Origin: Alkalispirochaeta sp.
GTDB taxonomy: Bacteria > Spirochaetota > Spirochaetia > DSM-27196 > Alkalispirochaetaceae
Direction of reading: 5' to 3'
Length of the DNA: 64,000 nucleotides
Assembly: GCA_965601925.1 (NCBI GenBank)
Contig: OZ271854.1
Span: 4,032,001-4,096,000 of the forward strand
The notes beneath the pieces are model-generated. The model made no database searches, had not been told where the DNA came from, and saw only the letters and a program-made list of their open reading frames with translations. Shown here piece after piece: positions 1 to 64,000 of the stretch; positions within the stretch are counted from its first letter, which is position 1; every line of letters begins with the position of its first letter. Made by a program: the position numbers and the translations under genes.

Positions 1-409
1 CATCCGCGGCCGAACGCAGAACGTAAAACGAACCGCGCCCATGAGACCGCACGACGCGGGGAAAGATCGGCTCACTCCCGAGGGCGAGGACGAGGCGCCC
101 GTACTCTACCTCGTCGGCCGCACGGTCGAAGGTGAGACGACGTACGTCGCGCTCGATTGCGGTAAGCGACACGCCGTCGAGCCGTTCGATGCGTTGATCG
201 CCGTACCACGCCTCGTCTCGGAGTGCGAACTGATCGTGTGCGAATCCCGTCGCAATATTCTTGGATATTTTGGTGCGCTTGTAAGGAAGGCGGTCCTCTC
301 CGTTTACCAAGAGGACCGACGCTGTTGCATCGGTGTCGCGCGCGGCGGCGGCGGCGGAAAACCCGGCACTTCCGGCGCCCACAACCACCACGTCGTACGT
401 ACGGCTCAT
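1..409 (-). CDS. FAD-dependent pyridine nucleotide oxidoreductase (rubredoxin reductase/NADH oxidase-like), runs off the window edge
   Basis: Not in ORF track. Manual translation from ATG at 409 gives MSRTYDVVVVGAGSAGFSAA...NGEDRLPYKRTKISK...YGRLVLALGSEP: GxGxxG dinucleotide fold, PYxR motif and an ATG-like motif (ALG). Confidence 0.8.
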   Translation of the reverse strand, partial: MSRTYDVVVVGAGSAGFSAAAAARDTDATASVLLVNGEDRLPYKRTKISKNIATGFAHDQFALRDEAWYGDQRIERLDGVSLTAIERDVRRLTFDRAADEVEYGRLVLALGSEPIFPRVVRSHGRGSFYVLRSAAD

Positions 410-468
410 CTGTGCTCCCCCAAATCCGTCTTGCTGAATGTAGCACGCCCCTCTATACTCGTGCAACG

Positions 469-1431
469 ATGCCGGATTTGAACGTGACTTTTGCCGGGCT
501 ACCGCTTGCCGGTCCCATCGTCGTCGAGGCGCGCGGACGCGATTTTACGATTGCGGCGGCGCGGGGAGCAACCGAGGCCGGCGCGGGCGCTTTGATCATG
601 CCCAGCCTCGACAACGCGCGCATGACGCGCCGCGCCGACGCGGCCGAGTTGACCGATAACAATGTAGACGATACCGCCACTCGACAATCGGAACGCGTGA
701 TTCGACGGCTTAACATTGACGCGTATCTCGACCACATAGAGCTCATCGCGAGCAAAGTGGAGGTTCCCATCATCGCTCCGCTGGAGAGCGCGCACCGATC
801 GCAATGGGTCCCCTTGGCGCAGGATCTACTGGCCGCAGGCGCCGCTGCGGTCGAACTTCGCCTCTCGATCGAAGAGATGTCCCGGAACTCCAGGAGCGAT
901 CAGATAGAAAAGACGATTATCCGCACGACGTCGGCGGTTGCCGAACGGGTCGACGCACCGGTAATCGTGCGTATCCCCGCGACGACATTCGGGCTGGTGA
1001 GCCTCGTGCAGAACCTCGGTGACTGCGGCGCCGCCGGTGTGTTACTACGCCCCTCGTCGTTTATGAGCGGAATCGACGCCGAACGCGTCAAGATTACCGA
1101 CGCGGAGGACGACGAGGACGCCTCCGTCGGATCGTTTCTCGCAGTCACCGCCGGGTGTCGCATGCTCTATCGCCGCGTGAGCCCCCATATCGCCCTGCAG
1201 TTGCCGCCCCACGGACGGGAGACGCTGGTACAAGCGCTCTTGGCCGGCGCCTCGTTGGGTACCTTTCCGATTACCGGGAAGAAGAATGAACGCACCAGCC
1301 AGATGATATCCCAAATGCAGATGTATCTTGAAAGCTGGATGGGGCGACACAGCGTGAGCGATCTGTTTGAGATGCGCGGACTATTGAGCGAGAGCCGCCT
1401 CTCGAACTCACTGGAAAATCGCAGCGCCTAA
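469..1431 (+). CDS. Dihydroorotate dehydrogenase-like TIM-barrel protein, divergent
   Basis: MPDLNVTFAGLPLAGPIVV, GAGALIMPSL, YLDHI..KVEVPIIAPL, C-terminal WMGRHSVSDLFEMRG follow the DHOD-like layout, but the FMN-binding residues are degenerate. Confidence 0.6.
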   Translation: MPDLNVTFAGLPLAGPIVVEARGRDFTIAAARGATEAGAGALIMPSLDNARMTRRADAAELTDNNVDDTATRQSERVIRRLNIDAYLDHIELIASKVEVPIIAPLESAHRSQWVPLAQDLLAAGAAAVELRLSIEEMSRNSRSDQIEKTIIRTTSAVAERVDAPVIVRIPATTFGLVSLVQNLGDCGAAGVLLRPSSFMSGIDAERVKITDAEDDEDASVGSFLAVTAGCRMLYRRVSPHIALQLPPHGRETLVQALLAGASLGTFPITGKKNERTSQMISQMQMYLESWMGRHSVSDLFEMRGLLSESRLSNSLENRSA

Positions 1432-1438
1432 ACGCCGA

Positions 1439-2722
1439 CTATCCGAAAAGCCTGAACCACCACCACCGTAGACGGTCGACAACACGGCGTACCGCTCCGG
1501 CCGCCGGCACGGCCTCGCCTACGACGATCGGTACCTCGTGAATCGTGCACTCCCCGGCGAGGTAGCGTACCGTTCCGACGTGCGTCCCCGCCTCGAGCGG
1601 TGCCCACACGTGACGAATCTGTTCGATCTCGCCGCGTACCTCGCCCGCAACGCCGCGCGGAAGCACCAGAGCGGGCGGCGCGATTGGGTCGAGCCTCGCC
1701 GTGGCTACGTCTCCTCCCCATACGCGCACCGCGTCGAAGGGCGGAACCGCCACATTCACCGATTCGTAGGCGGCGAAGCCCCAGTCCAGAAGGGCGCTCG
1801 CCTCGTACTCGCGTAATCGTCCGCCCTCGGCGTGGCTGGTCGCCTCGACGCCGAGCACCACCACCACGAGCCGCCGTCCGTCGCGGACCGCCGTAGCGGC
1901 CAAGTTGTAACCGCTCTCCTCGATGAAACCGGTCTTAAGCCCATCGGCGCCGGGGTACGTACGGAGGAGACCGTTGCGATTCGCCTGTCGAATCGAGCCG
2001 CTTCCACCGCCCGCGGGATAGTGGCGCGCCTCCGGAAACGTGAAATCGCGGAGGCCGAACAGCGTCCGGGTCGTCTCCGGCCAACGACGCAGAAGGTCGG
2101 CGGAGAATCGTGCGAAATCGGCGGCCGAGATACGGTTTGCCGGGCTCAACCCCGAGGGCTCCTCAAAGTAAAACCGATCGTACCCCGCCTCGACCATCGC
2201 TTGATTCATACGCGCCGAGAACAGGCCGATCGACCCCGCGACGCGGAGTGCAACCTCAACGGCGGCATCGTTGCCGCTGGATACCGCAAGGCCGATGAGA
2301 AGCTCGTCTCCGGTGACGAACTGGTCGGGACCGAGAAACATGAGTGAGCTCCCCGGTTCCATCGCCGAGGCGTACGCCGCCGGGTGGATCTCCTCGGGGC
2401 GCGAGCGCGAAAAGGTCCCCTCTTCCGCGGCGCTGAGGGCCGTATATATCGTGACCAACTTGGTAAGCGACGCCGGTGGTCGCAGCGCATGGTGGTCGTA
2501 ACCGAACAGGAGTGTATCGCTTTCGAAGTCCAATACGGCGGCCTGTCGCGCGTAGCGCACCGCCGGCGGCCTCGGTACGGCCAGAGTATCGGCACATACG
2601 GCGTGAACAAACGGCGACGAATCCGACGATGCGATGCGCGCCTGTGCCGGAACGGGAGCGACGGTCGGACCGATAAACAGGAGCGCGAGCCAAAAAGCGC
2701 GCGTACGGCGTCGAGTATCCAT
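1439..2722 (-). CDS. D-alanyl-D-alanine carboxypeptidase (peptidase S11)
   Basis: Signal peptide; PASLTK (SxxK), SGN (SxN) and KTG motifs; C-terminal PBP5-like domain and amphipathic tail. Confidence 0.9.
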   Translation of the reverse strand: MDTRRRTRAFWLALLFIGPTVAPVPAQARIASSDSSPFVHAVCADTLAVPRPPAVRYARQAAVLDFESDTLLFGYDHHALRPPASLTKLVTIYTALSAAEEGTFSRSRPEEIHPAAYASAMEPGSSLMFLGPDQFVTGDELLIGLAVSSGNDAAVEVALRVAGSIGLFSARMNQAMVEAGYDRFYFEEPSGLSPANRISAADFARFSADLLRRWPETTRTLFGLRDFTFPEARHYPAGGGSGSIRQANRNGLLRTYPGADGLKTGFIEESGYNLAATAVRDGRRLVVVVLGVEATSHAEGGRLREYEASALLDWGFAAYESVNVAVPPFDAVRVWGGDVATARLDPIAPPALVLPRGVAGEVRGEIEQIRHVWAPLEAGTHVGTVRYLAGECTIHEVPIVVGEAVPAAGAVRRVVDRLRWWWFRLFG

Positions 2723-2876
2723 TATCGGGTGGTGGTATCACACGACGCGGCCGCGGGGCAACCACGGGGCGCGTGCACTTGATCGCGGACGAGGAAGACG
2801 GATATAAACGACTCAATGCTGCGATGCGCCGGATCAGATATCGCGCGGTGCAGCGCTACCGAGTGGTATAACTATC

Positions 2877-3644
2877 GTGCAGCCTTCAATCGTGATGCTC
2901 GGCGTGCGTGTCGACGAGCCGGTTACAACTCTTACCGATTTGATCATTTCGGGTATTTGCCTGTACGCGTTCATCGTACTGCGCCGGACGTCCACGCGGA
3001 GTACGCTCCACAACTATCTCACGTATTACTTCTTATCGATGGCCGCGGCGACGTTCATAGGTGGCGTTATCGGCCATGGATTCCTCTATCGATTCGACGC
3101 CGAATGGCGGCTTCCCGATCGACTTACGGAAATCATATCGCACATTGTCGGTATGCATCGTATACACGGAGCGAACAATCCGTGGAAGCTCCCCGGCTGG
3201 TTGGCCGGCATGGTCGCCGTGACCTGTATGGAGCGCGCATCGATCGAGTACGCTCGTCCGCTTATCGGCTCGACCGCGGCGCGATTCTTCTTCGCGCTCA
3301 CGCTGATCGAGTTAGGTGGTTTCGCGCTCCTGACGGTTGCGACACTCAACTTTCTTTTCGTGGGAATACACGCCCTCCTCGGCGTCATCGTCACGACGTT
3401 TTTATTCAACTGGTTCGTGTATTACAAGTCGAGGGACGCCGCGAGCCGCCACTTCCTGATAGGCGTCGGGTTCTCCGCCGCCGCCGCGACATCGTTCGTA
3501 AACGGCCGGGATATCGCCGTGTGGCTTACCCGTGTCGACATTAGTCACATCTTTATGGCGCTCAGCGCGTGGTTCTTCCTCCGTGGCGCAGAGACGCTCG
3601 CCGGGAAGCGCATACCCGAATCGGTACGAGCCACCTCGTCGTGA
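2877..3644 (+). CDS. Multi-pass membrane protein (DUF6962-like)
   Basis: About 7 hydrophobic helices; EPVTTLTD start, GGVIGHGF, and a C-terminal DISH motif. Confidence 0.55.
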   Translation: MQPSIVMLGVRVDEPVTTLTDLIISGICLYAFIVLRRTSTRSTLHNYLTYYFLSMAAATFIGGVIGHGFLYRFDAEWRLPDRLTEIISHIVGMHRIHGANNPWKLPGWLAGMVAVTCMERASIEYARPLIGSTAARFFFALTLIELGGFALLTVATLNFLFVGIHALLGVIVTTFLFNWFVYYKSRDAASRHFLIGVGFSAAAATSFVNGRDIAVWLTRVDISHIFMALSAWFFLRGAETLAGKRIPESVRATSS

Positions 3645-3728
3645 CGCGTTCCGCTCGAATGTCCTGCACCCGGCGTGGATTGTCGCAAGTACAACCACAC
3701 GACCCGGTGCAATGGAAGAGCTTTTTAT

Positions 3729-3776
3729 TTGCTGCGTCTCGGAATCGGGTGTATACTCGTTGTGCAATCGTTTACA
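3729..3776 (+). promoter_or_regulatory. sigma70 promoter and LacI-type operator upstream of fucI
   Basis: TTGCTG(3729)-17 bp-TATACT(3752) with TG extension, followed by the imperfect palindrome TGCAATCGTTTACA (3763-3776). Confidence 0.55.
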
Positions 3777-3788
3777 AAGGAAGAGTAC

Positions 3789-5606
3789 ATGGCAAACGTG
3801 TCGAGTATGAAGAAGAACACCGGTGTTGAACGCCTGCGAGGTAACATGCCGCGAATCGGCATACGTCCCACCATCGACGGACGGCTCGGCGGTGTTCGAG
3901 AGAGCCTGGAAAAGCAGACGATGGATATGGCGCTCGCCGCCAAAAAGCTCTTTGAGGACAACGTACGCTACCCCAACGGCGAGACGGTCGAAGTCGTCGT
4001 GTCCGATACGACGATCGGGCGCGTAGCGGAAGCCGCGGCATGCGCCGCCAAGTTCGAGCGCGAAAATGTAGGTGTGTCCCTCACGGTTACACCGTGTTGG
4101 TGCTACGGATCGGAGACGATCGATATGACCCCCCTCCTCCCTAAGGCAATTTGGGGCTTCAACGGGACCGAGCGTCCCGGGGCGGTCTACCTCGCCGCCG
4201 CCCTTGCGGGACACAACCAGAAGGGTATCCCCGCGTTCGGCATCTACGGAAAGGACGTGCAGGACTCCGACGACGGCTCGATACCCGCGGACGTGGCGGC
4301 GAAGCTGCTTCTTTTTGCGAGAACGGGAATCGCGGTCGCCTACATGCGGGGCAAGAGCTACCTCAGTCTCGGCGCGACGAGTATGGGAATCGCCGGCTGT
4401 TATGTGACGGAGAGTTTCTACAAGGACTACCTCGGAATGCGCAACGAATACGTCGACATGAGCGAGTTTATCCGACGCATGGAGGGCGGAATCTACGATC
4501 AGCGAGAGTTCGAACGTGCCGCAGTCTGGGTAAAGGAGAACTGTAAGGAGGGCCGAGACCCCAATCCTACGGAGGTGCAACGCAGTCGAGGAGAGAAAGA
4601 TGCGGACTGGGCAACGAGCATCAAGATGAGCTTAATCGCCCGGGACCTCATGGTCGGCAATCCCGCCTTGGCGGAGGCCGGGCATGGCGAGGAGGCGCTG
4701 GGCCACAACGCGCTGGCCGCCGGTTTTCAGGGGCAGCGCCAATGGACCGACTTCATGCCGAACGGTGACTTCATGGAAGCGATCCTTACGTCGAGTTTCG
4801 ATTGGAACGGTATTCGCCAGCCGTACATGATGGCGACTGAAAACGATAATCTGAACGCGATGAGCATGACCCTCGGTCATCTTTTGAACGGCGGCGCGCA
4901 GATATTCGCCGATGTGCGTACCTACTGGAGCTTCGAGGCGGTCAAGCGCGTCACCGGCAAAGAGCTGTCCGGCAGAGCGGCCGGCGGGATCATTCACCTG
5001 ATCAACTCCGGTCCGGCGACCCTCGACGGCACCGGGCAACAGGAGATCGACGGTAGACCGGCAATGAAACGCTGGTGGGAGATAACTCCCGATGAGGCGG
5101 GCAAGTGTCTGGACGCGACGCAATGGTGCGCCTCGGATCTGGGCTACTTCCGCGGGGGCGGCTGGAGTACCGACTACACGACGCGCGGAGAGATGCCGGT
5201 AACGATGTGTAGGATCAACATCGTGGCCGGCCAGGGACCGGTTCTGCAGATCGCCGAGGGGTGGGCCGTGGATATTCCCGATGAAATTCACGACCGGTTG
5301 GACGAGCGTACCAACCCGACGTGGCCCACGACGTGGTTCGTTCCCCGCTTGGCGGATAACGCACGGTTTCGCGATGTATACACCGTGATGGCCAACTGGG
5401 GGGCCAACCACGGCGCAATCGGGTACGGCCACTACGGCGACGGCCTGATTACGCTGGCGAGCATGTTGCGCATCCCCGTTTATATGCACAACGTCGCGGA
5501 GGAACGTGTTTTTCGCCCCAGCGCGTGGACACTCTTCGGTATGGACCTCGAGGGGAGCGACTTCCGCGCGTGTGCCGCCCTCGGTCCGTTGTACCGCGGC
5601 TCTTGA
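3789..5606 (+). CDS. fucI: L-fucose isomerase
   Basis: [78 protein letters not shown] before ATG 3789. Confidence 0.97.
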
Positions 5607-5672
5607 GGATTGTCGCGTCGACTTGAGCCGCGCGATCGCGCCGGACACCCGGTTAAGGACCTGGAGGAATAG

Positions 5673-6107
5673 ATGCTTACAGGAATCTCTCCGCTCATTA
5701 GCCCCGAGTTGCTGAAGACCATCGCCGAGATGGGCCACGGCGATGAGTTGGTTATCGGGGATGGGAATTTTCCGGCCGCATCGGTGGCGCGGAGGCTCAT
5801 TCGTGCCGACGGGCACGGCGTCTCGGCGCTTCTGACAGCGCTTCTGCCGCTCTTTCCCCTCGATCGCTTCGTGGACAAACCGCTGGCGCTCATGCAAGTC
5901 GTGCCTGGCGACACGACCAAACCGGCGATCTGGGAGGAGTATCGCGCGATCGCGTCGCGCTACCAGCCCGAGCGCATCGCCGCCGGGTTTGAGATGGTAG
6001 AGCGGTTTGCATTCTACGAGCGCGCCCGCACCGCCTACGCCGTACTCGCAACCGGAGAGACGGCGCTCTACGCGAATATCATCTTGAAAAAAGGTGTCGT
6101 AGGATAA
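5673..6107 (+). CDS. fucU: L-fucose mutarotase (RbsD/FucU family)
   Basis: MGHGDELVIGDGNFP, ERFAFYERA, ATGETALYANIILKKG; directly downstream of fucI. Confidence 0.93.
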   Translation: MLTGISPLISPELLKTIAEMGHGDELVIGDGNFPAASVARRLIRADGHGVSALLTALLPLFPLDRFVDKPLALMQVVPGDTTKPAIWEEYRAIASRYQPERIAAGFEMVERFAFYERARTAYAVLATGETALYANIILKKGVVG

Positions 6108-6189
6108 GGCCCTGCCCCGACGGCGCTGTCATAGCAACGAGTACGCTGCAGGTCGATCCGTCGGATGTCCGGTGCCGAGCCGCGTCCCG

Positions 6190-6218
6190 TTGACACCTCC
6201 CGGGGGGCGTGATACATT
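6190..6218 (+). promoter_or_regulatory. sigma70 promoter of tRNA-Val
   Basis: TTGACA-17 bp-TACATT with extended TG and a GC-rich discriminator. Confidence 0.7.
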
Positions 6219-6230
6219 GCCGCGGTATTC

Positions 6231-6303
6231 GGGCGAATAGCTCAGCTGGGAGAGCGCCTGCCTTACAAGCAGGATGTCGGGGGTTCAAATCCCTCTTCGC
6301 CCA
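6231..6303 (+). tRNA. tRNA-Val (anticodon TAC), CCA not encoded
   Basis: Acceptor stem GGGCGAA/TTCGCCC, anticodon arm CCTGC-CTTACAA-GCAGG, T loop TTCAAAT. Confidence 0.97.
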
Positions 6304-6307
6304 TTGC

Positions 6308-6346
6308 AAAAGCCTGCGTTGTAACGATTTACAGCGCAGGCTTTTT
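6308..6346 (+). terminator. Intrinsic terminator after tRNA-Val, probably bidirectional
   Basis: AAAAGCCTGCGTTGTAA-cgat-TTACAGCGCAGGCTTTTT inverted repeat with A and T tails. Confidence 0.75.
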
Positions 6347-6450
6347 ATATGCATTTTTCGTCGTCGCGCTTCACGGACGCGATCCACCCCATACGGTATC
6401 GGTACACGAGGGAAATGACGGCAGCGCAACCCTCGGTGACGCACGCTCGT

Positions 6451-7539
6451 TTAGTGCGGAGCAAGACGCGGCGGACGCCTAAATCCGCTCGTGCGTACAC
6501 CTCCGATGTCGATCGTTCCACGGACATACCGCGGGATTTTCGACCAAATTGCGATCGGCGCGCCGACTGCTACGACATTCTCCATTGTAATGTCTACGGG
6601 GAACGACCACGGTTCGAACTGATGCAACGCAAACAGCAGCGCCGGGCCGCGATTATCTCGGATGCACACGTCGCGCACGACGACGTCGCGCACGTACTCG
6701 GTCGGTTGGTTCGGTTCAAAATCGATACCTGCCGCGGGAGGATGCCCCCGCGTTCCGGAGACTATGGCGTTCTCGATCAACAGTCCGACGACGGAGACCA
6801 CCGTGATCCCCTGACGATGGTGGTCTCGAAGTGTGAGGTCGCGGAGGACGACCGTTCGCGCGGGTCGTCGATGGGGACGGGAAACGCCGATGTACACGCC
6901 GTCGCCGCCGCTGCCCGATATAGTGAGTCCCTCCACCGTGACACGCTCCGATCCGGCGATCGCAATTGCGTGACGCCACTGTGAGCGCCGGTAGGCTCCC
7001 CCCTGATAGTCCTCACGACGCATGCGCAACTCCGCGCCGTAGCCGACGATGCGTACGTCGTCACGGTCATGAATCGTGAGGAGCCAATCGGTGCGTCCGG
7101 TAAAGCCGCCCTCTATCGCCTCGACAATCGCCCCCGGTTCGAACACGATGAGAAGCGGATGATCGCCGGTGATCGAAAGCGGGTGCGTTTGCCACGACGT
7201 CTCCATCGCCGGAATGAGCACGACCGAGGCGCCGGAGTTGATTGCCGCGTTCAGTGCGGTTGTGTCGTCGACTCCCGTAAATCCGTACCACGCCGCGCTC
7301 ACAATCGGGAGATCTCTACCGCCATCGTAGATAACCAACGACCGCGCGATTTCCGGACGCATCCGGTACGGATCGAACGGATCAGTCTCGGCACGGTACC
7401 GTTCCCAGACCGCACCGGTACCGTCAATTTCATGGCACTCGACGCTCCGATCTCCCCCATTTGCCGTTGCGCAACCTGCGAGTAGGATCGCCGCCGCACA
7501 TAGCAGAAACGGTCTCGATCGGTGAAGTATAGATTTCAT
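6451..7539 (-). CDS. Lipoprotein with right-handed parallel beta-helix (pectin-lyase-like) repeats
   Basis: Lipobox LLAGC; DDTTALNAAI, GGDGVYIG, RQGITVVS and AGIDFEPN beta-helix motifs. Confidence 0.8.
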   Translation of the reverse strand: MKSILHRSRPFLLCAAAILLAGCATANGGDRSVECHEIDGTGAVWERYRAETDPFDPYRMRPEIARSLVIYDGGRDLPIVSAAWYGFTGVDDTTALNAAINSGASVVLIPAMETSWQTHPLSITGDHPLLIVFEPGAIVEAIEGGFTGRTDWLLTIHDRDDVRIVGYGAELRMRREDYQGGAYRRSQWRHAIAIAGSERVTVEGLTISGSGGDGVYIGVSRPHRRPARTVVLRDLTLRDHHRQGITVVSVVGLLIENAIVSGTRGHPPAAGIDFEPNQPTEYVRDVVVRDVCIRDNRGPALLFALHQFEPWSFPVDITMENVVAVGAPIAIWSKIPRYVRGTIDIGGVRTSGFRRPPRLAPH

Positions 7540-7735
7540 ACCGCCAGCATATCGTAGCACGTCGTGTCGGCCGAGGCTAAGACTAATCCATGTGGCCGGA
7601 ATTTGATGGTTCTGTGACGTCACCGCTCGTCAACGGACTCTCTCCCGTGGCGCTCTCGAAACGGTCGTCGATACGTTCGCGACCATCTACACCCTTTCGG
7701 GAGCGACGGAGGTATGTTCAATGCGGAGGTAGCAT

Positions 7736-8122
7736 ATGCATAACGTCCGACCACGAGAGACGGTGATACTCGCCAAAGACCGTGAGCGGTTGATTCGATG
7801 GTATCGGGATCTTTTGGGATTTCGCATTACGGCGAAGTACGAGGACGAGTACCACTACTACAACATGGAGACGCAAAGCGGAATCAAGATCGGAATCGGC
7901 GACTTGGACGAGATGTCGATCTCTCCCGCGGAACCGCGGGTGAACGCCGTACTCCTGCAGATTGAAGTCGACGACGTCCGACCATTTATGACGGATATCG
8001 ACCGGTCGGACGGTGCGATTGTGTTCGGTCCGAGCTACAATGCAGAGGAAGGATTCTGGTTCGGGGCGATTACCGACCCCGAAGGAAACCAAATCTGGGT
8101 CGTGGATCCGCAGTGCCGTTAG
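7736..8122 (+). CDS. VOC/glyoxalase family protein
   Basis: WYRDLLGF, IEVDDV, ITDPEGNQIWV; RBS GGAGG. Confidence 0.85.
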   Translation: MHNVRPRETVILAKDRERLIRWYRDLLGFRITAKYEDEYHYYNMETQSGIKIGIGDLDEMSISPAEPRVNAVLLQIEVDDVRPFMTDIDRSDGAIVFGPSYNAEEGFWFGAITDPEGNQIWVVDPQCR

Positions 8123-8400
8123 GGTCTATGCCGAGACCGAAGCGTGCGGCGGTAAGAGCACGCGGTACCGCAGCGTTTGCGTGATTCCGGAGCGGCTTTT
8201 CCGAAAGTGTAAACAACGGGCGACTACCGTGGTCCCATCGTCCGCGCAATTGCGGCGCGAGGAGACGATCGCGCGGTATCGATCCGAACGGACGGCAATC
8301 CCGCCCCTTCTTCTGTAAACCGTCTGCGGGCGTCGCTTTTTTTTCTTAGAATAAGAAGTATACCCCCGTTTTCCTGACGGTCTTCCGAAGGAGGAACGCA

Positions 8401-10338
8401 ATGCGCTGGCGTGATTTATCGGTCGCGATCAAACTTTCCGTAGGTTTCGGTCTGGTTCTGGTTCTCCTTATCGGCTCTGCGATATGGGCGGTGTTCGGCG
8501 TCACCGACATCGTGGGTAACGCAGAGGAGGTCATTCGCGGAAACAGACTTCGCGGCGATCTCATCTCGCGGGAGGTCGACCATCTCAATTGGGCCAACGG
8601 ACTCAATACATTTATCACGAACGAAGATATACACGAGCTTTCCGTTGAAACAGACCCAACTCAGTGTATGTTCGGTCGTTGGTACTACAGTCAGGAGCGC
8701 CGCAATCTCGAGGAGGCGATTCCGGAGTTGACGCCGATTTTGGCGGCGATTGAGGAGCCCCACAATGCACTCCACGCGAGTGCGGTCAACGTCCGGGAGC
8801 ACTATCGGCACTTCGACGTCGAACTCGGAAGCTTTTTGAGAGACGCACGCGGCGAGCATCTTCTTTTGCGCTCAACGGTCGCGGAGGCGCTCGTCGACTC
8901 GCAAGTCTCTATCGCGGAGCTTCCCGTTGACCACCGGAGTAGCGCGCTGGGGCGGTGGCTCTACTCCGCGGAAGCCGAGGCGCTTCGCATCTCGGACTCG
9001 CAGTTCGGCGCGATTTACGACGGCATTATGGAGCCTCACGAGGCACTTCACACGGCGCTGCGGGAGCTCGTCGAGCTTCGACAGACCGATATTGCGGCGG
9101 CGCAGGCGGTCTATCGTTCTTCGATCGTGCCGACTCTTGAAGCGACCCTCACCGGACTCGAACGATTTATCGAGTGGCACGATGCGAACGAGGAAGAGAT
9201 GCGAATCGCACGCGAGATCTTCTTCCGTGAGACCGTGCCGGCGCTTGAGACGATGCAGCGCTACCTCGGAGAACTGCGCGAGGTGAGCGCCCGAAATATG
9301 TTGACCGATGAAGCGATGCAAAGCGCTGCAATCGGCACGCGGCGCAGCGTCGTGTGGTTGGGTCTGGTCGCCATTGTCGTCGGTGTCGTTGCGACGATCG
9401 TTATCACGCGAGCCATCACCATTCCGATTAAGCTCGGCCTTACGGAGGTGAGTCGAGTCGCCCGCGGAGATCTGTCGGCGGAGATATCGGTCTCGGGCAG
9501 AGACGAGACGGGACGACTCGCGTCACAGATGAACTCAATGATACGACAGCTGCGCGAGGTCGTGACATCGATTCGATACGCGGCCGACGGTGTGCTCAGC
9601 GGCAGCAAACAAGTCTCGGATATGAGTACGCAAATGTCCGAAGGTACCACCGAGCAGGCGGCGAGCACGGAGGAGGTGTCGGCTTCGATGGAGGAGATGG
9701 CCTCGACGATTCGCTCGAACGCCGATAACGCCGGCGAGACGCGACGTATTGCAGCGTCGGCGGCCGCCGACGCCGATGAGAGCGCTGCGTCGGTGGAAGA
9801 TGCGGTAAAGGCGATGCAGTCGATCGCCGAGAAAATCACCGTTATCGAGGAGATCGCGCGCAACACGAATCTACTGGCGCTCAACGCCGCGATTGAGGCG
9901 GCACGTGCCGGAGAACACGGCGCCGGGTTTGCGATCGTCGCCGTTGAGATACGTAGACTGGCCGAGCGCAGCCAAGACGCGGCGGCGGAGATCGTCGAGT
10001 TGGCTCATACCAGCACCGCCCTTTCGGAGGATGCACGCAATCGTATCCGTACATTGACGCCGTCTATCAAAAGAACCGCGGAACTCGTGAGCGAGATTGC
10101 GGAGGCCTGTAAGGAACAAGATACGGGCGCGCGACAAGTCAACGATTCGCTGATTCAACTCGACAGCGTCGTCCAGCGCAACGCAGCGGCGGCGGAGGAA
10201 GCGTCGGCAATGGCCGAGGAACTCTCTTCGCAGGCGGTCGCGATGAACGAGAGTCTACAGTTCTTTCAGACCGATTCGTCGTCGGTTTCTTCGGTAGGCG
10301 AGCAACGCCTGCTCACCGGCCCCGATACCGAAGAGTAG
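8401..10338 (+). CDS. Methyl-accepting chemotaxis protein with two CZB domains between its TM helices
   Basis: TM1, CZB (DHLNW..CMFGRW..HNALH), second CZB-like copy, TM2, HAMP (GDLS..DETGRLA), signalling hairpin [19 protein letters not shown]. Confidence 0.93.
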
Positions 10339-10416
10339 GAGCAAACGACCGACCGACATCGACTTCCGCCGGTGTGTCGCGGCGTGTGAATCGTCTCTTT
10401 GAGTCGTGACGACACG

Positions 10417-10446
10417 TTGACCGGCATCTTGCGAGGAAGCTATGAT
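10417..10446 (+). promoter_or_regulatory. sigma70 promoter of tRNA-Leu
   Basis: TTGACC-18 bp-TATGAT. Confidence 0.55.
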
Positions 10447-10465
10447 GGCCGTCACAACAACGACA

Positions 10466-10549
10466 GCCGGAGTGGTGGAATTGGTAGACACAGGGGACTT
10501 AAAATCCCCTGGCCGCAAGGCCGTACGGGTTCAAGTCCCGTCTCCGGTA
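10466..10549 (+). tRNA. tRNA-Leu (anticodon TAA), CCA not encoded
   Basis: Acceptor stem GCCGGAG/CTCCGGT, anticodon arm GGGGA-CTTAAAA-TCCCC, long variable arm GGCCGCAAGGCC, T loop TTCAAGT. Confidence 0.97.
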
Positions 10550-10940
10550 GAAGCACGCCTTTAGATGCTACAGCTTATCATCGTGTACAGCGGTGGGACT
10601 TGAACCGTGGCGCGCGGATGCTTGCATCCGCTGGGGCAGCAGCGATTGTCTGCAATCGCGAGAGCCCTCAAGTCCCGTCTCCGGTATAGCGTGACTTACG
10701 TGAGACGTGGCTTTCACTCTATATAGGCGCAGGGATTTGAACCGTGGTCTGCGGATGCTCGCATCCGCTGGGGCGGCAGCGATTGCTTGCAATCGCGAGA
10801 GCCTTCAAGTCCCGTCTCCGGTAGAAGCACGCCTTTAGATGCTACAGCTTCCCATCGTGTACAAGTGTGGGACTTGAACCGAAGGTACGCGGATGGCCGC
10901 ATCCGCGGGGGCGGCAGCGATTGCCTGCAATCGCGAGAGC
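10531..10940 (+). repeat. Three tandem 137-bp units, each starting with the tRNA-Leu 3' end
   Basis: TCAAGTCCCGTCTCCGGTA at 10531, 10668 and 10805. Each is followed by a 45-bp variable segment and a conserved GGGAYTTGAACCG..GCGGATG-N4-CATCCGC..GCGATTG-N4-CAATCGCGAGAGC block. Confidence 0.92.
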
Positions 10941-10982
10941 GGAAACGGGTAGAGTTCGCTGGGCGCGATGTGTCGCTTCCAA

Positions 10983-11189
10983 TTACCGCGGGTGTGTGTA
11001 CCGCGGTGAGGATTGCGACCCGTCCCACACGCGACGCGCCTCGGTCTCGGCGTCGGCGAGCGCGTTGGCCGCCGCAATGCGCTCGTACAGCGCTCGACGC
11101 GCCTTTTTGCGATCGTCGTCGTTGTATACAACCAAGGAGCCGCCGGCACCCGCACGACGACGTGCAACGGATCTCATCTCATCGGTCAT
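10983..11189 (-). CDS. Small hypothetical protein (68 aa)
   Basis: Strong RBS AAGGAGGGG 5 nt before the ATG; divergent from the Crp-family gene. Confidence 0.5.
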   Translation of the reverse strand: MTDEMRSVARRRAGAGGSLVVYNDDDRKKARRALYERIAAANALADAETEARRVWDGSQSSPRYTHPR

Positions 11190-11251
11190 AGCTCCCCTCC
11201 TTACTGTGGTGTCATCATCGTCACTACGGTACCCCTGCTCGGAATCGACTT

Positions 11252-11269
11252 CCAGGACATATGTCCTGG
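11252..11269. promoter_or_regulatory. Perfect 18-bp palindrome, probable site for the adjacent Crp-family regulator
   Basis: CCAGGACATATGTCCTGG in the divergent intergenic region. Confidence 0.7.
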
Positions 11270-11318
11270 GACGCCTAAATTACGAGCGTTACAATGGTAG
11301 GTAGAGAGGGGTCGACTC

Positions 11319-11990
11319 ATGGAATCGGAACACGCGAACGCCGTGATACGGCATTACGTTTCAATGTTTGAAATGGAGCGCTTTCTCAACGACGATCTCT
11401 TGAAGAGCCTGAGGCTCTTTACCTTTCCCGCGTATAGCGTGGTCTTCGCCGAGTGCTCCGAGTTGCGCTATCTGTACTTTCTGGTGGAGGGACAGGTTCA
11501 GTGCTCTCACTACCACATGAACGGAAAACTCGCGGTGATCGCGCTCTCCACTCCGTTCTCCGCTATGGGAGACCTCGAGATACTGAGTGAGAAGCGCGTA
11601 AACAGCAACGTCATCGCAACGCAGAAGACGACGATGCTGGGCATCGCCGTCTCCACGGTGCAACGGTACGGCGCCGACGATCCGCGATTTCTGCGTTTTC
11701 TCATCGACCAGCTGCGAGAGAAGATTTACAACAGCAACTCCTTGCAAACGAGCACCGTACTCCCGGTGGCGAGTCGCCTCGCGCTGTACATCTTATCGCG
11801 CCCGGTATCGACGGGCGGCGATACGATCACCCTCCCCGATAAAGAGAGTCTGGCGTCGCTCTTGGGGACGACGCATCGGCACCTGAATCGTGTCATCGGC
11901 GATCTGGTCTCCGCCGGCGGTATCGGTGACGCATATCCGGCGGTACGAGTCATCGACCGTTCGACGCTGGTAGAGCTTGTCGAACGGTGA
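11319..11990 (+). CDS. Crp/Fnr family transcriptional regulator (YeiL-like)
   Basis: YLYFLVEG, GDLE cNMP-like domain; HTH LASLLGTTHRHLNRV. Confidence 0.88.
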   Translation: MESEHANAVIRHYVSMFEMERFLNDDLLKSLRLFTFPAYSVVFAECSELRYLYFLVEGQVQCSHYHMNGKLAVIALSTPFSAMGDLEILSEKRVNSNVIATQKTTMLGIAVSTVQRYGADDPRFLRFLIDQLREKIYNSNSLQTSTVLPVASRLALYILSRPVSTGGDTITLPDKESLASLLGTTHRHLNRVIGDLVSAGGIGDAYPAVRVIDRSTLVELVER

Positions 11991-12161
11991 AGCTGTGTCC
12001 GTTCGGTGAAACTCGCCTCTGGTTCTCTCAGATCGAAGTCACGGAAACGGCAATCTCGCTCGCCGAGTGTCAAAAAGAGGCGTGGCTACACGTGCTCGCA
12101 ACGGCTCGTCTCCAACTCAAATCCCATTCGGTTACGGCGATGCACCGATGGCATATCCACT

Positions 12162-13670
12162 TTAGGAGGCGTAAAACGCGCGCATATCCTCGAAAAACGC
12201 AACTCGACTCGCGTCCCATGTGTAGAACATATGGCCGCCGTCATAGTGCTTCACGGTAAGCTTTGCTCTCTGGTCGGGCGTCAGCTTCATCAGGTTCGTA
12301 ATGCGATCGGTAGCGAAATACGGCGTAACCAGGTCGAAGATCCCGTGACAGAGCCACACCTTCATGTCGGAGTTGAGGCTCATGCCGTACCGGAGGTCGT
12401 CGGTCGCTCCGACCTGCGTCTCCAATGCGTGCGTTCGCGTATCCACCTTCCAACTTCGGTTGACGGTGTGGCTGAGCAGATTGTAGTCGCGGTCGGTCTC
12501 GAGTCCGATCGTGGTGCGCAGTTGCGTGTTAATCCCCGAAGCGAAGACGCGATCGACCTGGTGCAGCGTCGGATCGGGACCGTTGTACTCGTCACGGTCG
12601 GGATACGGATCGGTTACCGTACGGGATGCGTCGTACAGGCCGAGATGGAGGCGCTCGGGTCGCCGCAAGTTCTTTACAAAGTAGAGAATGTCGACCTTAC
12701 CGTTCTTTGCGATCACCACGTCGCGGCTTAAACCGATGAAATCCGCCGCGCGTCGGAGGATGCGCACTTTCGCCTCCTCGCCGTACAGATCACCGGTCGC
12801 GAGAATCGGAAGCAGCTCACGTACGCCGAAGGTCGCCGCCCGCTCCATGTAATCACGGAGTCCCTCCGACGGCCGAAGCTTGCGCGCCTTCCCGTGTTGG
12901 AAAGCGGCGGCGGCCATCGTCGGAAAGGTATCGAGCCACATGAGCGTGTCGTAGTCCGATCCGTTCAGCAGGGTGAACTCCAGCGCCGGCGATATGATCA
13001 CCGCACCGGCGAGACCGACGCCGTATTCCTGTTGTGCCATGCGTGTTAGTTTGGCGGCGCGAAAGCCTCCGTAGCTCTCACCGGCGACGTAGACCGCACT
13101 CTCCCACCGGTGATGAGTGGAGAGGAAGGTGCGCATGAACTCGCACAACGACTCCAGGTCACGCTTCACCTGCCAGTATTCCGACCGTTCCTCCTCCGTC
13201 TCGTCCTTCTGCGTTCGATCGTCCGATTCGCTCTGCGACCGCTTCTCGTCGTTCTCTTCGATCATACGACTGAAGCCGGTACCCACCGGATCGACGAAGA
13301 CGAGATCGGTGAACTCCAGCCAGCTTTCCCGGTTGTCGACAAGGGTAAACGGCGGGGGTGGAGCGCCTCCGTACTCGGTAAACTGCGCGCGCCGCGGGCC
13401 GACCGCCCCGAGATGCAGATACACCGAGGAGGCGCCGGGTCCACCGTTGAAGACGAAGGTGATCGGACGCGCCGCGGCCTCGTCGCGTCCCTCCGCGATG
13501 TACGCGACGTAAAAGATCTCCGCCTTCGGCTTCTCGCGCTTGCGTAGTACCAACCAGTCGGCATGCGCGGTGTAGCTCAATCGACCGTCGCGATGGACGA
13601 TTGCAAGCTGCTTACGCGCGCCGCTCGGCGGCGTGTACACCGAACTCTTTTCACTCTCTTGACTCGCCAT
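12162..13670 (-). CDS. Serine carboxypeptidase, peptidase S10
   Basis: FNGGPGASS, DLVFVDPVGTGFS, GESYGG nucleophile, FDLVTPY, YDGGHMFY. Confidence 0.93.
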   Translation of the reverse strand: MASQESEKSSVYTPPSGARKQLAIVHRDGRLSYTAHADWLVLRKREKPKAEIFYVAYIAEGRDEAAARPITFVFNGGPGASSVYLHLGAVGPRRAQFTEYGGAPPPPFTLVDNRESWLEFTDLVFVDPVGTGFSRMIEENDEKRSQSESDDRTQKDETEEERSEYWQVKRDLESLCEFMRTFLSTHHRWESAVYVAGESYGGFRAAKLTRMAQQEYGVGLAGAVIISPALEFTLLNGSDYDTLMWLDTFPTMAAAAFQHGKARKLRPSEGLRDYMERAATFGVRELLPILATGDLYGEEAKVRILRRAADFIGLSRDVVIAKNGKVDILYFVKNLRRPERLHLGLYDASRTVTDPYPDRDEYNGPDPTLHQVDRVFASGINTQLRTTIGLETDRDYNLLSHTVNRSWKVDTRTHALETQVGATDDLRYGMSLNSDMKVWLCHGIFDLVTPYFATDRITNLMKLTPDQRAKLTVKHYDGGHMFYTWDASRVAFFEDMRAFYAS

Positions 13671-13850
13671 TGTATGTTCAGACTATGCGCTATTTTCGAT
13701 CGAGACAACGGTACGGACGATATCGGCGGAACGTAGTACTGCCGGCGTCATACTCCGTGCAATTGCGGTCGGCGACCGATATTCGGTATAACTGAGGCTA
13801 AGGCGCTCAATATCGCCGCGCCGTCACGCCCTATAGAAGGAGTCCCGAAG

Positions 13851-15539
13851 ATGTCCGCACCAACGCTTATCACCCGCCTGAGGCCGTCGAACATCCGCGC
13901 CGACATCTTCGGCGGCGTAACGACCGCCGTCGTCTCGCTGCCTATGGCGTTAACCTTCGGGGTGACCTCAGGAGCCGGGGCTGAGGCGGGGCTCTACGGC
14001 GCGGTTCTGGTCGGACTCTTTGCCGCGATATTCGGCGGTACGTCGACATTAATATCCGAGCCGACCGGTCCCATGACGGTGGTCATGACGGCGGTAATCA
14101 CGCGGTTAGTCGCGACCAATCCGGAGCACGGACTCGCCATGGCGTTCACCACCGTGATGGTCGCCGGGCTGGTCCAAATCGCATTCGGTGTTCTGAAGTT
14201 GGGCCGCTATATCACGATGATGCCTTACAGCGTCGTTTCGGGATTTATGTCGGGCATCGGTGTCCTGTTGGTCTTTACGCAAGTCGGACCGTTGTTGGGG
14301 CAGAGCGCACCGGCGGGCGGCGCCATCGGTGTGATTCGCGCGTTGCCTACGCTGATTGCCCAAGCGCACCCATCGGAGATGGTCCTTGCGGCGATAGCGC
14401 TGTTCATTCTCTTTGCCGTACCTCGCAGGGTGCGCCGATTCGTGCCGCCGCAACTGCTGGCGCTGACGCTCGGCACCATCATCGCGATCATAGCCTTTGA
14501 TCGATCGGGCATCCGTACGATCGGCGCGATTCCGACGGGTCTGCCTCGCCTTGTCCTCCCGACATTTACCGGTGGACAAGCGACTCAGATCGTTCTCGAC
14601 GGCGTCATTCTCGGGCTTTTGGGATGTATCGATTCGCTCCTTACCGCAATGATTGCCGACAGTCTCACGCGTGAACACCACGATTCCAATCGCGAGCTCA
14701 TCGGTCAGGGTATCGGCAACCTGGTATCCGGGCTCTTCGGCGGTCTACCGGGGGCGGGTGCGACGATGGGAACGGTCGTCAACGTTCAAACCGGCGCGCG
14801 AAGTCCTCTGGCGGCGGTAATTCGTTCGATCATTCTCTTGGCGGTTGCCGCAGCCGTAGCGCCCCTTCTCAGTGTGATACCGATGACCGTTCTCGCCGCG
14901 ATCGCCGTGAAAGTCGGAGTCGATATCCTCGACTGGAGCTTCCTCGGCCGTGCGCATCGCATATCGGTAAATGCCACGGTCGTCATGTATTGCGTCATGG
15001 TACTGACCGTTCTCGTGGACTTGATTGTAGCGGTGGGGGTCGGCGTCTTCATCGCCAATATTCTCACTATCGAGCGACTCTCGAAACTTCCTTCCACGCG
15101 TGTCAAAGCGATCGACCCCAGCGGCGAGGCGGTCGTGATGAGTCGCGAAGAACGTTCCCTCTTGGAGCGCGCGCGCGGACGGGTGGTGTTGTTCCATCTC
15201 AGCGGTCCCATGATCTTCGGTGTCGCCCAAGCGATTGCGCGGGAGAGCGCCGCCATGGACTCGAATGCGGAGGTGTTGATCATCGATGTGGCCGAAATTT
15301 CGATGCTGGGCACGACCGTCGCCCTCGCGTTGGAAAACGTCATTCGCGACGCTCGTGGGGCCGGGAAAACGGTCATCGTCGCCGGGTCGTCAGACGAGGT
15401 GTACCGGCGCCTGGTACGGCTCGACGTTCTCGAAGATGGGGTCCGTCTCGCGTCCGATCGCCGCCGCGCCCTCACCGAAGCGCTCGATGTCGTTGCCGAT
15501 ACGGTTCGTGCTTCGTTTTCAGGTACCATCGAGGAGTAA
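13851..15539 (+). CDS. SulP/SLC26 anion transporter with STAS domain (BicA-like)
   Basis: ISEPTGPMTVV, GCIDSLLT, NRELIGQGIGN, PGAGATMGT; C-terminal STAS domain (LSGPMIFG). Confidence 0.92.
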   Translation: MSAPTLITRLRPSNIRADIFGGVTTAVVSLPMALTFGVTSGAGAEAGLYGAVLVGLFAAIFGGTSTLISEPTGPMTVVMTAVITRLVATNPEHGLAMAFTTVMVAGLVQIAFGVLKLGRYITMMPYSVVSGFMSGIGVLLVFTQVGPLLGQSAPAGGAIGVIRALPTLIAQAHPSEMVLAAIALFILFAVPRRVRRFVPPQLLALTLGTIIAIIAFDRSGIRTIGAIPTGLPRLVLPTFTGGQATQIVLDGVILGLLGCIDSLLTAMIADSLTREHHDSNRELIGQGIGNLVSGLFGGLPGAGATMGTVVNVQTGARSPLAAVIRSIILLAVAAAVAPLLSVIPMTVLAAIAVKVGVDILDWSFLGRAHRISVNATVVMYCVMVLTVLVDLIVAVGVGVFIANILTIERLSKLPSTRVKAIDPSGEAVVMSREERSLLERARGRVVLFHLSGPMIFGVAQAIARESAAMDSNAEVLIIDVAEISMLGTTVALALENVIRDARGAGKTVIVAGSSDEVYRRLVRLDVLEDGVRLASDRRRALTEALDVVADTVRASFSGTIEE

Positions 15540-15553
15540 TCCTCGAGACGGTT

Positions 15554-17395
15554 TCATTCGTTCTCGGTGACGAACGCCTGTACCTCCCCCAGGAACGTCT
15601 CGGCGTACCGCTCGAGTTTGCGCATTCCCACGCCGTGACACTCCATAAGCGCCGCCTCGTCGGATGGACGCGTCTCGGCAATCTCGCGAAGCGTGCGGTC
15701 GCTGAAAATGACGTACGGCGGCACGCGTTGCTCCCGCGCGAGACGTAGTCGCACCTCCCGTAAGCGATCGAACAGGGCCGCCCCTTCCTCCGAGAGGGCG
15801 CCCTCAACCGTGCGCTTCGCCGCGGATTTCGGGCGCGACGATCGGCGGCTTTCCGCCCTCCGTGCGGCGACAAACGGCTCCTCTCCGGCGAGCACTGCAC
15901 GCCCGTCACGCGTAATCGCCAGTCCCGAACGGACGCCGCCCTCGCGAGCGAGGAGTCCGCCGCCTTCCAGGTCCCGCAAGAGAGAGAGCCACCACCCTTT
16001 ATCGCGATCGGAACCGACGCCGAAGGTCGGCAGAGCGTGGTGTCCCATGCCGGTGACTCGGTCGGTCGCGTTACCGCAGACGATGTCGGCCAAATGGTGC
16101 GCCCCGAATCGCTGACCGGTCCGATACGCTGCGGACAGAATCTTCTGCGCCGCGACCGTAAGATCCTCCATGACTACTTTCCCGGTGCATACATCGCAGT
16201 TGCCGCACCCTCCGGGATGCTCCTCGCCGAAGTGCGCCAATAGAAGCTTGCGACGGCAGATACCCGAATCGGCGTAGCGCAACACCTCCCGCAGTTGCTC
16301 CTCGGCGCGCTCCCGTTCGTCGCCGTCACGCATCCGCTCGATGTGATATCGAATCGAGGCGATATCGCCCGGTCCGTATAGGAGCAGCGTTTCGGCCGGC
16401 TCTCCATCGCGGGCGGCGCGTCCGGTCTCCTGATAATACGCCTCCAAGCTCCGGGGAAGATCGCCGTGGACGATCCAACGCACATTCGATTTGTCGATCC
16501 CCATGCCGAAGGCGATGGTCGCGACAACGACGTCTACCTCGTCGCGAACGAACGCCTCCTGTCGCCGCGCCCGCGTCGAGGCGTCGAGTCCCGCGTGGTA
16601 TGCAACGGCTCGCACTCCGCGTTCGGTCAGCTTCGCGGCGGTGCGTTCCGTCGATTTGCGCGTCGAGCGATAGACGATCCCCGGCTCGCCGCGGTGATTC
16701 CGAACAAAGTCGAAAATCTGGTTCTCGACGCCCGTTTTGGGAATCACGGCGTACGATATCTCGCGGCGATCGAAACTTGATCGTACCTCAAGGGGGTCGT
16801 GAAGGTGCAGCTGAGAGATGACGTCCCGTTGTACCGCACCGGTCGCCGTGGCGGTGAAGGCGGCGATCGGCGTATCGGGAAACGCGTGCCGCAGCTCGCC
16901 GAGGGAGCGATACTCGGGTCGGAACTCATGTCCCCACTCCGATATACAGTGCGCCTCGTCCACGGCGAACAACTCGATTTCGAGACGCGCCAACTCATCG
17001 CGAAACCACGGTTGCGCGAGACGTTCCGGCGATACGTACAGTAACCGTACCGCGCCGCGTTCAATATCGCGCCACGTACGCTGCGCATCGCCGCGGTCGA
17101 GAGAGCTATTGAGAAAGGCGGCGGCTACCCCGTTTTCGCGCGCGCCGTCCACTTGATCCTTCATGAGTGCGATAAGAGGACTGACGACAACGGTGATGCC
17201 GGTCATCAAAAGGGCCGGCAACTGATAACACAACGACTTGCCGCCTCCCGTTGGAAGTGCGGCAAAGACGTCCCGCCCTTCCAGTATCGCGCGCACGATA
17301 TCCTCTTGATAGGGACGAAACGCGGAGAATCCAAAATGCATTTTGAGCGCCGCCGCGAGGGTGGCGGGAGTGAACTCGTTCATCGGTGCTTCCAT
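15554..17395 (-). CDS. recQ: ATP-dependent DNA helicase RecQ
   Basis: PTGGGKSLCYQ, DEAHCISEWGHEFRP, ATIAFGMGIDK, YYQETGRAARDG, Zn-binding Cys cluster, RQC and HRDC (VPPYVIFSD). Confidence 0.96.
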   Translation of the reverse strand: MEAPMNEFTPATLAAALKMHFGFSAFRPYQEDIVRAILEGRDVFAALPTGGGKSLCYQLPALLMTGITVVVSPLIALMKDQVDGARENGVAAAFLNSSLDRGDAQRTWRDIERGAVRLLYVSPERLAQPWFRDELARLEIELFAVDEAHCISEWGHEFRPEYRSLGELRHAFPDTPIAAFTATATGAVQRDVISQLHLHDPLEVRSSFDRREISYAVIPKTGVENQIFDFVRNHRGEPGIVYRSTRKSTERTAAKLTERGVRAVAYHAGLDASTRARRQEAFVRDEVDVVVATIAFGMGIDKSNVRWIVHGDLPRSLEAYYQETGRAARDGEPAETLLLYGPGDIASIRYHIERMRDGDERERAEEQLREVLRYADSGICRRKLLLAHFGEEHPGGCGNCDVCTGKVVMEDLTVAAQKILSAAYRTGQRFGAHHLADIVCGNATDRVTGMGHHALPTFGVGSDRDKGWWLSLLRDLEGGGLLAREGGVRSGLAITRDGRAVLAGEEPFVAARRAESRRSSRPKSAAKRTVEGALSEEGAALFDRLREVRLRLAREQRVPPYVIFSDRTLREIAETRPSDEAALMECHGVGMRKLERYAETFLGEVQAFVTENE

Positions 17396-17658
17396 TGCCT
17401 ACCTTCGGACTATACTCAAGATACGCTGTTCATCGGAATGCCGCTTGACGTTTTTCGGCAAAGAGGATGCGCGAGCGACTCACCGCCACCCGCGCTTCTC
17501 CCCACACGGCGTTTCCGGACCGGCCCCGCGTCGCTACAACACCCTGGTAACGAAATAGCGTGAACCGTGAAAGAACGCGGCGTATCGTCGCTCTCCGGCG
17601 CCGTTGACGTATTCCAGGACCCATATGACAATAACGGTCAAGATTAGGGAGGCGGACG

Positions 17659-19626
17659 ATGGCATATGAACCGCGGTTTTCGTGGACGGGAGACGCTCAC
17701 ATATCGTCGATGGAGGAGTATAGCGCGCTCTACGAGCAAAGCATAACCGACCCCGATGCGTTTTGGGCCGATCAGGCAAGAGCGCGACTCACCTGGGAGC
17801 GCGAGTTCGATACGGTGCGCGACTGTGACCTCGAAGCCGGAACGATTGCGTGGTTTCTCGGAGGAAGACTCAATGTCGCGCACAACTGTATCGATCGCCA
17901 TGTCGCAACTCGAGGCGATCAGGTAGCGATCCTGTGGGAAGGAGACCGACCCGAGGAGGTGCGCCGCATCACCTATCGAGAGCTTCTCTGCGAAGTATCC
18001 CGCATGGCCAACGTGTTGGTACGCTATGGGGTCCGAAAGGGGGACCGCGTCGCGATCTACCTCCCGATGGTTCCCGAGGCGGCGTTCGCCATGCTCGCCT
18101 GCGCCCGGATCGGTGCGGTGCATACGGTCGTTTTTGCCGGGTTCAGCGCCGACGCCCTCAGAGACCGTATCCTCGATGCCAACGCCGTGGCGGTAATAAC
18201 TGCCGATCAGGGGCTGCGCGGCGGTAAGGTAATTCCTCTCAAACAGACGGTGGACGAGGCGGTCATGGCCTCCCCCAGCGTACGTACCGTCTTCGTCACC
18301 AAACGCACCGGGGCGAAGGTACCCTTCTTTCCTCCGCGAGACGTGGACATCGACGAGGCGATGGTGTCCCAACGTCCCTATTGTCCGCCGGAATCGATGG
18401 ACGCCGAAGATACGCTCTTTCTCTTATATACGTCCGGGAGCACCGGCAAACCCAAGGGCATCGCCCACACGACCGCCGGCTATCTCCTGTATACATCTCT
18501 TACGCATCGTTACGTCTTCGATTATCGCGACGGCGACATATACGCCTGCGTCGCCGACGTAGGATGGATCACCGGTCACAGCTACGTCGTCTACGGCCCC
18601 CTCGCAAACGGGGCGACAACCGTCATGTTCGAATCGACCCCGATCTATCCCGATCCCGGCCGCTACTGGGATATGGTGCAACGCCACCGCATCACTCAGT
18701 TTTACACCGCTCCCACGGCGCTCCGAGCGGTTGCCCGGGAGGGCGACGATTGGGTGACCAAGTACGACCGATCGAGCCTCCGGATTCTCGGCACCGTCGG
18801 CGAGCCGATCAACCCCGATACGTGGGAGTGGTACTACCGCACCGTCGGGGAAGAGCGCTGCGCAGTCGTCGATACGTGGTGGCAGACCGAGACGGGCGGC
18901 ATCATGATCACCCCACTTCCGGGGGCGACGGCGCCGAAGCCGGGGTCGGCCACCTTTCCGTTCTTCGGAGTGCAGCCGGTGGTGTTGGATGAGCAGGGTA
19001 ACGAGGTCGACGGAAACGGCGTGTCGGGCCTCTTGGCGATCAAGGAGGCGTGGCCGAGTATGGCGCGAACCATCCAAGACGACCACCAGCGCTTTCTCAC
19101 CACGTATCTCACGCCGTACAAGGGGTACTACTTCACCGGGGATGGGTGTCGTCGCGACGAGGACGGCTACTACTGGATTACCGGTCGCGTCGACGATGTG
19201 ATCAACGTAAGCGGACATCGCATGGGCACCGCTGAAGTTGAATCGGCGTTGGTCAACCACCCGGCGTGCGCCGAGGCGGCGGTGGTCGGATTTCCCCACG
19301 AGATCAAGGGGCAAGGCATCTTCGCCTACGTCGTTCTCGCTGAAGGGTGGGATGCCGACGCGGAGATCGTCGGCGAGCTTCGAGGCGAGGTTCGCCACCG
19401 CATCGGCCCGATCGCGACACCGGACCACATTCTCGTTGCCGAGGGACTTCCCAAGACGCGATCGGGCAAGATCATGCGCCGCATTCTGCGCAAGATAGCC
19501 GAGCGGCAACACGACTCCGTCGGCGACACCAGCACCCTCGCCGATCCGTCGGTCGTCGACAAGCTCATCGAGTCTCGCTCGGCCCTCCCCGACGAGTGCG
19601 TCACTCTCCACGGGTGCTTCGACTGA
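17659..19626 (+). CDS. acs: Acetate--CoA ligase (AMP-forming)
   Basis: [52 protein letters not shown]. Confidence 0.96.
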
Positions 19627-19677
19627 GGCGGTGCGGCCCTTGCGCGACCCCAAACATTTCGATACCGTCCGACCGAA

Positions 19678-20511
19678 ATGTGGCGTGTTGCAACGGCAAT
19701 ACTACTCGGTCTCGTAATCGCTTTCGTCGGATGTGAGCGAACCATGAGCTCAGTTGTCCTGACGCCCGGCGAGGAATCGCTCGTGCGGGAACTCCGATTC
19801 GACGCCACGATAGTTCTCGATATCAAGCGCCGCGTCGCGGAGCTTGACGAGTGGAGCGGTATCGAGATACGCCGCATGAGTACCGTGCCTCGGTTTCGGA
19901 GTCGGTCACCGCTGACGGATCGCTTGGCGGATGGAATCGTTATCACATTCGATATAGAGCGACCTACCATGGACGAGGCCGCCGTGCTCGGCGACTGGTC
20001 CGCCTTCTGGGCCGGTCTGGAGCGCCTTCGAGCCGGCGAGCGCGTCGTATTTGATCGGAGGACCGCGCTCCGGGAAGCGGGATATCAGATGTATGTCGCA
20101 TCCGACGGTACGACGGGCCCGTACGCCATCGGCTTGGTGCGGTCTCCTGATCGGTACGCGCCCGTTCGATATGCCGGCACCGACGGCGCAAACTACGGGC
20201 TCACGACGGAGGACATCGTTGCTACCCTCCGCAGTTGGGAGGCGTTCGGATCGTTCGATGTGATGGCGGCGGGAGGGACCGGAGCAATGCTCTTCTTCTC
20301 GCGTCTTCCCGACGATCCGGACTCGTTTGTGGAGACGGTACGTGCGTTTTGTCCCGACGCACATGCAGCGGTACCACCCCATCTGTACTCCTATCGAGAG
20401 GCGATGATCCGCGACACTAGGGGCGAGACGGTGGAGAGTATGGAGATCACCGACGCCGCACTGCGCCGGATTCTTCTCGACACTGGAAGAGTCTATCTGT
20501 GGTGGGATTGA
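19678..20511 (+). CDS. DUF4253-like lipoprotein
   Basis: Lipobox FVGC; GTDGANYGLTTEDI, AFCPD, terminal YLWWD. Confidence 0.7.
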   Translation: MWRVATAILLGLVIAFVGCERTMSSVVLTPGEESLVRELRFDATIVLDIKRRVAELDEWSGIEIRRMSTVPRFRSRSPLTDRLADGIVITFDIERPTMDEAAVLGDWSAFWAGLERLRAGERVVFDRRTALREAGYQMYVASDGTTGPYAIGLVRSPDRYAPVRYAGTDGANYGLTTEDIVATLRSWEAFGSFDVMAAGGTGAMLFFSRLPDDPDSFVETVRAFCPDAHAAVPPHLYSYREAMIRDTRGETVESMEITDAALRRILLDTGRVYLWWD

Positions 20512-20578
20512 CGAGATACGGCGCGTTTGCATGGACACGCGCCGCAGTAGCGGCCGGCGTTGCCGGGACCGTCGATCA

Positions 20579-20632
20579 TTGACAGGCGCCGACGGCGCTC
20601 CTATAATAAACTTTCTTTCAGTAACTAAATAA
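20579..20632 (+). promoter_or_regulatory. Consensus sigma70 promoter plus operator-like motif copy 1
   Basis: TTGACA(20579)-17 bp-TATAAT(20602), then AACTTTCTTTCAGTAACTAAATAA (20609-20632). Confidence 0.8.
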
Positions 20633-20653
20633 TTTATGGCGCGAGGTTGAAAC

Positions 20654-22051
20654 ATGAAGCCACCAAAAATAGTGATCATCGGCGCCGGTAGCGCAGTGTT
20701 CGGACAACGGGCGATCTCGGCAATTCTCCGATCCGAACGTCTACGCGGATCGGAGCTCTATCTGGTCGATCTCGACGAGGGTCCGCTCGAGCTTATGACC
20801 CGTCTGGCCGAGCTCATGAACCGCGAATGGGGCTCCGGCGCAACGATACGAAGTACGACCGACCGCCGCAAAGCGCTCCCGGGAGCCGATTTTGTCATCG
20901 TCTCGGTACAGGTAGGGCCGCGCGAAGAGGTATGGGAAAAGGACTGGAGCATCCCGCTGGAGTACGGTATCCGCCAGCCCTACGCGGAAAACAGCGGGCC
21001 CGGCGGGCTCGCCCACACGGCGCGCAACTTGCCGCTCATCATCGATATCGCTCGGGATATGGAGGAGCTCTGCCCCGATGCGCTGTACATGAACTACGTC
21101 AACCCGCTCATTCGCCTCACTCTCGGAATTCACCGCTACACGACGATTAAGAGCGTCGGTATGTGCCATCAACTCCTGTGGGGGTACGCTATGGCGATGG
21201 CGCTTCTCGGCGACCGTTACGGAGTGGACGTGCCTCCGGACGTCAAGATCGATACCAATCACGAACATCGGCATTTTCGAGAGCCTCTCATGGCCGCCGG
21301 GATCAAGCATCTGGACATCAAGGCCGCCGGGATCAACCATTTCTCGTGGGTGTACGACATTCGCGATAAGGATACCGGCGAGGATCTCTATCCCCTCGTA
21401 CGAGAGCGATGGATGCACCTCGAGCGACGCAACTTCGAGCCGCTTTCGCGCGACATGTTCGAGATTTACGGCCTCATGCCGACCCCGAGCGATAGCCATT
21501 TATGCGAGTTTCTGCCCTTTGTCCACGATCCCATTAAGAAGCCGTGGGAGCGGTACGGCCTTCACACGCAGAGCTGGAAAGGCAACCATCGCCGTCGTGC
21601 CGAGCGTCGCGAACTTGCGCAACGGATCGTCGATGGAAAGGAACCGGTCGAGCAACTACGAAATCTGCGCAGCGAAGGTGTTCCGGAAGTCATAGAAGGG
21701 GCCTATTTCAACCTGAATACATATATCCATCAGCTTAACGTGCCCAACGAGGGGCTCATACCGAACCTACCCGCCGACGCTATCGTCGAGGTGCCCGGCA
21801 TCTCATCGGGACTCGGGATACGCGGGATAAGCATGCCGGCACTGCCCGAGCCGATTGCCGAGTTGTGTCGTCGCGAGCTCGCCTATAGCTCAATCGTCGT
21901 CGACGCGTGCCACCATGGGGACCGCGACCTCGCGTTGCAGGCGCTGCTTCTCGATCCGACGGTCAACGACGTCGAGAGCGCGCGGGACGTACTCGATCAT
22001 CTTCTCACCGAGTTCACACAGTACCTCCCCCAGTTTTCCCGTGGTACGTAA
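20654..22051 (+). CDS. Family 4 NAD+/Mn-dependent glycoside hydrolase (MelA-like)
   Basis: IIGAGS, GPGG, NYVNP, GMCH, GINHFSW, NLPADAIVEVP, ALQALLLDP. Confidence 0.93.
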   Translation: MKPPKIVIIGAGSAVFGQRAISAILRSERLRGSELYLVDLDEGPLELMTRLAELMNREWGSGATIRSTTDRRKALPGADFVIVSVQVGPREEVWEKDWSIPLEYGIRQPYAENSGPGGLAHTARNLPLIIDIARDMEELCPDALYMNYVNPLIRLTLGIHRYTTIKSVGMCHQLLWGYAMAMALLGDRYGVDVPPDVKIDTNHEHRHFREPLMAAGIKHLDIKAAGINHFSWVYDIRDKDTGEDLYPLVRERWMHLERRNFEPLSRDMFEIYGLMPTPSDSHLCEFLPFVHDPIKKPWERYGLHTQSWKGNHRRRAERRELAQRIVDGKEPVEQLRNLRSEGVPEVIEGAYFNLNTYIHQLNVPNEGLIPNLPADAIVEVPGISSGLGIRGISMPALPEPIAELCRRELAYSSIVVDACHHGDRDLALQALLLDPTVNDVESARDVLDHLLTEFTQYLPQFSRGT

Positions 22052-23192
22052 TCGGGCACGTTCGCTCCTCCGGAGCCCGGGGGAGCTACTCGACCCCGAT
22101 CGTTTGCGCGATGCGACCGGAGAGCCGATCGTCGGCGTCGAGCGCAGCGCCCTCTCGTCGGGTTTCGCCCATTCCGGGAGCGAACTCTATTTGATAGAGA
22201 CGGTGTTGGAGCCCCGCGGCTCGACGCAGCCGAGCGCCGGACCGCGCTTCGTGCTCAAGCGCCTCTCCTTTGCGTGGGATTGGCTCATGCAAGTCACCGA
22301 GGACCGTCGGTGCCGCTCCGTTACCTTGTGGGAGCAAGGCGTCTTGGACCGCCTACCGGATAGTATCGATACGTGCGTCGTCGACTGCTCGCGGGATGGC
22401 GACGGATGGGCCATCCTCATGCGCGACGTGGGGTTTTCGCTGGTGACCGATACGCCCTTTCTGCCGGAGCAACAGGAGACGTTCCTGAGCGCTATGGCGG
22501 CGATGCACGCGACGTTTCTCGGCGACGAGGAGCTGGACCGGTCGCGGACCGGATTGTGCGGATTGCACCACGTCTACGGGATGTTCTCACGCAGGACTGC
22601 GGCGGATCATCGCGACGCCGGACGAGACATTCATCGACGTATCGAGGAGGGGTGGCGTGCGGTGGGCGAGATGTGTCCCGCCGATGTCGCCGACATCGTG
22701 CTTCCCCTCGTGGAGGATTCGTCGCCTCTCGTCCACGCGCTGCGCCGCTATCCACGAACACTGGTACACGGCGACTTTCGCCACTCCAACATCGGATTTC
22801 TACCGGCGCGATCGTCGTCGGACGGGGGACATACGCGAGTTGGCGGTGCGCGCATGGCCCTTCTGGACTGGCAACTGGCGGTATACGCGCCGCCGTCGGT
22901 CGAGTTGGGGCGTTATCTCGGGGCCAACTCACCCTTTCTTCCGGGAACCAAGGAAGGTATTCTCGCCTACTATCGAACGGCCCTCGAACGCGAACTGGGG
23001 CCGGAACGACCTCTGGAGCCGTGGTGGACACCCCAGTTGGAGCTCGGCATGTTGGGCGGATTCGTTCAGGATGGATGGGCGATCGCGCTCAAAGCGACGA
23101 CGTGGGACGTCGGCGCCGCAACGCGAGATCACTGGAAAGCCGATCTCGAATGGTGGTCCGAGCAGGTAAGACGCGGCGCCGTCCATCTGTAG
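22041..23192 (+). CDS. APH/choline-kinase-like phosphotransferase
   Basis: FVLKR, TLVHGDFRHSNI, LLDWQ; GTG start overlaps the GH4 gene end (start approximate). Confidence 0.8.
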   Translation: MVRNRARSLLRSPGELLDPDRLRDATGEPIVGVERSALSSGFAHSGSELYLIETVLEPRGSTQPSAGPRFVLKRLSFAWDWLMQVTEDRRCRSVTLWEQGVLDRLPDSIDTCVVDCSRDGDGWAILMRDVGFSLVTDTPFLPEQQETFLSAMAAMHATFLGDEELDRSRTGLCGLHHVYGMFSRRTAADHRDAGRDIHRRIEEGWRAVGEMCPADVADIVLPLVEDSSPLVHALRRYPRTLVHGDFRHSNIGFLPARSSSDGGHTRVGGARMALLDWQLAVYAPPSVELGRYLGANSPFLPGTKEGILAYYRTALERELGPERPLEPWWTPQLELGMLGGFVQDGWAIALKATTWDVGAATRDHWKADLEWWSEQVRRGAVHL

Positions 23193-23245
23193 CAAGTGAC
23201 GCTCCCTGCAGACGCGGTTCGGTGCTCAGAATGCGGGACGAGTCG

Positions 23246-24409
23246 TTACCCTCGCAGATTCGAAATACGTCTGAGCGCCGCGTCGGCTCGTTCACGTGAC
23301 GCCGGCGCCGTGCTCCGCCAACGTTCCAGATACGCAATCGCCGCCGCACGATCGATACGCCGCGGCCGTTCCCCCATGATACGGCGATACGAGTCGATAC
23401 AGATCGTCGTTACCGTCTCTTGCGCAAGAGCCAACCCGCGAATCAACGGGGTACCGTCCGCCGTCGGAGCGTAGGGAGAGGCAAAGACGTCGTCGGTGGC
23501 GAGAAATCGATAGAGGCGCAAAAATCGCTCCGTATTATCAGCCAGAGAGGTCCCCGGAAGATACGACAGGTCACGGGGTAGAAAAAACGAGTCGCTCCCC
23601 AACAGCAGGCGGCCGGCATAGGTCGAAAAAAAATCGCGCGCCGCGTCTTGCCGGCTCGGGAATGCGTACTCGTCTACCCTCCTCGCCGCACTGAGTGCGG
23701 GATAGAGATAATTCCCCGGCGCCAGGTCGAAGTACGCATTGGCGTGCTCATCGAGAAATTGTGCCATCCGAATCGGTTCATCGGCGAGAAAAAGTAAATG
23801 CGGGAATATGAAGGTCGTCGCCGGAGCGCCGTTGCATACCATTCCGGCTTGCCGTATAAGCTCCTCAAAGGGCGCAACGTCGCGATTCACATAGCTCCAC
23901 GGCGCGTCGTCTCTTTCCCAGAAAAGCTGCGGATCGGCGACGTGAATGAGCACGGGCATCCCGCAGCGCCCCGCCTCGCGATAGGCATCGAGGTAGCGCG
24001 CGTCATCGAGGGCGACACCCAGCGTCGCGTGGAGCTCGGGCTTACCTTCCCACATCTTGATCCCGCGAAAACCGGCTTGCGCCATTTCGGCTACTTGCCG
24101 CGACGGATTCCACGCCGCCGCGGCTGCGTCCTCGACCACCAACGCGCGGTTGTCGAAGGAGCCGAAACCGTCGGCGAGTCCGTCCAACACAGTACACGCC
24201 GCCAGTACCTCGGGATTGAAGTTGACCGTATCGATGCCGTGTCGAAGGCGTTCGGCGCCGGATGCCGATCGATCGGCTACCCCGGCGGTGGGAAGCGACA
24301 GAACACCGATGCGACGCAAGCCGAGGAGCTCACCATAGCGCCGCAACTCGTCTATCCTCGCCGCGTCGCCGATATGGAGATGGCTATCGATTAATCCCGT
24401 CGGTACCAT
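23246..24409 (-). CDS. Amidohydrolase family (TIM-barrel metallohydrolase)
   Basis: IDSHLH, GFRGIKM, PVLIHVAD, FPH, LLGSD. Confidence 0.85.
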   Translation of the reverse strand: MVPTGLIDSHLHIGDAARIDELRRYGELLGLRRIGVLSLPTAGVADRSASGAERLRHGIDTVNFNPEVLAACTVLDGLADGFGSFDNRALVVEDAAAAAWNPSRQVAEMAQAGFRGIKMWEGKPELHATLGVALDDARYLDAYREAGRCGMPVLIHVADPQLFWERDDAPWSYVNRDVAPFEELIRQAGMVCNGAPATTFIFPHLLFLADEPIRMAQFLDEHANAYFDLAPGNYLYPALSAARRVDEYAFPSRQDAARDFFSTYAGRLLLGSDSFFLPRDLSYLPGTSLADNTERFLRLYRFLATDDVFASPYAPTADGTPLIRGLALAQETVTTICIDSYRRIMGERPRRIDRAAAIAYLERWRSTAPASRERADAALRRISNLRG

Positions 24410-24422
24410 TGATTTGCAAACG

Positions 24423-25313
24423 CTATCGGAGGGCGAAGTCGAGTGGAGCTGCGACCTCACGAGTCATAGTGAGTCGTGCATCGCGGTGACGTTGGACGAT
24501 CGAGGCGGGAAAGGCGGCCGATACGGGTCCGTACAGCATCTTGCGGGCTACGGCGCGCTGCCACGGGCGATTGAGAAACACGCGTACGCTTCGGCTTTCG
24601 GTAATCTGTTTCATGCCGACGGTGACCGCGCGACGCGGGATGCGGTCCCAGGCGCCGCCCAACGCGGTATGGGAGTTGATGGTAATCGTCTCGCGGCTCA
24701 GCTCGACGATGCGCGTGACACTCTCGAAGAAGCCGGCCTCGTCGACGGGAGGGTACGGCGGCTCATTAAAGGCGATGTGACCGTTGATACCTACTCCGGC
24801 AAAGCAAATCTCCGCACCGCCCACCGCGGCAAGCGCGCTATCGTACCCCGACGGATTTCCCGGATCGGGAAAGAACACTTGGTCGGGCCGAAATGCGACG
24901 TCCTCACCGAGGGCTACGAGCGGGCGCACCAACTCCCGGTCGACAAATGCGCGAAACGATAACGGCGAGGAGAAATCGATGAGACGCGGCGGCCCGTCCC
25001 CATCCTCAAGATACTCGTCCATAAAAAAGAGATGGAGGCCCGACAGATTGATGGGGAGTTCGGAACACAATGAGACGAACCGTCGGTATTGAAACGTGGG
25101 TCCGACGGGGACGATGAAGACGGATCGCTTGCCGACTCCGACGTTGCGCCGTATCGCACGGTACATCTCGATGGCGATACGGTAGTAGAGGTCTATCTCG
25201 GTCTCCACAACCTCGACGAGTACCTCCGAATCATCGGGGGTCGCCGGCGATGCGCCGCTTTCCGACCGCTTCGACGGGACGATCGTCGCAGCGTAGAGAT
25301 CGGACTCGCCCAT
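24423..25313 (-). CDS. NagB-like glucosamine-6-phosphate deaminase/isomerase family protein
   Basis: FFMDEY, GVGINGHIAFNEP, TVGMKQI, FPAS; the anion-binding loop reads VPVGPTFQY instead of LPTGxTP. Confidence 0.85.
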   Translation of the reverse strand: MGESDLYAATIVPSKRSESGASPATPDDSEVLVEVVETEIDLYYRIAIEMYRAIRRNVGVGKRSVFIVPVGPTFQYRRFVSLCSELPINLSGLHLFFMDEYLEDGDGPPRLIDFSSPLSFRAFVDRELVRPLVALGEDVAFRPDQVFFPDPGNPSGYDSALAAVGGAEICFAGVGINGHIAFNEPPYPPVDEAGFFESVTRIVELSRETITINSHTALGGAWDRIPRRAVTVGMKQITESRSVRVFLNRPWQRAVARKMLYGPVSAAFPASIVQRHRDARLTMTREVAAPLDFALR

Positions 25314-25316
25314 CGC

Positions 25317-26177
25317 CTATCCTTTGAGTGCGCCCGAGGTAAGACCTTTGATGATCCGCTCGTGCATAAATACGTATACGAGGACGCTGGGGATGATCGT
25401 CAGGACGATTGCGGCGAACATCGAGGTATAGTCGGTAAAAAACTGGCTCGAGAAAAACCGAATGCCGAGTTGCAACGTCCGCGCCCCGATACTCGAAGTA
25501 AGCAGGAGCGCGTAGATGAACTCATTCCACGAAAAGAGAAAGACGAACGTCCCGGCGGTGACGAGCCCCACCCGTGAGAGCGGGAAAATCACGCGAGTGA
25601 AGCGCTGATAAAAGCTGGCACCGTCGATGACCGCCGCCTCTTCGAGCTCCGCCGGAATCGATTTCATGAAGCCGTACATCAGAAAGGTCGAAATCGGGAT
25701 GTTAATCGCCGTATAGGTCAAAATGAGCGCCCACAACGAGTCGTACAGGCCCAATGCGTTGGTCAGTCGAAAATACGGCGCCATGAGGGCGATAATCGGC
25801 ACCAACACTCCGGCGATGATGGCGTTGAGAATCCACTGCTGAAAGCGAAACTTCTCCCGCGAAAAGGCGAATGCCGCCATGGAGGTGATAAGCATCGCCA
25901 ACGCCGTCGAGAAGGTCGAGACGATCACGCTGTTGAGGAAGAGCCGCGGAAGGCTCGATATGCGCATGGCGTTGAGGTAGTTCTCGAACTGCCATACGGC
26001 GGGCAGCGCGAACGGAGCGGTCTGGAGCTCCAAATTAGTCTTGAACGAGCTGATGAGGAGCCATACCAGGGGCGAAAACGTGAAGAAAAAGAAAAAGAGC
26101 AGCACTCCCCACTTGAGTGTCGTGCCGACGACCGAACCGAGGCTCCGGTTGTTGTCGGCCAATGTTGCGTGTGTCAT
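25317..26177 (-). CDS. Carbohydrate ABC transporter permease
   Basis: IPAELEEAAVIDGAS EAA loop, WNEF, terminal GALKG. Confidence 0.93.
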   Translation of the reverse strand: MTHATLADNNRSLGSVVGTTLKWGVLLFFFFFTFSPLVWLLISSFKTNLELQTAPFALPAVWQFENYLNAMRISSLPRLFLNSVIVSTFSTALAMLITSMAAFAFSREKFRFQQWILNAIIAGVLVPIIALMAPYFRLTNALGLYDSLWALILTYTAINIPISTFLMYGFMKSIPAELEEAAVIDGASFYQRFTRVIFPLSRVGLVTAGTFVFLFSWNEFIYALLLTSSIGARTLQLGIRFFSSQFFTDYTSMFAAIVLTIIPSVLVYVFMHERIIKGLTSGALKG

Positions 26178-26190
26178 GGTCTCTCCTCGC

Positions 26191-27081
26191 CTATTGGATT
26201 CGATCGGCCGCGGCGCTGCGTCGACCGAGGGCGCGAATCGTTACGATCGTCAGCACGCCGAGCACTACCAGTGTCGCTCCGATCGAATTGGCACTTCCGT
26301 AATCGAGAAAGCTGAGCATTCTATAGAGTTGAATACCGAGCACCGAGGTGCTGTTGGCCGGACCGCCGTTGGTGAGCAGAAACGTCGCCTCGAAATGTCT
26401 GAGGCCGTACGCCATCGCAAGGGTCATGGCGGTAACGAGGATATCCTTAATCATCGGCAGGGTGATAAACCACTCTTGTTGCAACACGTTCGCGCCGTCG
26501 ATCTCGGCCGCTTCGTAATAACTCTCCGGGATGGACATGGTCGAGGCGAGGACGATGATCATGAAGTACCCGATGTACAACACCTGCTGAATCAATATCG
26601 ACGGGAGCGCCGTACCGATTTCGCCCAGCCAATTGCGCGTCAGATGCTCGAGTCCCGCGAGCTCGAGAAACTGATTGATCGCGCCGTACTCGGCGTTATA
26701 GAGGGCGGCCCACATCATCGCGATAGCGACCTGGCTGATCACATTCGGCAGGAAGTACACGGTTCGAAAAAAACGCCATCCGCGGGGCTTACGGGCGAGG
26801 ATCATCGCCACGAGGGTCGCAAATCCGATCTGTACGAAGCCGAGAGAGAGAAGCCAAATGAAATTATTGCGAAGAGAGATCTGAAACGTTCGATCTTGGA
26901 AATTATCGAAGAAGTTTCGGAGCCCCACAAACTGGGGTGTGCTGATCCCGTTCCATTCGAGTGTGCTGGTAACGAAGACGAACCCCAACGGATAGATGAA
27001 GTAAAGCGTAAAGAGAAGAAGAACCGGCGCCAGAAAGAGCACGATGCCGATACGGTTTGCCTTCCGGGACTGCACAATCAT
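26191..27081 (-). CDS. Carbohydrate ABC transporter permease
   Basis: FVGLRNF, YEAAEIDGA, LTNGGP. Confidence 0.93.
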   Translation of the reverse strand: MIVQSRKANRIGIVLFLAPVLLLFTLYFIYPLGFVFVTSTLEWNGISTPQFVGLRNFFDNFQDRTFQISLRNNFIWLLSLGFVQIGFATLVAMILARKPRGWRFFRTVYFLPNVISQVAIAMMWAALYNAEYGAINQFLELAGLEHLTRNWLGEIGTALPSILIQQVLYIGYFMIIVLASTMSIPESYYEAAEIDGANVLQQEWFITLPMIKDILVTAMTLAMAYGLRHFEATFLLTNGGPANSTSVLGIQLYRMLSFLDYGSANSIGATLVVLGVLTIVTIRALGRRSAAADRIQ

Positions 27082-27109
27082 GATACTGTCGTTCCTTTAA
27101 TGCGTCGGC

Positions 27110-27135
27110 GGGCGCTCCCACGACGGGGAGCGCCC
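27110..27135. other. GC-rich stem-loop between binding-protein and permease genes (mRNA-stabilising or partial terminator)
   Basis: GGGCGCTCCC-N6-GGGAGCGCCC. Confidence 0.55.
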
Positions 27136-27177
27136 ACTCGTTACTGAATTGATACCATTCTACTACGAAACGTTGCG

Positions 27178-28440
27178 CTATCGGTCGGCGGCGACGAGCA
27201 TATCGACGAAACCCTGTGCATCGGTGCTTCCGAGTGCCAGAGCGGCGAGCGCCTGGCCGAACTCGCTCACGACGCGCACCGAGTAGCGGCTTTGGAAGTG
27301 CCCGACGACGAACTCCGCGTCGCTTGCGGCGCGAACGAACTCACGTTGGAGCGGATCGGCTCCGCTTCCCAACTCGTAACGGATGGCAAAAAGCGAGCCG
27401 GCGCGCTCCGAGACCATCGCAACGTTCGCCGGATCGGTCATGAAGCGCATGAAGGTCACGATCGCCTCGGCCTTGCGCGGATCGTCGGTGTTACCGGCCG
27501 CGAGGTTGGAGAGCAGAAACCCGATCTGATGACCCGAGTGGTCGCCGACGCGAGGAGCGGGAGCGATTGCCGTTGCGGCGTGCACCGCCGGGGCGTCTCG
27601 GTTTACGCGACCGATGTACCACGGGCCGTTAATGAACGCGGCGGTGTTACTCGAAAGGAAGTGCCCGCCCGATACACCGGCGTCTCCGCCTACCGCGTCG
27701 CGCGTGGTATTGCCGTCGGAGTACATGCGCTGCAGGACTTCCGCCGCCTCTACATAGATCGGATCACCCAAGGGAAGGTCCCATACGCCCGGGCCGCCCA
27801 GACTTGCTAAGATGTGGCTGTACCACAACATACTCGTCCACGCGTTGGAACCGCCGGTCATCTGGCTCGTGGGAACGATGTCGGCACCCTTCAGTGCGTC
27901 GGCCATCTGCCAGAACTCCTCGATAGTCTCCGGCGGAGCGTCCCAACCGGCCTCCTGGAGAAGCGTCATGTTGTACCAAATGGGAGTAATACCGATCTCG
28001 AAGGGGATCGTCTTGAGTCGGCCGTCGCGGGTGCTCTCTTCGAGGTAACTCGTTACGAAGTCGCCGGCCCAGTCGTCGGTCATGTAGTCGGTAAAATCGA
28101 AGAGCAGCTCACTGTCGTAATACTGAAAGGTCGTAGGATCGGGGTTGAACACGAAAATGTCGGGCGTGTCACCGGTGGCAAGCTGCGTGTTGAGCTTGTC
28201 GCGATAGCCGTCGGTATCGGGATTGGGCTCGATCACGACCCGAATTGCCCCGGCGTGCTGCGTGTTGAACTGCTCGACGAGTTCGGCAATCGGCTCGGCC
28301 TTGGAGTCCTGTCCGACCCAAAAGGTGGGAAAGTTGAGCACAATCTCTCCAGCTTCCTCCTGTTCGCCACCCGCAGCAACGGGAAAGACGATGAGAAGCG
28401 CAAACATCACGCCGATAAGCGCGGAAGTGATGCGATTCAT
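27178..28440 (-). CDS. Carbohydrate ABC transporter substrate-binding protein
   Basis: Signal peptide AAGGEQEE; GDTPDIF, WYNMTLLQEAG..PPET, NGPWYIG; RBS AAGGAGG. Confidence 0.92.
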   Translation of the reverse strand: MNRITSALIGVMFALLIVFPVAAGGEQEEAGEIVLNFPTFWVGQDSKAEPIAELVEQFNTQHAGAIRVVIEPNPDTDGYRDKLNTQLATGDTPDIFVFNPDPTTFQYYDSELLFDFTDYMTDDWAGDFVTSYLEESTRDGRLKTIPFEIGITPIWYNMTLLQEAGWDAPPETIEEFWQMADALKGADIVPTSQMTGGSNAWTSMLWYSHILASLGGPGVWDLPLGDPIYVEAAEVLQRMYSDGNTTRDAVGGDAGVSGGHFLSSNTAAFINGPWYIGRVNRDAPAVHAATAIAPAPRVGDHSGHQIGFLLSNLAAGNTDDPRKAEAIVTFMRFMTDPANVAMVSERAGSLFAIRYELGSGADPLQREFVRAASDAEFVVGHFQSRYSVRVVSEFGQALAALALGSTDAQGFVDMLVAADR

Positions 28441-28452
28441 GGTGCCTCCTTA

Positions 28453-28476
28453 TTATTTTCTTTCTTAAAATAACTA
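28453..28476 (-). promoter_or_regulatory. Operator-like motif copy 2
   Basis: Reverse complement TAGTTATTTTAAGAAAGAAAATAA, downstream of TTGACA (28501-28496) and next to the RBS. Confidence 0.7.
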
Positions 28477-28600
28477 AAACACGGGTTCCAACGGTTGTCA
28501 ATGAAAAGTGGCCGCGGCCAGAGTCCGCGGGGTACATTGACTGACTCGTTCGATCGACCATAGAATAGTAGAGATACTATCCTTCCGGTTGGAGTACTCA

Positions 28601-29245
28601 TTGAAGATCTTCCTTGATACCGCTGATGTACACCAGATAAAAGAGGTCAAGCGTCTCGGCATTCTCGACGGCGTCACGACAAATCCATCGCACGTCGCCA
28701 AGACCGGCCGTCGTCCCGCGGATCTCTACCCCGAAATCTGCGCACTGTGCGACGGACCGGTAAGTCTTGAGACGGTTGCATTGGAGGCGGACGAGATCGT
28801 CGCCGAGGGGCGAGAGCTCGCGCGGATCGCCGATAACGTCGTCGTGAAGGTGCCGGTGATGAAAGAGGGGCTCATCGCAGTGCGAAGTCTCGCGGCGGAG
28901 GGCATCAAGACCAACGTAACGGTGGCCTATTCGGCGACACAGGCGTTGCTCGCGGCAAAGGCGGGGGCGCGTTACATTAGCCCCTTCATCGGTCGTCTCG
29001 ACAGCATATCTCACGAGGGGCGGCAGCTGGTGCACCAGATTCGTGAGATCTACGATAACTACGGGTTTGAGACCGAACTGTTGGTGGCCGCGGTACGCAA
29101 CCCGATGCACGTCCTGGATGCGGCGCTCGTCGGCGCCGATGTGTGCACCATGGCCTTCGACATCCTCATGCAGCTCTACGACCATCCGCTCACCGACGCC
29201 GGCATTGCGCAGTTTCTCGCGGACTGGGACACCGTTCCGCAGTAG
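28601..29245 (+). CDS. Transaldolase of the TalC/FSA family, candidate sulfofructose transaldolase
   Basis: IFLDTAD, GVTTNPS, VVKVP (Schiff-base Lys), SLE (Glu) and SPFIGR (Phe) indicate transaldolase rather than aldolase. TTG start after GGAG; promoter TTGACT-18-TAGAAT. Confidence 0.9.
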   Translation: MKIFLDTADVHQIKEVKRLGILDGVTTNPSHVAKTGRRPADLYPEICALCDGPVSLETVALEADEIVAEGRELARIADNVVVKVPVMKEGLIAVRSLAAEGIKTNVTVAYSATQALLAAKAGARYISPFIGRLDSISHEGRQLVHQIREIYDNYGFETELLVAAVRNPMHVLDAALVGADVCTMAFDILMQLYDHPLTDAGIAQFLADWDTVPQ

Positions 29246-29264
29246 CCTCCTACAGGAGTAAGAC

Positions 29265-30695
29265 ATGGACCCAAAACGACTCTATATAGACGGTCAATGG
29301 ATCGAAACGGGCCGCACGTTTACCGTCGTGAATCCCGGAACGGGGACCCCCTTAGCCGAGGTGGTTTCCGCGGGACGTGCCGAGACGAGGATCGCCGTCG
29401 AGTCGGCCTCGACGGCGCTTCCGGCGTGGAGTGCTCTCACCGGCATCCGGCGCGGAGACTATCTCCTTGCGGTAGCCGACGCGTTGGCGCGCCGTCGCGA
29501 AGAGGTTGCGCGCACCATCACCGAGGAAAACGGGAAGCCCGTCGCACAGAGTCGCGGGGAGGTCGCCGTTGCGATCGACCACCTCCGGTGGTTTGCCGAG
29601 GAGGCGCGGCGCGGCTACGGACGAGTCGTACCCCATCAGGCCGACGGAAAGCGGCACGTCGTCCTCAAGCAGCCGGTCGGTGTCGTCGGCCTGATCGCGC
29701 CGTGGAACTTCCCGTTAGTCCTCGCCATACGTAAGCTCGCGCCCGCCCTCGCCGCGGGGTGTACCACGATTCTCCGCCCCGCGCGCCAGACGCCGCTGTG
29801 TGCGATCGCCCTCGCCGAGTGCGTCGAGGAGGCGAGTCTTCCCCGTGGCGTCTTTCACATGCTCACCGGACCGGGCGAGCCGATCACGGCGGAGTTTATG
29901 GAAAACCCGACGGTGCGCAAAATCAGCTTCACCGGATCGACGGAGGTCGGAAAGAGTCTTATCGAGCAATCGGCCAAGACCGTAACCGATCTCTCGCTGG
30001 AACTCGGCGGCCACGCGCCCCTCCTCGTGTTTGCCGACGCCGATCTGGAGCTCGCCGTCGAGGGAGCGCTGATTACCAAGTTTCGCAACACCGGCCAATC
30101 GTGCATCGCTTCGAACCGTATCTACGTCGAGCGAACGATATACGAGGAGTTTCTCGATCGCTTCACGGAGCGCACGCGGAGTCTGAAAGTCGGTTACGGC
30201 TTAGAAGACGGCGTCGATATCGGACCGGTAATCAACCGAGAGGGTCTCGAGACCGCACTGGCCCATGTGGAAAACGCCGTCGCCGCCGGTGCTCGTCTAT
30301 TGTGCGGCGGTCGCGCGGTTGAGGACACACAAGGCTTCTATCTCGAGCCGACCGTTATCGCCGACGTTCCCGACGACGCGCTGTGCATGCACGAGGAGAC
30401 CTTTGCGCCTGTGGCGCCGGTCACCGCATTCGACTCCGAAGAGGAGGCTCTCGAGCGAGCCAATGCGAGTCGCTACGGGCTTGCCGCCTACGCCTATACC
30501 TCCGATCTCAACCGCAGCTGGCGTCTGGCCGAGCGGCTGGAAGCGGGAACGGTCGCCATCAACGACGCGGTACCGTCGACCAGCAACGCCCCCTTCGGCG
30601 GGGTAAAAGAGAGCGGCCTCGGGCGCGAACTCGGAATCGAGGGCATGGAAGCCTTTATGGAGACGAAGCATATCTCCTACGGCGGTATCTCCTAA
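29265..30695 (+). CDS. NAD(P)-dependent aldehyde dehydrogenase, GabD-like (candidate sulfolactaldehyde dehydrogenase)
   Basis: PWNFP, FTGSTEVG, LELGG, FRNTGQSC, EETFAP, PFGGVKESG. Confidence 0.9.
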   Translation: MDPKRLYIDGQWIETGRTFTVVNPGTGTPLAEVVSAGRAETRIAVESASTALPAWSALTGIRRGDYLLAVADALARRREEVARTITEENGKPVAQSRGEVAVAIDHLRWFAEEARRGYGRVVPHQADGKRHVVLKQPVGVVGLIAPWNFPLVLAIRKLAPALAAGCTTILRPARQTPLCAIALAECVEEASLPRGVFHMLTGPGEPITAEFMENPTVRKISFTGSTEVGKSLIEQSAKTVTDLSLELGGHAPLLVFADADLELAVEGALITKFRNTGQSCIASNRIYVERTIYEEFLDRFTERTRSLKVGYGLEDGVDIGPVINREGLETALAHVENAVAAGARLLCGGRAVEDTQGFYLEPTVIADVPDDALCMHEETFAPVAPVTAFDSEEEALERANASRYGLAAYAYTSDLNRSWRLAERLEAGTVAINDAVPSTSNAPFGGVKESGLGRELGIEGMEAFMETKHISYGGIS

Positions 30696-30731
30696 AGACA
30701 CGCGCCCTTTCTCGATATGGGAGCGCCGACG

Positions 30732-31334
30732 ATGCGCGTTTTTGTGGGAATGCGGTTGGACGATGCGGCCCGCGGACATCTCGCCGACCGATGCGCCGCC
30801 TTCGACGGGACCGCGTTGCGGCGCGTTCAGCCGGCCAACTACCATGTGACGCTCCAGTTCATCGGTGAGGTCTCAGAGCGCGAGGTAGCGTCGATCATAG
30901 GTGTCCTCGACGCCGCCGTTTCTCGTCACTCGATCGCAACGCGGCAGGGTAAAGAGGGACGCATCACGGACGACATCGGCCGGTGGGGTGCGTTTCCGTC
31001 CCGAACGCACCCGCGCGTGGTATGGGCGGGGTTTTCCGACTCGCACGGGGCGCTTCAGGGCCTGGCCGAGTCGGTGCGCGCCGCTCTCGGACGGCTCGAA
31101 CTTGGCGCCCCGAACCGCCCGTTCCGCGCACACGTCACCGTCGGGTACCCCCGTCGTAGCCGAACGGCTTCTTCGGGCGGGAAAATGCTTTCCGACGTTC
31201 TTCGTTCGCCCTTCGGAGCCCCGATTTCGGTGCGATTTCGCTCCATAGCGCTTATCAAGAGCGAACCGGGCGCGGCGGGCTCACGGTATACCGATCTTGC
31301 GGAGTGGCCGTTGTCGACGCACCGTCACGCGTAA
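30732..31334 (+). CDS. thpR: RNA 2',3'-cyclic phosphodiesterase (2H family)
   Basis: MRVFVG, YHVTLQFIG, PRVVWAG, FRAHVTVG (two HxT motifs). Confidence 0.85.
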   Translation: MRVFVGMRLDDAARGHLADRCAAFDGTALRRVQPANYHVTLQFIGEVSEREVASIIGVLDAAVSRHSIATRQGKEGRITDDIGRWGAFPSRTHPRVVWAGFSDSHGALQGLAESVRAALGRLELGAPNRPFRAHVTVGYPRRSRTASSGGKMLSDVLRSPFGAPISVRFRSIALIKSEPGAAGSRYTDLAEWPLSTHRHA

Positions 31335-31428
31335 GGGGACCCTAACCGGACCCGTAAGCCGGCGTTCTCACCACTCCGCGCGACTACGACTTCGCGGGGA
31401 CCGGCGCGTTCCGGCTCTGAGGCCTCCC

Positions 31429-31480
31429 TTTACAACGAACCGTGAACCCGGTACTATTACTTAGTTTCTGAAAATAACTA
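31429..31480 (+). promoter_or_regulatory. sigma70 promoter plus operator-like motif copy 3
   Basis: TTTACA(31429)-17 bp-TACTAT(31452); 31457-31480 reverse complement TAGTTATTTTCAGAAACTAAGTAA. Confidence 0.72.
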
Positions 31481-31579
31481 TCCACCCCACCGTAACGGTC
31501 GGCTGTGTGTCGTCCGATTCCGACGATGGGCGCCGTTACGGGGCGTCGTTTGTCGCGGGGATGACACAAGGGAGAATCG

Positions 31580-33001
31580 ATGGGTATTGAACACATCAGT
31601 CAGCGCGCGCGCGAGACGGGCATCATAGAGGATCCGAAAATCGGACTCCTTATCATGGGACGTAAACGACCGGGATTCGATCCCGAGTGGGGTGCGGAAA
31701 TCAAGGGCAAAATCGTAACGGTGTTGAAAGAACTCCCGTGGGACGTCACGACTCCCTCCGACAACATAGCCGACGAGGCCGCGTTGCGCCGTTCGGTAGA
31801 AGAGTGTCGCACCGCGGGCGTTACGACGATGATCGTCGTGCAACCTACGATCTCCGACGGCCGTCTGGCTCCGTTGCTCTCTCGACTATGGGCAAAGCCG
31901 CTCATCCTCTGGGCGACTCCGGAGAAGCCGACCGGCGCGATGATCAGCGCCAACTCACTGGTCGGTACCCACGCCATGGCGGCGACCCTTCGGCAGCTGG
32001 ACCACCCGCTTGAGATCGTCTACGGCCACCCGGAGAACGAGGAGCTCCGTTCGCGTCTGGACCAAGCGATACGCGCCGTTCACGCAGCGGACAGCGCAAT
32101 GGGACGTCTGTTCGGTCTCGTCGGATATCACGCACCCGGCTTTGTCGACTTTCACGCCGATCCGGTCTTTATCAGCGACGAGCTCGCTTCGCAGTTGTAC
32201 CATATGGGTACGGTAGAGCTCATCAGCATGGTACGCGAATACACCGACGCCGATGTCGCCGACGAGGTCGCCGCGTTTCGATCCCTGGGTCTCCCCTTCC
32301 ACGACGGATTCTCTGCAGGCGCGGGAGTGAGCGCCGACGGCTCGGTTGAGCTTACGATGCAAGCGCGCTACTATCGCGCCTTTCGCGATATCTTCGATCG
32401 CGACCGGCTCGATCTCCTCGCCTTCCGATGCTGGCCGGATCTCCCCTCCGAGGTCGGCCACTGGCCGTATCTCGCCCTGGCGCGCCTCGTCTCGGAAGGT
32501 TTTCCGATCGCCATGGAGGGTGATGTCGACGGAGCGCTGGGAAGTCGCATCGCCGAGAGCGCAGGTATAGGTCCGGTATATCTCTCCGATTGGCTGGAGC
32601 ACGACCGCGACACTATTACGATTTGGCACACCGGTGCCGCGCCGTTTCAGCTTGCAGAACCGGTTGGTGCACCGGGCGGCCCCTCGATCGGCGTGCAGTT
32701 CAACAACAAAAAGCCGACGGTCGTCGAGTCGACGATTCGTGCCGGGATGGACGCAACGGTCTTTCGCCTCTGGCGTTTCGGCGGTGCGTATCATATGACC
32801 GCCCTCGAAGGAGAGACGATCACCCCTCGACGCCATCTGTTAGCGACGAACGGACTCTTCCGCACCGATGAAGTCGATATGACGAGCTGGTTTGAACAGA
32901 TGGTACAGCTCGGCATGCCGCACCACTTGTGCCTCCTCGAAGGACACCACGCCGATACACTTCGCCGTATCGCGCGCTTGCTTGGTGCCGTCGTCGTGTG
33001 A
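31580..33001 (+). CDS. FucI/AraA-fold sugar isomerase, candidate sulfoquinovose isomerase (SqvD/SftI-like)
   Basis: GRK, NSLVG, APGF, RCWPD, EGDVDG, DW, WHTG, MPHH metal and active-site motifs; pathway context. Confidence 0.75.
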   Translation: MGIEHISQRARETGIIEDPKIGLLIMGRKRPGFDPEWGAEIKGKIVTVLKELPWDVTTPSDNIADEAALRRSVEECRTAGVTTMIVVQPTISDGRLAPLLSRLWAKPLILWATPEKPTGAMISANSLVGTHAMAATLRQLDHPLEIVYGHPENEELRSRLDQAIRAVHAADSAMGRLFGLVGYHAPGFVDFHADPVFISDELASQLYHMGTVELISMVREYTDADVADEVAAFRSLGLPFHDGFSAGAGVSADGSVELTMQARYYRAFRDIFDRDRLDLLAFRCWPDLPSEVGHWPYLALARLVSEGFPIAMEGDVDGALGSRIAESAGIGPVYLSDWLEHDRDTITIWHTGAAPFQLAEPVGAPGGPSIGVQFNNKKPTVVESTIRAGMDATVFRLWRFGGAYHMTALEGETITPRRHLLATNGLFRTDEVDMTSWFEQMVQLGMPHHLCLLEGHHADTLRRIARLLGAVVV

Positions 33002-33023
33002 GCGTAACGGTCGACGCGACGTA

Positions 33024-33749
33024 TCAGAGAGCGAACACGTTGTGAGCGTACTCTCGTATGCGCTCGTAATCGTGAATGACGATCTCGCGCTTCTTCGTCC
33101 ACTCCAAAACACCTTGCCGCTTTAGCTCCGAGATGGTCTTCGAGAACGTCGCGCGGTGGAGGCCGAGGGCGGTAGCCATTTCATGCTGTGTGATTTTGGA
33201 GTGTATGACCGGCTGAAAGTGGCTGTACTTCGCGATGTCAAAGAGCATACGGCTGATCTTCCCCGTAACATCGTCGGAGATCACTTCGCATTGGTGGTGA
33301 AGCAGCACGCCGATCTTGTAGCCCATATACTCAAGCAGGTTGCGTTGTAACGCCGGATAGGAACGAGACAACATCGTGTTAAGCGTCGCTTCGTCGAAAA
33401 AGAAGAGCGTTGCGTCTTCAACGGCGGAGTACGTTGCGTACACGGGCATGCGGTTGAAAAACGCCGACTCCCCGACGAGATTTTGCTCGGTGACGTATAG
33501 GAGTATCGCCTCGTTGCCGTTCTCATCGAATGAAACGAGACGCAGAACGCCCTCGACGAGAAGATAGACACCGTCGACACGTCGCCCTTCTCCGAATAGG
33601 GTGGCCTCTTTTGGGATGGTTACTCGGTGGGCGAGACCGATCACCTGCATCCACGGGCTACACATTCCCGCTTCCATCCACAGAGAGAAGTACCGCCGCG
33701 ACGCCCCCTCGTCGTCTCGCCGCCAAGAAGCCGTCGTCTCATCCATCAT
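33024..33749 (-). CDS. Crp/Fnr family transcriptional regulator
   Basis: LFGEG..VYLLVEG..VGE; HTH ITQHEMATALGLHRATFSK. Confidence 0.9.
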   Translation of the reverse strand: MMDETTASWRRDDEGASRRYFSLWMEAGMCSPWMQVIGLAHRVTIPKEATLFGEGRRVDGVYLLVEGVLRLVSFDENGNEAILLYVTEQNLVGESAFFNRMPVYATYSAVEDATLFFFDEATLNTMLSRSYPALQRNLLEYMGYKIGVLLHHQCEVISDDVTGKISRMLFDIAKYSHFQPVIHSKITQHEMATALGLHRATFSKTISELKRQGVLEWTKKREIVIHDYERIREYAHNVFAL

Positions 33750-33824
33750 GGGTCCTCCGAACGGTATTGCGCGGTCGTGGATCGCGCACCGCCTATTGCG
33801 GCCGATCGGCTATAGTGTAACAGG

Positions 33825-34943
33825 TTATCGATCATCGCGGCGGGGCGCGTGGTCCGGCAAGAGATGCTCGGCCAAGGAATCGACGGTACGCAGGGCCGAT
33901 ACGACGGCGTCGACCGGTATGCGCGACGCCATGTTGTGTATTCGGCTCCCGGCTCGGCAGGCGAACCGAGCTATCTCTTCGTAGTGATCGGAGCGCGGAT
34001 CGGAGAGTCCGAGCGTTCGCAAGCTTCCCGGAATGCCGACGCGACGGTAGAAGTCGAACACGTCGGTGAGATACTCGTCGCTGCGTCCCTCGAGTACGAG
34101 CTGCGAAAGCAACGCGACGGCAACTTCTTCGCCGTGTAAGGCGCCCCTGAGCTCCGGAATGCGGGTGAAGCCCTGGGATATTGCGTGCGCCGCGGCGACC
34201 CCGCACCCCTCGAATCCGATTCCACTCAACAGAACATTCGCCTCGACGACGCGTTCTACCGTCTCGGTCACGCGGCGGTGACACACATCGCGAACGGCCT
34301 GCTCCGCCTCGTCCCATACGATGCGAAAGCAACGCTCGGCGATCGCTAGGGCGGCTTGTGTCGGACGAGCATCAAAGAAGTTCGTCACGCCCGAGATTCG
34401 ACACTGTTCCGCCTCAAAGAGGGTCGAAAGAGCGTCGCCGATACCGGCGATGAAAAACCGCACCGGGGCATCGACGATGATCGCCGTATCGACGAGCACT
34501 GCATCGGGGTTCGTACGCATGAACAACGGGCCGAGAAACTCTCCGTCCGCGGTATAGGTAATCGCGAGTCTGCTCGTAGCCGCGTCGCTGGCGGCGACGG
34601 TCGGAACGACCACGACGGGTATATCGAGCGCCCGTTTCACCGCTTTGGCGCCGTCCTGCGCCTTTCCACCGCCGAGGCCGATTACGACGTCGCAGCGTTC
34701 GGTACGGCCGACCGCGGAAAGGCGCTCAAGCTCTTCCGGTGACGTCTCGCCGGAAAAGCGGGAGACGGTCGTCTCCACCGCTGCACGGCGTAACGTTGCG
34801 ACCAGTCGGCCTCCGTACAGAGCGAGCACGCGCTCGTCGGCGACGACGAGCGCTTTGCGTCCGAACCATGCAACGAGGTCTCCCATCTCATCGAGGAGAT
34901 GCGCCCCCTGTCGATATATGAGGGGAAACCCGATCGCCCTCAT
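33825..34943 (-). CDS. Glycerol dehydrogenase-like metal-dependent alcohol dehydrogenase
   Basis: YRQG, GLGGGKAQD, VPTVAASDA, GIGDAL, AAAHAI, LHGEEVA. Confidence 0.88.
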   Translation of the reverse strand: MRAIGFPLIYRQGAHLLDEMGDLVAWFGRKALVVADERVLALYGGRLVATLRRAAVETTVSRFSGETSPEELERLSAVGRTERCDVVIGLGGGKAQDGAKAVKRALDIPVVVVPTVAASDAATSRLAITYTADGEFLGPLFMRTNPDAVLVDTAIIVDAPVRFFIAGIGDALSTLFEAEQCRISGVTNFFDARPTQAALAIAERCFRIVWDEAEQAVRDVCHRRVTETVERVVEANVLLSGIGFEGCGVAAAHAISQGFTRIPELRGALHGEEVAVALLSQLVLEGRSDEYLTDVFDFYRRVGIPGSLRTLGLSDPRSDHYEEIARFACRAGSRIHNMASRIPVDAVVSALRTVDSLAEHLLPDHAPRRDDR

Positions 34944-34980
34944 CTCATACCTCGTCGGTACGTAGCGTGTCCGCCGTCTT

Positions 34981-36027
34981 TCAGCGATCGACGCGCGATT
35001 CGGCCAGCTCAACCGCCGCGAGGAAGCTGTCCAACCACCGATCGCCGTACTGCGTACGATACCACTCCATCATTGCGGAGCGCGCCGGCATGAACGTCTC
35101 TCGCTCCTCATCGGTAAGCTCGTGAATACGGCCGCCTCCGGCGATGAACTCCGCGTTTGCCGCTTCCTCTCGGTCTCTATTGAACGTCGTTTGCTCCGCG
35201 GCTCCGAAGGCGATGCCGTCCAGAACGATCCGTTGCAGCTCGTCCGGGAGACTTGCAAGCCACGCCTCGCCGACAAAGTAGAATCCGAACAGAAAGGTAT
35301 GTCGGTCCAGCGTACCGTACCGGATCACCTCGTCGAAGTTGTTCGACATGATATCCGGAGTAGCAATTTTGAGACCCACCACCAGCTCGGATGCCAACGC
35401 CGTGTAAACCTCTCCCCACGCTACGGGGGTCGCGGCGGCGCCGAGCTGCCTGGTAAATTCCTGTTGGAGCGGCGAGGCGATGGTGCGTATTCGTAATCCC
35501 GCGAGATCCGCGGCGGTCCGAATCGGCCTCCCGGTGGTGTAGAACGAACGCCAACGGCCGCCGTCGGAGACACCGGCCAGTCGTACATTCGGGAGGACAT
35601 CCGCGACGGCGTCCGACATCTCGTCAAAGAAGGGACCTTCCATCAGCTCCCCGACGACCGCGTCTCCGGGTATGAGATACTGTAAGTCCACGACCGCTAA
35701 CTCGGGTATGAATGGTGTAACTCCACCGATGGATGTGTGAGCCACCTCCAGCGTACCGCTATCGACCTGCTCCATGACCTCCTGATAATTTCCGAGCTGA
35801 CTACCGGAGTAAATCTCCACGACGATTCGCCCGCCGGACGCGGACTCGATGTACTCTTTGATCGCCGTCGCGCCGACATAGTCGTCGTTCACGTCGGACA
35901 CGGGTCCGGCGTGGGAGAGCTTCATCGTGTACGTGTCGGCCTCCTCTCCGGCTCCGCCCGCAAAGAGGGTCGTTCCTACGATCACAACCACCAAGAAGAG
36001 CACCATTACCGGTGATGTTCCCTTCAT
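34981..36027 (-). CDS. TRAP transporter substrate-binding protein (DctP family)
   Basis: SGGRIVVEIYSGSQLG, DLAGLRIRT, WGEVYTAL; RBS AAGGAGG. Confidence 0.92.
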   Translation of the reverse strand: MKGTSPVMVLFLVVVIVGTTLFAGGAGEEADTYTMKLSHAGPVSDVNDDYVGATAIKEYIESASGGRIVVEIYSGSQLGNYQEVMEQVDSGTLEVAHTSIGGVTPFIPELAVVDLQYLIPGDAVVGELMEGPFFDEMSDAVADVLPNVRLAGVSDGGRWRSFYTTGRPIRTAADLAGLRIRTIASPLQQEFTRQLGAAATPVAWGEVYTALASELVVGLKIATPDIMSNNFDEVIRYGTLDRHTFLFGFYFVGEAWLASLPDELQRIVLDGIAFGAAEQTTFNRDREEAANAEFIAGGGRIHELTDEERETFMPARSAMMEWYRTQYGDRWLDSFLAAVELAESRVDR

Positions 36028-36080
36028 ACGCAGCCTCCTTTTCGTTCCGACCTGTGTCGGATTATTCACGATACGAAACG

Positions 36081-37370
36081 TCATCCGCCGACCGGTAGTC
36101 CGAGCAACCGCGGGACAAAGAGCGAGATATCCGGTACGAACGTGATGATGAATATGATGATCGCGTGCACGATCCAGTACGGCGTCATCTGACGCACGAT
36201 TGCGCCGATCGAGAGTTTCGTCACCGCCGATGCGGCGAAGAGCACCAAACCGAAGGGGGGTGTAGCCAGGCCGACGGTTAGATTCACGCACATCACAATC
36301 GCAAAGTGCGTCGGATTGATGCCCATCTCAAGAAGCGTCGGCCCCAAGATCGGTCCCAAGATGAGAATTGCCGGCCCGGCATCGAGAAACATCCCGACGA
36401 AGAAGAGAAACAGGTTCATCGTGAGCAAAAAGAGGTAGCGATTCTCGGTTACGTCGAGAATGATCTCGGCAAGATTGTGGGGCACGCGCGTAACGGTAAG
36501 CACCCACCCGAACATCGCCGCCGATCCGATCACTAACAGGATGACCGCCGATTGAGACGCTGCGCGGCGAAATATCCCGCCCAGATCGGAGATCGCGATC
36601 GTCTTGAACACGAAGAGGCCCAGAACCAGCGCGTACGCCACGGCGAGTATCGCCGCCTCGGTCGGAGAGACGACGCTGAAGAGGATTCCTCCCAGAATGA
36701 TGAGGGGCGTGAGCATCGGAAAGAACCCCCGGACCGTCGCCCGACCCCTCTCGCACCACGTCGCTCTTCCGGAACGAGGAAACCCGCGTTTCGCGGCGAT
36801 AATCCTCGTCATGATCATCAACCCCGCACCCATCAGGAGCCCCGGCATGATGCCGGCGGCGAACAGCGCCCCGGTGGAGACCTCCATGATAAACGCGTAG
36901 ACGATCATGATGATGCTCGGCGGAATGATCGGCCCGATAATCGATGATGCCGCCGTCACCGCGGCGGAGAAATCGCGCGGATAACCGTCCTCCTCCATAG
37001 CCGGTATGAGAATCGCTCCGAGAGATGATGTATCGGCCACCGCCGATCCGCTCAACCCGGCAAAGAGAACGCTCGCCAGGATATTCACCTGCGCTAGCCC
37101 GCCGTGGAAGTGTCCTACCATGGCGCGGGCGAGGTTGACGATCCGAGTAGTGACACCCCCGCGGTTCATTAATTCGCCCGCGAGAATAAAAAGAGGAACG
37201 GCGAGTAGGAGGAAGGTGTGAACACCGGCGAACGATCGCTGTACGAGAGTTCCCAGCATAACCTCGCGACCGGTAACGGCGAAGTCCACCAACGGCCCGA
37301 CGGCAAGGGCGAAGACGATCGGTACGCCGAGGGCCGCGGCTACGAACACCACGATGAGATAGAGCGGCAC
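36081..37370 (-). CDS. TRAP transporter large permease (DctM)
   Basis: LLAVPLFILAGELM, SGSAVAD, GPIIPPS, PTEAA, GLATPPFG. Confidence 0.94.
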   Translation of the reverse strand: MPLYLIVVFVAAALGVPIVFALAVGPLVDFAVTGREVMLGTLVQRSFAGVHTFLLLAVPLFILAGELMNRGGVTTRIVNLARAMVGHFHGGLAQVNILASVLFAGLSGSAVADTSSLGAILIPAMEEDGYPRDFSAAVTAASSIIGPIIPPSIIMIVYAFIMEVSTGALFAAGIMPGLLMGAGLMIMTRIIAAKRGFPRSGRATWCERGRATVRGFFPMLTPLIILGGILFSVVSPTEAAILAVAYALVLGLFVFKTIAISDLGGIFRRAASQSAVILLVIGSAAMFGWVLTVTRVPHNLAEIILDVTENRYLFLLTMNLFLFFVGMFLDAGPAILILGPILGPTLLEMGINPTHFAIVMCVNLTVGLATPPFGLVLFAASAVTKLSIGAIVRQMTPYWIVHAIIIFIITFVPDISLFVPRLLGLPVGG

Positions 37371-37372
37371 GC

Positions 37373-37903
37373 CTACGCCCCCTTACGCGGCGCGAGAAGT
37401 GCAATCTGCTTACAAGCCTCCTCTACGCAGACGAGTACCATCAAAGCGTATCCAACCGGGAGGGCCGCATATGCGTATCCGAACGGAAGCCACTCCATCG
37501 TCGAGACGATCCGGCGCATGCCGCGTACCGCGAGGAGCCACCCGTGTCGCACCATCATCAACGCGACGTAGGCGGTGACGGCCAGCGCGATAAGACGGAG
37601 CGCCGTACGAGCGCCTCCCGAGACCTTTTCTACCAAAAACTCAATCGAGACGTGAGCGCCCGAGCGCAATCCGATCGGCGCGCCTAACAGGACCATCCAG
37701 ACCATAAGAATGGTAGAGGCGTCCTCGGTCCACGTGACGGGGCGATTCAACGCATATCGCATGACGACCGAGTAGAAGAGGATCGCGCAGATCACCGCCA
37801 GGATCGCTCCGATTACACCGGATAGAACCGTACACATTCGCCCGTTGAACGCTGCGAGCGCCGACGCCGCCCGTATCACACCACGTCTCCCCTTTTCGGT
37901 CAT
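37373..37903 (-). CDS. TRAP transporter small permease (DctQ)
   Basis: VVMRY..WTED, GAHVSIE; four TM helices. Confidence 0.9.
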   Translation of the reverse strand: MTEKGRRGVIRAASALAAFNGRMCTVLSGVIGAILAVICAILFYSVVMRYALNRPVTWTEDASTILMVWMVLLGAPIGLRSGAHVSIEFLVEKVSGGARTALRLIALAVTAYVALMMVRHGWLLAVRGMRRIVSTMEWLPFGYAYAALPVGYALMVLVCVEEACKQIALLAPRKGA

Positions 37904-37984
37904 TACCGTAGAATCCCTACGTAATGCTAACTCGAGAAATCGAGACGATATGTCGTCCAAACGACAAACGGGAGAAATGGAGCG

Positions 37985-39157
37985 TCAGCGACTCCGCGCG
38001 ACCTGCGTGAGATTGAAAAACTGCTTAAAGACGATATCGGTGGCGCCGTAACACGCCTGGACCGGGTCATACACCATCGGGATTACCCGACGTTCCGGCA
38101 GGGCTCGGCGAGCCGAGTTGCCCAACACCTCCGACAGAATGGGAAAACGGCTAATGAGAAGGACCGCTTCGGGATGGAAGATGTGGTGAAGGTTTCTGAT
38201 CGCAGAGGCGAGCGCAAGCCGCTCCTCGCGGAGTGCCGCCGCTACCTCTCCCACCGTCAGAGTTCGCTGCACCGCCTCCCAACTATCGACATCGTAGTCG
38301 GCCCGGAGGCGCTCAAGCATGGGCTGCTCGGCGACGCGATTTTCCAACGCCGCCTCATCGTCGGCTACCCCTTCAATCGAAGCGGGGAAGATCGAGGTAC
38401 GTCCGACCTCGATGGCGGTAGCCGTTCCGTTGAGAAAAATGTTGCCGTGGGTGACCAACGCACCTCCGACTCCCGAGCGCACCAGAATCGCTAAGAGGCT
38501 CGCCTCGTCGCGCGCGACCCCGTAATGATAGGCGCTTGCGGCGATGACGGAGGCGTTATTGTGCACAAAGACCGGCACATCGAAGATCGCCTCATAGTGG
38601 TCCTTGATCGAGTATCCGCTGAGTCCGACGATCCTCCCGTAGTGAAGAACGCGCCCGGTCACGGTGTCGACGACCCCCGGAGCGGCGATACCGATGCCGA
38701 GGAGCCGCTCTCTGTCGATCCGGCTCTCCTCGATCGCCGAGGCGATCATCGTCTCGATCGTCCTCAAAATTTCGTCGCGGTCGCAGCGGGGTGCGAGGTC
38801 TTTACTTCGTTTGTAGATGACGCAGTTGCCGAAATCGACCACGATGACCGCCACCGCGAGGCTCGAAAAATCGACCCCGACGGCGTATCCGCTCTCGGCC
38901 CGGGCGCAATAGAAGCTCGGTCGCCGGCCCTTACGCTCCCCCTCCTGTCCGTCCTCCAACCCGCGGCCGTCCTTGCATTGGCGAATGAACCCCGCCTCCT
39001 CCAACTTTGCAAAGATTCGAAACACCGTGGGCGCCTTGAGGCCGGTATGCTGCACGATCTGTGACTGCGAAATGCTTCCGTGTTGAAAAATCAAGTTGAG
39101 AACGAGCTTCTCGTTACTCTCGCGTATATCGTTACTTCGAAGGGGCTGATGCAGCAT
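37985..39157 (-). CDS. ROK family transcriptional repressor
   Basis: N-terminal wHTH (ISQSQIVQHTGLKAPTV), GRRP linker, GIGIAAPGVVD, VHNNA, GVGGA, EVGR. Confidence 0.9.
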   Translation of the reverse strand: MLHQPLRSNDIRESNEKLVLNLIFQHGSISQSQIVQHTGLKAPTVFRIFAKLEEAGFIRQCKDGRGLEDGQEGERKGRRPSFYCARAESGYAVGVDFSSLAVAVIVVDFGNCVIYKRSKDLAPRCDRDEILRTIETMIASAIEESRIDRERLLGIGIAAPGVVDTVTGRVLHYGRIVGLSGYSIKDHYEAIFDVPVFVHNNASVIAASAYHYGVARDEASLLAILVRSGVGGALVTHGNIFLNGTATAIEVGRTSIFPASIEGVADDEAALENRVAEQPMLERLRADYDVDSWEAVQRTLTVGEVAAALREERLALASAIRNLHHIFHPEAVLLISRFPILSEVLGNSARRALPERRVIPMVYDPVQACYGATDIVFKQFFNLTQVARSR

Positions 39158-39179
39158 AGTTTTTTTCTGAAAATAAGTT
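39156..39179 (-). promoter_or_regulatory. Operator-like motif copy 4, abutting the ROK start codon (autoregulation)
   Basis: Reverse complement AACTTATTTTCAGAAAAAAACTAT. Confidence 0.68.
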
Positions 39180-39260
39180 ACATGTAGAATATCACAGGTT
39201 CCACGGTGCTGTATAGCGCGATATGCACCGACTCTCCGCGGCGCGCGCCGTCAAACACTC

Positions 39261-39319
39261 TTTACAGCGCATCACGGTCGTGCTATGCTCACCTATAGTT
39301 ACTTTCAGAAAGAAAAAAA
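39261..39319 (+). promoter_or_regulatory. sigma70 promoter plus operator-like motif copy 5
   Basis: TTTACA(39261)-17 bp-TATGCT(39284); TAGTTACTTTCAGAAAGAAAAAAA (39296-39319). Confidence 0.75.
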
Positions 39320-39328
39320 GGAGCTCAT

Positions 39329-40168
39329 ATGACTTCCGACCATCTACGGGAGCTGCAACGCAAAGCTATCGAAATACGCCGTCTTACCGTCGACGAGATC
39401 GCCTACCTCGGTGTGGGCCATTTGGGCGGCTCCATGTCCGTCGTGGAGATTCTTACCCTGCTCTACTACCATCACATGACGGTGGACCCGTCGCGTCCTG
39501 CAGACCCAAATCGCGATAAGTTCGTCATGTCAAAAGGACACGCCGGGCCGGCGCTCTATTCCATACTGGCCGACAAAGGGTTTTTTCCTACCGAAATGCT
39601 TCATACGCTCAATCAAGGCGGAACCAATCTCCCCAGCCACTGCGATATGAATCGCACACCGGGAATCGACATGACCACCGGCTCCCTCGGTCAGGGGCTC
39701 TCCGCCGCCGTCGGTATCGCGTTGGGGCACCGTCTACAGAACCTTCCGGGCCGCGTATTCGCCCTTATCGGAGACGGCGATACGAACGAGGGACAGACGT
39801 GGGAGGCGGCAATGTCGGCGGCAATGTACGGCCTATCCAACCTCGTCGCCTTCACCGACTATAACAAGATGCAGATCGACGGCACCGCCGACGCAATCAT
39901 GAACACCGATCGTCTGGCGGATCGTTGGACGAGTTTCGGGTGGTACACGCAACAGGTCGACGGTCACGACTTCGGCGCACTCGACGATGCGATGGAGCGA
40001 GCGCTCCGAGAGGACTCGCGTCCCTCGATGATTATCGCCGACACGATCAAAGGAAAAGGCGTGCCTTTTGCCGAAGGGGATTTCAAAAACCACAATATGC
40101 CGGTCACCCAGGAGCAGGCGCAACAAGCCTACGAGAGCCTGGCACGAGAAGAGGAGGCCCTCGCATGA
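39329..40168 (+). CDS. Transketolase N-terminal subunit (candidate sulfofructose transketolase, SqwG-like)
   Basis: GHLGGSMS, RDKFVMSKGH, TGSLGQG, GDGDTNEG ThDP motif, TIKGKG. Confidence 0.92.
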   Translation: MTSDHLRELQRKAIEIRRLTVDEIAYLGVGHLGGSMSVVEILTLLYYHHMTVDPSRPADPNRDKFVMSKGHAGPALYSILADKGFFPTEMLHTLNQGGTNLPSHCDMNRTPGIDMTTGSLGQGLSAAVGIALGHRLQNLPGRVFALIGDGDTNEGQTWEAAMSAAMYGLSNLVAFTDYNKMQIDGTADAIMNTDRLADRWTSFGWYTQQVDGHDFGALDDAMERALREDSRPSMIIADTIKGKGVPFAEGDFKNHNMPVTQEQAQQAYESLAREEEALA

Positions 40169-41151
40169 ATTATGCAATAGAACGAGCATCGGAGGTCGAT
40201 GCGACGGAGATGCGCGCAGTGTACGGTGAGTGTCTCGCACGACTCGCCGAGGAGGACGAGCGCATCGTAGTGCTCGACGCCGATCTCATGCGCGCCAACG
40301 GCACCTTCGGCTTCAAGGATCGTTTTCCCGGTCGCTGGATCGATGTGGGAGTCGCCGAGGCCAATATGGTGGGAATCTCCGCCGGACTCTCCACAACGGG
40401 GCTCATTCCCTTTCCGGCGACCTTCACTTGCTTTGCCGCGCGACGCACCTTCGACCAGTTCTTCGTTTCGGCGAACTACGCTCGTCAAAACGTAAAGCTT
40501 ACCGGGAGCGATCCCGGTGTCGCCGCGGCGTTCAACGGCGGTACCCACATGTCCTTCGAGGACGTCGGGCTCATGCGCACCATCCCCGGAATAACGATCT
40601 GCGAGCCGTCGGACCCGGTCAGTTTGACCAAACTGCTGCGACAGCTCGCCTATCGTCAGGGCTCCAGTTACCTCAGGCTCCATCGCAAGGCGATCGCTCC
40701 TATCTATGCCGAGTCGGAGACCTTTGAACTCGGCAAAGGAAAACAGCTCGTCGACGGCTGCGACCTCGCGATTATCGCCTCGGGCGCCATCTGCGTCGCC
40801 GAGGCTCTGGCGGCGGCCGAACGGTTGGAAGCCGAAGGGGTTTCTGCAGCGGTGGTGGACATGCATACCATCAAACCGATCGATGAGGATCTCGTTACCG
40901 AGCTCGCGCACCGTACCGGCGCCGTCCTTACCGTGGAGAACCATCAGGTTCGAAACGGGCTCGGCAGTGCCGTCGCGGAGGTATTGACGGACAACCATCC
41001 GGTTCCTCAACGCCGCATCGGCATTCAAGACGAGTTCGGGGAGGTCGGAACGCAGGACTATCTTCAGAAGCGGTTCGGTCTCACGGCGGACAACATCATG
41101 AACGAAGCGCGTCGTCTGTTGGAGCGCAAGCGAAGTCCGGTCCACGCGTAA
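40165..41151 (+). CDS. Transketolase C-terminal subunit (SqwH-like)
   Basis: LDADL, DVGVAEANM, GGTHMSFED, HTIKPID, VENH; ATGA overlap with the upstream gene. Confidence 0.92.
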   Translation: MNYAIERASEVDATEMRAVYGECLARLAEEDERIVVLDADLMRANGTFGFKDRFPGRWIDVGVAEANMVGISAGLSTTGLIPFPATFTCFAARRTFDQFFVSANYARQNVKLTGSDPGVAAAFNGGTHMSFEDVGLMRTIPGITICEPSDPVSLTKLLRQLAYRQGSSYLRLHRKAIAPIYAESETFELGKGKQLVDGCDLAIIASGAICVAEALAAAERLEAEGVSAAVVDMHTIKPIDEDLVTELAHRTGAVLTVENHQVRNGLGSAVAEVLTDNHPVPQRRIGIQDEFGEVGTQDYLQKRFGLTADNIMNEARRLLERKRSPVHA

Positions 41152-41285
41152 CACAGAGGCGAGACCGCGTTATACCGCCGGTCGCAAGAGATCGGCGAGC
41201 CGCCCCCACGGAGAGGTCCTCCATACGGACCGGAGCGTGTGCCGGGATGCGGCGTCGAGATGAAACACGCATACAGGAGACAATT

Positions 41286-41771
41286 ATGGCAGCGAAAAAG
41301 ACGATAGCGATCGCAAGTGATAAGTCGGGATATCCCCTCAAAGAGGCGGTCGTCGAATACCTCAAGGAACGCGACGATATCGAAGTCTTGGATTTCGGTC
41401 TGGCGGACCCCGGGGAGAATCAACCGTACGACGCCCAAGCGCCCAAAGTCGCCCAGGCGATTCAATCGGGCAAGGCCGAGCGCGGCGTACTGGTGTGCGG
41501 CACCGGCCAAGGGATGGCGATCGTGGCCAACAAGCACAAGGGAATCTACGCCGTCGTCGCCGATACGGCGTTCGCCGCGGCAAAAGGGCGTGTCATCAAC
41601 AATGCAAACGTCGTCACCATGGGCGGATGGATTACGGCTCCGCGTCTCGGCGTGGAGATCGTCGAGTCGTGGTTGAACCTCGAGTTCACCGAGACGATGG
41701 AGGATCGCGCCGAGTGGCTCAAGTCCGCGGTCGATAGAGTACGGAAACTCGAAGAGGAGAACTTCGCGTGA
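41286..41771 (+). CDS. RpiB/LacA/LacB family isomerase, non-canonical (candidate sulfoerythrose isomerase, SqwI-like)
   Basis: CGTGQGMAIVANKHKGI and NNANV; the usual SDHxG is SDKSG, the HN His is replaced, and the RHxRR motif is absent. Confidence 0.85.
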   Translation: MAAKKTIAIASDKSGYPLKEAVVEYLKERDDIEVLDFGLADPGENQPYDAQAPKVAQAIQSGKAERGVLVCGTGQGMAIVANKHKGIYAVVADTAFAAAKGRVINNANVVTMGGWITAPRLGVEIVESWLNLEFTETMEDRAEWLKSAVDRVRKLEEENFA

Positions 41772-43183
41772 GCCCCGACGCCGATGCCGGCTTTGTGGCT
41801 CAATACGTTGCACGCGCCCGCGCCGCACAAGCGCACATCGCCGACTATACCCAGGAGCAAATAGACGACGTCTGTTTGTCGGTGGGCTGGGAGGTCTACA
41901 ACGACGAGAATATCGCCCTACTCGCCAAGCGCGCCGTCGAAGTGACCGAGATGGGAAACGTTCCCGACAAGATCACCAAACACAAGGTGAAGGTCATGGG
42001 AGTGCTCAACGATATTCGTGACGCCAAGACGGTAGGACTCATCGAGCGCGACGAGCGTCGCGGCATCTCGAAGTACGCCAAACCGGTCGGCGTCGTCGGC
42101 GCTCTTCTCCCGGTGACCAACCCCACGGCGACCCCTGCGAGTAACGGCCTGGGCATTCTCAAGGGACGCAATGCGGTCATCTTTGCGCCCCACCCCCGTG
42201 GTGCGGCGGCGAGCAAACTTGCGATCGAATATATGCGCAAGGGGCTCAGACGCGTCGGAGCACCCGAGGATTTGGTACAGATCATTGAGGAGCCGTCGAT
42301 TCCACGAACCAACGAGTTAATGAAGCAGGTCGATCTGGTAGTGGCGACCGGCGGCGGCGCGATGGTCAAAGCGGCATACTCTTCGGGCACCCCCTCCTAC
42401 GGCGTCGGTCCGGGAAACTCGGTCCAGATCATCGCCGAGGACGCCGACGTCGCCGACGCGGTGGCCAAGATTGCCCTCAGCAAGGCGTTCGACCACGCGA
42501 CGAGTTGCTCGAGTGAGAACAGCGTCATCATCCACGAGTCGCTGTACGACGAGGCGTTGACGCTCTTTCGGAGAAAGGAGCACAGCTACCTCGTTACCGG
42601 CGGCGAGCGCGAGAAGCTCAAAGGATGGATGTGGCGGCCCAACAAAAAGGGCGTCGTCGGCCTGAATCCTGCGATTATCGCCCGTAGCGCCGCAACCATC
42701 GCCGAAGGAGCGGGACTCACCGTACCGCAGGACACGCGCGTACTCCTCGTTGAGGGTACCATGCCGCTGGAGGACGACCGGTTCGCCGACGAAAAGCTCT
42801 CTCCCGTCCTTACGCTCTACCGATACGGCACGTTTGAAGAGGCGGTCGATATCCTTACTCGTCTTACCGATAACGCGGGGACGGGCCACTCCTGCGGAAT
42901 CCACACCCACAAGCGGGAATACATCGAGGCACTGGGAGAGCGAATGCGTACCAGTCGTATTATGGTACGCCAGGCGCAGGCTCCCGCCAACGGCGGCAAC
43001 TTCTTCAACGGAATGCCGAGCACGGTAACGCTTGGGTGCGGGACGTGGGGCGGCAACATCACTACGGAGAACATCCATTGGAAGCACTTCATCAACGTCA
43101 CGTGGGTGAGCGAGCCGTTCGAGCCGGTGCGCCCCACCGACGATGAGATATGGGGCCGCTTCTGGTCGCGCTACGAGAAGTAG
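41768..43183 (+). CDS. CoA-acylating aldehyde dehydrogenase, SauS/SqwD-type (sulfoacetaldehyde dehydrogenase)
   Basis: KPVGVV..PVTNP, ATGG, GVGPGN, EKLSPVL, LGCGTWGGN; catalytic motif KAFDHATSCSSENS matches the SauS-type ATSCSSENS rather than AdhE-type GMICASEQ. Confidence 0.85.
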   Translation: MSPDADAGFVAQYVARARAAQAHIADYTQEQIDDVCLSVGWEVYNDENIALLAKRAVEVTEMGNVPDKITKHKVKVMGVLNDIRDAKTVGLIERDERRGISKYAKPVGVVGALLPVTNPTATPASNGLGILKGRNAVIFAPHPRGAAASKLAIEYMRKGLRRVGAPEDLVQIIEEPSIPRTNELMKQVDLVVATGGGAMVKAAYSSGTPSYGVGPGNSVQIIAEDADVADAVAKIALSKAFDHATSCSSENSVIIHESLYDEALTLFRRKEHSYLVTGGEREKLKGWMWRPNKKGVVGLNPAIIARSAATIAEGAGLTVPQDTRVLLVEGTMPLEDDRFADEKLSPVLTLYRYGTFEEAVDILTRLTDNAGTGHSCGIHTHKREYIEALGERMRTSRIMVRQAQAPANGGNFFNGMPSTVTLGCGTWGGNITTENIHWKHFINVTWVSEPFEPVRPTDDEIWGRFWSRYEK

Positions 43184-43226
43184 CGCACCGCACCGCTGCA
43201 AGAACCAAGGCGAAGAAGGAGCCACC

Positions 43227-44396
43227 GTGAGACTACTGGAGTACCAGGGCAAAGAGGCCTTTAGGGAATCGGGCATACCGACGCCCGATTCGCGGCTCGT
43301 CCCCGTCGACGGACCGGTCGGAGACGCCGTTAGACGCGCCGTAGAGGAGCTGCAACACGCTTCCCCAAACGTCGGACGCGTGGTCGTCAAGGCGCAAATC
43401 AATATGGGCGGGCGCGGAAAAGCGGGGCTCATCCGTGTCGCCGAGAGCGCACAGGAGGCGGCACAGGCGGCTGAGCAGATCGTATCGGCGGGTTACACCG
43501 TCCCCGCGCTCCTCGTCGAGCGCGCCGTGGAGTATGACCGAGAGCTCTATCTCTCGGTCACGACCGATCCGGAACGCGCTCGATTCGTCGTCCTCGCGTG
43601 CGCCGAGGGCGGGATTGAGATCGAAGAGTTGGCGGCCGACCGCCCCGAGGCGATCAAGCGCGTCGAGGTCGACCCCTTTCGGGGGTTGCAGGCGTACGGC
43701 GCGCGCGGCCTCGCCTACGATCTGGGACTCTCGACCGACGCGGTAAAAGCGTTCTCTCGTATCGTGGAATCCTTGTATGCGCTCTTTCGCGAACGAGACG
43801 CCGAGCTCGCCGAGATCAATCCGCTTTTCGTCACCACGTCGGGCGAGCTGGTCGCGGGAGACGCCAAGCTTATCATCGACGACAACAGCCTCTATCGCCA
43901 ACAGCGCTATACGATCAGCCGTGAGCAGTTCGACTCCGACGCCGCGTTCGAGGCGGCCGGTGAAGGCATACCGTACGTCCAATTCGACGGCGATATCTCG
44001 CTCATGTGCGCCGGCGCGGGACTTACGACTACCGTCTTCGATCTGGTGAACATGGCAGGCGGTTCGGTCGCCAACTATCTCGAGTTCGGTGGTCCCAACT
44101 ATCGCAAGGCCGAGCGGGCGATGGAGCTCTGTCTCAAGAACCGCAGCAAAGTCATTCTTATTGTGACGTTCGGGACGATCGCCCGCGCCGACGTCATGGC
44201 CGAGGGCGTTGCCGACGCGATCGCTCGCCTGGCGCCCGACCGTCCGATTGTAGCGTGTATTCGCGGCACCAACGAGGAGGCCGCCGAGAAGACGCTGCGC
44301 GAGGCGGGGTTGGAGCCGCTGTCCGACACCGAGGAGGCGGTCCGTCGGGCGATACATCTCGCCCAAACCGTGGATATGAAGGAGGCGCGCCGATGA
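43227..44396 (+). CDS. ADP-forming acyl-CoA ligase beta subunit, divergent SucC-like (candidate sulfoacetate-CoA ligase, SqwK-like)
   Basis: LLEYQGKE, VKAQ..GGRGKAG, EINPL, DAK; substrate motifs differ from SucC (CAGAGL, NYLEFGG, FGTIARAD). Confidence 0.85.
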   Translation: MRLLEYQGKEAFRESGIPTPDSRLVPVDGPVGDAVRRAVEELQHASPNVGRVVVKAQINMGGRGKAGLIRVAESAQEAAQAAEQIVSAGYTVPALLVERAVEYDRELYLSVTTDPERARFVVLACAEGGIEIEELAADRPEAIKRVEVDPFRGLQAYGARGLAYDLGLSTDAVKAFSRIVESLYALFRERDAELAEINPLFVTTSGELVAGDAKLIIDDNSLYRQQRYTISREQFDSDAAFEAAGEGIPYVQFDGDISLMCAGAGLTTTVFDLVNMAGGSVANYLEFGGPNYRKAERAMELCLKNRSKVILIVTFGTIARADVMAEGVADAIARLAPDRPIVACIRGTNEEAAEKTLREAGLEPLSDTEEAVRRAIHLAQTVDMKEARR

Positions 44397-45289
44397 GCAT
44401 CTTCGTCGATCGAACGACGCGCGTCGTCGTGCAGGGCATCACCGGAAGCGAAGGAAGTTTCTGGACCAAGCATATGCTCGATATGGGAACCCGGGTAGTC
44501 GCGGGGGTAACACCGGGCAAGGAGGGTCGGACGGTCCACGACGTGCCGGTCTACCATAGTGTGCGACGTTCGCTCGATTCTCACGAGGCCGACGCGGCGA
44601 TGCTCTTCGTACCGCCGAGATTCACCAAGGACGCCGTCTTCGAGACGCTGGAAGCGGGAATACGGAACGTGGTGACGATCGCCGACGGGATTCCCCTTCA
44701 CGACCAAATCGAAATCCGCGCCGCTTCTCGCGACGTCGGAGCGACCGTCGTCGGCGGTAACACCTCGGGGGTCATCTCTCCGGGACGCTCGATGCTGGGC
44801 ATCTTTCCGTATTGGATCGAGCGGGTGTACAAGCCGGGCACAATCGGCGTCATGACGAGATCGGGTTCTCTCACCAACGAGGTGACGGCGATGGTCGTGC
44901 GCGAGGGCTTCGGTGTATCGACGCTTATCGGCGTCGGCGGCGATCCGGTACCGGGTGCACGGTTCGCCGAGTTTCTCGATGCGTTCGAGGCGGACGCGGA
45001 GACCGAAGGAGTCGTGATCGTCGGCGAGTTGGGCGGCACGATGGAAGAAGAGGTCGCCGAGGCTATTCGCGCGAGACGCTTTACCAAGCCGCTGGTCGCC
45101 TTTATCGGTGGACGCACCGCGCCTCCCGGAACGCGCATGGGACACGCCGGCGCAATTGCGACCGGGGGTACCGGCACGGTTAAGGCCAAGATTTCAGCTC
45201 TGGAGGCGGTCGGCGCTCGCGTTGCCGAGCGACCGAGTCGGGTCGGCACACTCCTGGCCGCCGCTCTGCGAGAACGGGGCGCTCGATGA
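44393..45289 (+). CDS. ADP-forming acyl-CoA ligase alpha subunit, divergent SucD-like (SqwL-like)
   Basis: VQGITG, GVTPGK, FVPP, GGDP, GELGG, phospho-His RMGHAGAI; GNTSG replaces PNCPG. Confidence 0.87.
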   Translation: MSIFVDRTTRVVVQGITGSEGSFWTKHMLDMGTRVVAGVTPGKEGRTVHDVPVYHSVRRSLDSHEADAAMLFVPPRFTKDAVFETLEAGIRNVVTIADGIPLHDQIEIRAASRDVGATVVGGNTSGVISPGRSMLGIFPYWIERVYKPGTIGVMTRSGSLTNEVTAMVVREGFGVSTLIGVGGDPVPGARFAEFLDAFEADAETEGVVIVGELGGTMEEEVAEAIRARRFTKPLVAFIGGRTAPPGTRMGHAGAIATGGTGTVKAKISALEAVGARVAERPSRVGTLLAAALRERGAR

Positions 45290-46785
45290 ACGCCGTTACA
45301 CCGGACGCACCGCGTACGCCTCCGTCCGCTCTCAAACGGGAGATGAGTGTTGCGACGCGGTGGTTTATCCTTGCGTCCGCTTTCGTACTCGCCCTCCTCG
45401 CCCGTGTCGCGCCGCTCCCCGAGACGGTCCGAACGATCAACGGGACGCTTCTGAGCGTCGACGGTCAGGCCGCATTGGGCGTGCTCCTGTTTGCCCTTGT
45501 CCTATGGATGACCGAGGCGATACCGTTTCATATCACCGGCCTCCTCGGCATCTTTCTACTCGCCCTGTTTCGAGTGGAACAGTTCGGTGCTATCGTTTCA
45601 CTGGGATTCGGGAATCACATTTTCGTCTTTTTTATCGGCGTCCTGGTGCTCTCGAGCTTCATTACCCGAAGCGGACTGGGGAATCGAATCTCGATGTTTC
45701 TGCTGAGCCGTACGGGAAACTCCACGGCGATGATCATTTTCGGCTTCCTCTCCGTCGGTATGATCCTCTCCATGTGGATTACCAATACGGCGGTTGCGGC
45801 GATGCTCATGCCCCTCGCATCATCGATTCTCCGAGACGAGGGCGTGCGTCCCATGGAGAGTAAGTTCGGCAAGGCGCTCATGATCGCCTGCGCGTGGGGG
45901 CCGATCATCGGCGGGATCATGGCGCCGTCGGGAGCGGGACCGAATCCGCTCGCGATCGGTTTTCTGCGCCAGATGGCCGGCGTCGAGCTCACCTTTCTCG
46001 GATGGATGGCCTACGGAGTGCCGGCGGGCCTCTTGATCCTCCTCCCGACGTGGGGCGTCCTAATGCTCTTTTTCAGGCCCGAGATCACCCATCTGAAAAA
46101 GAGCCGTCAAGAGCTCAAACGGGAGTACGAAGCGCTGCCGAAGATGGGACGGGAGGAGCGCGTTACCCTCGTCATTTTCGTGCTTACCGTCTTTCTCTGG
46201 CTGAGCACGCCGCTGTGGGAGCGAATCCTTGGAATCGGGATACCGATCTCGATGCCGGTTCTCTTCACTGCGGCGATCTTCTTCTTTCCCGGGGTCGGCG
46301 CCACGAAGTGGAAGACGGTGGAAGAGGAGATCAGCTGGAGCAGCATACTCCTCATCGTCGCCGGAATATCTCTCGGATTGGTGCTCTACCGCACCGGCGC
46401 GGCCGAATGGTTGGCGACGCTCTTCTTGGGCGGCGTCGGAGGTCTTTCACCCTTCCCCATGGTGCTTCTCGTGGTGCTCGCGGTGAGCTTTCTCAAGATC
46501 TTTCTTTCGAGCAACACCGTTACGGCGACGATTATCATCCCGATTATGATCACCCTTTCGACGGCTCTGGGGGTCGATACGCTCTCGATCACCATACCGG
46601 CGGCGCTCACCACGAGTATGGCGTTCATCCTCGTAACGAGCACACCGACGAACGTCATTCCGTATAGCGCGGGCTACTTCTCGATTCGCGATATGGCCGT
46701 TAGTGGAACGGTGATGACCCTCGTTGCGTCGCCGATCGTCGCGGGAACGATCTTTCTGGTGGGGCGATTCACCGGGTTGTATTGA
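45286..46785 (+). CDS. DASS/SLC13 family anion transporter
   Basis: WMTEAIP, SMWITNTA, SGAGPN, SSNTVT, TPTNVI. Confidence 0.9.
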   Translation: MNAVTPDAPRTPPSALKREMSVATRWFILASAFVLALLARVAPLPETVRTINGTLLSVDGQAALGVLLFALVLWMTEAIPFHITGLLGIFLLALFRVEQFGAIVSLGFGNHIFVFFIGVLVLSSFITRSGLGNRISMFLLSRTGNSTAMIIFGFLSVGMILSMWITNTAVAAMLMPLASSILRDEGVRPMESKFGKALMIACAWGPIIGGIMAPSGAGPNPLAIGFLRQMAGVELTFLGWMAYGVPAGLLILLPTWGVLMLFFRPEITHLKKSRQELKREYEALPKMGREERVTLVIFVLTVFLWLSTPLWERILGIGIPISMPVLFTAAIFFFPGVGATKWKTVEEEISWSSILLIVAGISLGLVLYRTGAAEWLATLFLGGVGGLSPFPMVLLVVLAVSFLKIFLSSNTVTATIIIPIMITLSTALGVDTLSITIPAALTTSMAFILVTSTPTNVIPYSAGYFSIRDMAVSGTVMTLVASPIVAGTIFLVGRFTGLY

Positions 46786-46801
46786 ACGAGACCGCGGCTC
46801 G

Positions 46802-47542
46802 ATGGATCACGCCGTTACGTTGGTCGCGATCTACGCCGTCGCCGGCGTGGTGCACGGGGTCGTAGGGTTCGGCTTCGCACTTCTCTCCGTTCCGGTGGTG
46901 GCGATGCTCTTCGATCCCCCAACGGCGGTGGCGTTGAATGCCGTCGTCGGAACGGCGAATTGCGGGTACAAAGCGTGGCTCCTGCGCTCCGAGATAACGC
47001 CGCGGAGCGTGTTTTCGTTTTTCGCCGTCGCGCTCCTCGGCATACCGGTGGGTGTGTTCGCGCTCGCGGCCCTTCCCCGCGAGGCGGCCCTCACGGCAAT
47101 CGGCGCGTTCGTGATCGCAGTGGCCGTCGGCAATCTGCGCCATCGCGACGGTATGCGTGCGGCGATGCGCTCCCCGATGAGTTTCTGGGTTCTGGCCGGA
47201 CTCGCAGGCGTGCTCTCCGGCGCATTCGGCGCCCCGGGACCGGCCGCAATACCGTATTTTGTCTCCCGAGACGATGATCCGCTGGTAGGATCGGCGAATG
47301 CGCAACTCTTTTTTACCCTGGCGGCCGGTCCGGTTCTCGCCTTCCATATCGCCCGCGGCACCATGTCCGTACCGCTGTTGATCAGGGCGGTATCGTGTCT
47401 GCCGGTCGTATTCGTCGCCGCACTCGCCGGCACACACATTTCGCGCCGCGCTCCCGAGCACCTCCTGCGTACGATAGTCGACTACGCGCTCATCGTCTTT
47501 GGGGCGTGGTTAGTGGTGGAGAACGGCGTTCTCCGACGGTAA
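46802..47542 (+). CDS. TauE/SafE family sulfite/organosulfonate exporter
   Basis: AGVVHGVVGFGFALLSVP, GIPVG, AGVLSGAFGAPGP; about 8 TM helices. Confidence 0.85.
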   Translation: MDHAVTLVAIYAVAGVVHGVVGFGFALLSVPVVAMLFDPPTAVALNAVVGTANCGYKAWLLRSEITPRSVFSFFAVALLGIPVGVFALAALPREAALTAIGAFVIAVAVGNLRHRDGMRAAMRSPMSFWVLAGLAGVLSGAFGAPGPAAIPYFVSRDDDPLVGSANAQLFFTLAAGPVLAFHIARGTMSVPLLIRAVSCLPVVFVAALAGTHISRRAPEHLLRTIVDYALIVFGAWLVVENGVLRR

Positions 47543-47614
47543 TCGTCGGCGATCGGCACGCCTTGCATCGCATCGCCGCAATACGCCACAGTACTGCCCG
47601 AAAGGAGTTGCGCC

Positions 47615-48319
47615 GTGAAAAAACGTTGCGTCGCCGTTCGTCACATCTTTTTTGAAGACCTGGGCGCCTTCGCACAGCCTATCCGAGACGCAGGCTACGA
47701 TATCACGTATCTCGACGCCGTGACGGACGACCTTTCACCGGCCGGCGACGCCGATCTGGCCGTCTTCCTCGGCGGGCCGATCGGCGTGTACGAGGAGGAG
47801 AGCTATCCGTTCATCACCACCGAAATCGGCATTGCGTCGCGCCGCCTCGAGGGACGCAAAGCGACGTTGGGCATATGCCTCGGGGCGCAGGTCGTCGCCC
47901 GAGCCGCCGGAGCGCATGTGTACCCCGGCGGACGCGGAAAAGAGATCGGATGGGAGCCGATCAGCCTGACCGAAGAGGGCCGACGCGGAATCACCGCACC
48001 GCTCGAGACGGACGGCGGGTGGATGTTTCATTGGCACGGCGACACGTTCGATCTCCCGGCCGGCGCGAGTCTCCTCGCATCCACCGAGCGCTATCCCAAT
48101 CAGGCGTACGCGATCGGCGACAACGTACTTGCCTTTCAGTTTCATCCCGAGGTGGAGCCGAGGCGAATCGAACACTGGCTCGTCGGGCACGCGGTCGAAA
48201 TCGCCCACTCCGACGAGGGCGACGTCGCGACGATTCGCGCCGCCACGCGGCGTTACGGACCGGATTTGGTGCGTCGAGGGAGCGCAACGATCAGCGCGTG
48301 GCTGGCGAGGCTATACTGA
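47615..48319 (+). CDS. Class I glutamine amidotransferase-like protein
   Basis: FEDLG, LGGPIG, LGICLGAQ, WHGD, QFHPE triad. Confidence 0.9.
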   Translation: MKKRCVAVRHIFFEDLGAFAQPIRDAGYDITYLDAVTDDLSPAGDADLAVFLGGPIGVYEEESYPFITTEIGIASRRLEGRKATLGICLGAQVVARAAGAHVYPGGRGKEIGWEPISLTEEGRRGITAPLETDGGWMFHWHGDTFDLPAGASLLASTERYPNQAYAIGDNVLAFQFHPEVEPRRIEHWLVGHAVEIAHSDEGDVATIRAATRRYGPDLVRRGSATISAWLARLY

Positions 48320-50612
48320 TCAAAGACTCCGGCAACGACTCGCGCGACTCGTCAGGCTTCCACGCGGCGAGATAGGCGTCCATTTCCTGAATGCGCCGAA
48401 TCGAAAGCAACTCTCCGGCAACTCGTCGCGCATCATCCAAGGTATATCCGGCCAGACGCCGCTTGGTATTCTCGATGCGGGGCGGCGCGACGCTTAGCTT
48501 GCGGATGCCAATACCGACGAAAAAGAGCATCAAAACCGGATCCGAGGCGGCGTCGCCGCACACCGAAATCATCGTCGATCCGTCGTCGACGCCGAGAGCC
48601 TCCTCCACGATGAAACTGATCGAACGCAGGACGGAGGGGTGATAGGTGCGGTAGAGGTGGCCGAGATGCTCGTTTGTGCGGTCCACGGCGAGGAGATACA
48701 TCGTGAGATCGTTAGTGCCGATCGAGAGGAAATCGGCCTCCGCGGCGAGTTCGGCCGAGGCCAGGGCGGCTGACGGAAGTTCGATCATCGCTCCGACGCG
48801 GGGATTCGGATTGTGCGCCACACCCCGTGCCGCGAGTTGCGCGGCCGCTCTCCTGATCTCCTCCTTGGCGTCCAACAACTCCTCCACGCCCGATACCATC
48901 GGGACCATGATCCCGAGATCGGCGTCGTGACCGGCGCGTAACATCGCACGGAGTTGCTCGCCGAACATTTCGCGATTGGCGAGGGAGAAGCGAATCCCGC
49001 GCACTCCCAGGAAGGGGTTGTCTTCGCGGTCGCCGCGCCCTTGCATCAACTTGTCGCCACCCAGATCGGCGGTTCGCAGGTCGACCGGCTTTCCCCGATG
49101 GCTCATCACGATCGAACGGTAGATGCGGTACTGCTGTTCTTCCGAGATGAAGTCATTTTTGAGGATAAAGGGAAATTCGGACCGATAGAGCCCGATACCC
49201 TCGGCGCCCTGGCCGCGCGCCTCGATCGCATCCTTGACGATATTGACGTTCGCGGCAATCATCACGCGGTGGTCGTCTGAGGTCTTTCCGCGGATGTGGA
49301 GCGCCCTCGGCGCCTCCACGCGGCGTGCGATACGGTGCTCCCACTCTTCGCGGACCGCGTCGGGAGGATCGATGAGAAGCGACGCTCCGTCGGCATCCAA
49401 TATCAGTGAAGCGCCGTCGCGGATCTTCAGGAGTGAGCGATCGTCGGTGATGAGGACCGGGATGCCCAACGACGAGGCGAGAATGCTGATGTGGGCGGTG
49501 ACCGTTGCTCCATACAACACCACCCCGGCGACTCCCTCCGCAGCGAGACGCGCAAGTTCCGAAGGATAGATGTGGCGCGCCAACGCGATTCGACCGCTCC
49601 ACGAGAAGTGGCGGCCCCCGGGGGCATCGAGATTCGTGACGAGGCGGTATCCCAAATCGCGCACGTCGTGAGCCTTCTCGGCGATACGCGCCTCGGACAT
49701 GGCCGAAAATCGGTCGGCGTAGTATTCCACAACGTGTCGGATTGCCGCGGCCGCGCCGGTGCCCTCCCCGATGCGCTCGCGCATACGCCCCGTAAAACTG
49801 CGGTCCCGGAGCATCAGGAGATGGGCGCCGAAGATAAGCGAGCCGACCTCCGACAACCCGGACGTCTCGCCGTCCGCAAGCTCGGTAAGTTGCGCCAGGG
49901 AAATCTCCAGCGCGGCGTCGAACTTCGCAAGCTCGCGCTCGGTCGATTCGATACTCGCGTCCGAGACCGCGTCGGCCTCGTGAGCCGACCAAAACAGGAG
50001 CGCCGCGCCGGTCGTTGCGCCGCCGGAAGCGCGTTGGCCCTTCACTTCCCGATGCGTCGCCTCGGAACGCGCAAGGGAGTCTACCAGTACGGAGCCGTCT
50101 TCCAATAGGTCCCCGAATCGCGTGGCGAGCCGCATGACCTCAAAATCCGAGAGCTCGTCGAATGTGTCGAGACGGCGGTCGGCAAGCACCAATACGGCCA
50201 CCTGCTGCGTTCCGCGCGCCATGGGTACGACGAGCTTTGAGCCGATCGTACCCGAAGGACCGACCGAGTCGGCTCCCGCCGCTCCTTCATCCCCCTCCTT
50301 CTTCCAGCGAACGACGCGGCTCTCGGAAAACGCTCGTCCGACGACCGAGGTCTCTATACTGAAGTGGCGTCCCCCTTCGGAAGTCTTGCAGTGGGCGTGA
50401 TCCCATATACCGTCGGGATCGACACCGGCGCGAAACACCAAGCTCCGGCTCGCGGCGTCGTGGACGAATATCGCGACCATATCTATTTCGAGAGCGGCAC
50501 GAATGTGCGCAGCGATATCACGCACGAACCGGTCCTGCGCCGCCGTATCTTCAAACAGGGCGGCCAGGCGGTCTATTTCACCGGCCAGACTCTGAGGAAT
50601 CGTAGTACCCAT
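48291..50612 (-). CDS. ptsP: GAF-domain phosphoenolpyruvate-protein phosphotransferase (EI-Ntr/PtsP-like)
   Basis: N-terminal GAF; IFGAHLLML, TAHISILA phospho-His, GIGLYRSEF, EDNPFLGVRG, SIGTNDL, VCGD. Start approximate; 29-bp convergent overlap with the upstream gene. Confidence 0.85.
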   Translation of the reverse strand: MGTTIPQSLAGEIDRLAALFEDTAAQDRFVRDIAAHIRAALEIDMVAIFVHDAASRSLVFRAGVDPDGIWDHAHCKTSEGGRHFSIETSVVGRAFSESRVVRWKKEGDEGAAGADSVGPSGTIGSKLVVPMARGTQQVAVLVLADRRLDTFDELSDFEVMRLATRFGDLLEDGSVLVDSLARSEATHREVKGQRASGGATTGAALLFWSAHEADAVSDASIESTERELAKFDAALEISLAQLTELADGETSGLSEVGSLIFGAHLLMLRDRSFTGRMRERIGEGTGAAAAIRHVVEYYADRFSAMSEARIAEKAHDVRDLGYRLVTNLDAPGGRHFSWSGRIALARHIYPSELARLAAEGVAGVVLYGATVTAHISILASSLGIPVLITDDRSLLKIRDGASLILDADGASLLIDPPDAVREEWEHRIARRVEAPRALHIRGKTSDDHRVMIAANVNIVKDAIEARGQGAEGIGLYRSEFPFILKNDFISEEQQYRIYRSIVMSHRGKPVDLRTADLGGDKLMQGRGDREDNPFLGVRGIRFSLANREMFGEQLRAMLRAGHDADLGIMVPMVSGVEELLDAKEEIRRAAAQLAARGVAHNPNPRVGAMIELPSAALASAELAAEADFLSIGTNDLTMYLLAVDRTNEHLGHLYRTYHPSVLRSISFIVEEALGVDDGSTMISVCGDAASDPVLMLFFVGIGIRKLSVAPPRIENTKRRLAGYTLDDARRVAGELLSIRRIQEMDAYLAAWKPDESRESLPESLISIASPATR

Positions 50613-50828
50613 CGAGTGTAAGCTACTCAGAGCGGACAAAACGTTCAAGGAGCGCTGCCGACGCCGGCCGCGGTCGTGCGCCGTACGAGTTCGATGTGCG
50701 TCATACCGGCCGGAAGCGCCCGGACGCCGTTGCGGATGAGCACGCTTGCGGGTACGATGCGTATCGGCGTCATCTCTCGATAGAAAACGAAAAATGCATA
50801 TCATTGATACCATGGGAAAGGAACAACT

Positions 50829-52994
50829 ATGAAGCGCGTGAACACTCGGCGACGAATCATCGGCCTGTTCGTACTACTCTCGGTCAGTGTAATGGGTGTG
50901 TTCGGTATTATCTCTCTCATGTTCCGAGACCTCGACGGGTTGGCGGCGGCGGTCAACGTTTCGGGAAGCCAGCGAATGCGGACGATTCTCCTCAGCGGCC
51001 TCGCAATCGAGTATTACCAGACGCTTCTGGAAGACGAACTCGACGGGGGAAATCGAGACGGAGAGCGCGATGCCCTCGTCGCCGCGGCCGATCGGGAGCT
51101 CGAGATCTACGACGCCTTCCTAACCGGCCTGCAGAACGGCGATGCGGAACGCACCATTATTCGCATCGACGACGCGGAAATCCAGGAGAAAATCGCTGCG
51201 TGGAGCACGCGATGGGAGCCCTTTCGACGGGACATCGTCGAGATACTTCGGTCGACGAACCCGGAAGAGATCGCGCGCCAAGCCCGCGAAGTCGACATCC
51301 TGACGGCGGACGCGCTCCGTCGCGAAATCAACGTGATCGTCGGCGATATTCAAGGCCTCGCCGATAGTGCGCTTGCGCGTATTTCGCTCATGTTCTCCGT
51401 GATCACCGGGGTGATCGTTCTACTCTCGGTGGTCGCGATATTGATGATACACCGCTCCCTTGCCCCACTCGGTCCGTTGGTAAAGCGGGTCGGCACATTG
51501 GGTGACGGAGACTTAAGTACATCGGTCGAGATCGATCGGCGCGACGAGATCGGAGAGCTCGGCGCGGGGTTCAACGGAGCGGTTGAGTCCTTTCGTGCGC
51601 TGCTCGAACGGGTGCAAAAGCGGACGTCGCAGAACGAGGAGGTCAACAGCGACCTTACGGCGCGTCTGGGTGTGACGCTGGGCGCCGCGGGGCGCATATC
51701 GCGCAACGCCGATCGGACGGATCGCAACTTCGAAGAGTTGGCCGCCTCGATCGAGACGGCGTCGCAGAACATGCAACGCATCAATACGCTCATCAGCGGA
51801 TTCTCAGAGAAGACCGCGGAGCAATCGAGTGCCGTGAGCCAGGCCACCTCGGCGATGGAGGAGATGTCGGCCTCCATCCAAAGCGTCAACCGTATCACCG
51901 CGGAGCGCATTTCGGGTTCCCAGGAACTCACTACGTTGATCGAGCGGGGAAGCGCGACGTGGTCCTCGACGATTTCGATGGTAGAGGCGATCGGAGCGCG
52001 TATGGACAGCATCCAGGAGATGATCGGCGTCATCAACGATGTGGCGGACCGCACCAACCTCTTGGCGATGAACGCGGCAATTGAGGCGGCCCACGCCGGG
52101 GAGTCGGGAAAAGGCTTCGCCGTTGTTGCGGCGGAAATCAGAAACCTCGCCGAATCGACGGCACAGAGCGCCAGACAGATCTCGGTCACCCTGCGCGAGC
52201 TGGTCGAACAGAGCGCCGCCGCGGTCTCATCCAGCTCCGAGAGCGGTGCCGCCTTCGAGCGCATTCGCGGCGGTGTCACCGAAACGGTGGGATCGTTCCG
52301 GGAGATCGGTCACAGCATGGAGGAGTTGAGCCTGGGCAGTACCCAAGTCGTTGAGGCGGCGGAGTCGCTCTTGGCTCTGGCCCAGACGATGCGGGACGAC
52401 GCGGTAAGCATGACCGACGACGCCGAGCGGACCGACGAAACCCTCGTCGCACTCACGAAGGCGTCGAAACACGTTCGTGACAACATGTCCACCATCAAGC
52501 ATGAGGTAAAAGAGGTGAACTTTGCGGTGGCGGAGATGAGCGAATCGGCGATGAAAAACATTCAGGGCGTCCAGGGCCTCATCGAGCAAATGGACACCTT
52601 CCGTATCTCCGAAGACGTTACGCGAGCATCCGTGATCGCCAAGGAGCGCGCGAACGTATCGCGAATTATCGCTACCCACGCCGATTGGGTGGCACGGGCC
52701 CGGGCATTCCTGGACGGTAAGCTCGATATCGATCCCACGACCCTTCTCGACCACCGGAGCTGTCAGTTGGGGAAATGGTTATCGGGACCCGGTAAGGACA
52801 TCGTCCGACGCTACGCCGATTACGACGCCCTCGATAGCGCGCACCAAGCGCTCCACGAAACGCTGAGAGTCATCGTCAACGGAACGGCGGCCGAGGCGGT
52901 GGAGGACGAGTATCGACGGCTTATCGACCAATCACAGGAGATCATCGCCATACTGTCGGACGTACGCACCGGTGTAGCGCAATCATCGAGCTGA
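50829..52994 (+). CDS. Methyl-accepting chemotaxis protein with PilJ/NarX-like sensor and C-terminal CZB
   Basis: [13 protein letters not shown]-box after TM1; [21 protein letters not shown]-terminal HADW..CQLGKW..HQALH. Confidence 0.92.
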
Positions 52995-53129
52995 AGGCGT
53001 CGTTCCCCGGCCGAGCGTGCGGATGGGAGCCCTTCTCGGATGAGCCGTACCGGAACGACGAGGAGGGACGTTGATACGATAGCCGCCCGCGAAACGGATT
53101 CCGGTCGCATCGCGCGCGCGGCGCATGGG

Positions 53130-53729
53130 CTATTTTTGCGGCTTGTCGCCCTTGGTCCAACGATCGGCTGCCGAGGTGTATACCGGGTAGGCGCTCCAGG
53201 CGCCTTCGGCGTCTTGCTCGGCTACGTACGCGATCAAGCTATCCTCGTCCGAGGTGACGCTCATCTCAACTTCGAAGTTCCAAAGTTGCGTTCGGCTACT
53301 GCCGCGGTTATCGGTCGCCGTTCTCTGAGGTAGGTTATACGTGTACGCAATGTCACCAAGATAGACGATACTTGCCGGTCGTACGTCAAAATCAATACCG
53401 ACCGGACGAGAAACGGTGTACGTTATATCCGCAACGTCGGCCTCATATTCGTATCGAACGAGTCTATAAGACGCGCCGCCCTCGGCTGCAAACGAAACGT
53501 ATCCGTCGCTGGTCAGTACCCGGTGCGTCTGTCCGGTATCCCGATTTTCGAACTCCAATCGTACGCCTCTCGTGATCGTTCGAGGCCCCAGATTGAAGAA
53601 GCCGTCGGGATAGTCGAGCACGACGTTGGCCACAACGAGCGAATCCGTGTCGCTCTGCGGAGCGGGAAAGGTGGAGCAGGCCGAGAGCACTGCCACAATA
53701 CCGAGACCGATAGCAATACATCGTTTCAT
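53130..53729 (-). CDS. Hypothetical lipoprotein
   Basis: MKRCIAIGLGIVAVLSAC lipobox; beta-rich, IVYLGDI; RBS GGAG. Confidence 0.7.
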   Translation of the reverse strand: MKRCIAIGLGIVAVLSACSTFPAPQSDTDSLVVANVVLDYPDGFFNLGPRTITRGVRLEFENRDTGQTHRVLTSDGYVSFAAEGGASYRLVRYEYEADVADITYTVSRPVGIDFDVRPASIVYLGDIAYTYNLPQRTATDNRGSSRTQLWNFEVEMSVTSDEDSLIAYVAEQDAEGAWSAYPVYTSAADRWTKGDKPQK

Positions 53730-53834
53730 ACGCGTTTCTCCCATTGAGCAAATACTGTAAAGGATTTGTCCAATACAATATCACACCGGGAGAAAACACG
53801 CTACTCTTTTGCGCCCGAGTATCGAGCACCCACG

Positions 53835-55490
53835 CTACGCGTGGGCTCGGTTGTATGCACTGACCAAGGCGTTAATTCCCGCGGTATCGATGGAGGCGTG
53901 GATGCCCGCCCCCCACACCGTTCCGCCGCCGTGGAGCTCGATCTGGACGTAGGCAACCGCCTCGGTATCCGCGCCGCTCCCGATGGCGTGCTCGTGGAAA
54001 TCGACCAGATCGAAGTCCTTCCACCCCCGTCCCTCCAGGGCGTGGACAACAGCGCTGATCGGACCGTTGCCCTCCCCGTGTATCGCCGTATCCGTGCCGT
54101 CGTATCGCACGGTCGTGTCACAAACCATCCGTCCGTCGTCGAGGTACGAAAAGGACATCTTGCCCATCTCCAGCGGTGTGCGACGCTGGAGAAACTCGCG
54201 ATTGAACGCCTCGTAGATCTCGTGATTGGTAAGTTCCCGCCCTTGCTCGTCGGCGATCTTGTTGATGAGCGTACCCAGGTCGGGATGCATCGACTTGGGA
54301 AGCTCAAACCCGAAGTCCCGCGACATCACGTAGGCGACGCCGCCCTTCCCGCTTTGGCTGTTAATGCGCACGATGGCGTCGTAGGTGCGCCCGATATCCT
54401 TGGGGTCTATGTGAAGATACGGCACTTCCCACGGTGCGTCGGGGTCGTTGGTTGCCCCTCGACGGTCCATACCCTTCTTGATCGCGTCCTGGTGGGAACC
54501 GGAGAAGGCGGTGAAGACGAGCTCCCCCGAGTACGGCTGACGCTGCGGCACGCCCATCCGAGTGCATCGCTCGTACACCCGGCGAATCTTCGGCAGGTCG
54601 GAGAAGTCCAATCCGGGATCGATTCCGTCGGCCATACGATTGAGCGCGACGGTCACGATATCGAGGTTTCCCGTGCGTTCGCCGTTACCGAAGAGCGTGC
54701 CCTCCACCCGGTCGGCGCCGGCCATCAAGCCGAGTTCGGTCGCCGCTACCCCGGTGCCGCGGTCGTTGTGAGTGTGGAGGCTGATGATCGCCAGATCGCG
54801 GTGTTTCATGGTACGACAGAACCACTCGATCTGATCCGCGTGGCGGTTGAAGGGGATCCACTCCACCGTGTCCGGGAGGTTCAGAATAATCTTATTCTCC
54901 GGGGTGGGGTCCCAGACCTCCATGACCGCCTCGCACACCTCCAGCGCGTAGTCGGTCTCGGTATCGGAGAAGCTCTCGGGTGAATACTCAAACCGTACGT
55001 CGGTCCCCTTCAGGGTCGGGGCCAACGACTTCACCAGCTTCGTTCCATTTACGGCGATCGCCTTGATCTCTTCGCGGTCCATCCCGAAGGTCACCTTGCG
55101 CTGCAACGCCGAGGTGGAGTTATACAGGTGCATGATGACCTTCGACGCCCCTTGTACGCTCTCGAAGGTTCGGCGGATGAGGTGGTCCCGCGCCTGGGTG
55201 AGCACCTGGATGTACACGTCGTCGGGGATGCGTTTTTCATCGATGAGGGTCCGCACGAAATCGAACTCGATCTGTGACGCCGACGGAAAACCGACCTCGA
55301 TCTCCTTGAATCCCACCTCCACGAGAAGGTCGAACATCTCAAGCTTTTCCTTGACGCTCATGGGAACGGCCAACGCTTGGTTGCCGTCGCGGAGGTCTAC
55401 ACTGCACCACGCCGGGGACGCGGTGATGCTCGCGCTCGGCCAGCTGCGATCGGCGAGCTCAACGGTTTGAAAGGGCTTGTACTTCGGCAT
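53835..55490 (-). CDS. leuA: 2-isopropylmalate synthase
   Basis: WCSVDLRDGNQAL, EYSPESF, HTHNDRG, GNGERTGN, AFSGSHQDAI, regulatory domain GNGPI. Confidence 0.97.
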   Translation of the reverse strand: MPKYKPFQTVELADRSWPSASITASPAWCSVDLRDGNQALAVPMSVKEKLEMFDLLVEVGFKEIEVGFPSASQIEFDFVRTLIDEKRIPDDVYIQVLTQARDHLIRRTFESVQGASKVIMHLYNSTSALQRKVTFGMDREEIKAIAVNGTKLVKSLAPTLKGTDVRFEYSPESFSDTETDYALEVCEAVMEVWDPTPENKIILNLPDTVEWIPFNRHADQIEWFCRTMKHRDLAIISLHTHNDRGTGVAATELGLMAGADRVEGTLFGNGERTGNLDIVTVALNRMADGIDPGLDFSDLPKIRRVYERCTRMGVPQRQPYSGELVFTAFSGSHQDAIKKGMDRRGATNDPDAPWEVPYLHIDPKDIGRTYDAIVRINSQSGKGGVAYVMSRDFGFELPKSMHPDLGTLINKIADEQGRELTNHEIYEAFNREFLQRRTPLEMGKMSFSYLDDGRMVCDTTVRYDGTDTAIHGEGNGPISAVVHALEGRGWKDFDLVDFHEHAIGSGADTEAVAYVQIELHGGGTVWGAGIHASIDTAGINALVSAYNRAHA

Positions 55491-55527
55491 TTGTCTCCTC
55501 CTCGTGCCGTGTGGTTGTGCGACGCAC

Positions 55528-55568
55528 AAAAAAAGCCCGCTATCGAGGGACCTCAATAGCGGGCTTTC
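55528..55568 (-). terminator. Attenuator terminator upstream of leuA
   Basis: Minus strand AAAGCCCGCTATTGAGG-tc-CCTCGATAGCGGGCTTTTTT. Confidence 0.85.
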
Positions 55569-55591
55569 GCCGACGCTCAGGCGGACGCGAC

Positions 55592-55699
55592 CTACGGTCG
55601 TGTACGCCGATCAAGCTCCCTACGGGCGGATACCCCGGATAGACCGAGATGTAGACTTAGTAGGGAGATGGTGTACGGTCGGCAGTGCGGCAAACTCAT
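55592..55699 (-). CDS. leu operon leader peptide (35 aa)
   Basis: MSLPHCRPYTISLLSLHLGLSGVSARRELDRRTRP; Leu cluster CTA CTA agt CTA cat CTC ggt CTA uses rare CTA codons; lies just upstream of the terminator. Confidence 0.75.
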   Translation of the reverse strand: MSLPHCRPYTISLLSLHLGLSGVSARRELDRRTRP

Positions 55700-55707
55700 T
55701 GTCGACA

Positions 55708-55736
55708 ACAGTAGTCCGGTATATGGCGGATGTCAA
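55708..55736 (-). promoter_or_regulatory. sigma70 promoter of leu leader/leuA
   Basis: TTGACA(55736-55731)-17 bp-TACTGT(55713-55708). Confidence 0.7.
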
Positions 55737-56257
55737 GCACATTTCCGAGAAAATCGGTCCCGGACCGTCTGTGGCGCGAGAGATATCAAAGGGCGGGCGA
55801 TAACCGGACGCGACGGAAACGTTGTGCGGTGCTTACGGTGCCTTGCCCGCGTGCAGCCGGCGCGCTTGGCATGTTCGTTGGCACGTTCTGCGGGACGTTC
55901 AACGCCGAGAAAGCGGTACATTGACACCGCAACATCTTAGAGCGGACAAGCTCGAGACCCTCAAGGCGGAGCTGGAGCGCGATCACTCGATTCGTGCCAC
56001 GGTGGGGGAAAACTAAGCGTAATCTCCGGTTTGACCCTTTTCCAGCGCGCAATGATGGCCACGCTTCCGATTACGCCGAAGCGCACGCTTCTGAAACAGA
56101 TTCGCCGGATGCAGAAGATCACGGGGTAGCTCAACGACCACCGGGTTGCAGTACACGAACGAGTGGTTGCAGGAGGTGGGAATATCGGGTTGGGGTCTTC
56201 CCTTTTGCGGTGATATGCTACGCGAGTCCACCCGCGCAGGGCGGGTAAGGAGGGGCG

Positions 56258-57607
56258 ATGGCAAGCTACGACCGGCGAGACGATTTTCCCGCGGACTTTC
56301 TCTGGGGCGTGGCGACTGCGAGCTACCAAGTGGAGGGCGCCGTAGATGAAGACGGACGCAAGCCGTCGATCTGGGATACCTACTGTCGCACGCCGGGGAA
56401 GATAGCCCATGGTCACACCGGCGACGTGGCGGCGGACCAGTACCACCGCTACCGAGAGGATGTAGAGCTCATGGGGCAACTTGGCGTCGGGGCGTACCGT
56501 TTCTCCATGGCGTGGCCGCGGATCATCCCCGACGGCCGCGGAGCGGTCAACGAGCGCGGCCTCGACTACTACAAACACCTCATCGGTGCGCTCCGGGAGG
56601 CGAGCATCGAGCCGGTGGTGACACTCTACCACTGGGACCTACCGCAATCGTTGGAGGATGGCGGCGGCTGGCGCAACCGCGAGACGGCTTACGCCTTTGC
56701 GGAGTATGCAGCGGCGTGCTTCGACCACTTTCCCGAGGTGACGCGGTGGATCACTCTCAACGAGCCGTATTGCAGCTCGGTGTTGGGCTACTATATAGGC
56801 CGCCACGCCCCGGGGCTCCGGGACCACGATGCGGCGATGGGGGCGCTCCACCACCTCCTGCTGGGCCACGGTCTGGCGGTAGAGCGCTTTCGGGGACGGG
56901 ACGGCGAGATCGGCATCACCCTCAATATGACCACCCCGCGCCCCGCCACGGCGAATCCCCGTGACGTCCATGCGGCAGATCGTGCCGCGGACCTCACGAC
57001 GCGCATGTTCCTCGATCCTCTCTTCGGCCGCGGATATTGCGACCGCTACCTCGAGACCTACAACCTCACCATGCCGGTGCAGTCGGGCGACCTCGATATC
57101 GTCGCTTCCCCGATCGATTTTCTGGGGATCAACTACTATTGGGAGGATGCGGTACGCCACGACTCCGACCATCCCGAAGGGTTCGGCGTGGCACCGACCT
57201 ACCACGAGCGCACCACCCGCGAGTGGCCGGTGACTCCCGAAGGCCTCATACGCCACCTGCGCCGGGTCCGCGAGACGACCGGCGACCTCCCCCTCTACAT
57301 CACCGAGAACGGTATGTCCTTGGACGATACCCTCACCGACGGCGCTACGGCGTGCAACGACCGGCGACGCATCGACTATCTGGCGACGCACTTGGCGGTG
57401 TGCCGCCGAGCGATCGACGAGGGCATACCGCTCAAGGGGTACTTTCTGTGGAGCTTCATCGATAACTTCGAGTGGTCCTTCGGGTACGAGAAGCGCTTCG
57501 GTATCGTCTACTGCGACTTCACCGACGGTCGCCGAGTGCCTAAGGACAGCTTTTACTACTATCGCGATGTGATCGCCGGAACCGAACCGGTGGGAAATCC
57601 CGGGTAG
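56258..57607 (+). CDS. GH1 beta-glucosidase
   Basis: FLWGVATASYQVEG, TLYHWDLP, TLNEP acid/base, ITENG nucleophile, DNFEW. Confidence 0.96.
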   Translation: MASYDRRDDFPADFLWGVATASYQVEGAVDEDGRKPSIWDTYCRTPGKIAHGHTGDVAADQYHRYREDVELMGQLGVGAYRFSMAWPRIIPDGRGAVNERGLDYYKHLIGALREASIEPVVTLYHWDLPQSLEDGGGWRNRETAYAFAEYAAACFDHFPEVTRWITLNEPYCSSVLGYYIGRHAPGLRDHDAAMGALHHLLLGHGLAVERFRGRDGEIGITLNMTTPRPATANPRDVHAADRAADLTTRMFLDPLFGRGYCDRYLETYNLTMPVQSGDLDIVASPIDFLGINYYWEDAVRHDSDHPEGFGVAPTYHERTTREWPVTPEGLIRHLRRVRETTGDLPLYITENGMSLDDTLTDGATACNDRRRIDYLATHLAVCRRAIDEGIPLKGYFLWSFIDNFEWSFGYEKRFGIVYCDFTDGRRVPKDSFYYYRDVIAGTEPVGNPG

Positions 57608-57788
57608 CGCGACGAGCCCGGAAGAGCGCACGGTCGCGCTCAGACAGGCGCACGGTCGCGTCTGGAAAGACGCACGGTCGCGTCTGGGTGGCGACCGGGA
57701 GCGCGTTGCGATACCGTGGCTCTATGAGCTCGACATTCATCGTCGACGTCGGCGGCGCTGCGATCCACGGCGAACGGACCGGTGCGGG
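57576..57788 (+). repeat. Left copy of an imperfect direct repeat (partner at 59924-60093), containing three 22-bp tandem units
   Basis: Shared CGAACCGGTGGGAA..CCCGGGT, CGGTCGCGCTCAGACAGGCGCACGGTCGCG and GTGGCTCTATGAGCTCGACATTCATCGTCGA..CACGGCGAACGGACCGGT; 22-bp units at 57626, 57648, 57670. Confidence 0.88.
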
Positions 57789-57804
57789 CACGTTGCCCTC
57801 TTGA
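57724..57804 (+). pseudogene. 5' remnant of the downstream alpha/beta hydrolase gene
   Basis: MSSTFIVDVGGAAIHGERTGAGTLPS* versus MSSTFIVEVNGATIHGERTGTGPTL at 60029. Confidence 0.85.
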
Positions 57805-58078
57805 ACTTCTCCCTGAACCGTCACAGTAGAAGAGGGAGAAGATCACCTCCGCGACAACACGATGTCTTTCATAGCTTCAGCGGGCGATGCGCGCTTCGAG
57901 CCCCAACGCTCACCGGTGCCCATCGTACTGGTTTGTATGGGCTACGCTCTTAGTATTCATAAAAAAACGTTGTGAAGTGGCGAATATCGTGTTACGTACA
58001 TAGAAGTACTCTTTCAGGATTATGTCGAAATCATAGGTGCCGTGAGGCACCGATTATATCGCAAGAAGGAGTGTACCC

Positions 58079-59851
58079 ATGAAAATGAATCGATCCGCTT
58101 TAAAAAGCATCGTCCGCACGATGATCGGTATTACCGTGGTCATCGGGTTCGCCGCTTGTAGCTTCGGCGGTAGCGGAGACGGTGGCGGTAGCCCGTCGGA
58201 CTCTCCGGCGTCCCGTACCCTTCGGGACATGCCGGAGATCGAAGCGCAACTCCCGGCAAGCCTGGCGAGCGGCGGCACGACGGGGTCCGGCTCAGTTGCC
58301 GCGGCGGCGGTCGACGACGTCACGGAGGTGGTTGCGTCACAGATCCCGGACGTCAAAGCGCAGGGATGGTACGACATGAAGGACGCCGCGGGGCTGGACT
58401 TCCTCACCGAAGCGTTTGTCGACGAACTGCGTGAGATCGCGGACGAGCGCGCCCTCGACTTCAACACCGTGTACACGATCGGCCAACGCGATTTCGTTGA
58501 CGGACAGTACGATTTGGGGCGATTGAAACTGCTCGGATCCGAAAACGACATGACCGTGTACTGGTTCGCCCGCCCGTTCCCCGGCACCGGATTCTGGGCG
58601 CGCATTCACATCGTCAAGTCGGGAGACGACTGGAGCGTAACCGCGACGATGAACCAGTACAGCGACGCTTCCAGCGGATGGGGCGAATCGACCCTCTTGA
58701 GCTACGCCGACTTCGACACCGCAACCGGTGAGTCGCTCTTGCTTCTCGATGACACCTTCACCGATCCGGGATTCGGCACCGAGCGGTGGCAGGAGATCAC
58801 CGTGAGCGTCCCCAACAGCGACGGATCGCTGACCGTGCTCTCCGAATACGCCCTCGACGGCGACGCGGGGTGGAGCGAAATGCGCATCGGCTGGGGCGAC
58901 GACTCGATGGGCGGCGTACTCGGCATCGGTGAAGACGGAAGCTCAGCGTTCAAGGAGTTCTACGACGGTAACGGCAGCCTCCTACAACAGAGTTGGGGAT
59001 ACGACTCGCTCTTGGCGGGCGGTATCAGTTGGATCGAGTCGGAGGGCTTCAACTTAGCGGACGTCGCCGGTTTTAGTCCGGCTCCAAACACGGTGTACGT
59101 CTTCTCCGTATGGAACGGGGTCAACGACGCGCGGTATGTGAGCGCGGATAATGCATTGGACGTCGTCACCGACACCGAAATCGGTCAGACGTGGGGGCTC
59201 TACTATAAGGGCGGCGATTTCTGGGCCAGCGGCGATGCGCTTTACAACTGGAACAGCGGCGACGCGTACGACGACGGCGATCTCAGCACATGGGTCTGGC
59301 GAGAGGAGTATACGCTAGGCTACCAGGTTCCGACGGCTGATTCGTTCTTCGGCGGTTCGTACTACTTCGAGGACCGCTACCCGTTCAAGCACCTTCTTCC
59401 CCTCGTCGACCCCTTCGCCGGCAATACGGTACGGAAGAAAGAGGGAGAGACCTTTTCGGACTCCTGGATCGACGAAGACAGCGGCGAGACCGAAACCTGG
59501 TCCTGGACCGACTACCAGTACTTCATAGACGTCGACGACGATGGCGCGTTGGACCCCGGAGGCGAGAACCCCGACGTCATCTTAGACGGCGTCTGGATGA
59601 GTGAAAACTGGGTGTGGGATAGCGCCAACCAGCAAGAAATCAAGGTACGAGCGCCGTTTCTCACGACGACGGGCGGCAACCTCCCCGGTTACTTCGACTT
59701 CGTGGAAGCCAATCAGGAGATCGTAGACGCCGTGGAGTTGCGCATCACCGATATCTACGACACCGATTTCGCCGGTCTTTCCTTTGACGCGTATAGCTCC
59801 AACCTGGAAGATATACGCAACGCACCGGAGTTCGACGACGTCGAGTTTTGA
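58079..59851 (+). CDS. Large acidic hypothetical lipoprotein
   Basis: RBS AAGGAG; lipobox GFAAC then a Gly/Ser linker; rich in D, E, G, W and Y; no family recognised. Confidence 0.8.
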   Translation: MKMNRSALKSIVRTMIGITVVIGFAACSFGGSGDGGGSPSDSPASRTLRDMPEIEAQLPASLASGGTTGSGSVAAAAVDDVTEVVASQIPDVKAQGWYDMKDAAGLDFLTEAFVDELREIADERALDFNTVYTIGQRDFVDGQYDLGRLKLLGSENDMTVYWFARPFPGTGFWARIHIVKSGDDWSVTATMNQYSDASSGWGESTLLSYADFDTATGESLLLLDDTFTDPGFGTERWQEITVSVPNSDGSLTVLSEYALDGDAGWSEMRIGWGDDSMGGVLGIGEDGSSAFKEFYDGNGSLLQQSWGYDSLLAGGISWIESEGFNLADVAGFSPAPNTVYVFSVWNGVNDARYVSADNALDVVTDTEIGQTWGLYYKGGDFWASGDALYNWNSGDAYDDGDLSTWVWREEYTLGYQVPTADSFFGGSYYFEDRYPFKHLLPLVDPFAGNTVRKKEGETFSDSWIDEDSGETETWSWTDYQYFIDVDDDGALDPGGENPDVILDGVWMSENWVWDSANQQEIKVRAPFLTTTGGNLPGYFDFVEANQEIVDAVELRITDIYDTDFAGLSFDAYSSNLEDIRNAPEFDDVEF

Positions 59852-59878
59852 GTGATTGGAACGCGATTTTGACAGTAT

Positions 59879-59904
59879 AAGGGTCCCATTCGGGGCCCTT
59901 TTTT
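59879..59904 (+). terminator. Intrinsic terminator
   Basis: AAGGGTCCC-attc-GGGGCCCTT followed by a T run. Confidence 0.8.
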
Positions 59905-59923
59905 CATATGGAAGGATCGACGA

Positions 59924-60093
59924 CCGGAGCGAACCGGTGGGGAACCCCCGGGTCGTACGGTCGCGCTCAGACAGGCGCACGGTCGCGCCTGGGTGGCGGC
60001 CGAGGGCGCTTTGCGATACTGTGGCTCTATGAGCTCGACATTCATCGTCGAAGTCAACGGCGCGACGATACACGGCGAACGGACCGGTACGGG
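59924..60093 (+). repeat. Right copy of the imperfect direct repeat
   Basis: Matches 57576-57788 with one fewer 22-bp unit. Confidence 0.88.
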
Positions 60094-60841
60094 TCCTACC
60101 CTCCTCTGTCTCCACGCCGGGGTCGCCGACACACGGATGTGGCGTGCGCAAATGGTTGGCCTCGGCGATGCGTTTCAGGTGACGTCCTACGACAGACGGG
60201 GGTACGGGAAGACCACGACGCCGGACGAGCCCTTCTCCCACATCGAGGATCTGGAGGCGGTGGTGGACCACCTCGGCGGTGAGGCGGTCTCACTCGTCGG
60301 CGCCTCGCAAGGAGGGCGTGTGGCCGTAGATTTCGCCCTCGCCTTCCCGGACCGCGTGCGTTCTCTCTTTCTCATCGGTCCGGCACTCAGCGGTGCCCCC
60401 TCACCCGACGCCTTCCCCACGCTGATCCGGGAACGCCTCGATCGGCTGGATGCGGCCGAGGCGGCCGACGACATAGATGCGGTGAACGAGATCGAGGCGA
60501 TCCTCTGGCTCGACGGGCCTGAGCAGGCCGAAGGTCGGGTCTCCGGGCCGCTGCGCCGAACCTTCCTCGAGATGAACCGCATTGCCCTGGAGGCACCGGA
60601 GCTCACGCAGGAGCGCGAGCCGGAGTCGGCGATGGCGCACCTGGGAAACCTCACGACGGCGACGTACGTAGTGTGGGGCGCCCTGGACTTTCCGCACATC
60701 GCCGAACGGTGCCGCCGCCTCGTCGATACGCTCCCTAACGCGTCGGGGCACGAGATACCGGGCTGCGCCCACCTGCCGAGCTACGAGCGACCGGAGGTGG
60801 TGAATCCGTTGATTCGCAGGTTGTGCGGAGAGGTGGAATGA
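60029..60841 (+). CDS. Alpha/beta fold hydrolase
   Basis: LHAG, YDRRGYG, GASQGG nucleophile elbow, GALD, AHLP. Confidence 0.92.
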   Translation: MSSTFIVEVNGATIHGERTGTGPTLLCLHAGVADTRMWRAQMVGLGDAFQVTSYDRRGYGKTTTPDEPFSHIEDLEAVVDHLGGEAVSLVGASQGGRVAVDFALAFPDRVRSLFLIGPALSGAPSPDAFPTLIRERLDRLDAAEAADDIDAVNEIEAILWLDGPEQAEGRVSGPLRRTFLEMNRIALEAPELTQEREPESAMAHLGNLTTATYVVWGALDFPHIAERCRRLVDTLPNASGHEIPGCAHLPSYERPEVVNPLIRRLCGEVE

Positions 60842-60884
60842 AAAGATGTGCCGACCGGTAGTAAAACCGATGTGAGAGACGATC

Positions 60885-61385
60885 GTGGACGCTCCGGCTT
60901 TTTTCGTGACGATAATGCATCTGGCCGTCTCTCCGTTGGTGATCATCGGAGTGATAGGCATCGGGGAACTCATCGTGGTGCTGCGGTTCGCGACGAAACG
61001 CGGCAGAACGTTCCACAAGAGCGAACATCGAAGCGTGCTCCCATTCGTCGGCATGGGTGCGACCGTCGTATTCGTGAGTTATCTATCCCTCAGGTCTGAA
61101 AGCAACGTTATAACGACAGTCATTACTCTTGCCGCGACTTCATTGCCCATACTGCCGTTTGCACTTCGCGCGGCATTCGGCGGCATCTACGAGCATATGA
61201 TCGTCTCGAGCGAGTACATCTGCACATGGGATACGATTGAGCGCTATGAAATCGACCGGGACACTTTCAGGCTAACCCATAGGACAAAGGGCGCCGCAGA
61301 GTTCCGGATGAACCCGGCGGAGCTCGCCACGACACGTCGGGAGGCGGATAGAATACTGGGCCGACCCGGAGACGAGACGCGGTGA
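60885..61385 (+). CDS. Hypothetical membrane protein
   Basis: Three hydrophobic segments followed by a small PH-like tail (GIYE..WDTIERYE). Confidence 0.55.
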   Translation: MDAPAFFVTIMHLAVSPLVIIGVIGIGELIVVLRFATKRGRTFHKSEHRSVLPFVGMGATVVFVSYLSLRSESNVITTVITLAATSLPILPFALRAAFGGIYEHMIVSSEYICTWDTIERYEIDRDTFRLTHRTKGAAEFRMNPAELATTRREADRILGRPGDETR

Positions 61386-61554
61386 AGCGGGACCGGAAGA
61401 ACGATCGCGACGGCTGCACGCGCCGGCGAGTCCTCCACGGTAGCCGTGCTACCCACTTACTCCCGACGGTCGATCGCAGGACACCGTTGCTCGTTGCTTG
61501 CGCCGTCCGTTTCCCGTCGTGATACGAGATCCGATTGATAAGCCGAAGCACCCA

Positions 61555-63325
61555 CTAATCCACGCGATCCGTATCACCTGTCGAGTCGATACCCCGGATA
61601 ACATCCCGCTTTCCGATCACGAAATACATATCAATCTCGCCGCGATTTTTTGTCATAATCTTGCCTCTGTAGTCGCATGCGAAATGACTTCGTACTTTCT
61701 CGTATACTTCGAGAGATATGTTGATCTGACCCGGACGGCTGTTCGACTCCAGACGTGACGCGATGTTGACGACATCCCCCCAAATATCGTATGCAAATTT
61801 CCGACTACCGATGATACCGGCGACGACGGGACCGCAATGAACTCCGATACGGATCGGCCAGACACGTTTTTTCCGCCGCTCCCGCTCGCGATTGAAGTTT
61901 TCCATAAACGCCTTGATATCCCACGCAGCGTCCAGCAACCGGATGAGATGGCCGTCAACCGTCTCCGGGAGACCCGAGGCGCACATGTAGGAGTCCCCGA
62001 TCGTTTTAAGTTTTTCGATCCCGTGGCGCTCGACGATGGAGTCAAATGCCCTGAATATCGAATCGAGATCGGCTACAAGTTCTCCCGCGCTCATCTCCCG
62101 TGCGATACCGGTAAAGCCCTTGAAGTCGGTGAATAGCACACCCGCATCCGGAAAGAGAACGGGCTCCGACGTACCTGTTTCCTTAAGCTCCTCGGCGATT
62201 TTGTCCGGGAGAATGTTTCTCAGGAGTTCGTCTGTTCTCCGTTTCTCGTTCTCCAGGCTCTTGTTGAGAACTTCGAGTTGAGCCTTCTGTCTCTGTACCT
62301 CGCGCCGGGCCTCCTCTATTTCCCGACCGACCGTTCGTAGGATCGCCGTGTTATTATCCTTGAGATGCTCCAGCTCGACCCTATACCGTCGCTCCCGTTC
62401 AATTTGACGTGATAGCAACGCGCCGTCATCGGCATTCCCGTTCCCCTTTTCACGGTAGCGCCGCGGCGGGTTAACGTCTCTTTCACCGATGAGGAGCGTC
62501 ACCATGGTCATGTTGTGCAACTTCGAATGTGCGTCTTCCCGAATAGGCGCGAACTCGGCAAAAGCGTAATACCCCATTACGTTTGTTCCGCTCGCGTGCA
62601 CATCTTCGAGAATTTGCAATTCTTGATTAACACGGGTGCCGAGCATATCTTTCCGCGCGTGGCAGGAAAACACCAGGGCGGCTTCGGGTGTTCCCGCGAA
62701 ACTCCGCACCTGGCTGTTCGCCGTCGATCGCGTGGCATCCAGGATTCCATCCGGCGTGGCCTCGGATAGACGTACCATGGATCCGTTCGGCACCTCTCCG
62801 GCGAATGAAATCGAACCGTCGCGTTCATCAAACCCCGCCGACTACCACGCAATCACTCGAAAGACGGTCTTTGAGCGACAACAACACGTCGGGAATGCGT
62901 GTGGCGGTACCATCGGGAATGACAATGCAAATCTTGTCACGATGAATATCGTTATCGTCAAACCTGTTGAATGCCCGCGTAATCGCGCCGTCCGGGTCGT
63001 CGGAAATGCGCGATCCGAGGGAAGCGCGAAATCGAATGTGATCCGATGCGAATACCATGAGTCCCGCGGAAAACTCGCTAAACCCGAATGCCGAGGAAAA
63101 AACGCCCGATGTGGTACCGCCGATAAGCTGTATTCCCGGATACTTGTCGAGGACTGCCCTGAGCAGTATTTCGCCGCGAAAATCGACGTCGGCCATCAGT
63201 ATCCCGGCGTCCGGATCGACAGCGCCGAGTTGATCGTCGAGTTGGCGTAGAATTCTGTCTGCCACATCACCGGGATCGCTGCCTTCGGCGTGTCCGATCG
63301 CGGTTGTTAAAACACCCTCCGCCAC
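61555..63325 (-). pseudogene. FIST-domain class III adenylate cyclase, split by an internal deletion and frameshift near 62830
   Basis: 63325-62828 is FIST-N (LIGGTT, IPDG, VVGG*). A different frame resumes FDERDGSISFAGEVPNGS..FSCHAR..GYYAFAE..HNMT, then the cyclase (FTDFKGFT, KTIGDSYM, YDIWGDVVNIASRLES). Confidence 0.8.
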
Positions 63326-63424
63326 AACGGTGCCCCCACCATGAGTGTACGTATTCCAATCATAATGCTCAAGGAAGCGCTCTTACCGAGCGAGCCCCAT
63401 GGAGCGGCAAAGGCACCCCGTACG

Positions 63425-63916
63425 CTACGGGGGGAGGAGATGCTCGATCGCAACGTGGTAGCGCTCGGTCAGACGGTGCCCGATGAGAGAGCGATGGCAC
63501 GCCGCCGCGTCGCGCTCTACGCAGAGCAACGCCGCTACCTCACCGTTTTGCACTGCGGAGACGATCGGCCCGAGATCCGCGCGGTCGAGGATTTCGGTCG
63601 TGTAGCGCCGGGAATACTCAGCGGCGAGTCTTTGTCGTGAGCGTTTTCCCACACCTTGGCGCTCGTCCTCGGCGTACTGTAGCCGGCGCAACTCGGTGGT
63701 CGGCGCCAGTTCGGGGTGGTGTTGGTAGGCGATCCCCGCCCCTTCCGGAGCGGCTTGGAGGCGAAGCGAGTTCGCCCAAGCGTAATCGGGTCCGCGCACA
63801 CCACGGCGCTGGCGGACGTCGAGAAGCAGCTGCACTTCCGCCAGGCGCAGGCGCTCCAGAAAGGAATCACGATCAAAGCCGTACACACCGATCGTTACCA
63901 TTTTCAGTACTGACAT
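63425..63916 (-). CDS. DUF488 family protein
   Basis: TIGVYG, LLDVRQRRGVRG, LAP, ALLCVE..ACHRSLI. Confidence 0.85.
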   Translation of the reverse strand: MSVLKMVTIGVYGFDRDSFLERLRLAEVQLLLDVRQRRGVRGPDYAWANSLRLQAAPEGAGIAYQHHPELAPTTELRRLQYAEDERQGVGKRSRQRLAAEYSRRYTTEILDRADLGPIVSAVQNGEVAALLCVERDAAACHRSLIGHRLTERYHVAIEHLLPP

Positions 63917-64000
63917 CACCGATCCATTGCTTCCGCGCCGCCCCACCCTCAATACCCGCCGAAGGGCGGCGCAACCGCATCATGCGACGGCGGTCGCCTC

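Follow-up and report, generated by a model that had tools for sequence, protein, structure and literature searches.

A GH4 glycosidase in a spirochaete sulfoquinovose island is a candidate NAD+- and Mn2+-dependent sulfoquinovosidase

Analysis of a 64,000-nucleotide stretch of an Alkalispirochaeta genome (hereafter the window) points to a GH4 glycosidase, encoded within an island of sulfoquinovose (SQ) catabolic genes, as probably a cytoplasmic, NAD+- and Mn2+-dependent alpha-sulfoquinovosidase that would split imported SQ-glycerol and related SQ glycosides into SQ and glycerol. This assignment is supported by genomic inference from the regulon, the gene neighbourhood, a sister-clade control and the phyletic pattern of orthologues, and all of the genomic tests carried out favoured it; gluco and galacto (sulfofucoside) specificity are indistinguishable from sequence. 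The literature searched yielded no GH4 sulfoquinovosidase, and the available portions of reviews extending to July 2026 list GH31 and GH188 sulfoquinovosidases only, the two families that surveys likewise take as sulfoquinovosidase markers (PMC12890257, PMC13436972).

Under this assignment, catalysis would follow the GH4 route, in which transient oxidation at C3 by NAD+ is followed by deprotonation at C2, elimination of the aglycone, hydration and re-reduction, and the C6 sulfonate would occupy the place taken by phosphate or carboxylate in other GH4 substrates. The released SQ would feed a combined sulfo-transketolase/sulfo-transaldolase pathway encoded alongside the GH4 gene, while the freed glycerol may be used via a co-regulated glycerol dehydrogenase. 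A ROK regulator encoded in the island is predicted to repress all of the promoters that carry the operator-like motif and to release them in the presence of the sulfosugar.

Organization of the island

The features on which the analysis draws are as follows.

20579..20607, + strand: sigma-70-type promoter TTGACA-17-TATAAT of the GH4-kinase operon, 12/12 consensus matches
20612..20627, + strand: operator-like site TTTCTTTCAGTAACTA, just 3' of the -10 box, matching TTTC-N5-RTAACTA
20654..22051, + strand: GH4 glycosidase, candidate sulfoquinovosidase; intact reading frame, ATG start, 465 aa
22041..23192, + strand: APH-fold small-molecule kinase, 383 aa; GTG start overlapping the GH4 stop by 11 nt
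23246..28440, - strand: ABC importer operon (Pfam and NCBIfam), operator 28461 in its divergent promoter region
23246-24460, - strand: amidohydrolase-like gene (Pfam/NCBIfam)
24423-25313, - strand: NagB-like gene (Pfam/NCBIfam)
25317-26177 and 26191-27081, - strand: ABC permeases (Pfam/NCBIfam)
27178-28440, - strand: ABC substrate-binding protein, SBP (Pfam/NCBIfam)
28461..28476, + strand: operator site in the SBP-transaldolase intergenic region; one mismatch to the 16-mer, exact pattern match
28589-29245, + strand: transaldolase (SftT/SqvA-like); TIGR00875, 289 bits, cut-off 246
29265-30695, + strand: SSADH-type aldehyde dehydrogenase (SLA dehydrogenase-like); SSADH, 540.7 bits
30717-31334, + strand: LigT-like gene; 2_5_ligase, 104.5 bits
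31458..31480, no strand assigned: palindromic operator preceding the isomerase gene, matching without mismatch on one strand and with 3 on the other
31580..33001, + strand: divergent SftI/SqvD-like sulfoquinovose isomerase; NF048012, 131 bits, under the cut-off of 700; Fucose_iso_C match
33825-35012, - strand: glycerol dehydrogenase, likely in the ROK-TRAP operon
DctP ending at 34981, DctM at about 36129-37358 and DctQ at 37373-37960, - strand: TRAP transporter
37985-39157, - strand: ROK regulator, with operator 39157-39179 at its start
39157..39179 and 39296..39311, no strand assigned: two operator sites in the ROK/transketolase divergent region, the former at the ROK start
39329-40168 and 40165-41151, + strand: split transketolase, in the sulfo-TK module 39329..46785
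41247-41771, + strand: RpiB/SqwI-like gene (SqwI is PF02502 in the available part of PMC9594981)
41768-43183, + strand: SqwD/SauS-like acylating sulfoacetaldehyde dehydrogenase (SqwD assignment after part of PMC12890257)
43143-44396 and 44393-45289, + strand: SucCD-like ligase (SqwKL assignment after part of PMC12890257)
45286-46785, + strand: DASS exporter, in the sulfo-TK module

Among the open reading frames scanned between 17.6 and 46.8 kb, the GH4 gene encodes the sole glycosidase, as the first-pass annotation had claimed for the island; a GH1 gene (56258-57607) lies beyond the island and lacks the operator motif. Orthologues of the divergent isomerase sit in the sulfo clusters of relatives, and a glycerol dehydrogenase is SQ-induced in Faecalicatena, according to the accessible text of PMC11659671. 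When compared with solved structures, the SBP matched generic sugar-binding proteins only (best E 2.9e-13), none of them named for SQ-glycerol.

Sequence and structure of the GH4 protein

Membership in GH4 is given by Pfam, in which the N-terminal Glyco_hydro_4 domain (residues 5-182; 166.6 bits, cut-off 23.2) and the C-terminal Glyco_hydro_4C domain (residues 225-437; 135.9 bits, cut-off 24.1) both exceed the gathering score, and the protein is the only GH4 of the genome. It matches none of the Pfam Gfo/Idh/MocA models by which a GH188 enzyme would be recognized, nor does it contain the GH31 domain of a YihQ-type enzyme. The best NCBIfam model, alpha-galactosidase PRK15076/MelA (NF011657), is matched over its full length at 295.8 bits; this falls below the cut-off of 486, so that by NCBI's criterion the protein lies outside the family.

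The NAD and Mn motifs of GH4, reported as retained in the earlier reading of this DNA, were all recovered. A Rossmann GxGS motif (IIGAGSAVFG, residues 8-17), which we take to be the nucleotide-binding motif, is present together with D39, presumably the conserved acidic residue ending strand 2, and G10, F16 and D39 are invariant in an alignment of 18 diverse GH4 proteins. C171 and H229 are invariant in both alignments (A1 and A3), including that of the 18 diverse GH4s, and are predicted to be the family's conserved Mn2+-ligating pair; PMC10755693 attributes to the GH4 enzyme BglT a Mn2+ site in which Cys and His are conserved. An AF2 model of the protein (pLDDT 88.3) superimposes on structure 3fef with TM scores of 0.82/0.88, and all GH4 structures listed in the fold search outrank the first non-GH4 match, a malate dehydrogenase at rank 50; as modelled, the 465-residue protein has the GH4 fold.

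A further contention, that the residues within these motifs are unusual, held only in part. All four of the motifs in question are found (ENSGPGG, 112-118; NYVNP, 147-151; CHQ, 171-173; SDSHLCEF, 279-286), and two differences from the nearest non-orthologous GH4s are peculiar to the clade, Ser114 (ENSGPG, against ENGGPG) and HLCE (against GDxHxxEY), but CHQ is common to those relatives and position 149 alternates between V and T within the orthologue clade. Clade-specific residues near the active-site motifs are, by alignment, R107-Q108-P109, S114, W176, C284 and EG341-342. As an argument for sulfosugar activity, such unusual residues are a weak one.

Relationship to characterized enzymes

The nearest solved relative by both sequence and fold is LplD, the alpha-galacturonidase of Bacillus subtilis (3fef; E 2e-44, 27% identity), and the GH4 matches that follow it are 6-phospho-glucosidases and an alpha-glucuronidase. 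C6-anionic substrates are thus normal for the family. LplD, as proposed here for the candidate, cleaves alpha-glycosides whose C6 carries a negative charge, although its substrate, unlike SQ, bears a carboxylate on a galacto sugar, and the motifs of the two proteins differ in detail (GDTVGPGG/AENSGPGG, CCHE/MCHQ and GDRHLAEF/SDSHLCEF, LplD first). We know of no link between LplD and sulfonate genes. The 6-phospho-alpha-glucosidases GlvA and AglB and the 6-phospho-beta-glucosidases (1u8x, 6dux, 1s6y) have the GH4 fold in common with the candidate, as well as the cofactors predicted for it, and bind substrates with a tetrahedral anion on a gluco C6, of which SQ is a mimic; the Glu of their QETxGPGG motif corresponds to Glu112. 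They differ in that identity is 20-29% with C-terminal halves that align poorly, and in that their substrates, unlike SQ glycosides, are made by phosphorylation through a PTS or a kinase. The MelA-type alpha-galactosidases of NF011657, the best-scoring curated model, differ from the candidate in genomic context.

Two described kinds of sulfoquinovosidase share the predicted role. GH188 SqgA (Kaur et al. 2023, PMC10755693) resembles the candidate as a gateway enzyme of SQ clusters without a GH31 sulfoquinovosidase; both are cytoplasmic and are predicted to use the same kind of chemistry, with transient C3 oxidation by NAD+, elimination and hydration. SqgA, however, has a Gfo/Idh/MocA-type fold and does not need a metal, according to the available part of PMC10755693, whereas the candidate has GH4 domains and a Mn2+-type Cys/His pair, and the two families are unrelated outside the Rossmann domain. 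The GH31 enzymes YihQ/AtSQase (GH31_13) and SqgH share the predicted substrate and place in the pathway but, unlike the candidate, are classical retaining hydrolases with another fold and no cofactor.

Promoter, operator and regulon

The promoter of the GH4-kinase operon agrees with the sigma-70 consensus at 12/12 positions (20579-20607), bearing out the earlier description of it as perfect, and orthologous spirochaete loci retain TTGAC..TAnAAT ahead of their GH4 genes. The weight of the promoter lies in this perfect match and its conservation, because a loose promoter scan found one site where 1.5 were expected.

The promoter is followed, as also claimed, by an operator-like motif shared with the other promoters of the island (TTTCTTTCAGTAACTA at the GH4 promoter). 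TTTC-N5-RTAACTA, a pattern defined after the sites were seen and expected 1.15 times genome-wide from base composition, has four matches in the genome (5,053,413 bases), and every one falls within the island (20612, 28461, 31465 and 39296), at the GH4, SBP(ABC)/transaldolase, isomerase and transketolase promoters. A genome scan for sites with at most two mismatches to the 16-mer operator consensus likewise returned island sites only (5/5). Upstream of GH4 orthologues a related element, AGTTTCTT(A/T)CAG, is kept, and in one relative (G020), in which the GH4 gene (54085) lies 1.7 Mb away from the sulfo-TK cluster, the 3.9 Mb of sequence contain exactly two copies of the 20-mer TAGTTTCTTTCAGWAAATAA, one ahead of GH4 and the other ahead of the transketolase operon. 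The GH4 gene is thus predicted to be co-regulated with the SQ catabolic genes, the operator being kept even when the two are unlinked.

Distribution of orthologues

The orthologue set comprises 41 loci of Spirochaetes and Chloroflexi at 61-82% identity, a tight clade (at least 61%) set apart from its next relatives (48% or less). At least one sulfoglycolysis marker is present at 29 of the 41 loci (and at 23 of the 29 loci whose flanks reach 8 kb or more). The co-occurrence of orthologues with sqw genes that the first-pass annotation asked about is thereby borne out, for sqw/sft genes; the host genome itself has no YihQ-type GH31. The remaining 12 loci are marker-less, six of them with long flanks (L033, L035, L036, L049, L053, L072). 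In the sister clade (45-50% identity), a marker was found at 0 of 14 loci, and at 0 of the 6 longer than 6 kb.

The contexts span two phyla and three pathway types: TK/RpiB/SqwD/SucCD/DASS; transaldolase with SuyAB-like genes; and a third in which GH4 is preceded by isomerase, ABC transporter, PFK-family kinase and Cgl0159-like aldolase genes and followed by SuyAB-like and LarA-like ones. In Chloroflexi loci the SuyAB-like genes lie directly downstream of GH4, and in two loci (L071 and L074) a NagB-like gene immediately precedes it. Within the family, 11 of 22 genomes have the GH4 orthologue, 10 of these 11 together with an SftI-like or SqwD orthologue, while none of the 7 genomes without either marker has it; these counts draw on related genomes, which are not independent samples. 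Three relatives (G007, G021 and G014) have pathway genes and no GH4 orthologue.

The coupled kinase

The kinase that overlaps the GH4 stop, a gene that the first-pass annotation had passed over, has an APH domain (30.9 bits, Pfam cut-off 23.2), an HGDxRHSN motif read straight from its sequence, and an N-terminus that agrees with those of its orthologues. Its gene follows GH4 in 24 of the 41 orthologue loci and was undetected in 17, and it is absent from all 7 loci that contain PFK. The AF2 model (pLDDT 91.5) has PsiK, NahK, MTR kinase and choline kinase as its best folds (TM about 0.5); Foldseek returned generic APH-fold kinases only (TM 0.4-0.53), with no specific sugar-kinase match, and the sequence gave no match below E 0.1 among solved structures. 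We would guess that the kinase makes a phosphorylated C3 acceptor available, or that its target is the glycerol moiety. A conserved kinase is superfluous for any described sulfoquinovosidase, and its presence may point to a phosphorylated compound as the true substrate.

Other sulfoquinovosidase candidates

The two GH31 proteins of the host genome reach 157 and 180 bits where the YihQ model requires 553; ranked against solved structures, they resemble a maltase and an alpha-xylosidase. Either as the true sulfoquinovosidase was rejected on these sub-cut-off scores, the structure ranking, unrelated contexts and distance from operator-like sites. The Pfam GFO_IDH_MocA model has 28 matches in the genome at E<=0.01, 24 of them over the cut-off; an NCBIfam scan named none of these 24 proteins sulfoquinovosidase, in a library that may hold no such model, and three of them (L021, L023 and L024), compared with solved structures, gave weak matches to generic oxidoreductases. 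By these sequence comparisons a GH188 enzyme elsewhere in the genome is excluded only in part. A co-induced GH31 or GH188 elsewhere in the genome, together with GH4 orthologues unlinked to sqw genes, was named beforehand as counting against the GH4 assignment; genome-wide, the operator-like sites all lie more than 12 kb from any GH31 or Gfo/Idh/MocA gene.

A GH31 gene was found near GH4 in three Chloroflexi loci (L048, L066 and L074; immediately beside it in L066), and this neighbour is MalA-like, with 157 bits on the YihQ model. It could be the true sulfoquinovosidase of those loci, GH4 having another task there.

Alternative functions

It is conceivable, though we consider it unlikely, that the GH4 enzyme belongs to the SQ regulon and cleaves a glycoside other than plain SQ-glycerol, either one phosphorylated by the kinase, as in pairs of a kinase and a GH4 phospho-glycosidase, or another sulfosugar glycoside (a sulfofucoside, an amino or N-acetyl sulfosugar, or an SQ-containing oligosaccharide). 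The overlapping kinase gene and its retention at 24/41 loci would fit a phosphorylated substrate, as would the many solved GH4s that cleave 6-phospho-glycosides, but the C6 of SQ cannot be phosphorylated, the kinase is missing from the PFK-containing loci among the 17 in which it was undetected, and its fold (TM about 0.5) has no specific sugar-kinase match. NagB-like and amidohydrolase-like genes in the co-regulated ABC operon, the NagB-like gene before GH4 in L071 and L074, the galacto specificity of the closest relatives (LplD; the MelA model at 296 bits) and the GH31 co-occurring in three loci also lend this reading some weight; the SftI-like isomerase, transaldolase, transketolase and SqwD, on the other hand, suit SQ itself.

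Less probable still is an ordinary neutral alpha-galactosidase or alpha-glucosidase, merely co-regulated, that would process head groups arriving with SQ-glycerol, such as digalactosylglycerol from thylakoid lipids or glucosylglycerol. PRK15076 is, after all, the best NCBIfam model, many orthologues are named alpha-galactosidase by JGI, and any sulfonate-binding residue in the candidate is putative only. Yet the score is far under the cut-off of that model, the clade stands apart from its next relatives, the sister clade is not SQ-linked, and among the families sought beside GH4, which did not include galactose or glucose catabolic genes, sulfonate-pathway genes alone were found. It would surprise us most if the protein were no hydrolase in vivo and acted instead as an NAD-dependent oxidoreductase, epimerase or eliminase on free SQ or a pathway intermediate. 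GH4 chemistry does run via a 3-keto intermediate, and some clusters already have another glycosidase (the GH31 of three loci), but the Cys and His are invariant among the 18 diverse GH4s aligned, the entire GH4 fold is kept in the AF2 model, and we know of no non-hydrolytic GH4. A sulfoquinovosidase of the GH4 family is thus the reading that we prefer.

Implications

SQ recycling begins with its release from sulfolipid head groups, and the compound is produced at about 10 billion tonnes per year (PMC10755693). The shared operator makes the regulon a prediction open to direct test. A broader proposal, which we put forward tentatively and hold with clearly less confidence than the assignment of the enzyme itself, is that the GH4 clade of Spirochaetes and Chloroflexi, with identities of at least 61%, may be an independently evolved third sulfoquinovosidase family, a metal- and NAD-dependent gateway for clusters of the sulfo-TK, sulfo-TAL and sulfo-EMP types that surveys anchored on YihQ do not see, and often translationally coupled with a new APH-fold kinase that would tie glycerol release to the supply of phosphorylated C3 acceptor for transketolase and transaldolase. 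If the GH4 enzyme is indeed a sulfoquinovosidase, a so far undescribed kind of sulfoquinovosidase would join the two known, GH4 would gain a new substrate class in the C6 sulfonates, the missing gateway would be filled in Spirochaete and Chloroflexi clusters of soda lakes, sediments and mats, and an added marker would become available for SQ degraders that current screens overlook.

The glycosidase of the sulfoquinovose island

The open reading frame at 20654-22051(+) begins with ATG and encodes 465 residues, of which residues 5-182 match the Pfam GH4 N-terminal domain (166.6 bits) and residues 225-437 the C-terminal domain (135.9 bits). Among curated NCBIfam models alpha-galactosidase PRK15076 scores highest (295.8 bits; cut-off 486), and the AglA model reaches 130.9 bits (cut-off 650). 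Of solved structures, that of the B. subtilis alpha-galacturonidase LplD (3fef; E 2e-44) is nearest by sequence, followed by 6-phospho-beta-glucosidases, AglA and 6-phospho-alpha-glucosidases. LplD is also the top Foldseek match (TM 0.82/0.88) of an AlphaFold2 model built with 18 orthologues as input (mean pLDDT 88.3), and every GH4 structure listed outranks the first non-GH4 match. The genome, a single contig of 5.05 Mb, encodes no other GH4 protein.

The first-pass annotation described four motifs of this protein as unusual, and all four (ENSGPGG, NYVNP, CHQ and SDSHLCEF) are present. Relative to the nearest non-orthologous GH4 proteins, ENSGPG (in place of ENGGPG) and HLCE are indeed clade-specific, but CHQ is found in those proteins as well, and V149 alternates with T within the clade. 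Further clade-specific features are an extra residue in VGPRE, RQP preceding YAEN, W176, and EG replacing ER. The description of the gene as the only glycosidase of the island likewise stands for the island itself and not for the window, since a GH1 beta-glucosidase without the operator motif is encoded at 56258-57607(+), roughly 9.5 kb past the island. Elsewhere in the window, an L-fucose isomerase gene (3675-6107(+); 1029 bits) with FucU is unrelated to the island.

Gene content and shared regulatory sequences

Gene units of the island, from Pfam and NCBIfam scans; enzyme names follow family models and context, not assays
20654-23192, +: GH4 glycosidase and kinase (Pfam)
Convergent with the GH4-kinase unit: ABC importer operon, with NagB-like and amidohydrolase-like genes at its end
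Divergent from the ABC operon: transaldolase (TIGR00875, 289 bits), SSADH-type aldehyde dehydrogenase and LigT-like gene
Island: SftI-like isomerase (131 bits, under cut-off)
Island: Crp-family regulator
Row on - strand: ROK regulator, TRAP transporter and glycerol dehydrogenase
Island: split transketolase, RpiB-family isomerase, SucCD-like ligase and DASS transporter
Island: acylating sulfoacetaldehyde dehydrogenase (SauS model, 522 bits; cut-off 600)

Judged by sequence, the predicted products match the published sulfo-TAL and oxidative sulfo-TK pathways. SqwI is assigned to PF02502 in PMC9594981, PMC12890257 describes SqwD and SqwKL, and Faecalicatena is reported to use a bifurcated TK/TAL pathway with a glycerol dehydrogenase induced by sulfoquinovose (PMC11659671). 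A second, distant SftI-like gene (27% identity) lies at 4657446-4658618 of the window's genome.

Several genes of the island invite separate comment. The NagB-like and amidohydrolase-like genes of the ABC operon together span 23246-25313 (-), the former belonging to the glucosamine-6-phosphate deaminase superfamily (90 bits, under cut-off); a NagB-like gene also lies directly 5' of GH4 in two Chloroflexi loci (L071, 9185-9964; L074, 9113-9898), and locus L035 is another in which NagB-like or amidohydrolase-like genes are recorded. Such genes hint that the pathway includes an additional isomerization or deamination, or that its substrate is an amino-sulfosugar. The LigT-like 2',3'-cyclic phosphodiesterase (30717-31334, +), encoded in the operon of the transaldolase and aldehyde dehydrogenase, has no obvious role in sulfoglycolysis. 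The interval 34981-37404(-) is mis-assigned by a longest-ORF reading: an intact, stop-free DctM occupies approximately 36129-37358 (390 bits), and DctP must in fact start downstream of 36291.

As originally noted, GH4 is preceded by a perfect sigma70 promoter (TTGACA-17-TATAAT, 20579-20607; 12/12 consensus matches), and five bases 3' of it lies the operator-like motif TTTCTTTCAGTAACTA. The 16-mer consensus TTTCTGAAAATAACTA, with three or fewer mismatches, has six matches in the window, where 0.05 would be expected, and these matches make up the sites at the SBP/transaldolase, isomerase and ROK/transketolase promoters. The GH4 site departs from this consensus in the spacer and fits TTTC-N5-RTAACTA, a pattern found four times genome-wide, every time in the island (20612, 28461, 31465 and 39296), in agreement with the shared operator proposed earlier. 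From composition, 1.15 matches would be expected genome-wide; because the pattern was defined post hoc, with the sites already seen, the informative part is the absence of any match outside the island. All five 16-mer sites in the genome with two or fewer mismatches are likewise in the island, and the six three-mismatch sites outside it each lie at least 12 kb from any GH31 or Gfo/Idh/MocA gene.

The second gene of the unit lies 3' of GH4, in the open frame spanning 21855-23192. Its product is an APH-fold kinase (Pfam APH, 30.9 bits; cut-off 23.2), whose start, by orthologue comparison, is the GTG at 22041, overlapping the end of GH4, stop codon included, by 11 nt. The 41 loci include 24 with this kinase gene after GH4; the seven that encode a PFK-family kinase all lack it, and 12 of the 18 that encode a transketolase or transaldolase have it. 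The structural matches of its model (pLDDT 91.5) are generic APH-fold kinases only; our guess is that the enzyme would supply a phosphorylated C3 acceptor from the aglycone.

Orthologues and their neighborhoods

A word-indexed search with the GH4 protein returned 3707 matches among 8000 scored candidates. The best 120 of these 3707, at 64-100% identity, derive from Spirochaetaceae, Alkalispirochaeta and Chloroflexi and are named, where at all, hypothetical protein or alpha-galactosidase. In an exhaustive search of representatives the clade forms one 50%-identity cluster (representative 63%, 664 bits), followed by sister clusters at 48% and 46% and by all others at 45% or less.

Scanning one genome per species yielded 43 loci, of which 41 remained after tblastn matches covering less than half of the query (L073, L074) were dropped. 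At least one sulfoglycolysis marker accompanies GH4 in 29 of the 41, bearing out the predicted co-occurrence with sqw-type genes: 23 of 29 loci with flanks of at least 8 kb (the exceptions being L033, L035, L036, L049, L053 and L072) and 6 of 12 with shorter flanks. Marker-bearing loci present three kinds of context. In one, GH4 accompanies transketolase, RpiB, SqwD, SucCD and DASS genes; in another, a transaldolase gene lies directly 5' of GH4, often with SAF and GD_AH genes, the family of the sulfolactate sulfolyase SuyAB, which the available part of PMC9594981 places in Chloroflexi sulfo-TAL clusters. The last is an Anaerolineae operon (L055-L058, L047, L070; example spans L058 7626-8867, L055 8546-9682, L057 11467-11769, L068 11019-12188 and L067 13026-14291) comprising an SftI-like isomerase, ABC transporter, PFK-family kinase, Cgl0159-like aldolase, GH4, SuyAB-like proteins and a LarA-like racemase (malate racemase model, 542 bits). 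The set would amount to an EMP-type pathway that carries its own desulfonation step and possibly racemizes sulfolactate. In four Chloroflexi loci (L062, 2820-4673; L063; L066; L067) GH4 directly adjoins a gene for an aldehyde:ferredoxin oxidoreductase, possibly an anaerobic sulfolactaldehyde or sulfoacetaldehyde oxidase.

Other spirochaete loci carry TTGAC..TAnAAT and then AGTTTCTT(A/T)CAG 5' of GH4. Two of them (L033, L053) keep this arrangement with no pathway gene within 10 kb. A separate set of four loci (L037, L039, L041, L042), in which GH4 comes immediately after the DASS gene, has no GH4 promoter. In genome G020 GH4 is unlinked from the sulfo-TK cluster: on the 3.9-Mb chromosome it begins at 54085, and the cluster occupies 1.749-1.768 Mb; the 20-mer TAGTTTCTTTCAGWAAATAA, with one mismatch allowed, has exactly two copies in this genome, one 24 bases 5' of GH4 and the other 5' of the transketolase operon, and the reversed TAGTTTCTTTCAGWAAATAA, used as a control pattern, has none.

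As a further control, sister-clade loci were collected from metagenome contigs with the query protein P0123. The 14 encoding a GH4 45-50% identical to the window protein contain no markers (0/6 among loci longer than 6 kb); their neighbors (a DegT aminotransferase, a shikimate-dehydrogenase-like gene, a glutamate-synthase-like oxidoreductase, and DeoR with SIS genes) are unrelated. The sulfoglycolysis link thus belongs to the orthologous clade and not to the wider GH4 branch.

Among 22 genomes of the family, with thresholds set after bimodal identities were seen, 11 have a GH4 orthologue (at least 76% identity, next-best at most 44%): G000, G001, G002, G003, G006, G008, G012, G013, G015, G018 and G020. 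Nine of these also have both SftI-like (at least 63%) and SqwD (at least 75%) orthologues; G013 has SqwD without the isomerase, and G012, which is 78% complete, has neither, its GH4 contig (L042) opening with the DASS gene. Of the 11 GH4-negative genomes, seven (G004, G005, G009, G011, G016, G017, G019) lack both markers and four carry at least one (both in G007 and G021, the isomerase only in G014 and G010). No statistic is given for this pattern because related genomes are not independent. Three relatives that have sulfo-TK genes and lack the GH4 orthologue hold other genes in the corresponding places: in G007 (L075, 328-2967) a GH116 gene follows the ABC genes, in G021 (L076, 1646-3043) a sulfatase gene adjoins the isomerase, and G014 (L078, 1-6019) has two xylose-isomerase-like TIM-barrel genes, TauE and two unassigned ORFs.

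Candidate sulfoquinovosidases

The window's genome has two GH31 genes, which score 157 and 180 bits with the YihQ equivalog model (cut-off 553) and are best matched by MalA (514 bits) and alpha-xylosidase (473 bits) models. Compared with solved structures, the first scores best with maltase-glucoamylase (500 bits), and YihQ entries come close to the end of the ranking, at about 99 bits. One is flanked by a LacI regulator, a monosaccharide-type ABC transporter and a lactonase, the other by unrelated genes. SqgH, according to PMC12780224, forms a separate GH31 clade, placed by CAZy in subfamily 3. As to GH188, the genome has 24 Gfo/Idh/MocA genes above the Pfam cut-off, and the three of them compared with solved structures matched generic oxidoreductases weakly. 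In Chloroflexi sulfoquinovose clusters, a GH31 of about 800 residues is encoded directly 5' of GH4 in L066 (7373-9769) and also in L048 (1-1977) and L074 (1088-3499). Identity is 64-71% among these proteins and 31-34% with the GH31s of the window's genome; they form a distinct clade, are MalA-like (YihQ model 157 bits; best solved match 6jr6) and may represent either an additional group of sulfoquinovosidases or alpha-glucosidases. Their presence beside GH4 may count against a sulfoquinovosidase role for GH4, as may the conserved kinase gene and the genes that stand in for GH4 in G007, G021 and G014.

A literature search for sulfoquinovose work mentioning Alkalispirochaeta, or alpha-galactosidase together with NAD and Mn2+, found none. 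In the excerpts available, GH4 appears as a structural comparison in PMC10755693, and GH31 and GH188 are the only sulfoquinovosidase families named in reviews of January 2026 (PMC12890257) and July 2026 (PMC13436972) and in an ISME J paper of June 2026.

Taken together, these data uphold the observation of a GH4 glycosidase in the sulfoquinovose island. The best explanation, and on balance a probable one, is that GH4 serves as the sulfoquinovosidase, the activity itself being predicted; that the gene belongs to the sulfoquinovose regulon is far more secure. If this reading is true, GH4 would gain a new class of substrates, C6-sulfonate sugars, and would itself be a third family of sulfoquinovosidases.

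Follow-up and report, generated by a model that had tools for sequence, protein, structure and literature searches.

A NagB-like protein and an amidohydrolase-fold enzyme as a possible entry route for 6-sulfo amino sugars in a spirochaete sulfosugar cluster

Sulfoquinovose turnover is a large sulfur-cycle flux, and most of its pathways are believed to have been described already. A 64,000-nucleotide stretch of an Alkalispirochaeta sp. genome (the window) carries, beside sulfosugar genes, a NagB-like gene and a putative metal hydrolase gene, and we ask which sugar this pair might process. The nearest precedent is the conversion carried out by NagA (EC 3.5.1.25), the GlcNAc-6-P deacetylase, and NagB (EC 3.5.99.6), the GlcN-6-P deaminase, and an initial annotation had placed the pair in one operon with an ABC importer. 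An ORF check of the window finds both genes to be real ORFs on the minus strand, downstream of the importer genes, which gives the following run:

27178..28440, minus strand: ABC solute-binding protein, CUT1-type sugar SBP, first gene of the run (Pfam SBP_bac_8/SBP_bac_1)
26191..27081, minus strand: ABC permease 1 (Pfam BPD_transp_1; syntenic in relatives)
25317..26177, minus strand: ABC permease 2 (Pfam BPD_transp_1; junction to the NagB-like gene read)
24423..25313, minus strand: NagB-fold protein of the 'PVGP' clade, 296 aa, predicted 6-sulfo-hexosamine deaminase/isomerase (fold, distant NagB scores, clade tree)
23246..24409, minus strand: amidohydrolase-superfamily TIM-barrel metal hydrolase, 387 aa, predicted deacylase (homologues, model)

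Permease gene 2 (25317-26177) ends 3 nt before the NagB-like gene starts, and the hydrolase ATG at 24409 lies 13 nt past the NagB-like stop. The hydrolase frame is open from a GTG at 24460 (23246-24460, 404 aa); the ATG start is backed by homologues and by the database copy. Scanning 22900-28800 returned 3 promoter-like sites against 2.1 expected and 5 terminator-like sites against 6.1, none of them above shuffles within the five-gene run, an absence of internal sites that is compatible with a single operon but does not prove one. The proposed operon is therefore borne out as an apparent one, and it lies inside a sulfo-TAL/sulfo-TK cluster with these further members:

28589..29245, plus strand: transaldolase of TalC/FSA type, sulfofructose transaldolase candidate, divergent from the importer operon (PF00923; TIGR00875 289 bits; syntenic with the aldehyde dehydrogenase gene in relatives)
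29265..30695, plus strand: aldehyde dehydrogenase, SSADH-like, sulfolactaldehyde dehydrogenase candidate (Pfam, NCBIfam)
31580..33001, plus strand: SqvD/SftI-like (FucI-type) sulfoquinovose isomerase candidate, distant (NF048012 131 bits against a cut-off of 700; PF02952)
39329..41151, plus strand: split transketolase, SqwG/SqwH-like (domain and family scans)
41247..41771, plus strand: RpiB/LacAB isomerase, SqwI-like (domain and family scans)
41768..45289, plus strand: acylating sulfoacetaldehyde dehydrogenase (SqwD/SauS-like) with an ADP-forming CoA ligase pair (SqwKL-like) (NF047625 522 bits against a cut-off of 600)

The cluster in the window is a complete bifurcated sulfo-TAL/sulfo-TK one: it has the transaldolase, aldehyde dehydrogenase, SqvD-like isomerase, split transketolase, RpiB-type isomerase, SauS-like dehydrogenase, ADP-forming ligase and TauE, a set that matches the pathways set out in the accessible parts of PMC12890257 (section 3.4), PMC9594981 and PMC11659671. 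An ORF at 28598-29266 on the minus strand was rejected as a gene, being an antisense shadow of the transaldolase gene. The window cluster has no SqvB (DUF4867). A search of the window's own genome for a sulfoquinovosidase, either YihQ GH31 or GH188, found none (identity to YihQ peaks at 25% among its GH31 proteins, and the best oxidoreductase reaches 29%); the window has a GH4 gene where the cassettes of relatives have YihQ.

The association of the pair with sulfosugar genes recurs among relatives. The hydrolase was present in only 2 of 401 genomes of a phylum-wide sample, the window's own included, and after this sparse sample further loci were collected by pattern scans. In the resulting 35 spirochaete loci, the NagB-like gene adjoins the hydrolase gene wherever this could be assessed except once (29/30), the importer genes are present in 26, and binding-protein orthologues, 45-83% identical, stand at the head of the same cassette. 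The usual order is importer, NagB-like gene, hydrolase, Gfo/Idh/MocA oxidoreductase and YihQ sulfoquinovosidase, with transaldolase/transketolase sulfoglycolysis genes alongside. Some sulfoglycolysis marker occurs in 24 of the 35 loci, YihQ and TAL/TK genes being among the linked genes; a YihQ-type GH31 is encoded in 18, with the copy at locus L006 matching E. coli YihQ at E 3e-194. This conservation of the pair with sulfoquinovose genes upholds the link to a sulfosugar route drawn in the initial annotation.

By sequence, the NagB-like protein stands well apart from known families. Pfam, PF01182 included, gives no match even at E<=10, and the scores on NCBIfam nagB TIGR00502 (78.3 bits, cut-off 236.9), NF001684 (89.9, cut-off 326) and the AgaI model (51.7 bits, cut-off 271) do not reach family level; the best NagB match in a PDB sequence search has E 3e-14. 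Foldseek aligns its AF2 model (pLDDT 91.8) with the NagB structures 3hn6, 5hj5, 1ne7, 1dea and 2bkv at TMq 0.71-0.73 and 19-23% identity, with 6-phosphogluconolactonases scoring below them. As modelled, the protein has the NagB alpha/beta fold, and its kinship to NagB is real but distant. A role as a 6-sulfogluconolactonase was judged less likely, given NagB rather than Pgl motifs and the better match to NagB structures. Four elements of the protein, each located by alignment, bear on its function:

25086..25112, minus strand: VPVGPTFQY loop, aa 68-76, two residues missing relative to the canonical phosphate loop, LPTGxTP (PVG--P)
25011..25022, minus strand: MDEY, aa 98-101, catalytic Asp of NagB, retained
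24759..24782, minus strand: GHIAFNEP, aa 178-185, ring-opening His and Glu of NagB, retained
24558..24569, minus strand: R249-P-W251-Q252, with Gln in place of the canonical phosphate Lys (alignment to Borrelia NagB 3hn6, invariant columns, clade comparison)

The MDEY and GHIAFNEP residues, the former including the Asp that is catalytic in E. coli NagB, are invariant in 32 clade members and align with the canonical sequences. At the anion-binding end, the canonical NagB phosphate ligands, Arg172 and Lys208 in E. coli numbering, are replaced by His215 in the window protein (Asn in the clade consensus) and by an invariant Gln252, respectively, while Arg249 and Trp251 (R-x-W) are a clade-specific gain, invariant among the spirochaete proteins. 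Judged from these alignments, the phosphate pocket is rebuilt, both canonical ligands having been lost and R-x-W gained. The annotated combination of retained MDEY and GHIAFNEP motifs with a VPVGPTFQY loop instead of LPTGxTP was found in place. In a tree, 33 PVGP rows split from 11 canonical rows with 100/100 support and a branch length of 1.69, which on the sequence evidence makes the protein a member of a distinct 'PVGP' clade, for which there are 153 representatives at 50% identity (E<=1e-30).

The pair thus resembles NagA/NagB in having a metal hydrolase gene beside a NagB-fold gene, in keeping the catalytic Asp and His...Glu, and in a predicted product that is a 6-anionic fructose analogue for a glycolysis-like pathway. 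It differs in lying far below the nagB cut-offs, without PF01182 and with a shorter phosphate loop and replaced ligands, in a hydrolase that is not NagA, and in implying no kinase or PTS step. The same differences bear on whether the pair is an ordinary route for the amino sugars GlcNAc or GlcN, in neutral or phosphorylated form, and only happens to neighbour the sulfosugar genes, which we regard as very unlikely. The window's own genome, a single contig at 96.7% completeness, lacks any nagA match and a canonical nagB, and none of its further NagB-like genes scores above 22 bits; these genes being absent, the pair may have a general amino-sugar role there. In addition, an APH-type kinase gene lies next door, and the binding protein belongs to the generic sugar binders of CUT1 type, with a weak match to NgcE, a chitobiose binder, among its NCBIfam matches. 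Its PDB matches are likewise generic sugar binders, none named as sulfoquinovose-binding, and are uninformative. Such a route is hard to reconcile with the loss of both canonical phosphate ligands, with a linkage to YihQ and TAL/TK genes that recurs in 24/35 loci, or with the SsuA-like binders found in other lineages, which point to an anionic sulfo ligand. Moreover, G402 and G404, two relatives with the module, also encode a canonical nagA that scores above cut-off at another place in the genome, so GlcNAc use does not by itself account for the module in them.

The hydrolase is less readily classified. It has no Pfam match at 1e-3 (PF01979 reaches E 0.052, 13.2 bits) and no NCBIfam match, and its best PDB sequence hit has E 0.53. 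PF04909 (Amidohydro_2) is precomputed on 17 of 31 homologues and scores 33-68 bits (cut-off 26.4) on orthologues in the relatives' loci; the window protein itself has no such match. Its AF2 model (pLDDT 89.8) is an amidohydrolase (beta/alpha)8 TIM barrel, for which VIA returned 3irs, 3cjp, LigI, fuconolactonase and PTE-like enzymes at Z 20.2-17. The top-scoring neighbours, at Z 20.2 and 19.7, are uncharacterised Amidohydro_2-type barrels, the nearest folds include lactonases, decarboxylases and hydratases, and the ESM Atlas returned generic Amidohydro_2 clusters only. The following conserved residues could be placed on the model:

24374..24382, minus strand: H10-x-H12, after strand 1 (conserved columns, model strands, codons checked)
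24056-24058, minus strand: K118 (conserved column)
23942-23944, minus strand: H156 (conserved column)
23798-23800, minus strand: H204 (conserved column)
23591-23593, minus strand: D273, after strand 8 (conserved column)

K118, H156, H204 and D273 are fully conserved and lie, in the model, at the ends of strands 4, 5, 6 and 8. Together with the HxH motif they are putative ligands of a two-metal amidohydrolase centre, in a pattern known from PTER and phosphotriesterase-like enzymes. The N-acetyltaurine amidohydrolase PTER (9efa), which deacetylates a sulfonate-bearing amide, is also an amidohydrolase TIM barrel (Z 17.0), but identity is only 9%, Amidohydro_2-type barrels score higher, and fold alone gives no function. 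The term amidohydrolase is accordingly valid for this protein only at superfamily level, and kinship to NagA was rejected, an hhalign comparison of the hydrolase family with the NagA-type partners found in other lineages giving a probability of 0.9%.

Lactonase-like and hydratase-like folds also suit a reading in which no amino group is involved. Here sulfoquinovose or its glycosides would be the substrate, the oxidoreductase and hydrolase would make up a route of the dehydrogenase/lactonase type or one through 3-keto-glycosides (oxidise, eliminate, hydrate), and the NagB-like protein would act as a pyranose ring opener or an aldose-ketose isomerase replacing SqvB. This we consider unlikely, although several observations speak for it. 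The Gfo/Idh/MocA oxidoreductase gene follows the hydrolase gene in 26/32 loci and is adjacent to it in Chloroflexi as well, and the structural neighbours of the hydrolase include LigI, L-fuconolactonase 4dlf and the LigJ hydratase. The PDB matches of the oxidoreductase include DgpA, glucuronide 3-dehydrogenase and the GH188-type 8qc2 and 8qc3, titled only as oxidoreductases in the PDB and presumably SqgA. The likeness to SqgA, the GH188 NAD+-dependent sulfoquinovosidase (PMC10755693), amounts to E values of 4e-19 and 1e-16 for 8qc2 and 8qc3, but the relatives' oxidoreductase scores no better there than to inositol dehydrogenases, and the accessible part of that paper reports GH188 as complementary to GH31, whereas oxidoreductase and YihQ are neighbours here. 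SqvB, reported in most sulfo-TAL/TK clusters in the accessible text of PMC9594981, was found in only 1/35 spirochaete loci and is missing from the window cluster; the one locus with SqvB (L026) also has the pair, which tells against this reading. The window and 6 of the 32 assessable loci keep the pair without the oxidoreductase, of which the window's genome has no orthologue (best 29% identity), so the pair can act alone. A SqvD-like isomerase is already encoded in the window. To our knowledge, all characterised enzymes with the MDEY and GHIAFNEP motifs are deaminases, which we count against an amine-free reaction.

The partners of the clade in other lineages weigh further against a substrate without nitrogen and are as a deacetylase-plus-deaminase reading predicts. 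Outside the spirochaetes, the PVGP gene is directly followed by a NagA-type deacetylase gene at 9 loci and by a PIG-L-type gene at 4, partners that would make no sense without an N-acyl group. Among the 15 assessable metagenome loci (at least 35.7% identity and at least 1 kb of downstream sequence), 10 have the deacetylase gene right after the NagB-like gene (9 NagA-type, 1 PIG-L) and 5 lack an adjacent one; 3 more PIG-L cases lie on short contigs. Two of the NagA-type partners, scored on TIGR00221, reach 304.5 and 238.1 bits, both above the cut-off of 225.65. These clusters often carry a binding protein of the SsuA family (aliphatic sulfonate type; 131 bits, below the cut-off of 163.5), together with a class II aldolase and PFK pair, and no SqvD-like isomerase was seen in the available stretches. 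Their combination of NagA-type deacetylase, NagB-like protein, class II ketose-bisphosphate aldolase and kinase in gut and fermentation relatives recalls AgaA/AgaI (GalNAc-6-P deacetylase, GalN-6-P isomerase) with tagatose-bisphosphate aldolase, but the PVGP clade lacks the phosphate ligands and the clusters have an SsuA-like binding protein, not a PTS. The exchange of the hydrolase for NagA-type or PIG-L-type deacetylases, as read from gene neighbourhoods, speaks for a deacetylase and a deaminase acting on a 6-sulfo amino sugar. The metagenome relatives are 36-43% identical to the window protein and fall in other subclades, and at that distance their function may differ from that of the window protein.

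The anionic group could also be a sulfate ester. The same two reactions on a 6-O-sulfated hexosamine (GlcNAc-6-sulfate or GalNAc-6-sulfate) would yield a ketose 6-sulfate, not sulfofructose. The rebuilt pocket, with one Arg, a Trp and Gln/His, suits any mono-anionic sulfo group, and the enzyme evidence fits GlcNAc-6-sulfate equally well. 6-sulfated GlcNAc from mucin is abundant in the gut, and the relatives with NagA partners come, by contig titles, largely from gut and fermentation metagenomes and carry SsuA-like binders with hexosaminidase-type genes (GH123 at L056; DUF4838 at L062, L067 and L068). 6-O-sulfated hexosamines are also known natural products, unlike a sulfonated amino sugar. For the window, a sulfate ester nevertheless appears quite unlikely: the spirochaete pair shares its cassette with a YihQ-type sulfoquinovosidase and adjoins sulfofructose-splitting enzymes and a SauS-like dehydrogenase, all of them sulfonate chemistry. 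Pfam scans of the window and of the examined neighbours found no sulfatase domain, and the accessible literature on GlcNAc-6-sulfate with NagB or a deacetylase appears to describe no such route.

We give somewhat less than an even chance to the reading that the pair converts an imported 2-(acyl)amino-2-deoxy-6-sulfo-hexose to 6-deoxy-6-sulfofructose by deacylation followed by deamination/isomerisation. The importer would bring in the 2-(acyl)amino-2-deoxy-6-sulfo-hexose, a sugar presumed to exist in nature with a sulfonate as the anionic group at C6, the hydrolase would remove its N-acyl group, and the NagB-like enzyme would release ammonia and yield the ketose; the resulting 6-deoxy-6-sulfofructose would enter the two branches, transaldolase and transketolase, that the neighbouring genes encode. 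YihS, SqvD/SftI and the putative ring opener SqvB, found in the same type of cluster, make sulfofructose for the same downstream enzymes, but their folds (YihS PF07221, SqvD PF02952, SqvB DUF4867), as given in the accessible part of PMC9594981, are unrelated, and the window already has a SqvD-like protein. The chemistry foreseen in the initial annotation is thus partly upheld, by the cluster setting, the kept catalytic residues, the replaced phosphate ligands and the deacetylase partners elsewhere, and weakened by a hydrolase that is not NagA and by an oxidoreductase linkage that suggests other chemistries. It also counts against the route that one importer would need to serve both YihQ substrates and an amino sugar, and that the hydrolase-oxidoreductase pairing suggests, by its typical occurrence, dehydrogenase-plus-lactonase or 3-keto-glycoside routes.

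The sugar itself had been tied, in that annotation, to an amino sulfosugar of haloarchaeal envelopes. A search of the main text of openly accessible papers found none naming sulfoquinovosamine or an amino C-sulfonated hexose, its variants leading only to mentions of sulfoquinovose or KDSG, and, within the same scope, none combining sulfoquinovose with glucosamine-6-phosphate deaminase. For sulfoquinovose with amidohydrolase, nothing relevant appeared among the papers listed, the term occurring only in reference lists or in papers unrelated by title or abstract. The accessible part of a 2024 review (PMC11407970) counts just two known monosaccharides in which sulfur is bonded directly to carbon, sulfofucose among them. 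With no mention of sulfoquinovosamine and two such natural monosaccharides counted, the haloarchaeal amino sugar is unconfirmed.

A doubtful extension would add 2-amino (N-acyl) sulfoquinovose to the natural C-sulfonated sugars as their third kind. It would be so common in saline mats that a module dedicated to its import, deacylation and deamination is kept, and the PVGP branch would be an unrecognised family of 6-sulfo-hexosamine deaminases across spirochaetes, Chloroflexi and gut bacteria. If the proposed reading of the pair is right, the route would predict an undescribed natural sulfosugar and a kinase-free entry into sulfofructose, the PVGP loop and R-x-W would serve as an annotation marker against true GlcN-6-P deaminases, and the gut relatives would hint at a way to use sulfated or sulfonated amino sugars without desulfation, with a bearing on mucin use and sulfide production. 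Should the reading fail, an uncharacterised step of sulfosugar catabolism is still marked by the module. In either case, conserved uncharacterised genes lie inside the sulfoquinovosidase cassettes of two phyla, and the PVGP proteins define a NagB subfamily whose anion pocket has been rebuilt.

Two genes on the opposite strand converge on the hydrolase gene:

20654-22051, plus strand: GH4 glycosidase
about 22041-23192, plus strand: APH/EcKL-type kinase, for which the ESM Atlas gave generic APH/EcKL clusters

The same GH4 and kinase pair is found at locus L003, and a GH4 gene also at L078.

The pair closes a head-to-tail run of five open reading frames on the minus strand in the 23246-28440 region of the window, which covers bases 4,032,001-4,096,000 of a single-contig, 5.05-Mb spirochaete genome:

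27178-28440 (-), CUT1-type solute-binding protein
26191-27081 (-), permease
25317-26177 (-), permease
24423-25313 (-), NagB-like protein, 296 aa, starting 3 nt past the permease stop
23246-24409 (-), hydrolase, with its ATG 13 nt past the NagB-like stop

The placement proposed in the initial annotation, both genes following the importer, is confirmed, with tight spacing and both genes on the minus strand, and the quoted motifs lie where they were placed: VPVGPTFQY spans aa 68-76, MDEY aa 98-101 and GHIAFNEP aa 178-185. Scanning the run for promoter-like and terminator-like consensus sites revealed no excess of either. For the hydrolase the longer start taken in the initial annotation, GTG 24460, is open; 21 aligned homologues and the copy in the database start at the ATG. 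Our best explanation, held tentatively, is that the pair deacylates and then deaminates and isomerises an amino-6-sulfo-hexose to sulfofructose.

The NagB-like protein is too divergent to match Pfam (none at E<=10), and its TIGR00502 score of 78.3 bits falls far below the curated NCBI cut-off of 236.9. Its sequence reaches NagB structures (2bkv, E 3e-14), and its AlphaFold model (pLDDT 91.8) superposes on Borrelia, Vibrio, human, E. coli and Bacillus NagB with TM 0.71-0.73, 6-phosphogluconolactonases ranking behind. The pocket was compared by alignment with Borrelia NagB and in a 39-sequence alignment, where canonical sequences carry LPTG(S/G)TP, N(S/A)-RFF and G-x-x-K. The PVGP clade, NagB-fold proteins including that of the window, instead has PVG--P-x-x-Q-Y, two residues shorter, no Arg at the first phosphate site (His215 in the window protein, Asn in the consensus), Gln or His in place of Lys at the second (Gln252) and, just ahead of that site, a new Arg-x-Trp (Arg249 and Trp251) invariant among 32 spirochaete proteins. 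As predicted from these alignments, a pocket with one Arg and with Trp, Gln and Tyr donors would accommodate a sulfo group with its single negative charge better than a phosphate with two, and it may resemble the Arg/Trp/Tyr sulfonate triad of YihQ. In a maximum-likelihood tree, 33 PVGP rows split from 11 canonical rows on a long branch with 100/100 support. Searching 1.84 billion representatives with a profile gave 153 at E<=1e-30, and the clade is therefore modest in size.

Four genes diverge from the importer operon, with further genes beyond them:

28589-29245, TalC-type transaldolase, divergent
aldehyde dehydrogenase, SSADH-like, divergent
30717-31334 (+), LigT-type 2H phosphoesterase, between the aldehyde dehydrogenase and isomerase genes
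SqvD/SftI-like isomerase, distant (131 bits against a cut-off of 700), divergent
ROK regulator, beyond the divergent genes
split transketolase, beyond the divergent genes
41247-41771, RpiB-type isomerase, beyond the divergent genes
SauS-like acylating sulfoacetaldehyde dehydrogenase (522 bits), past the RpiB-type isomerase
ADP-forming CoA ligase pair, past the RpiB-type isomerase
sodium/sulfate-family symporter and TauE, past the RpiB-type isomerase

An ORF first listed opposite the transaldolase gene was rejected as its antisense shadow, and the LigT-type gene has no counterpart in 49 related loci. The cluster matches both the sulfo-TK variant reported from Spirochaetes, with sulfoacetate as its end product, and the bifurcated TAL/TK layout (PMC12890257, PMC9594981, PMC11659671); the earlier framing of sulfofructose as feeding two downstream branches is therefore sound. 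These sulfonate-type neighbours in spirochaetes are the sole argument for a C-S substrate over the sulfate ester GlcNAc-6-sulfate. That ester is a known natural product and agrees just as well with what the enzymes themselves show, but we consider it an unlikely substrate.

The hydrolase itself is matched by nothing in Pfam, NCBIfam or PDB sequences; of the 31 homologues detected for it, 17 carry PF04909. Its model (pLDDT 89.8) is an amidohydrolase-superfamily barrel, closest to the uncharacterised proteins 3irs (Z 20.2) and 3cjp (Z 19.7), followed by LigI, IDCase and the L-fuconolactonase 4dlf, and then by phosphotriesterase-like enzymes including the N-acetyltaurine amidohydrolase PTER (Z 17.0). 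Conserved H10-x-H12, K118, H156, H204 and D273 lie at the ends of model strands 1, 4, 5, 6 and 8 and may form a putative two-metal hydrolytic centre. The label amidohydrolase thus stands at superfamily level but not as kinship with NagA, since profile comparison with genuine NagA-type proteins gives a probability of 0.9%.

A pattern scan with the hydrolase alignment yielded 49 loci, onto which the window proteins and some neighbours were mapped by tblastn. We counted 35 spirochaete loci (L003-L036 and L038), excluding L002, a duplicate of L026, and 14 Chloroflexi and other loci; by locus title the window's relatives are Alkalispirochaeta, Salinispira and Marispirochaeta MAGs or strains. The NagB-like gene adjoins the hydrolase gene in 29 of the 30 spirochaete loci where adjacency could be assessed (all but L018), importer genes are present in 26/35, a YihQ-type GH31 in 18/35 (the L006 protein hits E. 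coli sulfoquinovosidase with E 3e-194) and at least one sulfoglycolysis marker in 24/35, while a Gfo/Idh/MocA oxidoreductase gene lies immediately 3' of the hydrolase in 26/32. The usual spirochaete cassette is thus importer, NagB-like protein, hydrolase, oxidoreductase and YihQ, and the window holds a reduced form, its genome lacking both an orthologue of the oxidoreductase (29% identity at best) and a YihQ-type GH31 (25% at best). The tight linkage to the oxidoreductase, together with the lactonases and a hydratase among the hydrolase's structural neighbours, would suit breakdown of sulfoquinovose glycosides by a dehydrogenase/lactonase or 3-keto-glycoside route. There ring opening could fall to the NagB-like protein: SqvB, which PMC9594981 describes as common in sulfoglycolysis clusters, occurs in only 1/35 spirochaete loci. 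Such a route seems improbable, if less so than the sulfate ester, as the window and six assessable loci keep the pair but lack the oxidoreductase, and an SqvD-like isomerase is already encoded in the window.

GH4 glycosidase and APH/EcKL-type kinase genes (20654-23192, +) converge on the window hydrolase gene, and the same two occur in L003. Because the genome has no YihQ-type GH31, this GH4, whose top PDB match is the alpha-galacturonidase LplD (2e-44), ahead of 6-phospho-beta-glucosidases, may be a candidate NAD/Mn-dependent sulfoquinovosidase. A 62%-identical GH4 adjoins the NagB-like gene of the metagenome locus L078.

Partner displacement is the most informative test of the deacylase and deaminase reading. 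Among the best 80 of 577 confirmed stretches from a metagenome scan with the PVGP-clade alignment, the loci at 36-46% identity have the PVGP loop. Neighbours were annotated by Pfam (84 ORFs, 16 loci) and tblastn, and 15 loci with at least 35.7% identity and at least 1 kb of downstream sequence were compared. Within these best 80, a deacetylase gene directly follows the NagB-like gene in 10/15, of NagA type in nine (L062, L063, L064, L067, L068, L071, L072, L073, L075) and PIG-L type in one (L074), and none directly follows in five (L056, L070, L078, L084, L098); PIG-L genes flank the NagB-like gene on three more, short or cut contigs (L061, L077, L079). Two NagA-type partners were scored, at 304.5 and 238.1 bits, both above the curated nagA cut-off of 225.65. 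Three unrelated hydrolase families thereby fill one slot, as expected if the slot serves N-acyl group removal, and this swapping gives the spirochaete hydrolase its predicted role by position. The proposed NagA/NagB-like route is accordingly supported in part, in its predicted chemistry, through the conserved association with sulfoglycolysis genes, the rebuilt pocket and these partners, but not in a NagA-like hydrolase.

The deacetylase-partnered clusters also carry glycosidase-like genes (DUF4838 or GH123) and an SsuA-family binding protein (131 bits, below the 163.5 cut-off), together with a class II aldolase and a PFK, which by Pfam family are the sulfo-EMP2 pair as set out in PMC9594981; no SqvD-like isomerase was seen in the sequence around their NagB-like genes (best 80 of 577). 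Six gut or fermentation loci (L062, L067, L068, L071, L072, L075) combine SsuA-like binder, DUF4838, PVGP NagB-like protein and NagA with a ROK protein or class II aldolase and PFK, which resembles a route that would use a sulfo amino sugar without desulfation.

The amino-sulfosugar reading is at best likely because its substrate is apparently undescribed: the literature searched, about 8.4 million papers, held no mention of sulfoquinovosamine or its name variants, leaving the haloarchaeal amino sulfosugar proposed earlier unconfirmed, and a 2024 archaeal glycan review counts sulfofucose as one of just two sugars known to have a direct C-S bond (PMC11407970). Nor did that literature connect a NagB-like or amidohydrolase gene with the breakdown of sulfoquinovose; the accessible part of the GH188 paper (PMC10755693) mentions neither. 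No nagA and no other nagB was found in the window's genome, as a general amino-sugar role of the pair would have it, yet relatives G402 and G404 carry canonical nagA besides the module, and we regard such a role as very unlikely.

In Chloroflexi, more distant hydrolase copies (25-33% identity) adjoin an oxidoreductase gene, with one or two NagB-like genes, PFK and a Cgl0159-like gene nearby and, in L046, an SqvD-like isomerase. L044 and L046 (about 12800-20700) each hold two PVGP-type paralogues with a DegT-type aminotransferase, NAD-dependent epimerase, PFK and Cgl0159-like protein, the aminotransferase in a sulfosugar-like cluster hinting further at amino-sugar chemistry. Altronate-dehydratase/SuyB-like (GD_AH) and LarA-like racemase genes, absent from the window cluster, adjoin the transaldolase/aldehyde dehydrogenase genes of L012 (2270-4773) and recur in L017, L018, L035 and L036 (dehydratase-like only in L034); they may be a sulfolactate racemase and sulfo-lyase pair for complete desulfonation. 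Between the window's two sulfoglycolysis operons, adjoined by a Crp-family regulator, lie genes for a GldA-like glycerol/glycolaldehyde dehydrogenase and a DctPQM TRAP transporter (33825-37960, -); their substrate may be glycerol derived from sulfoquinovosyl glycerol, or a C3 sulfonate. An acetyl-CoA synthetase gene (17659-19626, +) lies 3.6 kb away from the pair, and in L018 a copy of 80% identity neighbours the transaldolase/aldehyde dehydrogenase genes; the enzyme could activate deacetylase-released acetate, or the arrangement may simply reflect inherited synteny.
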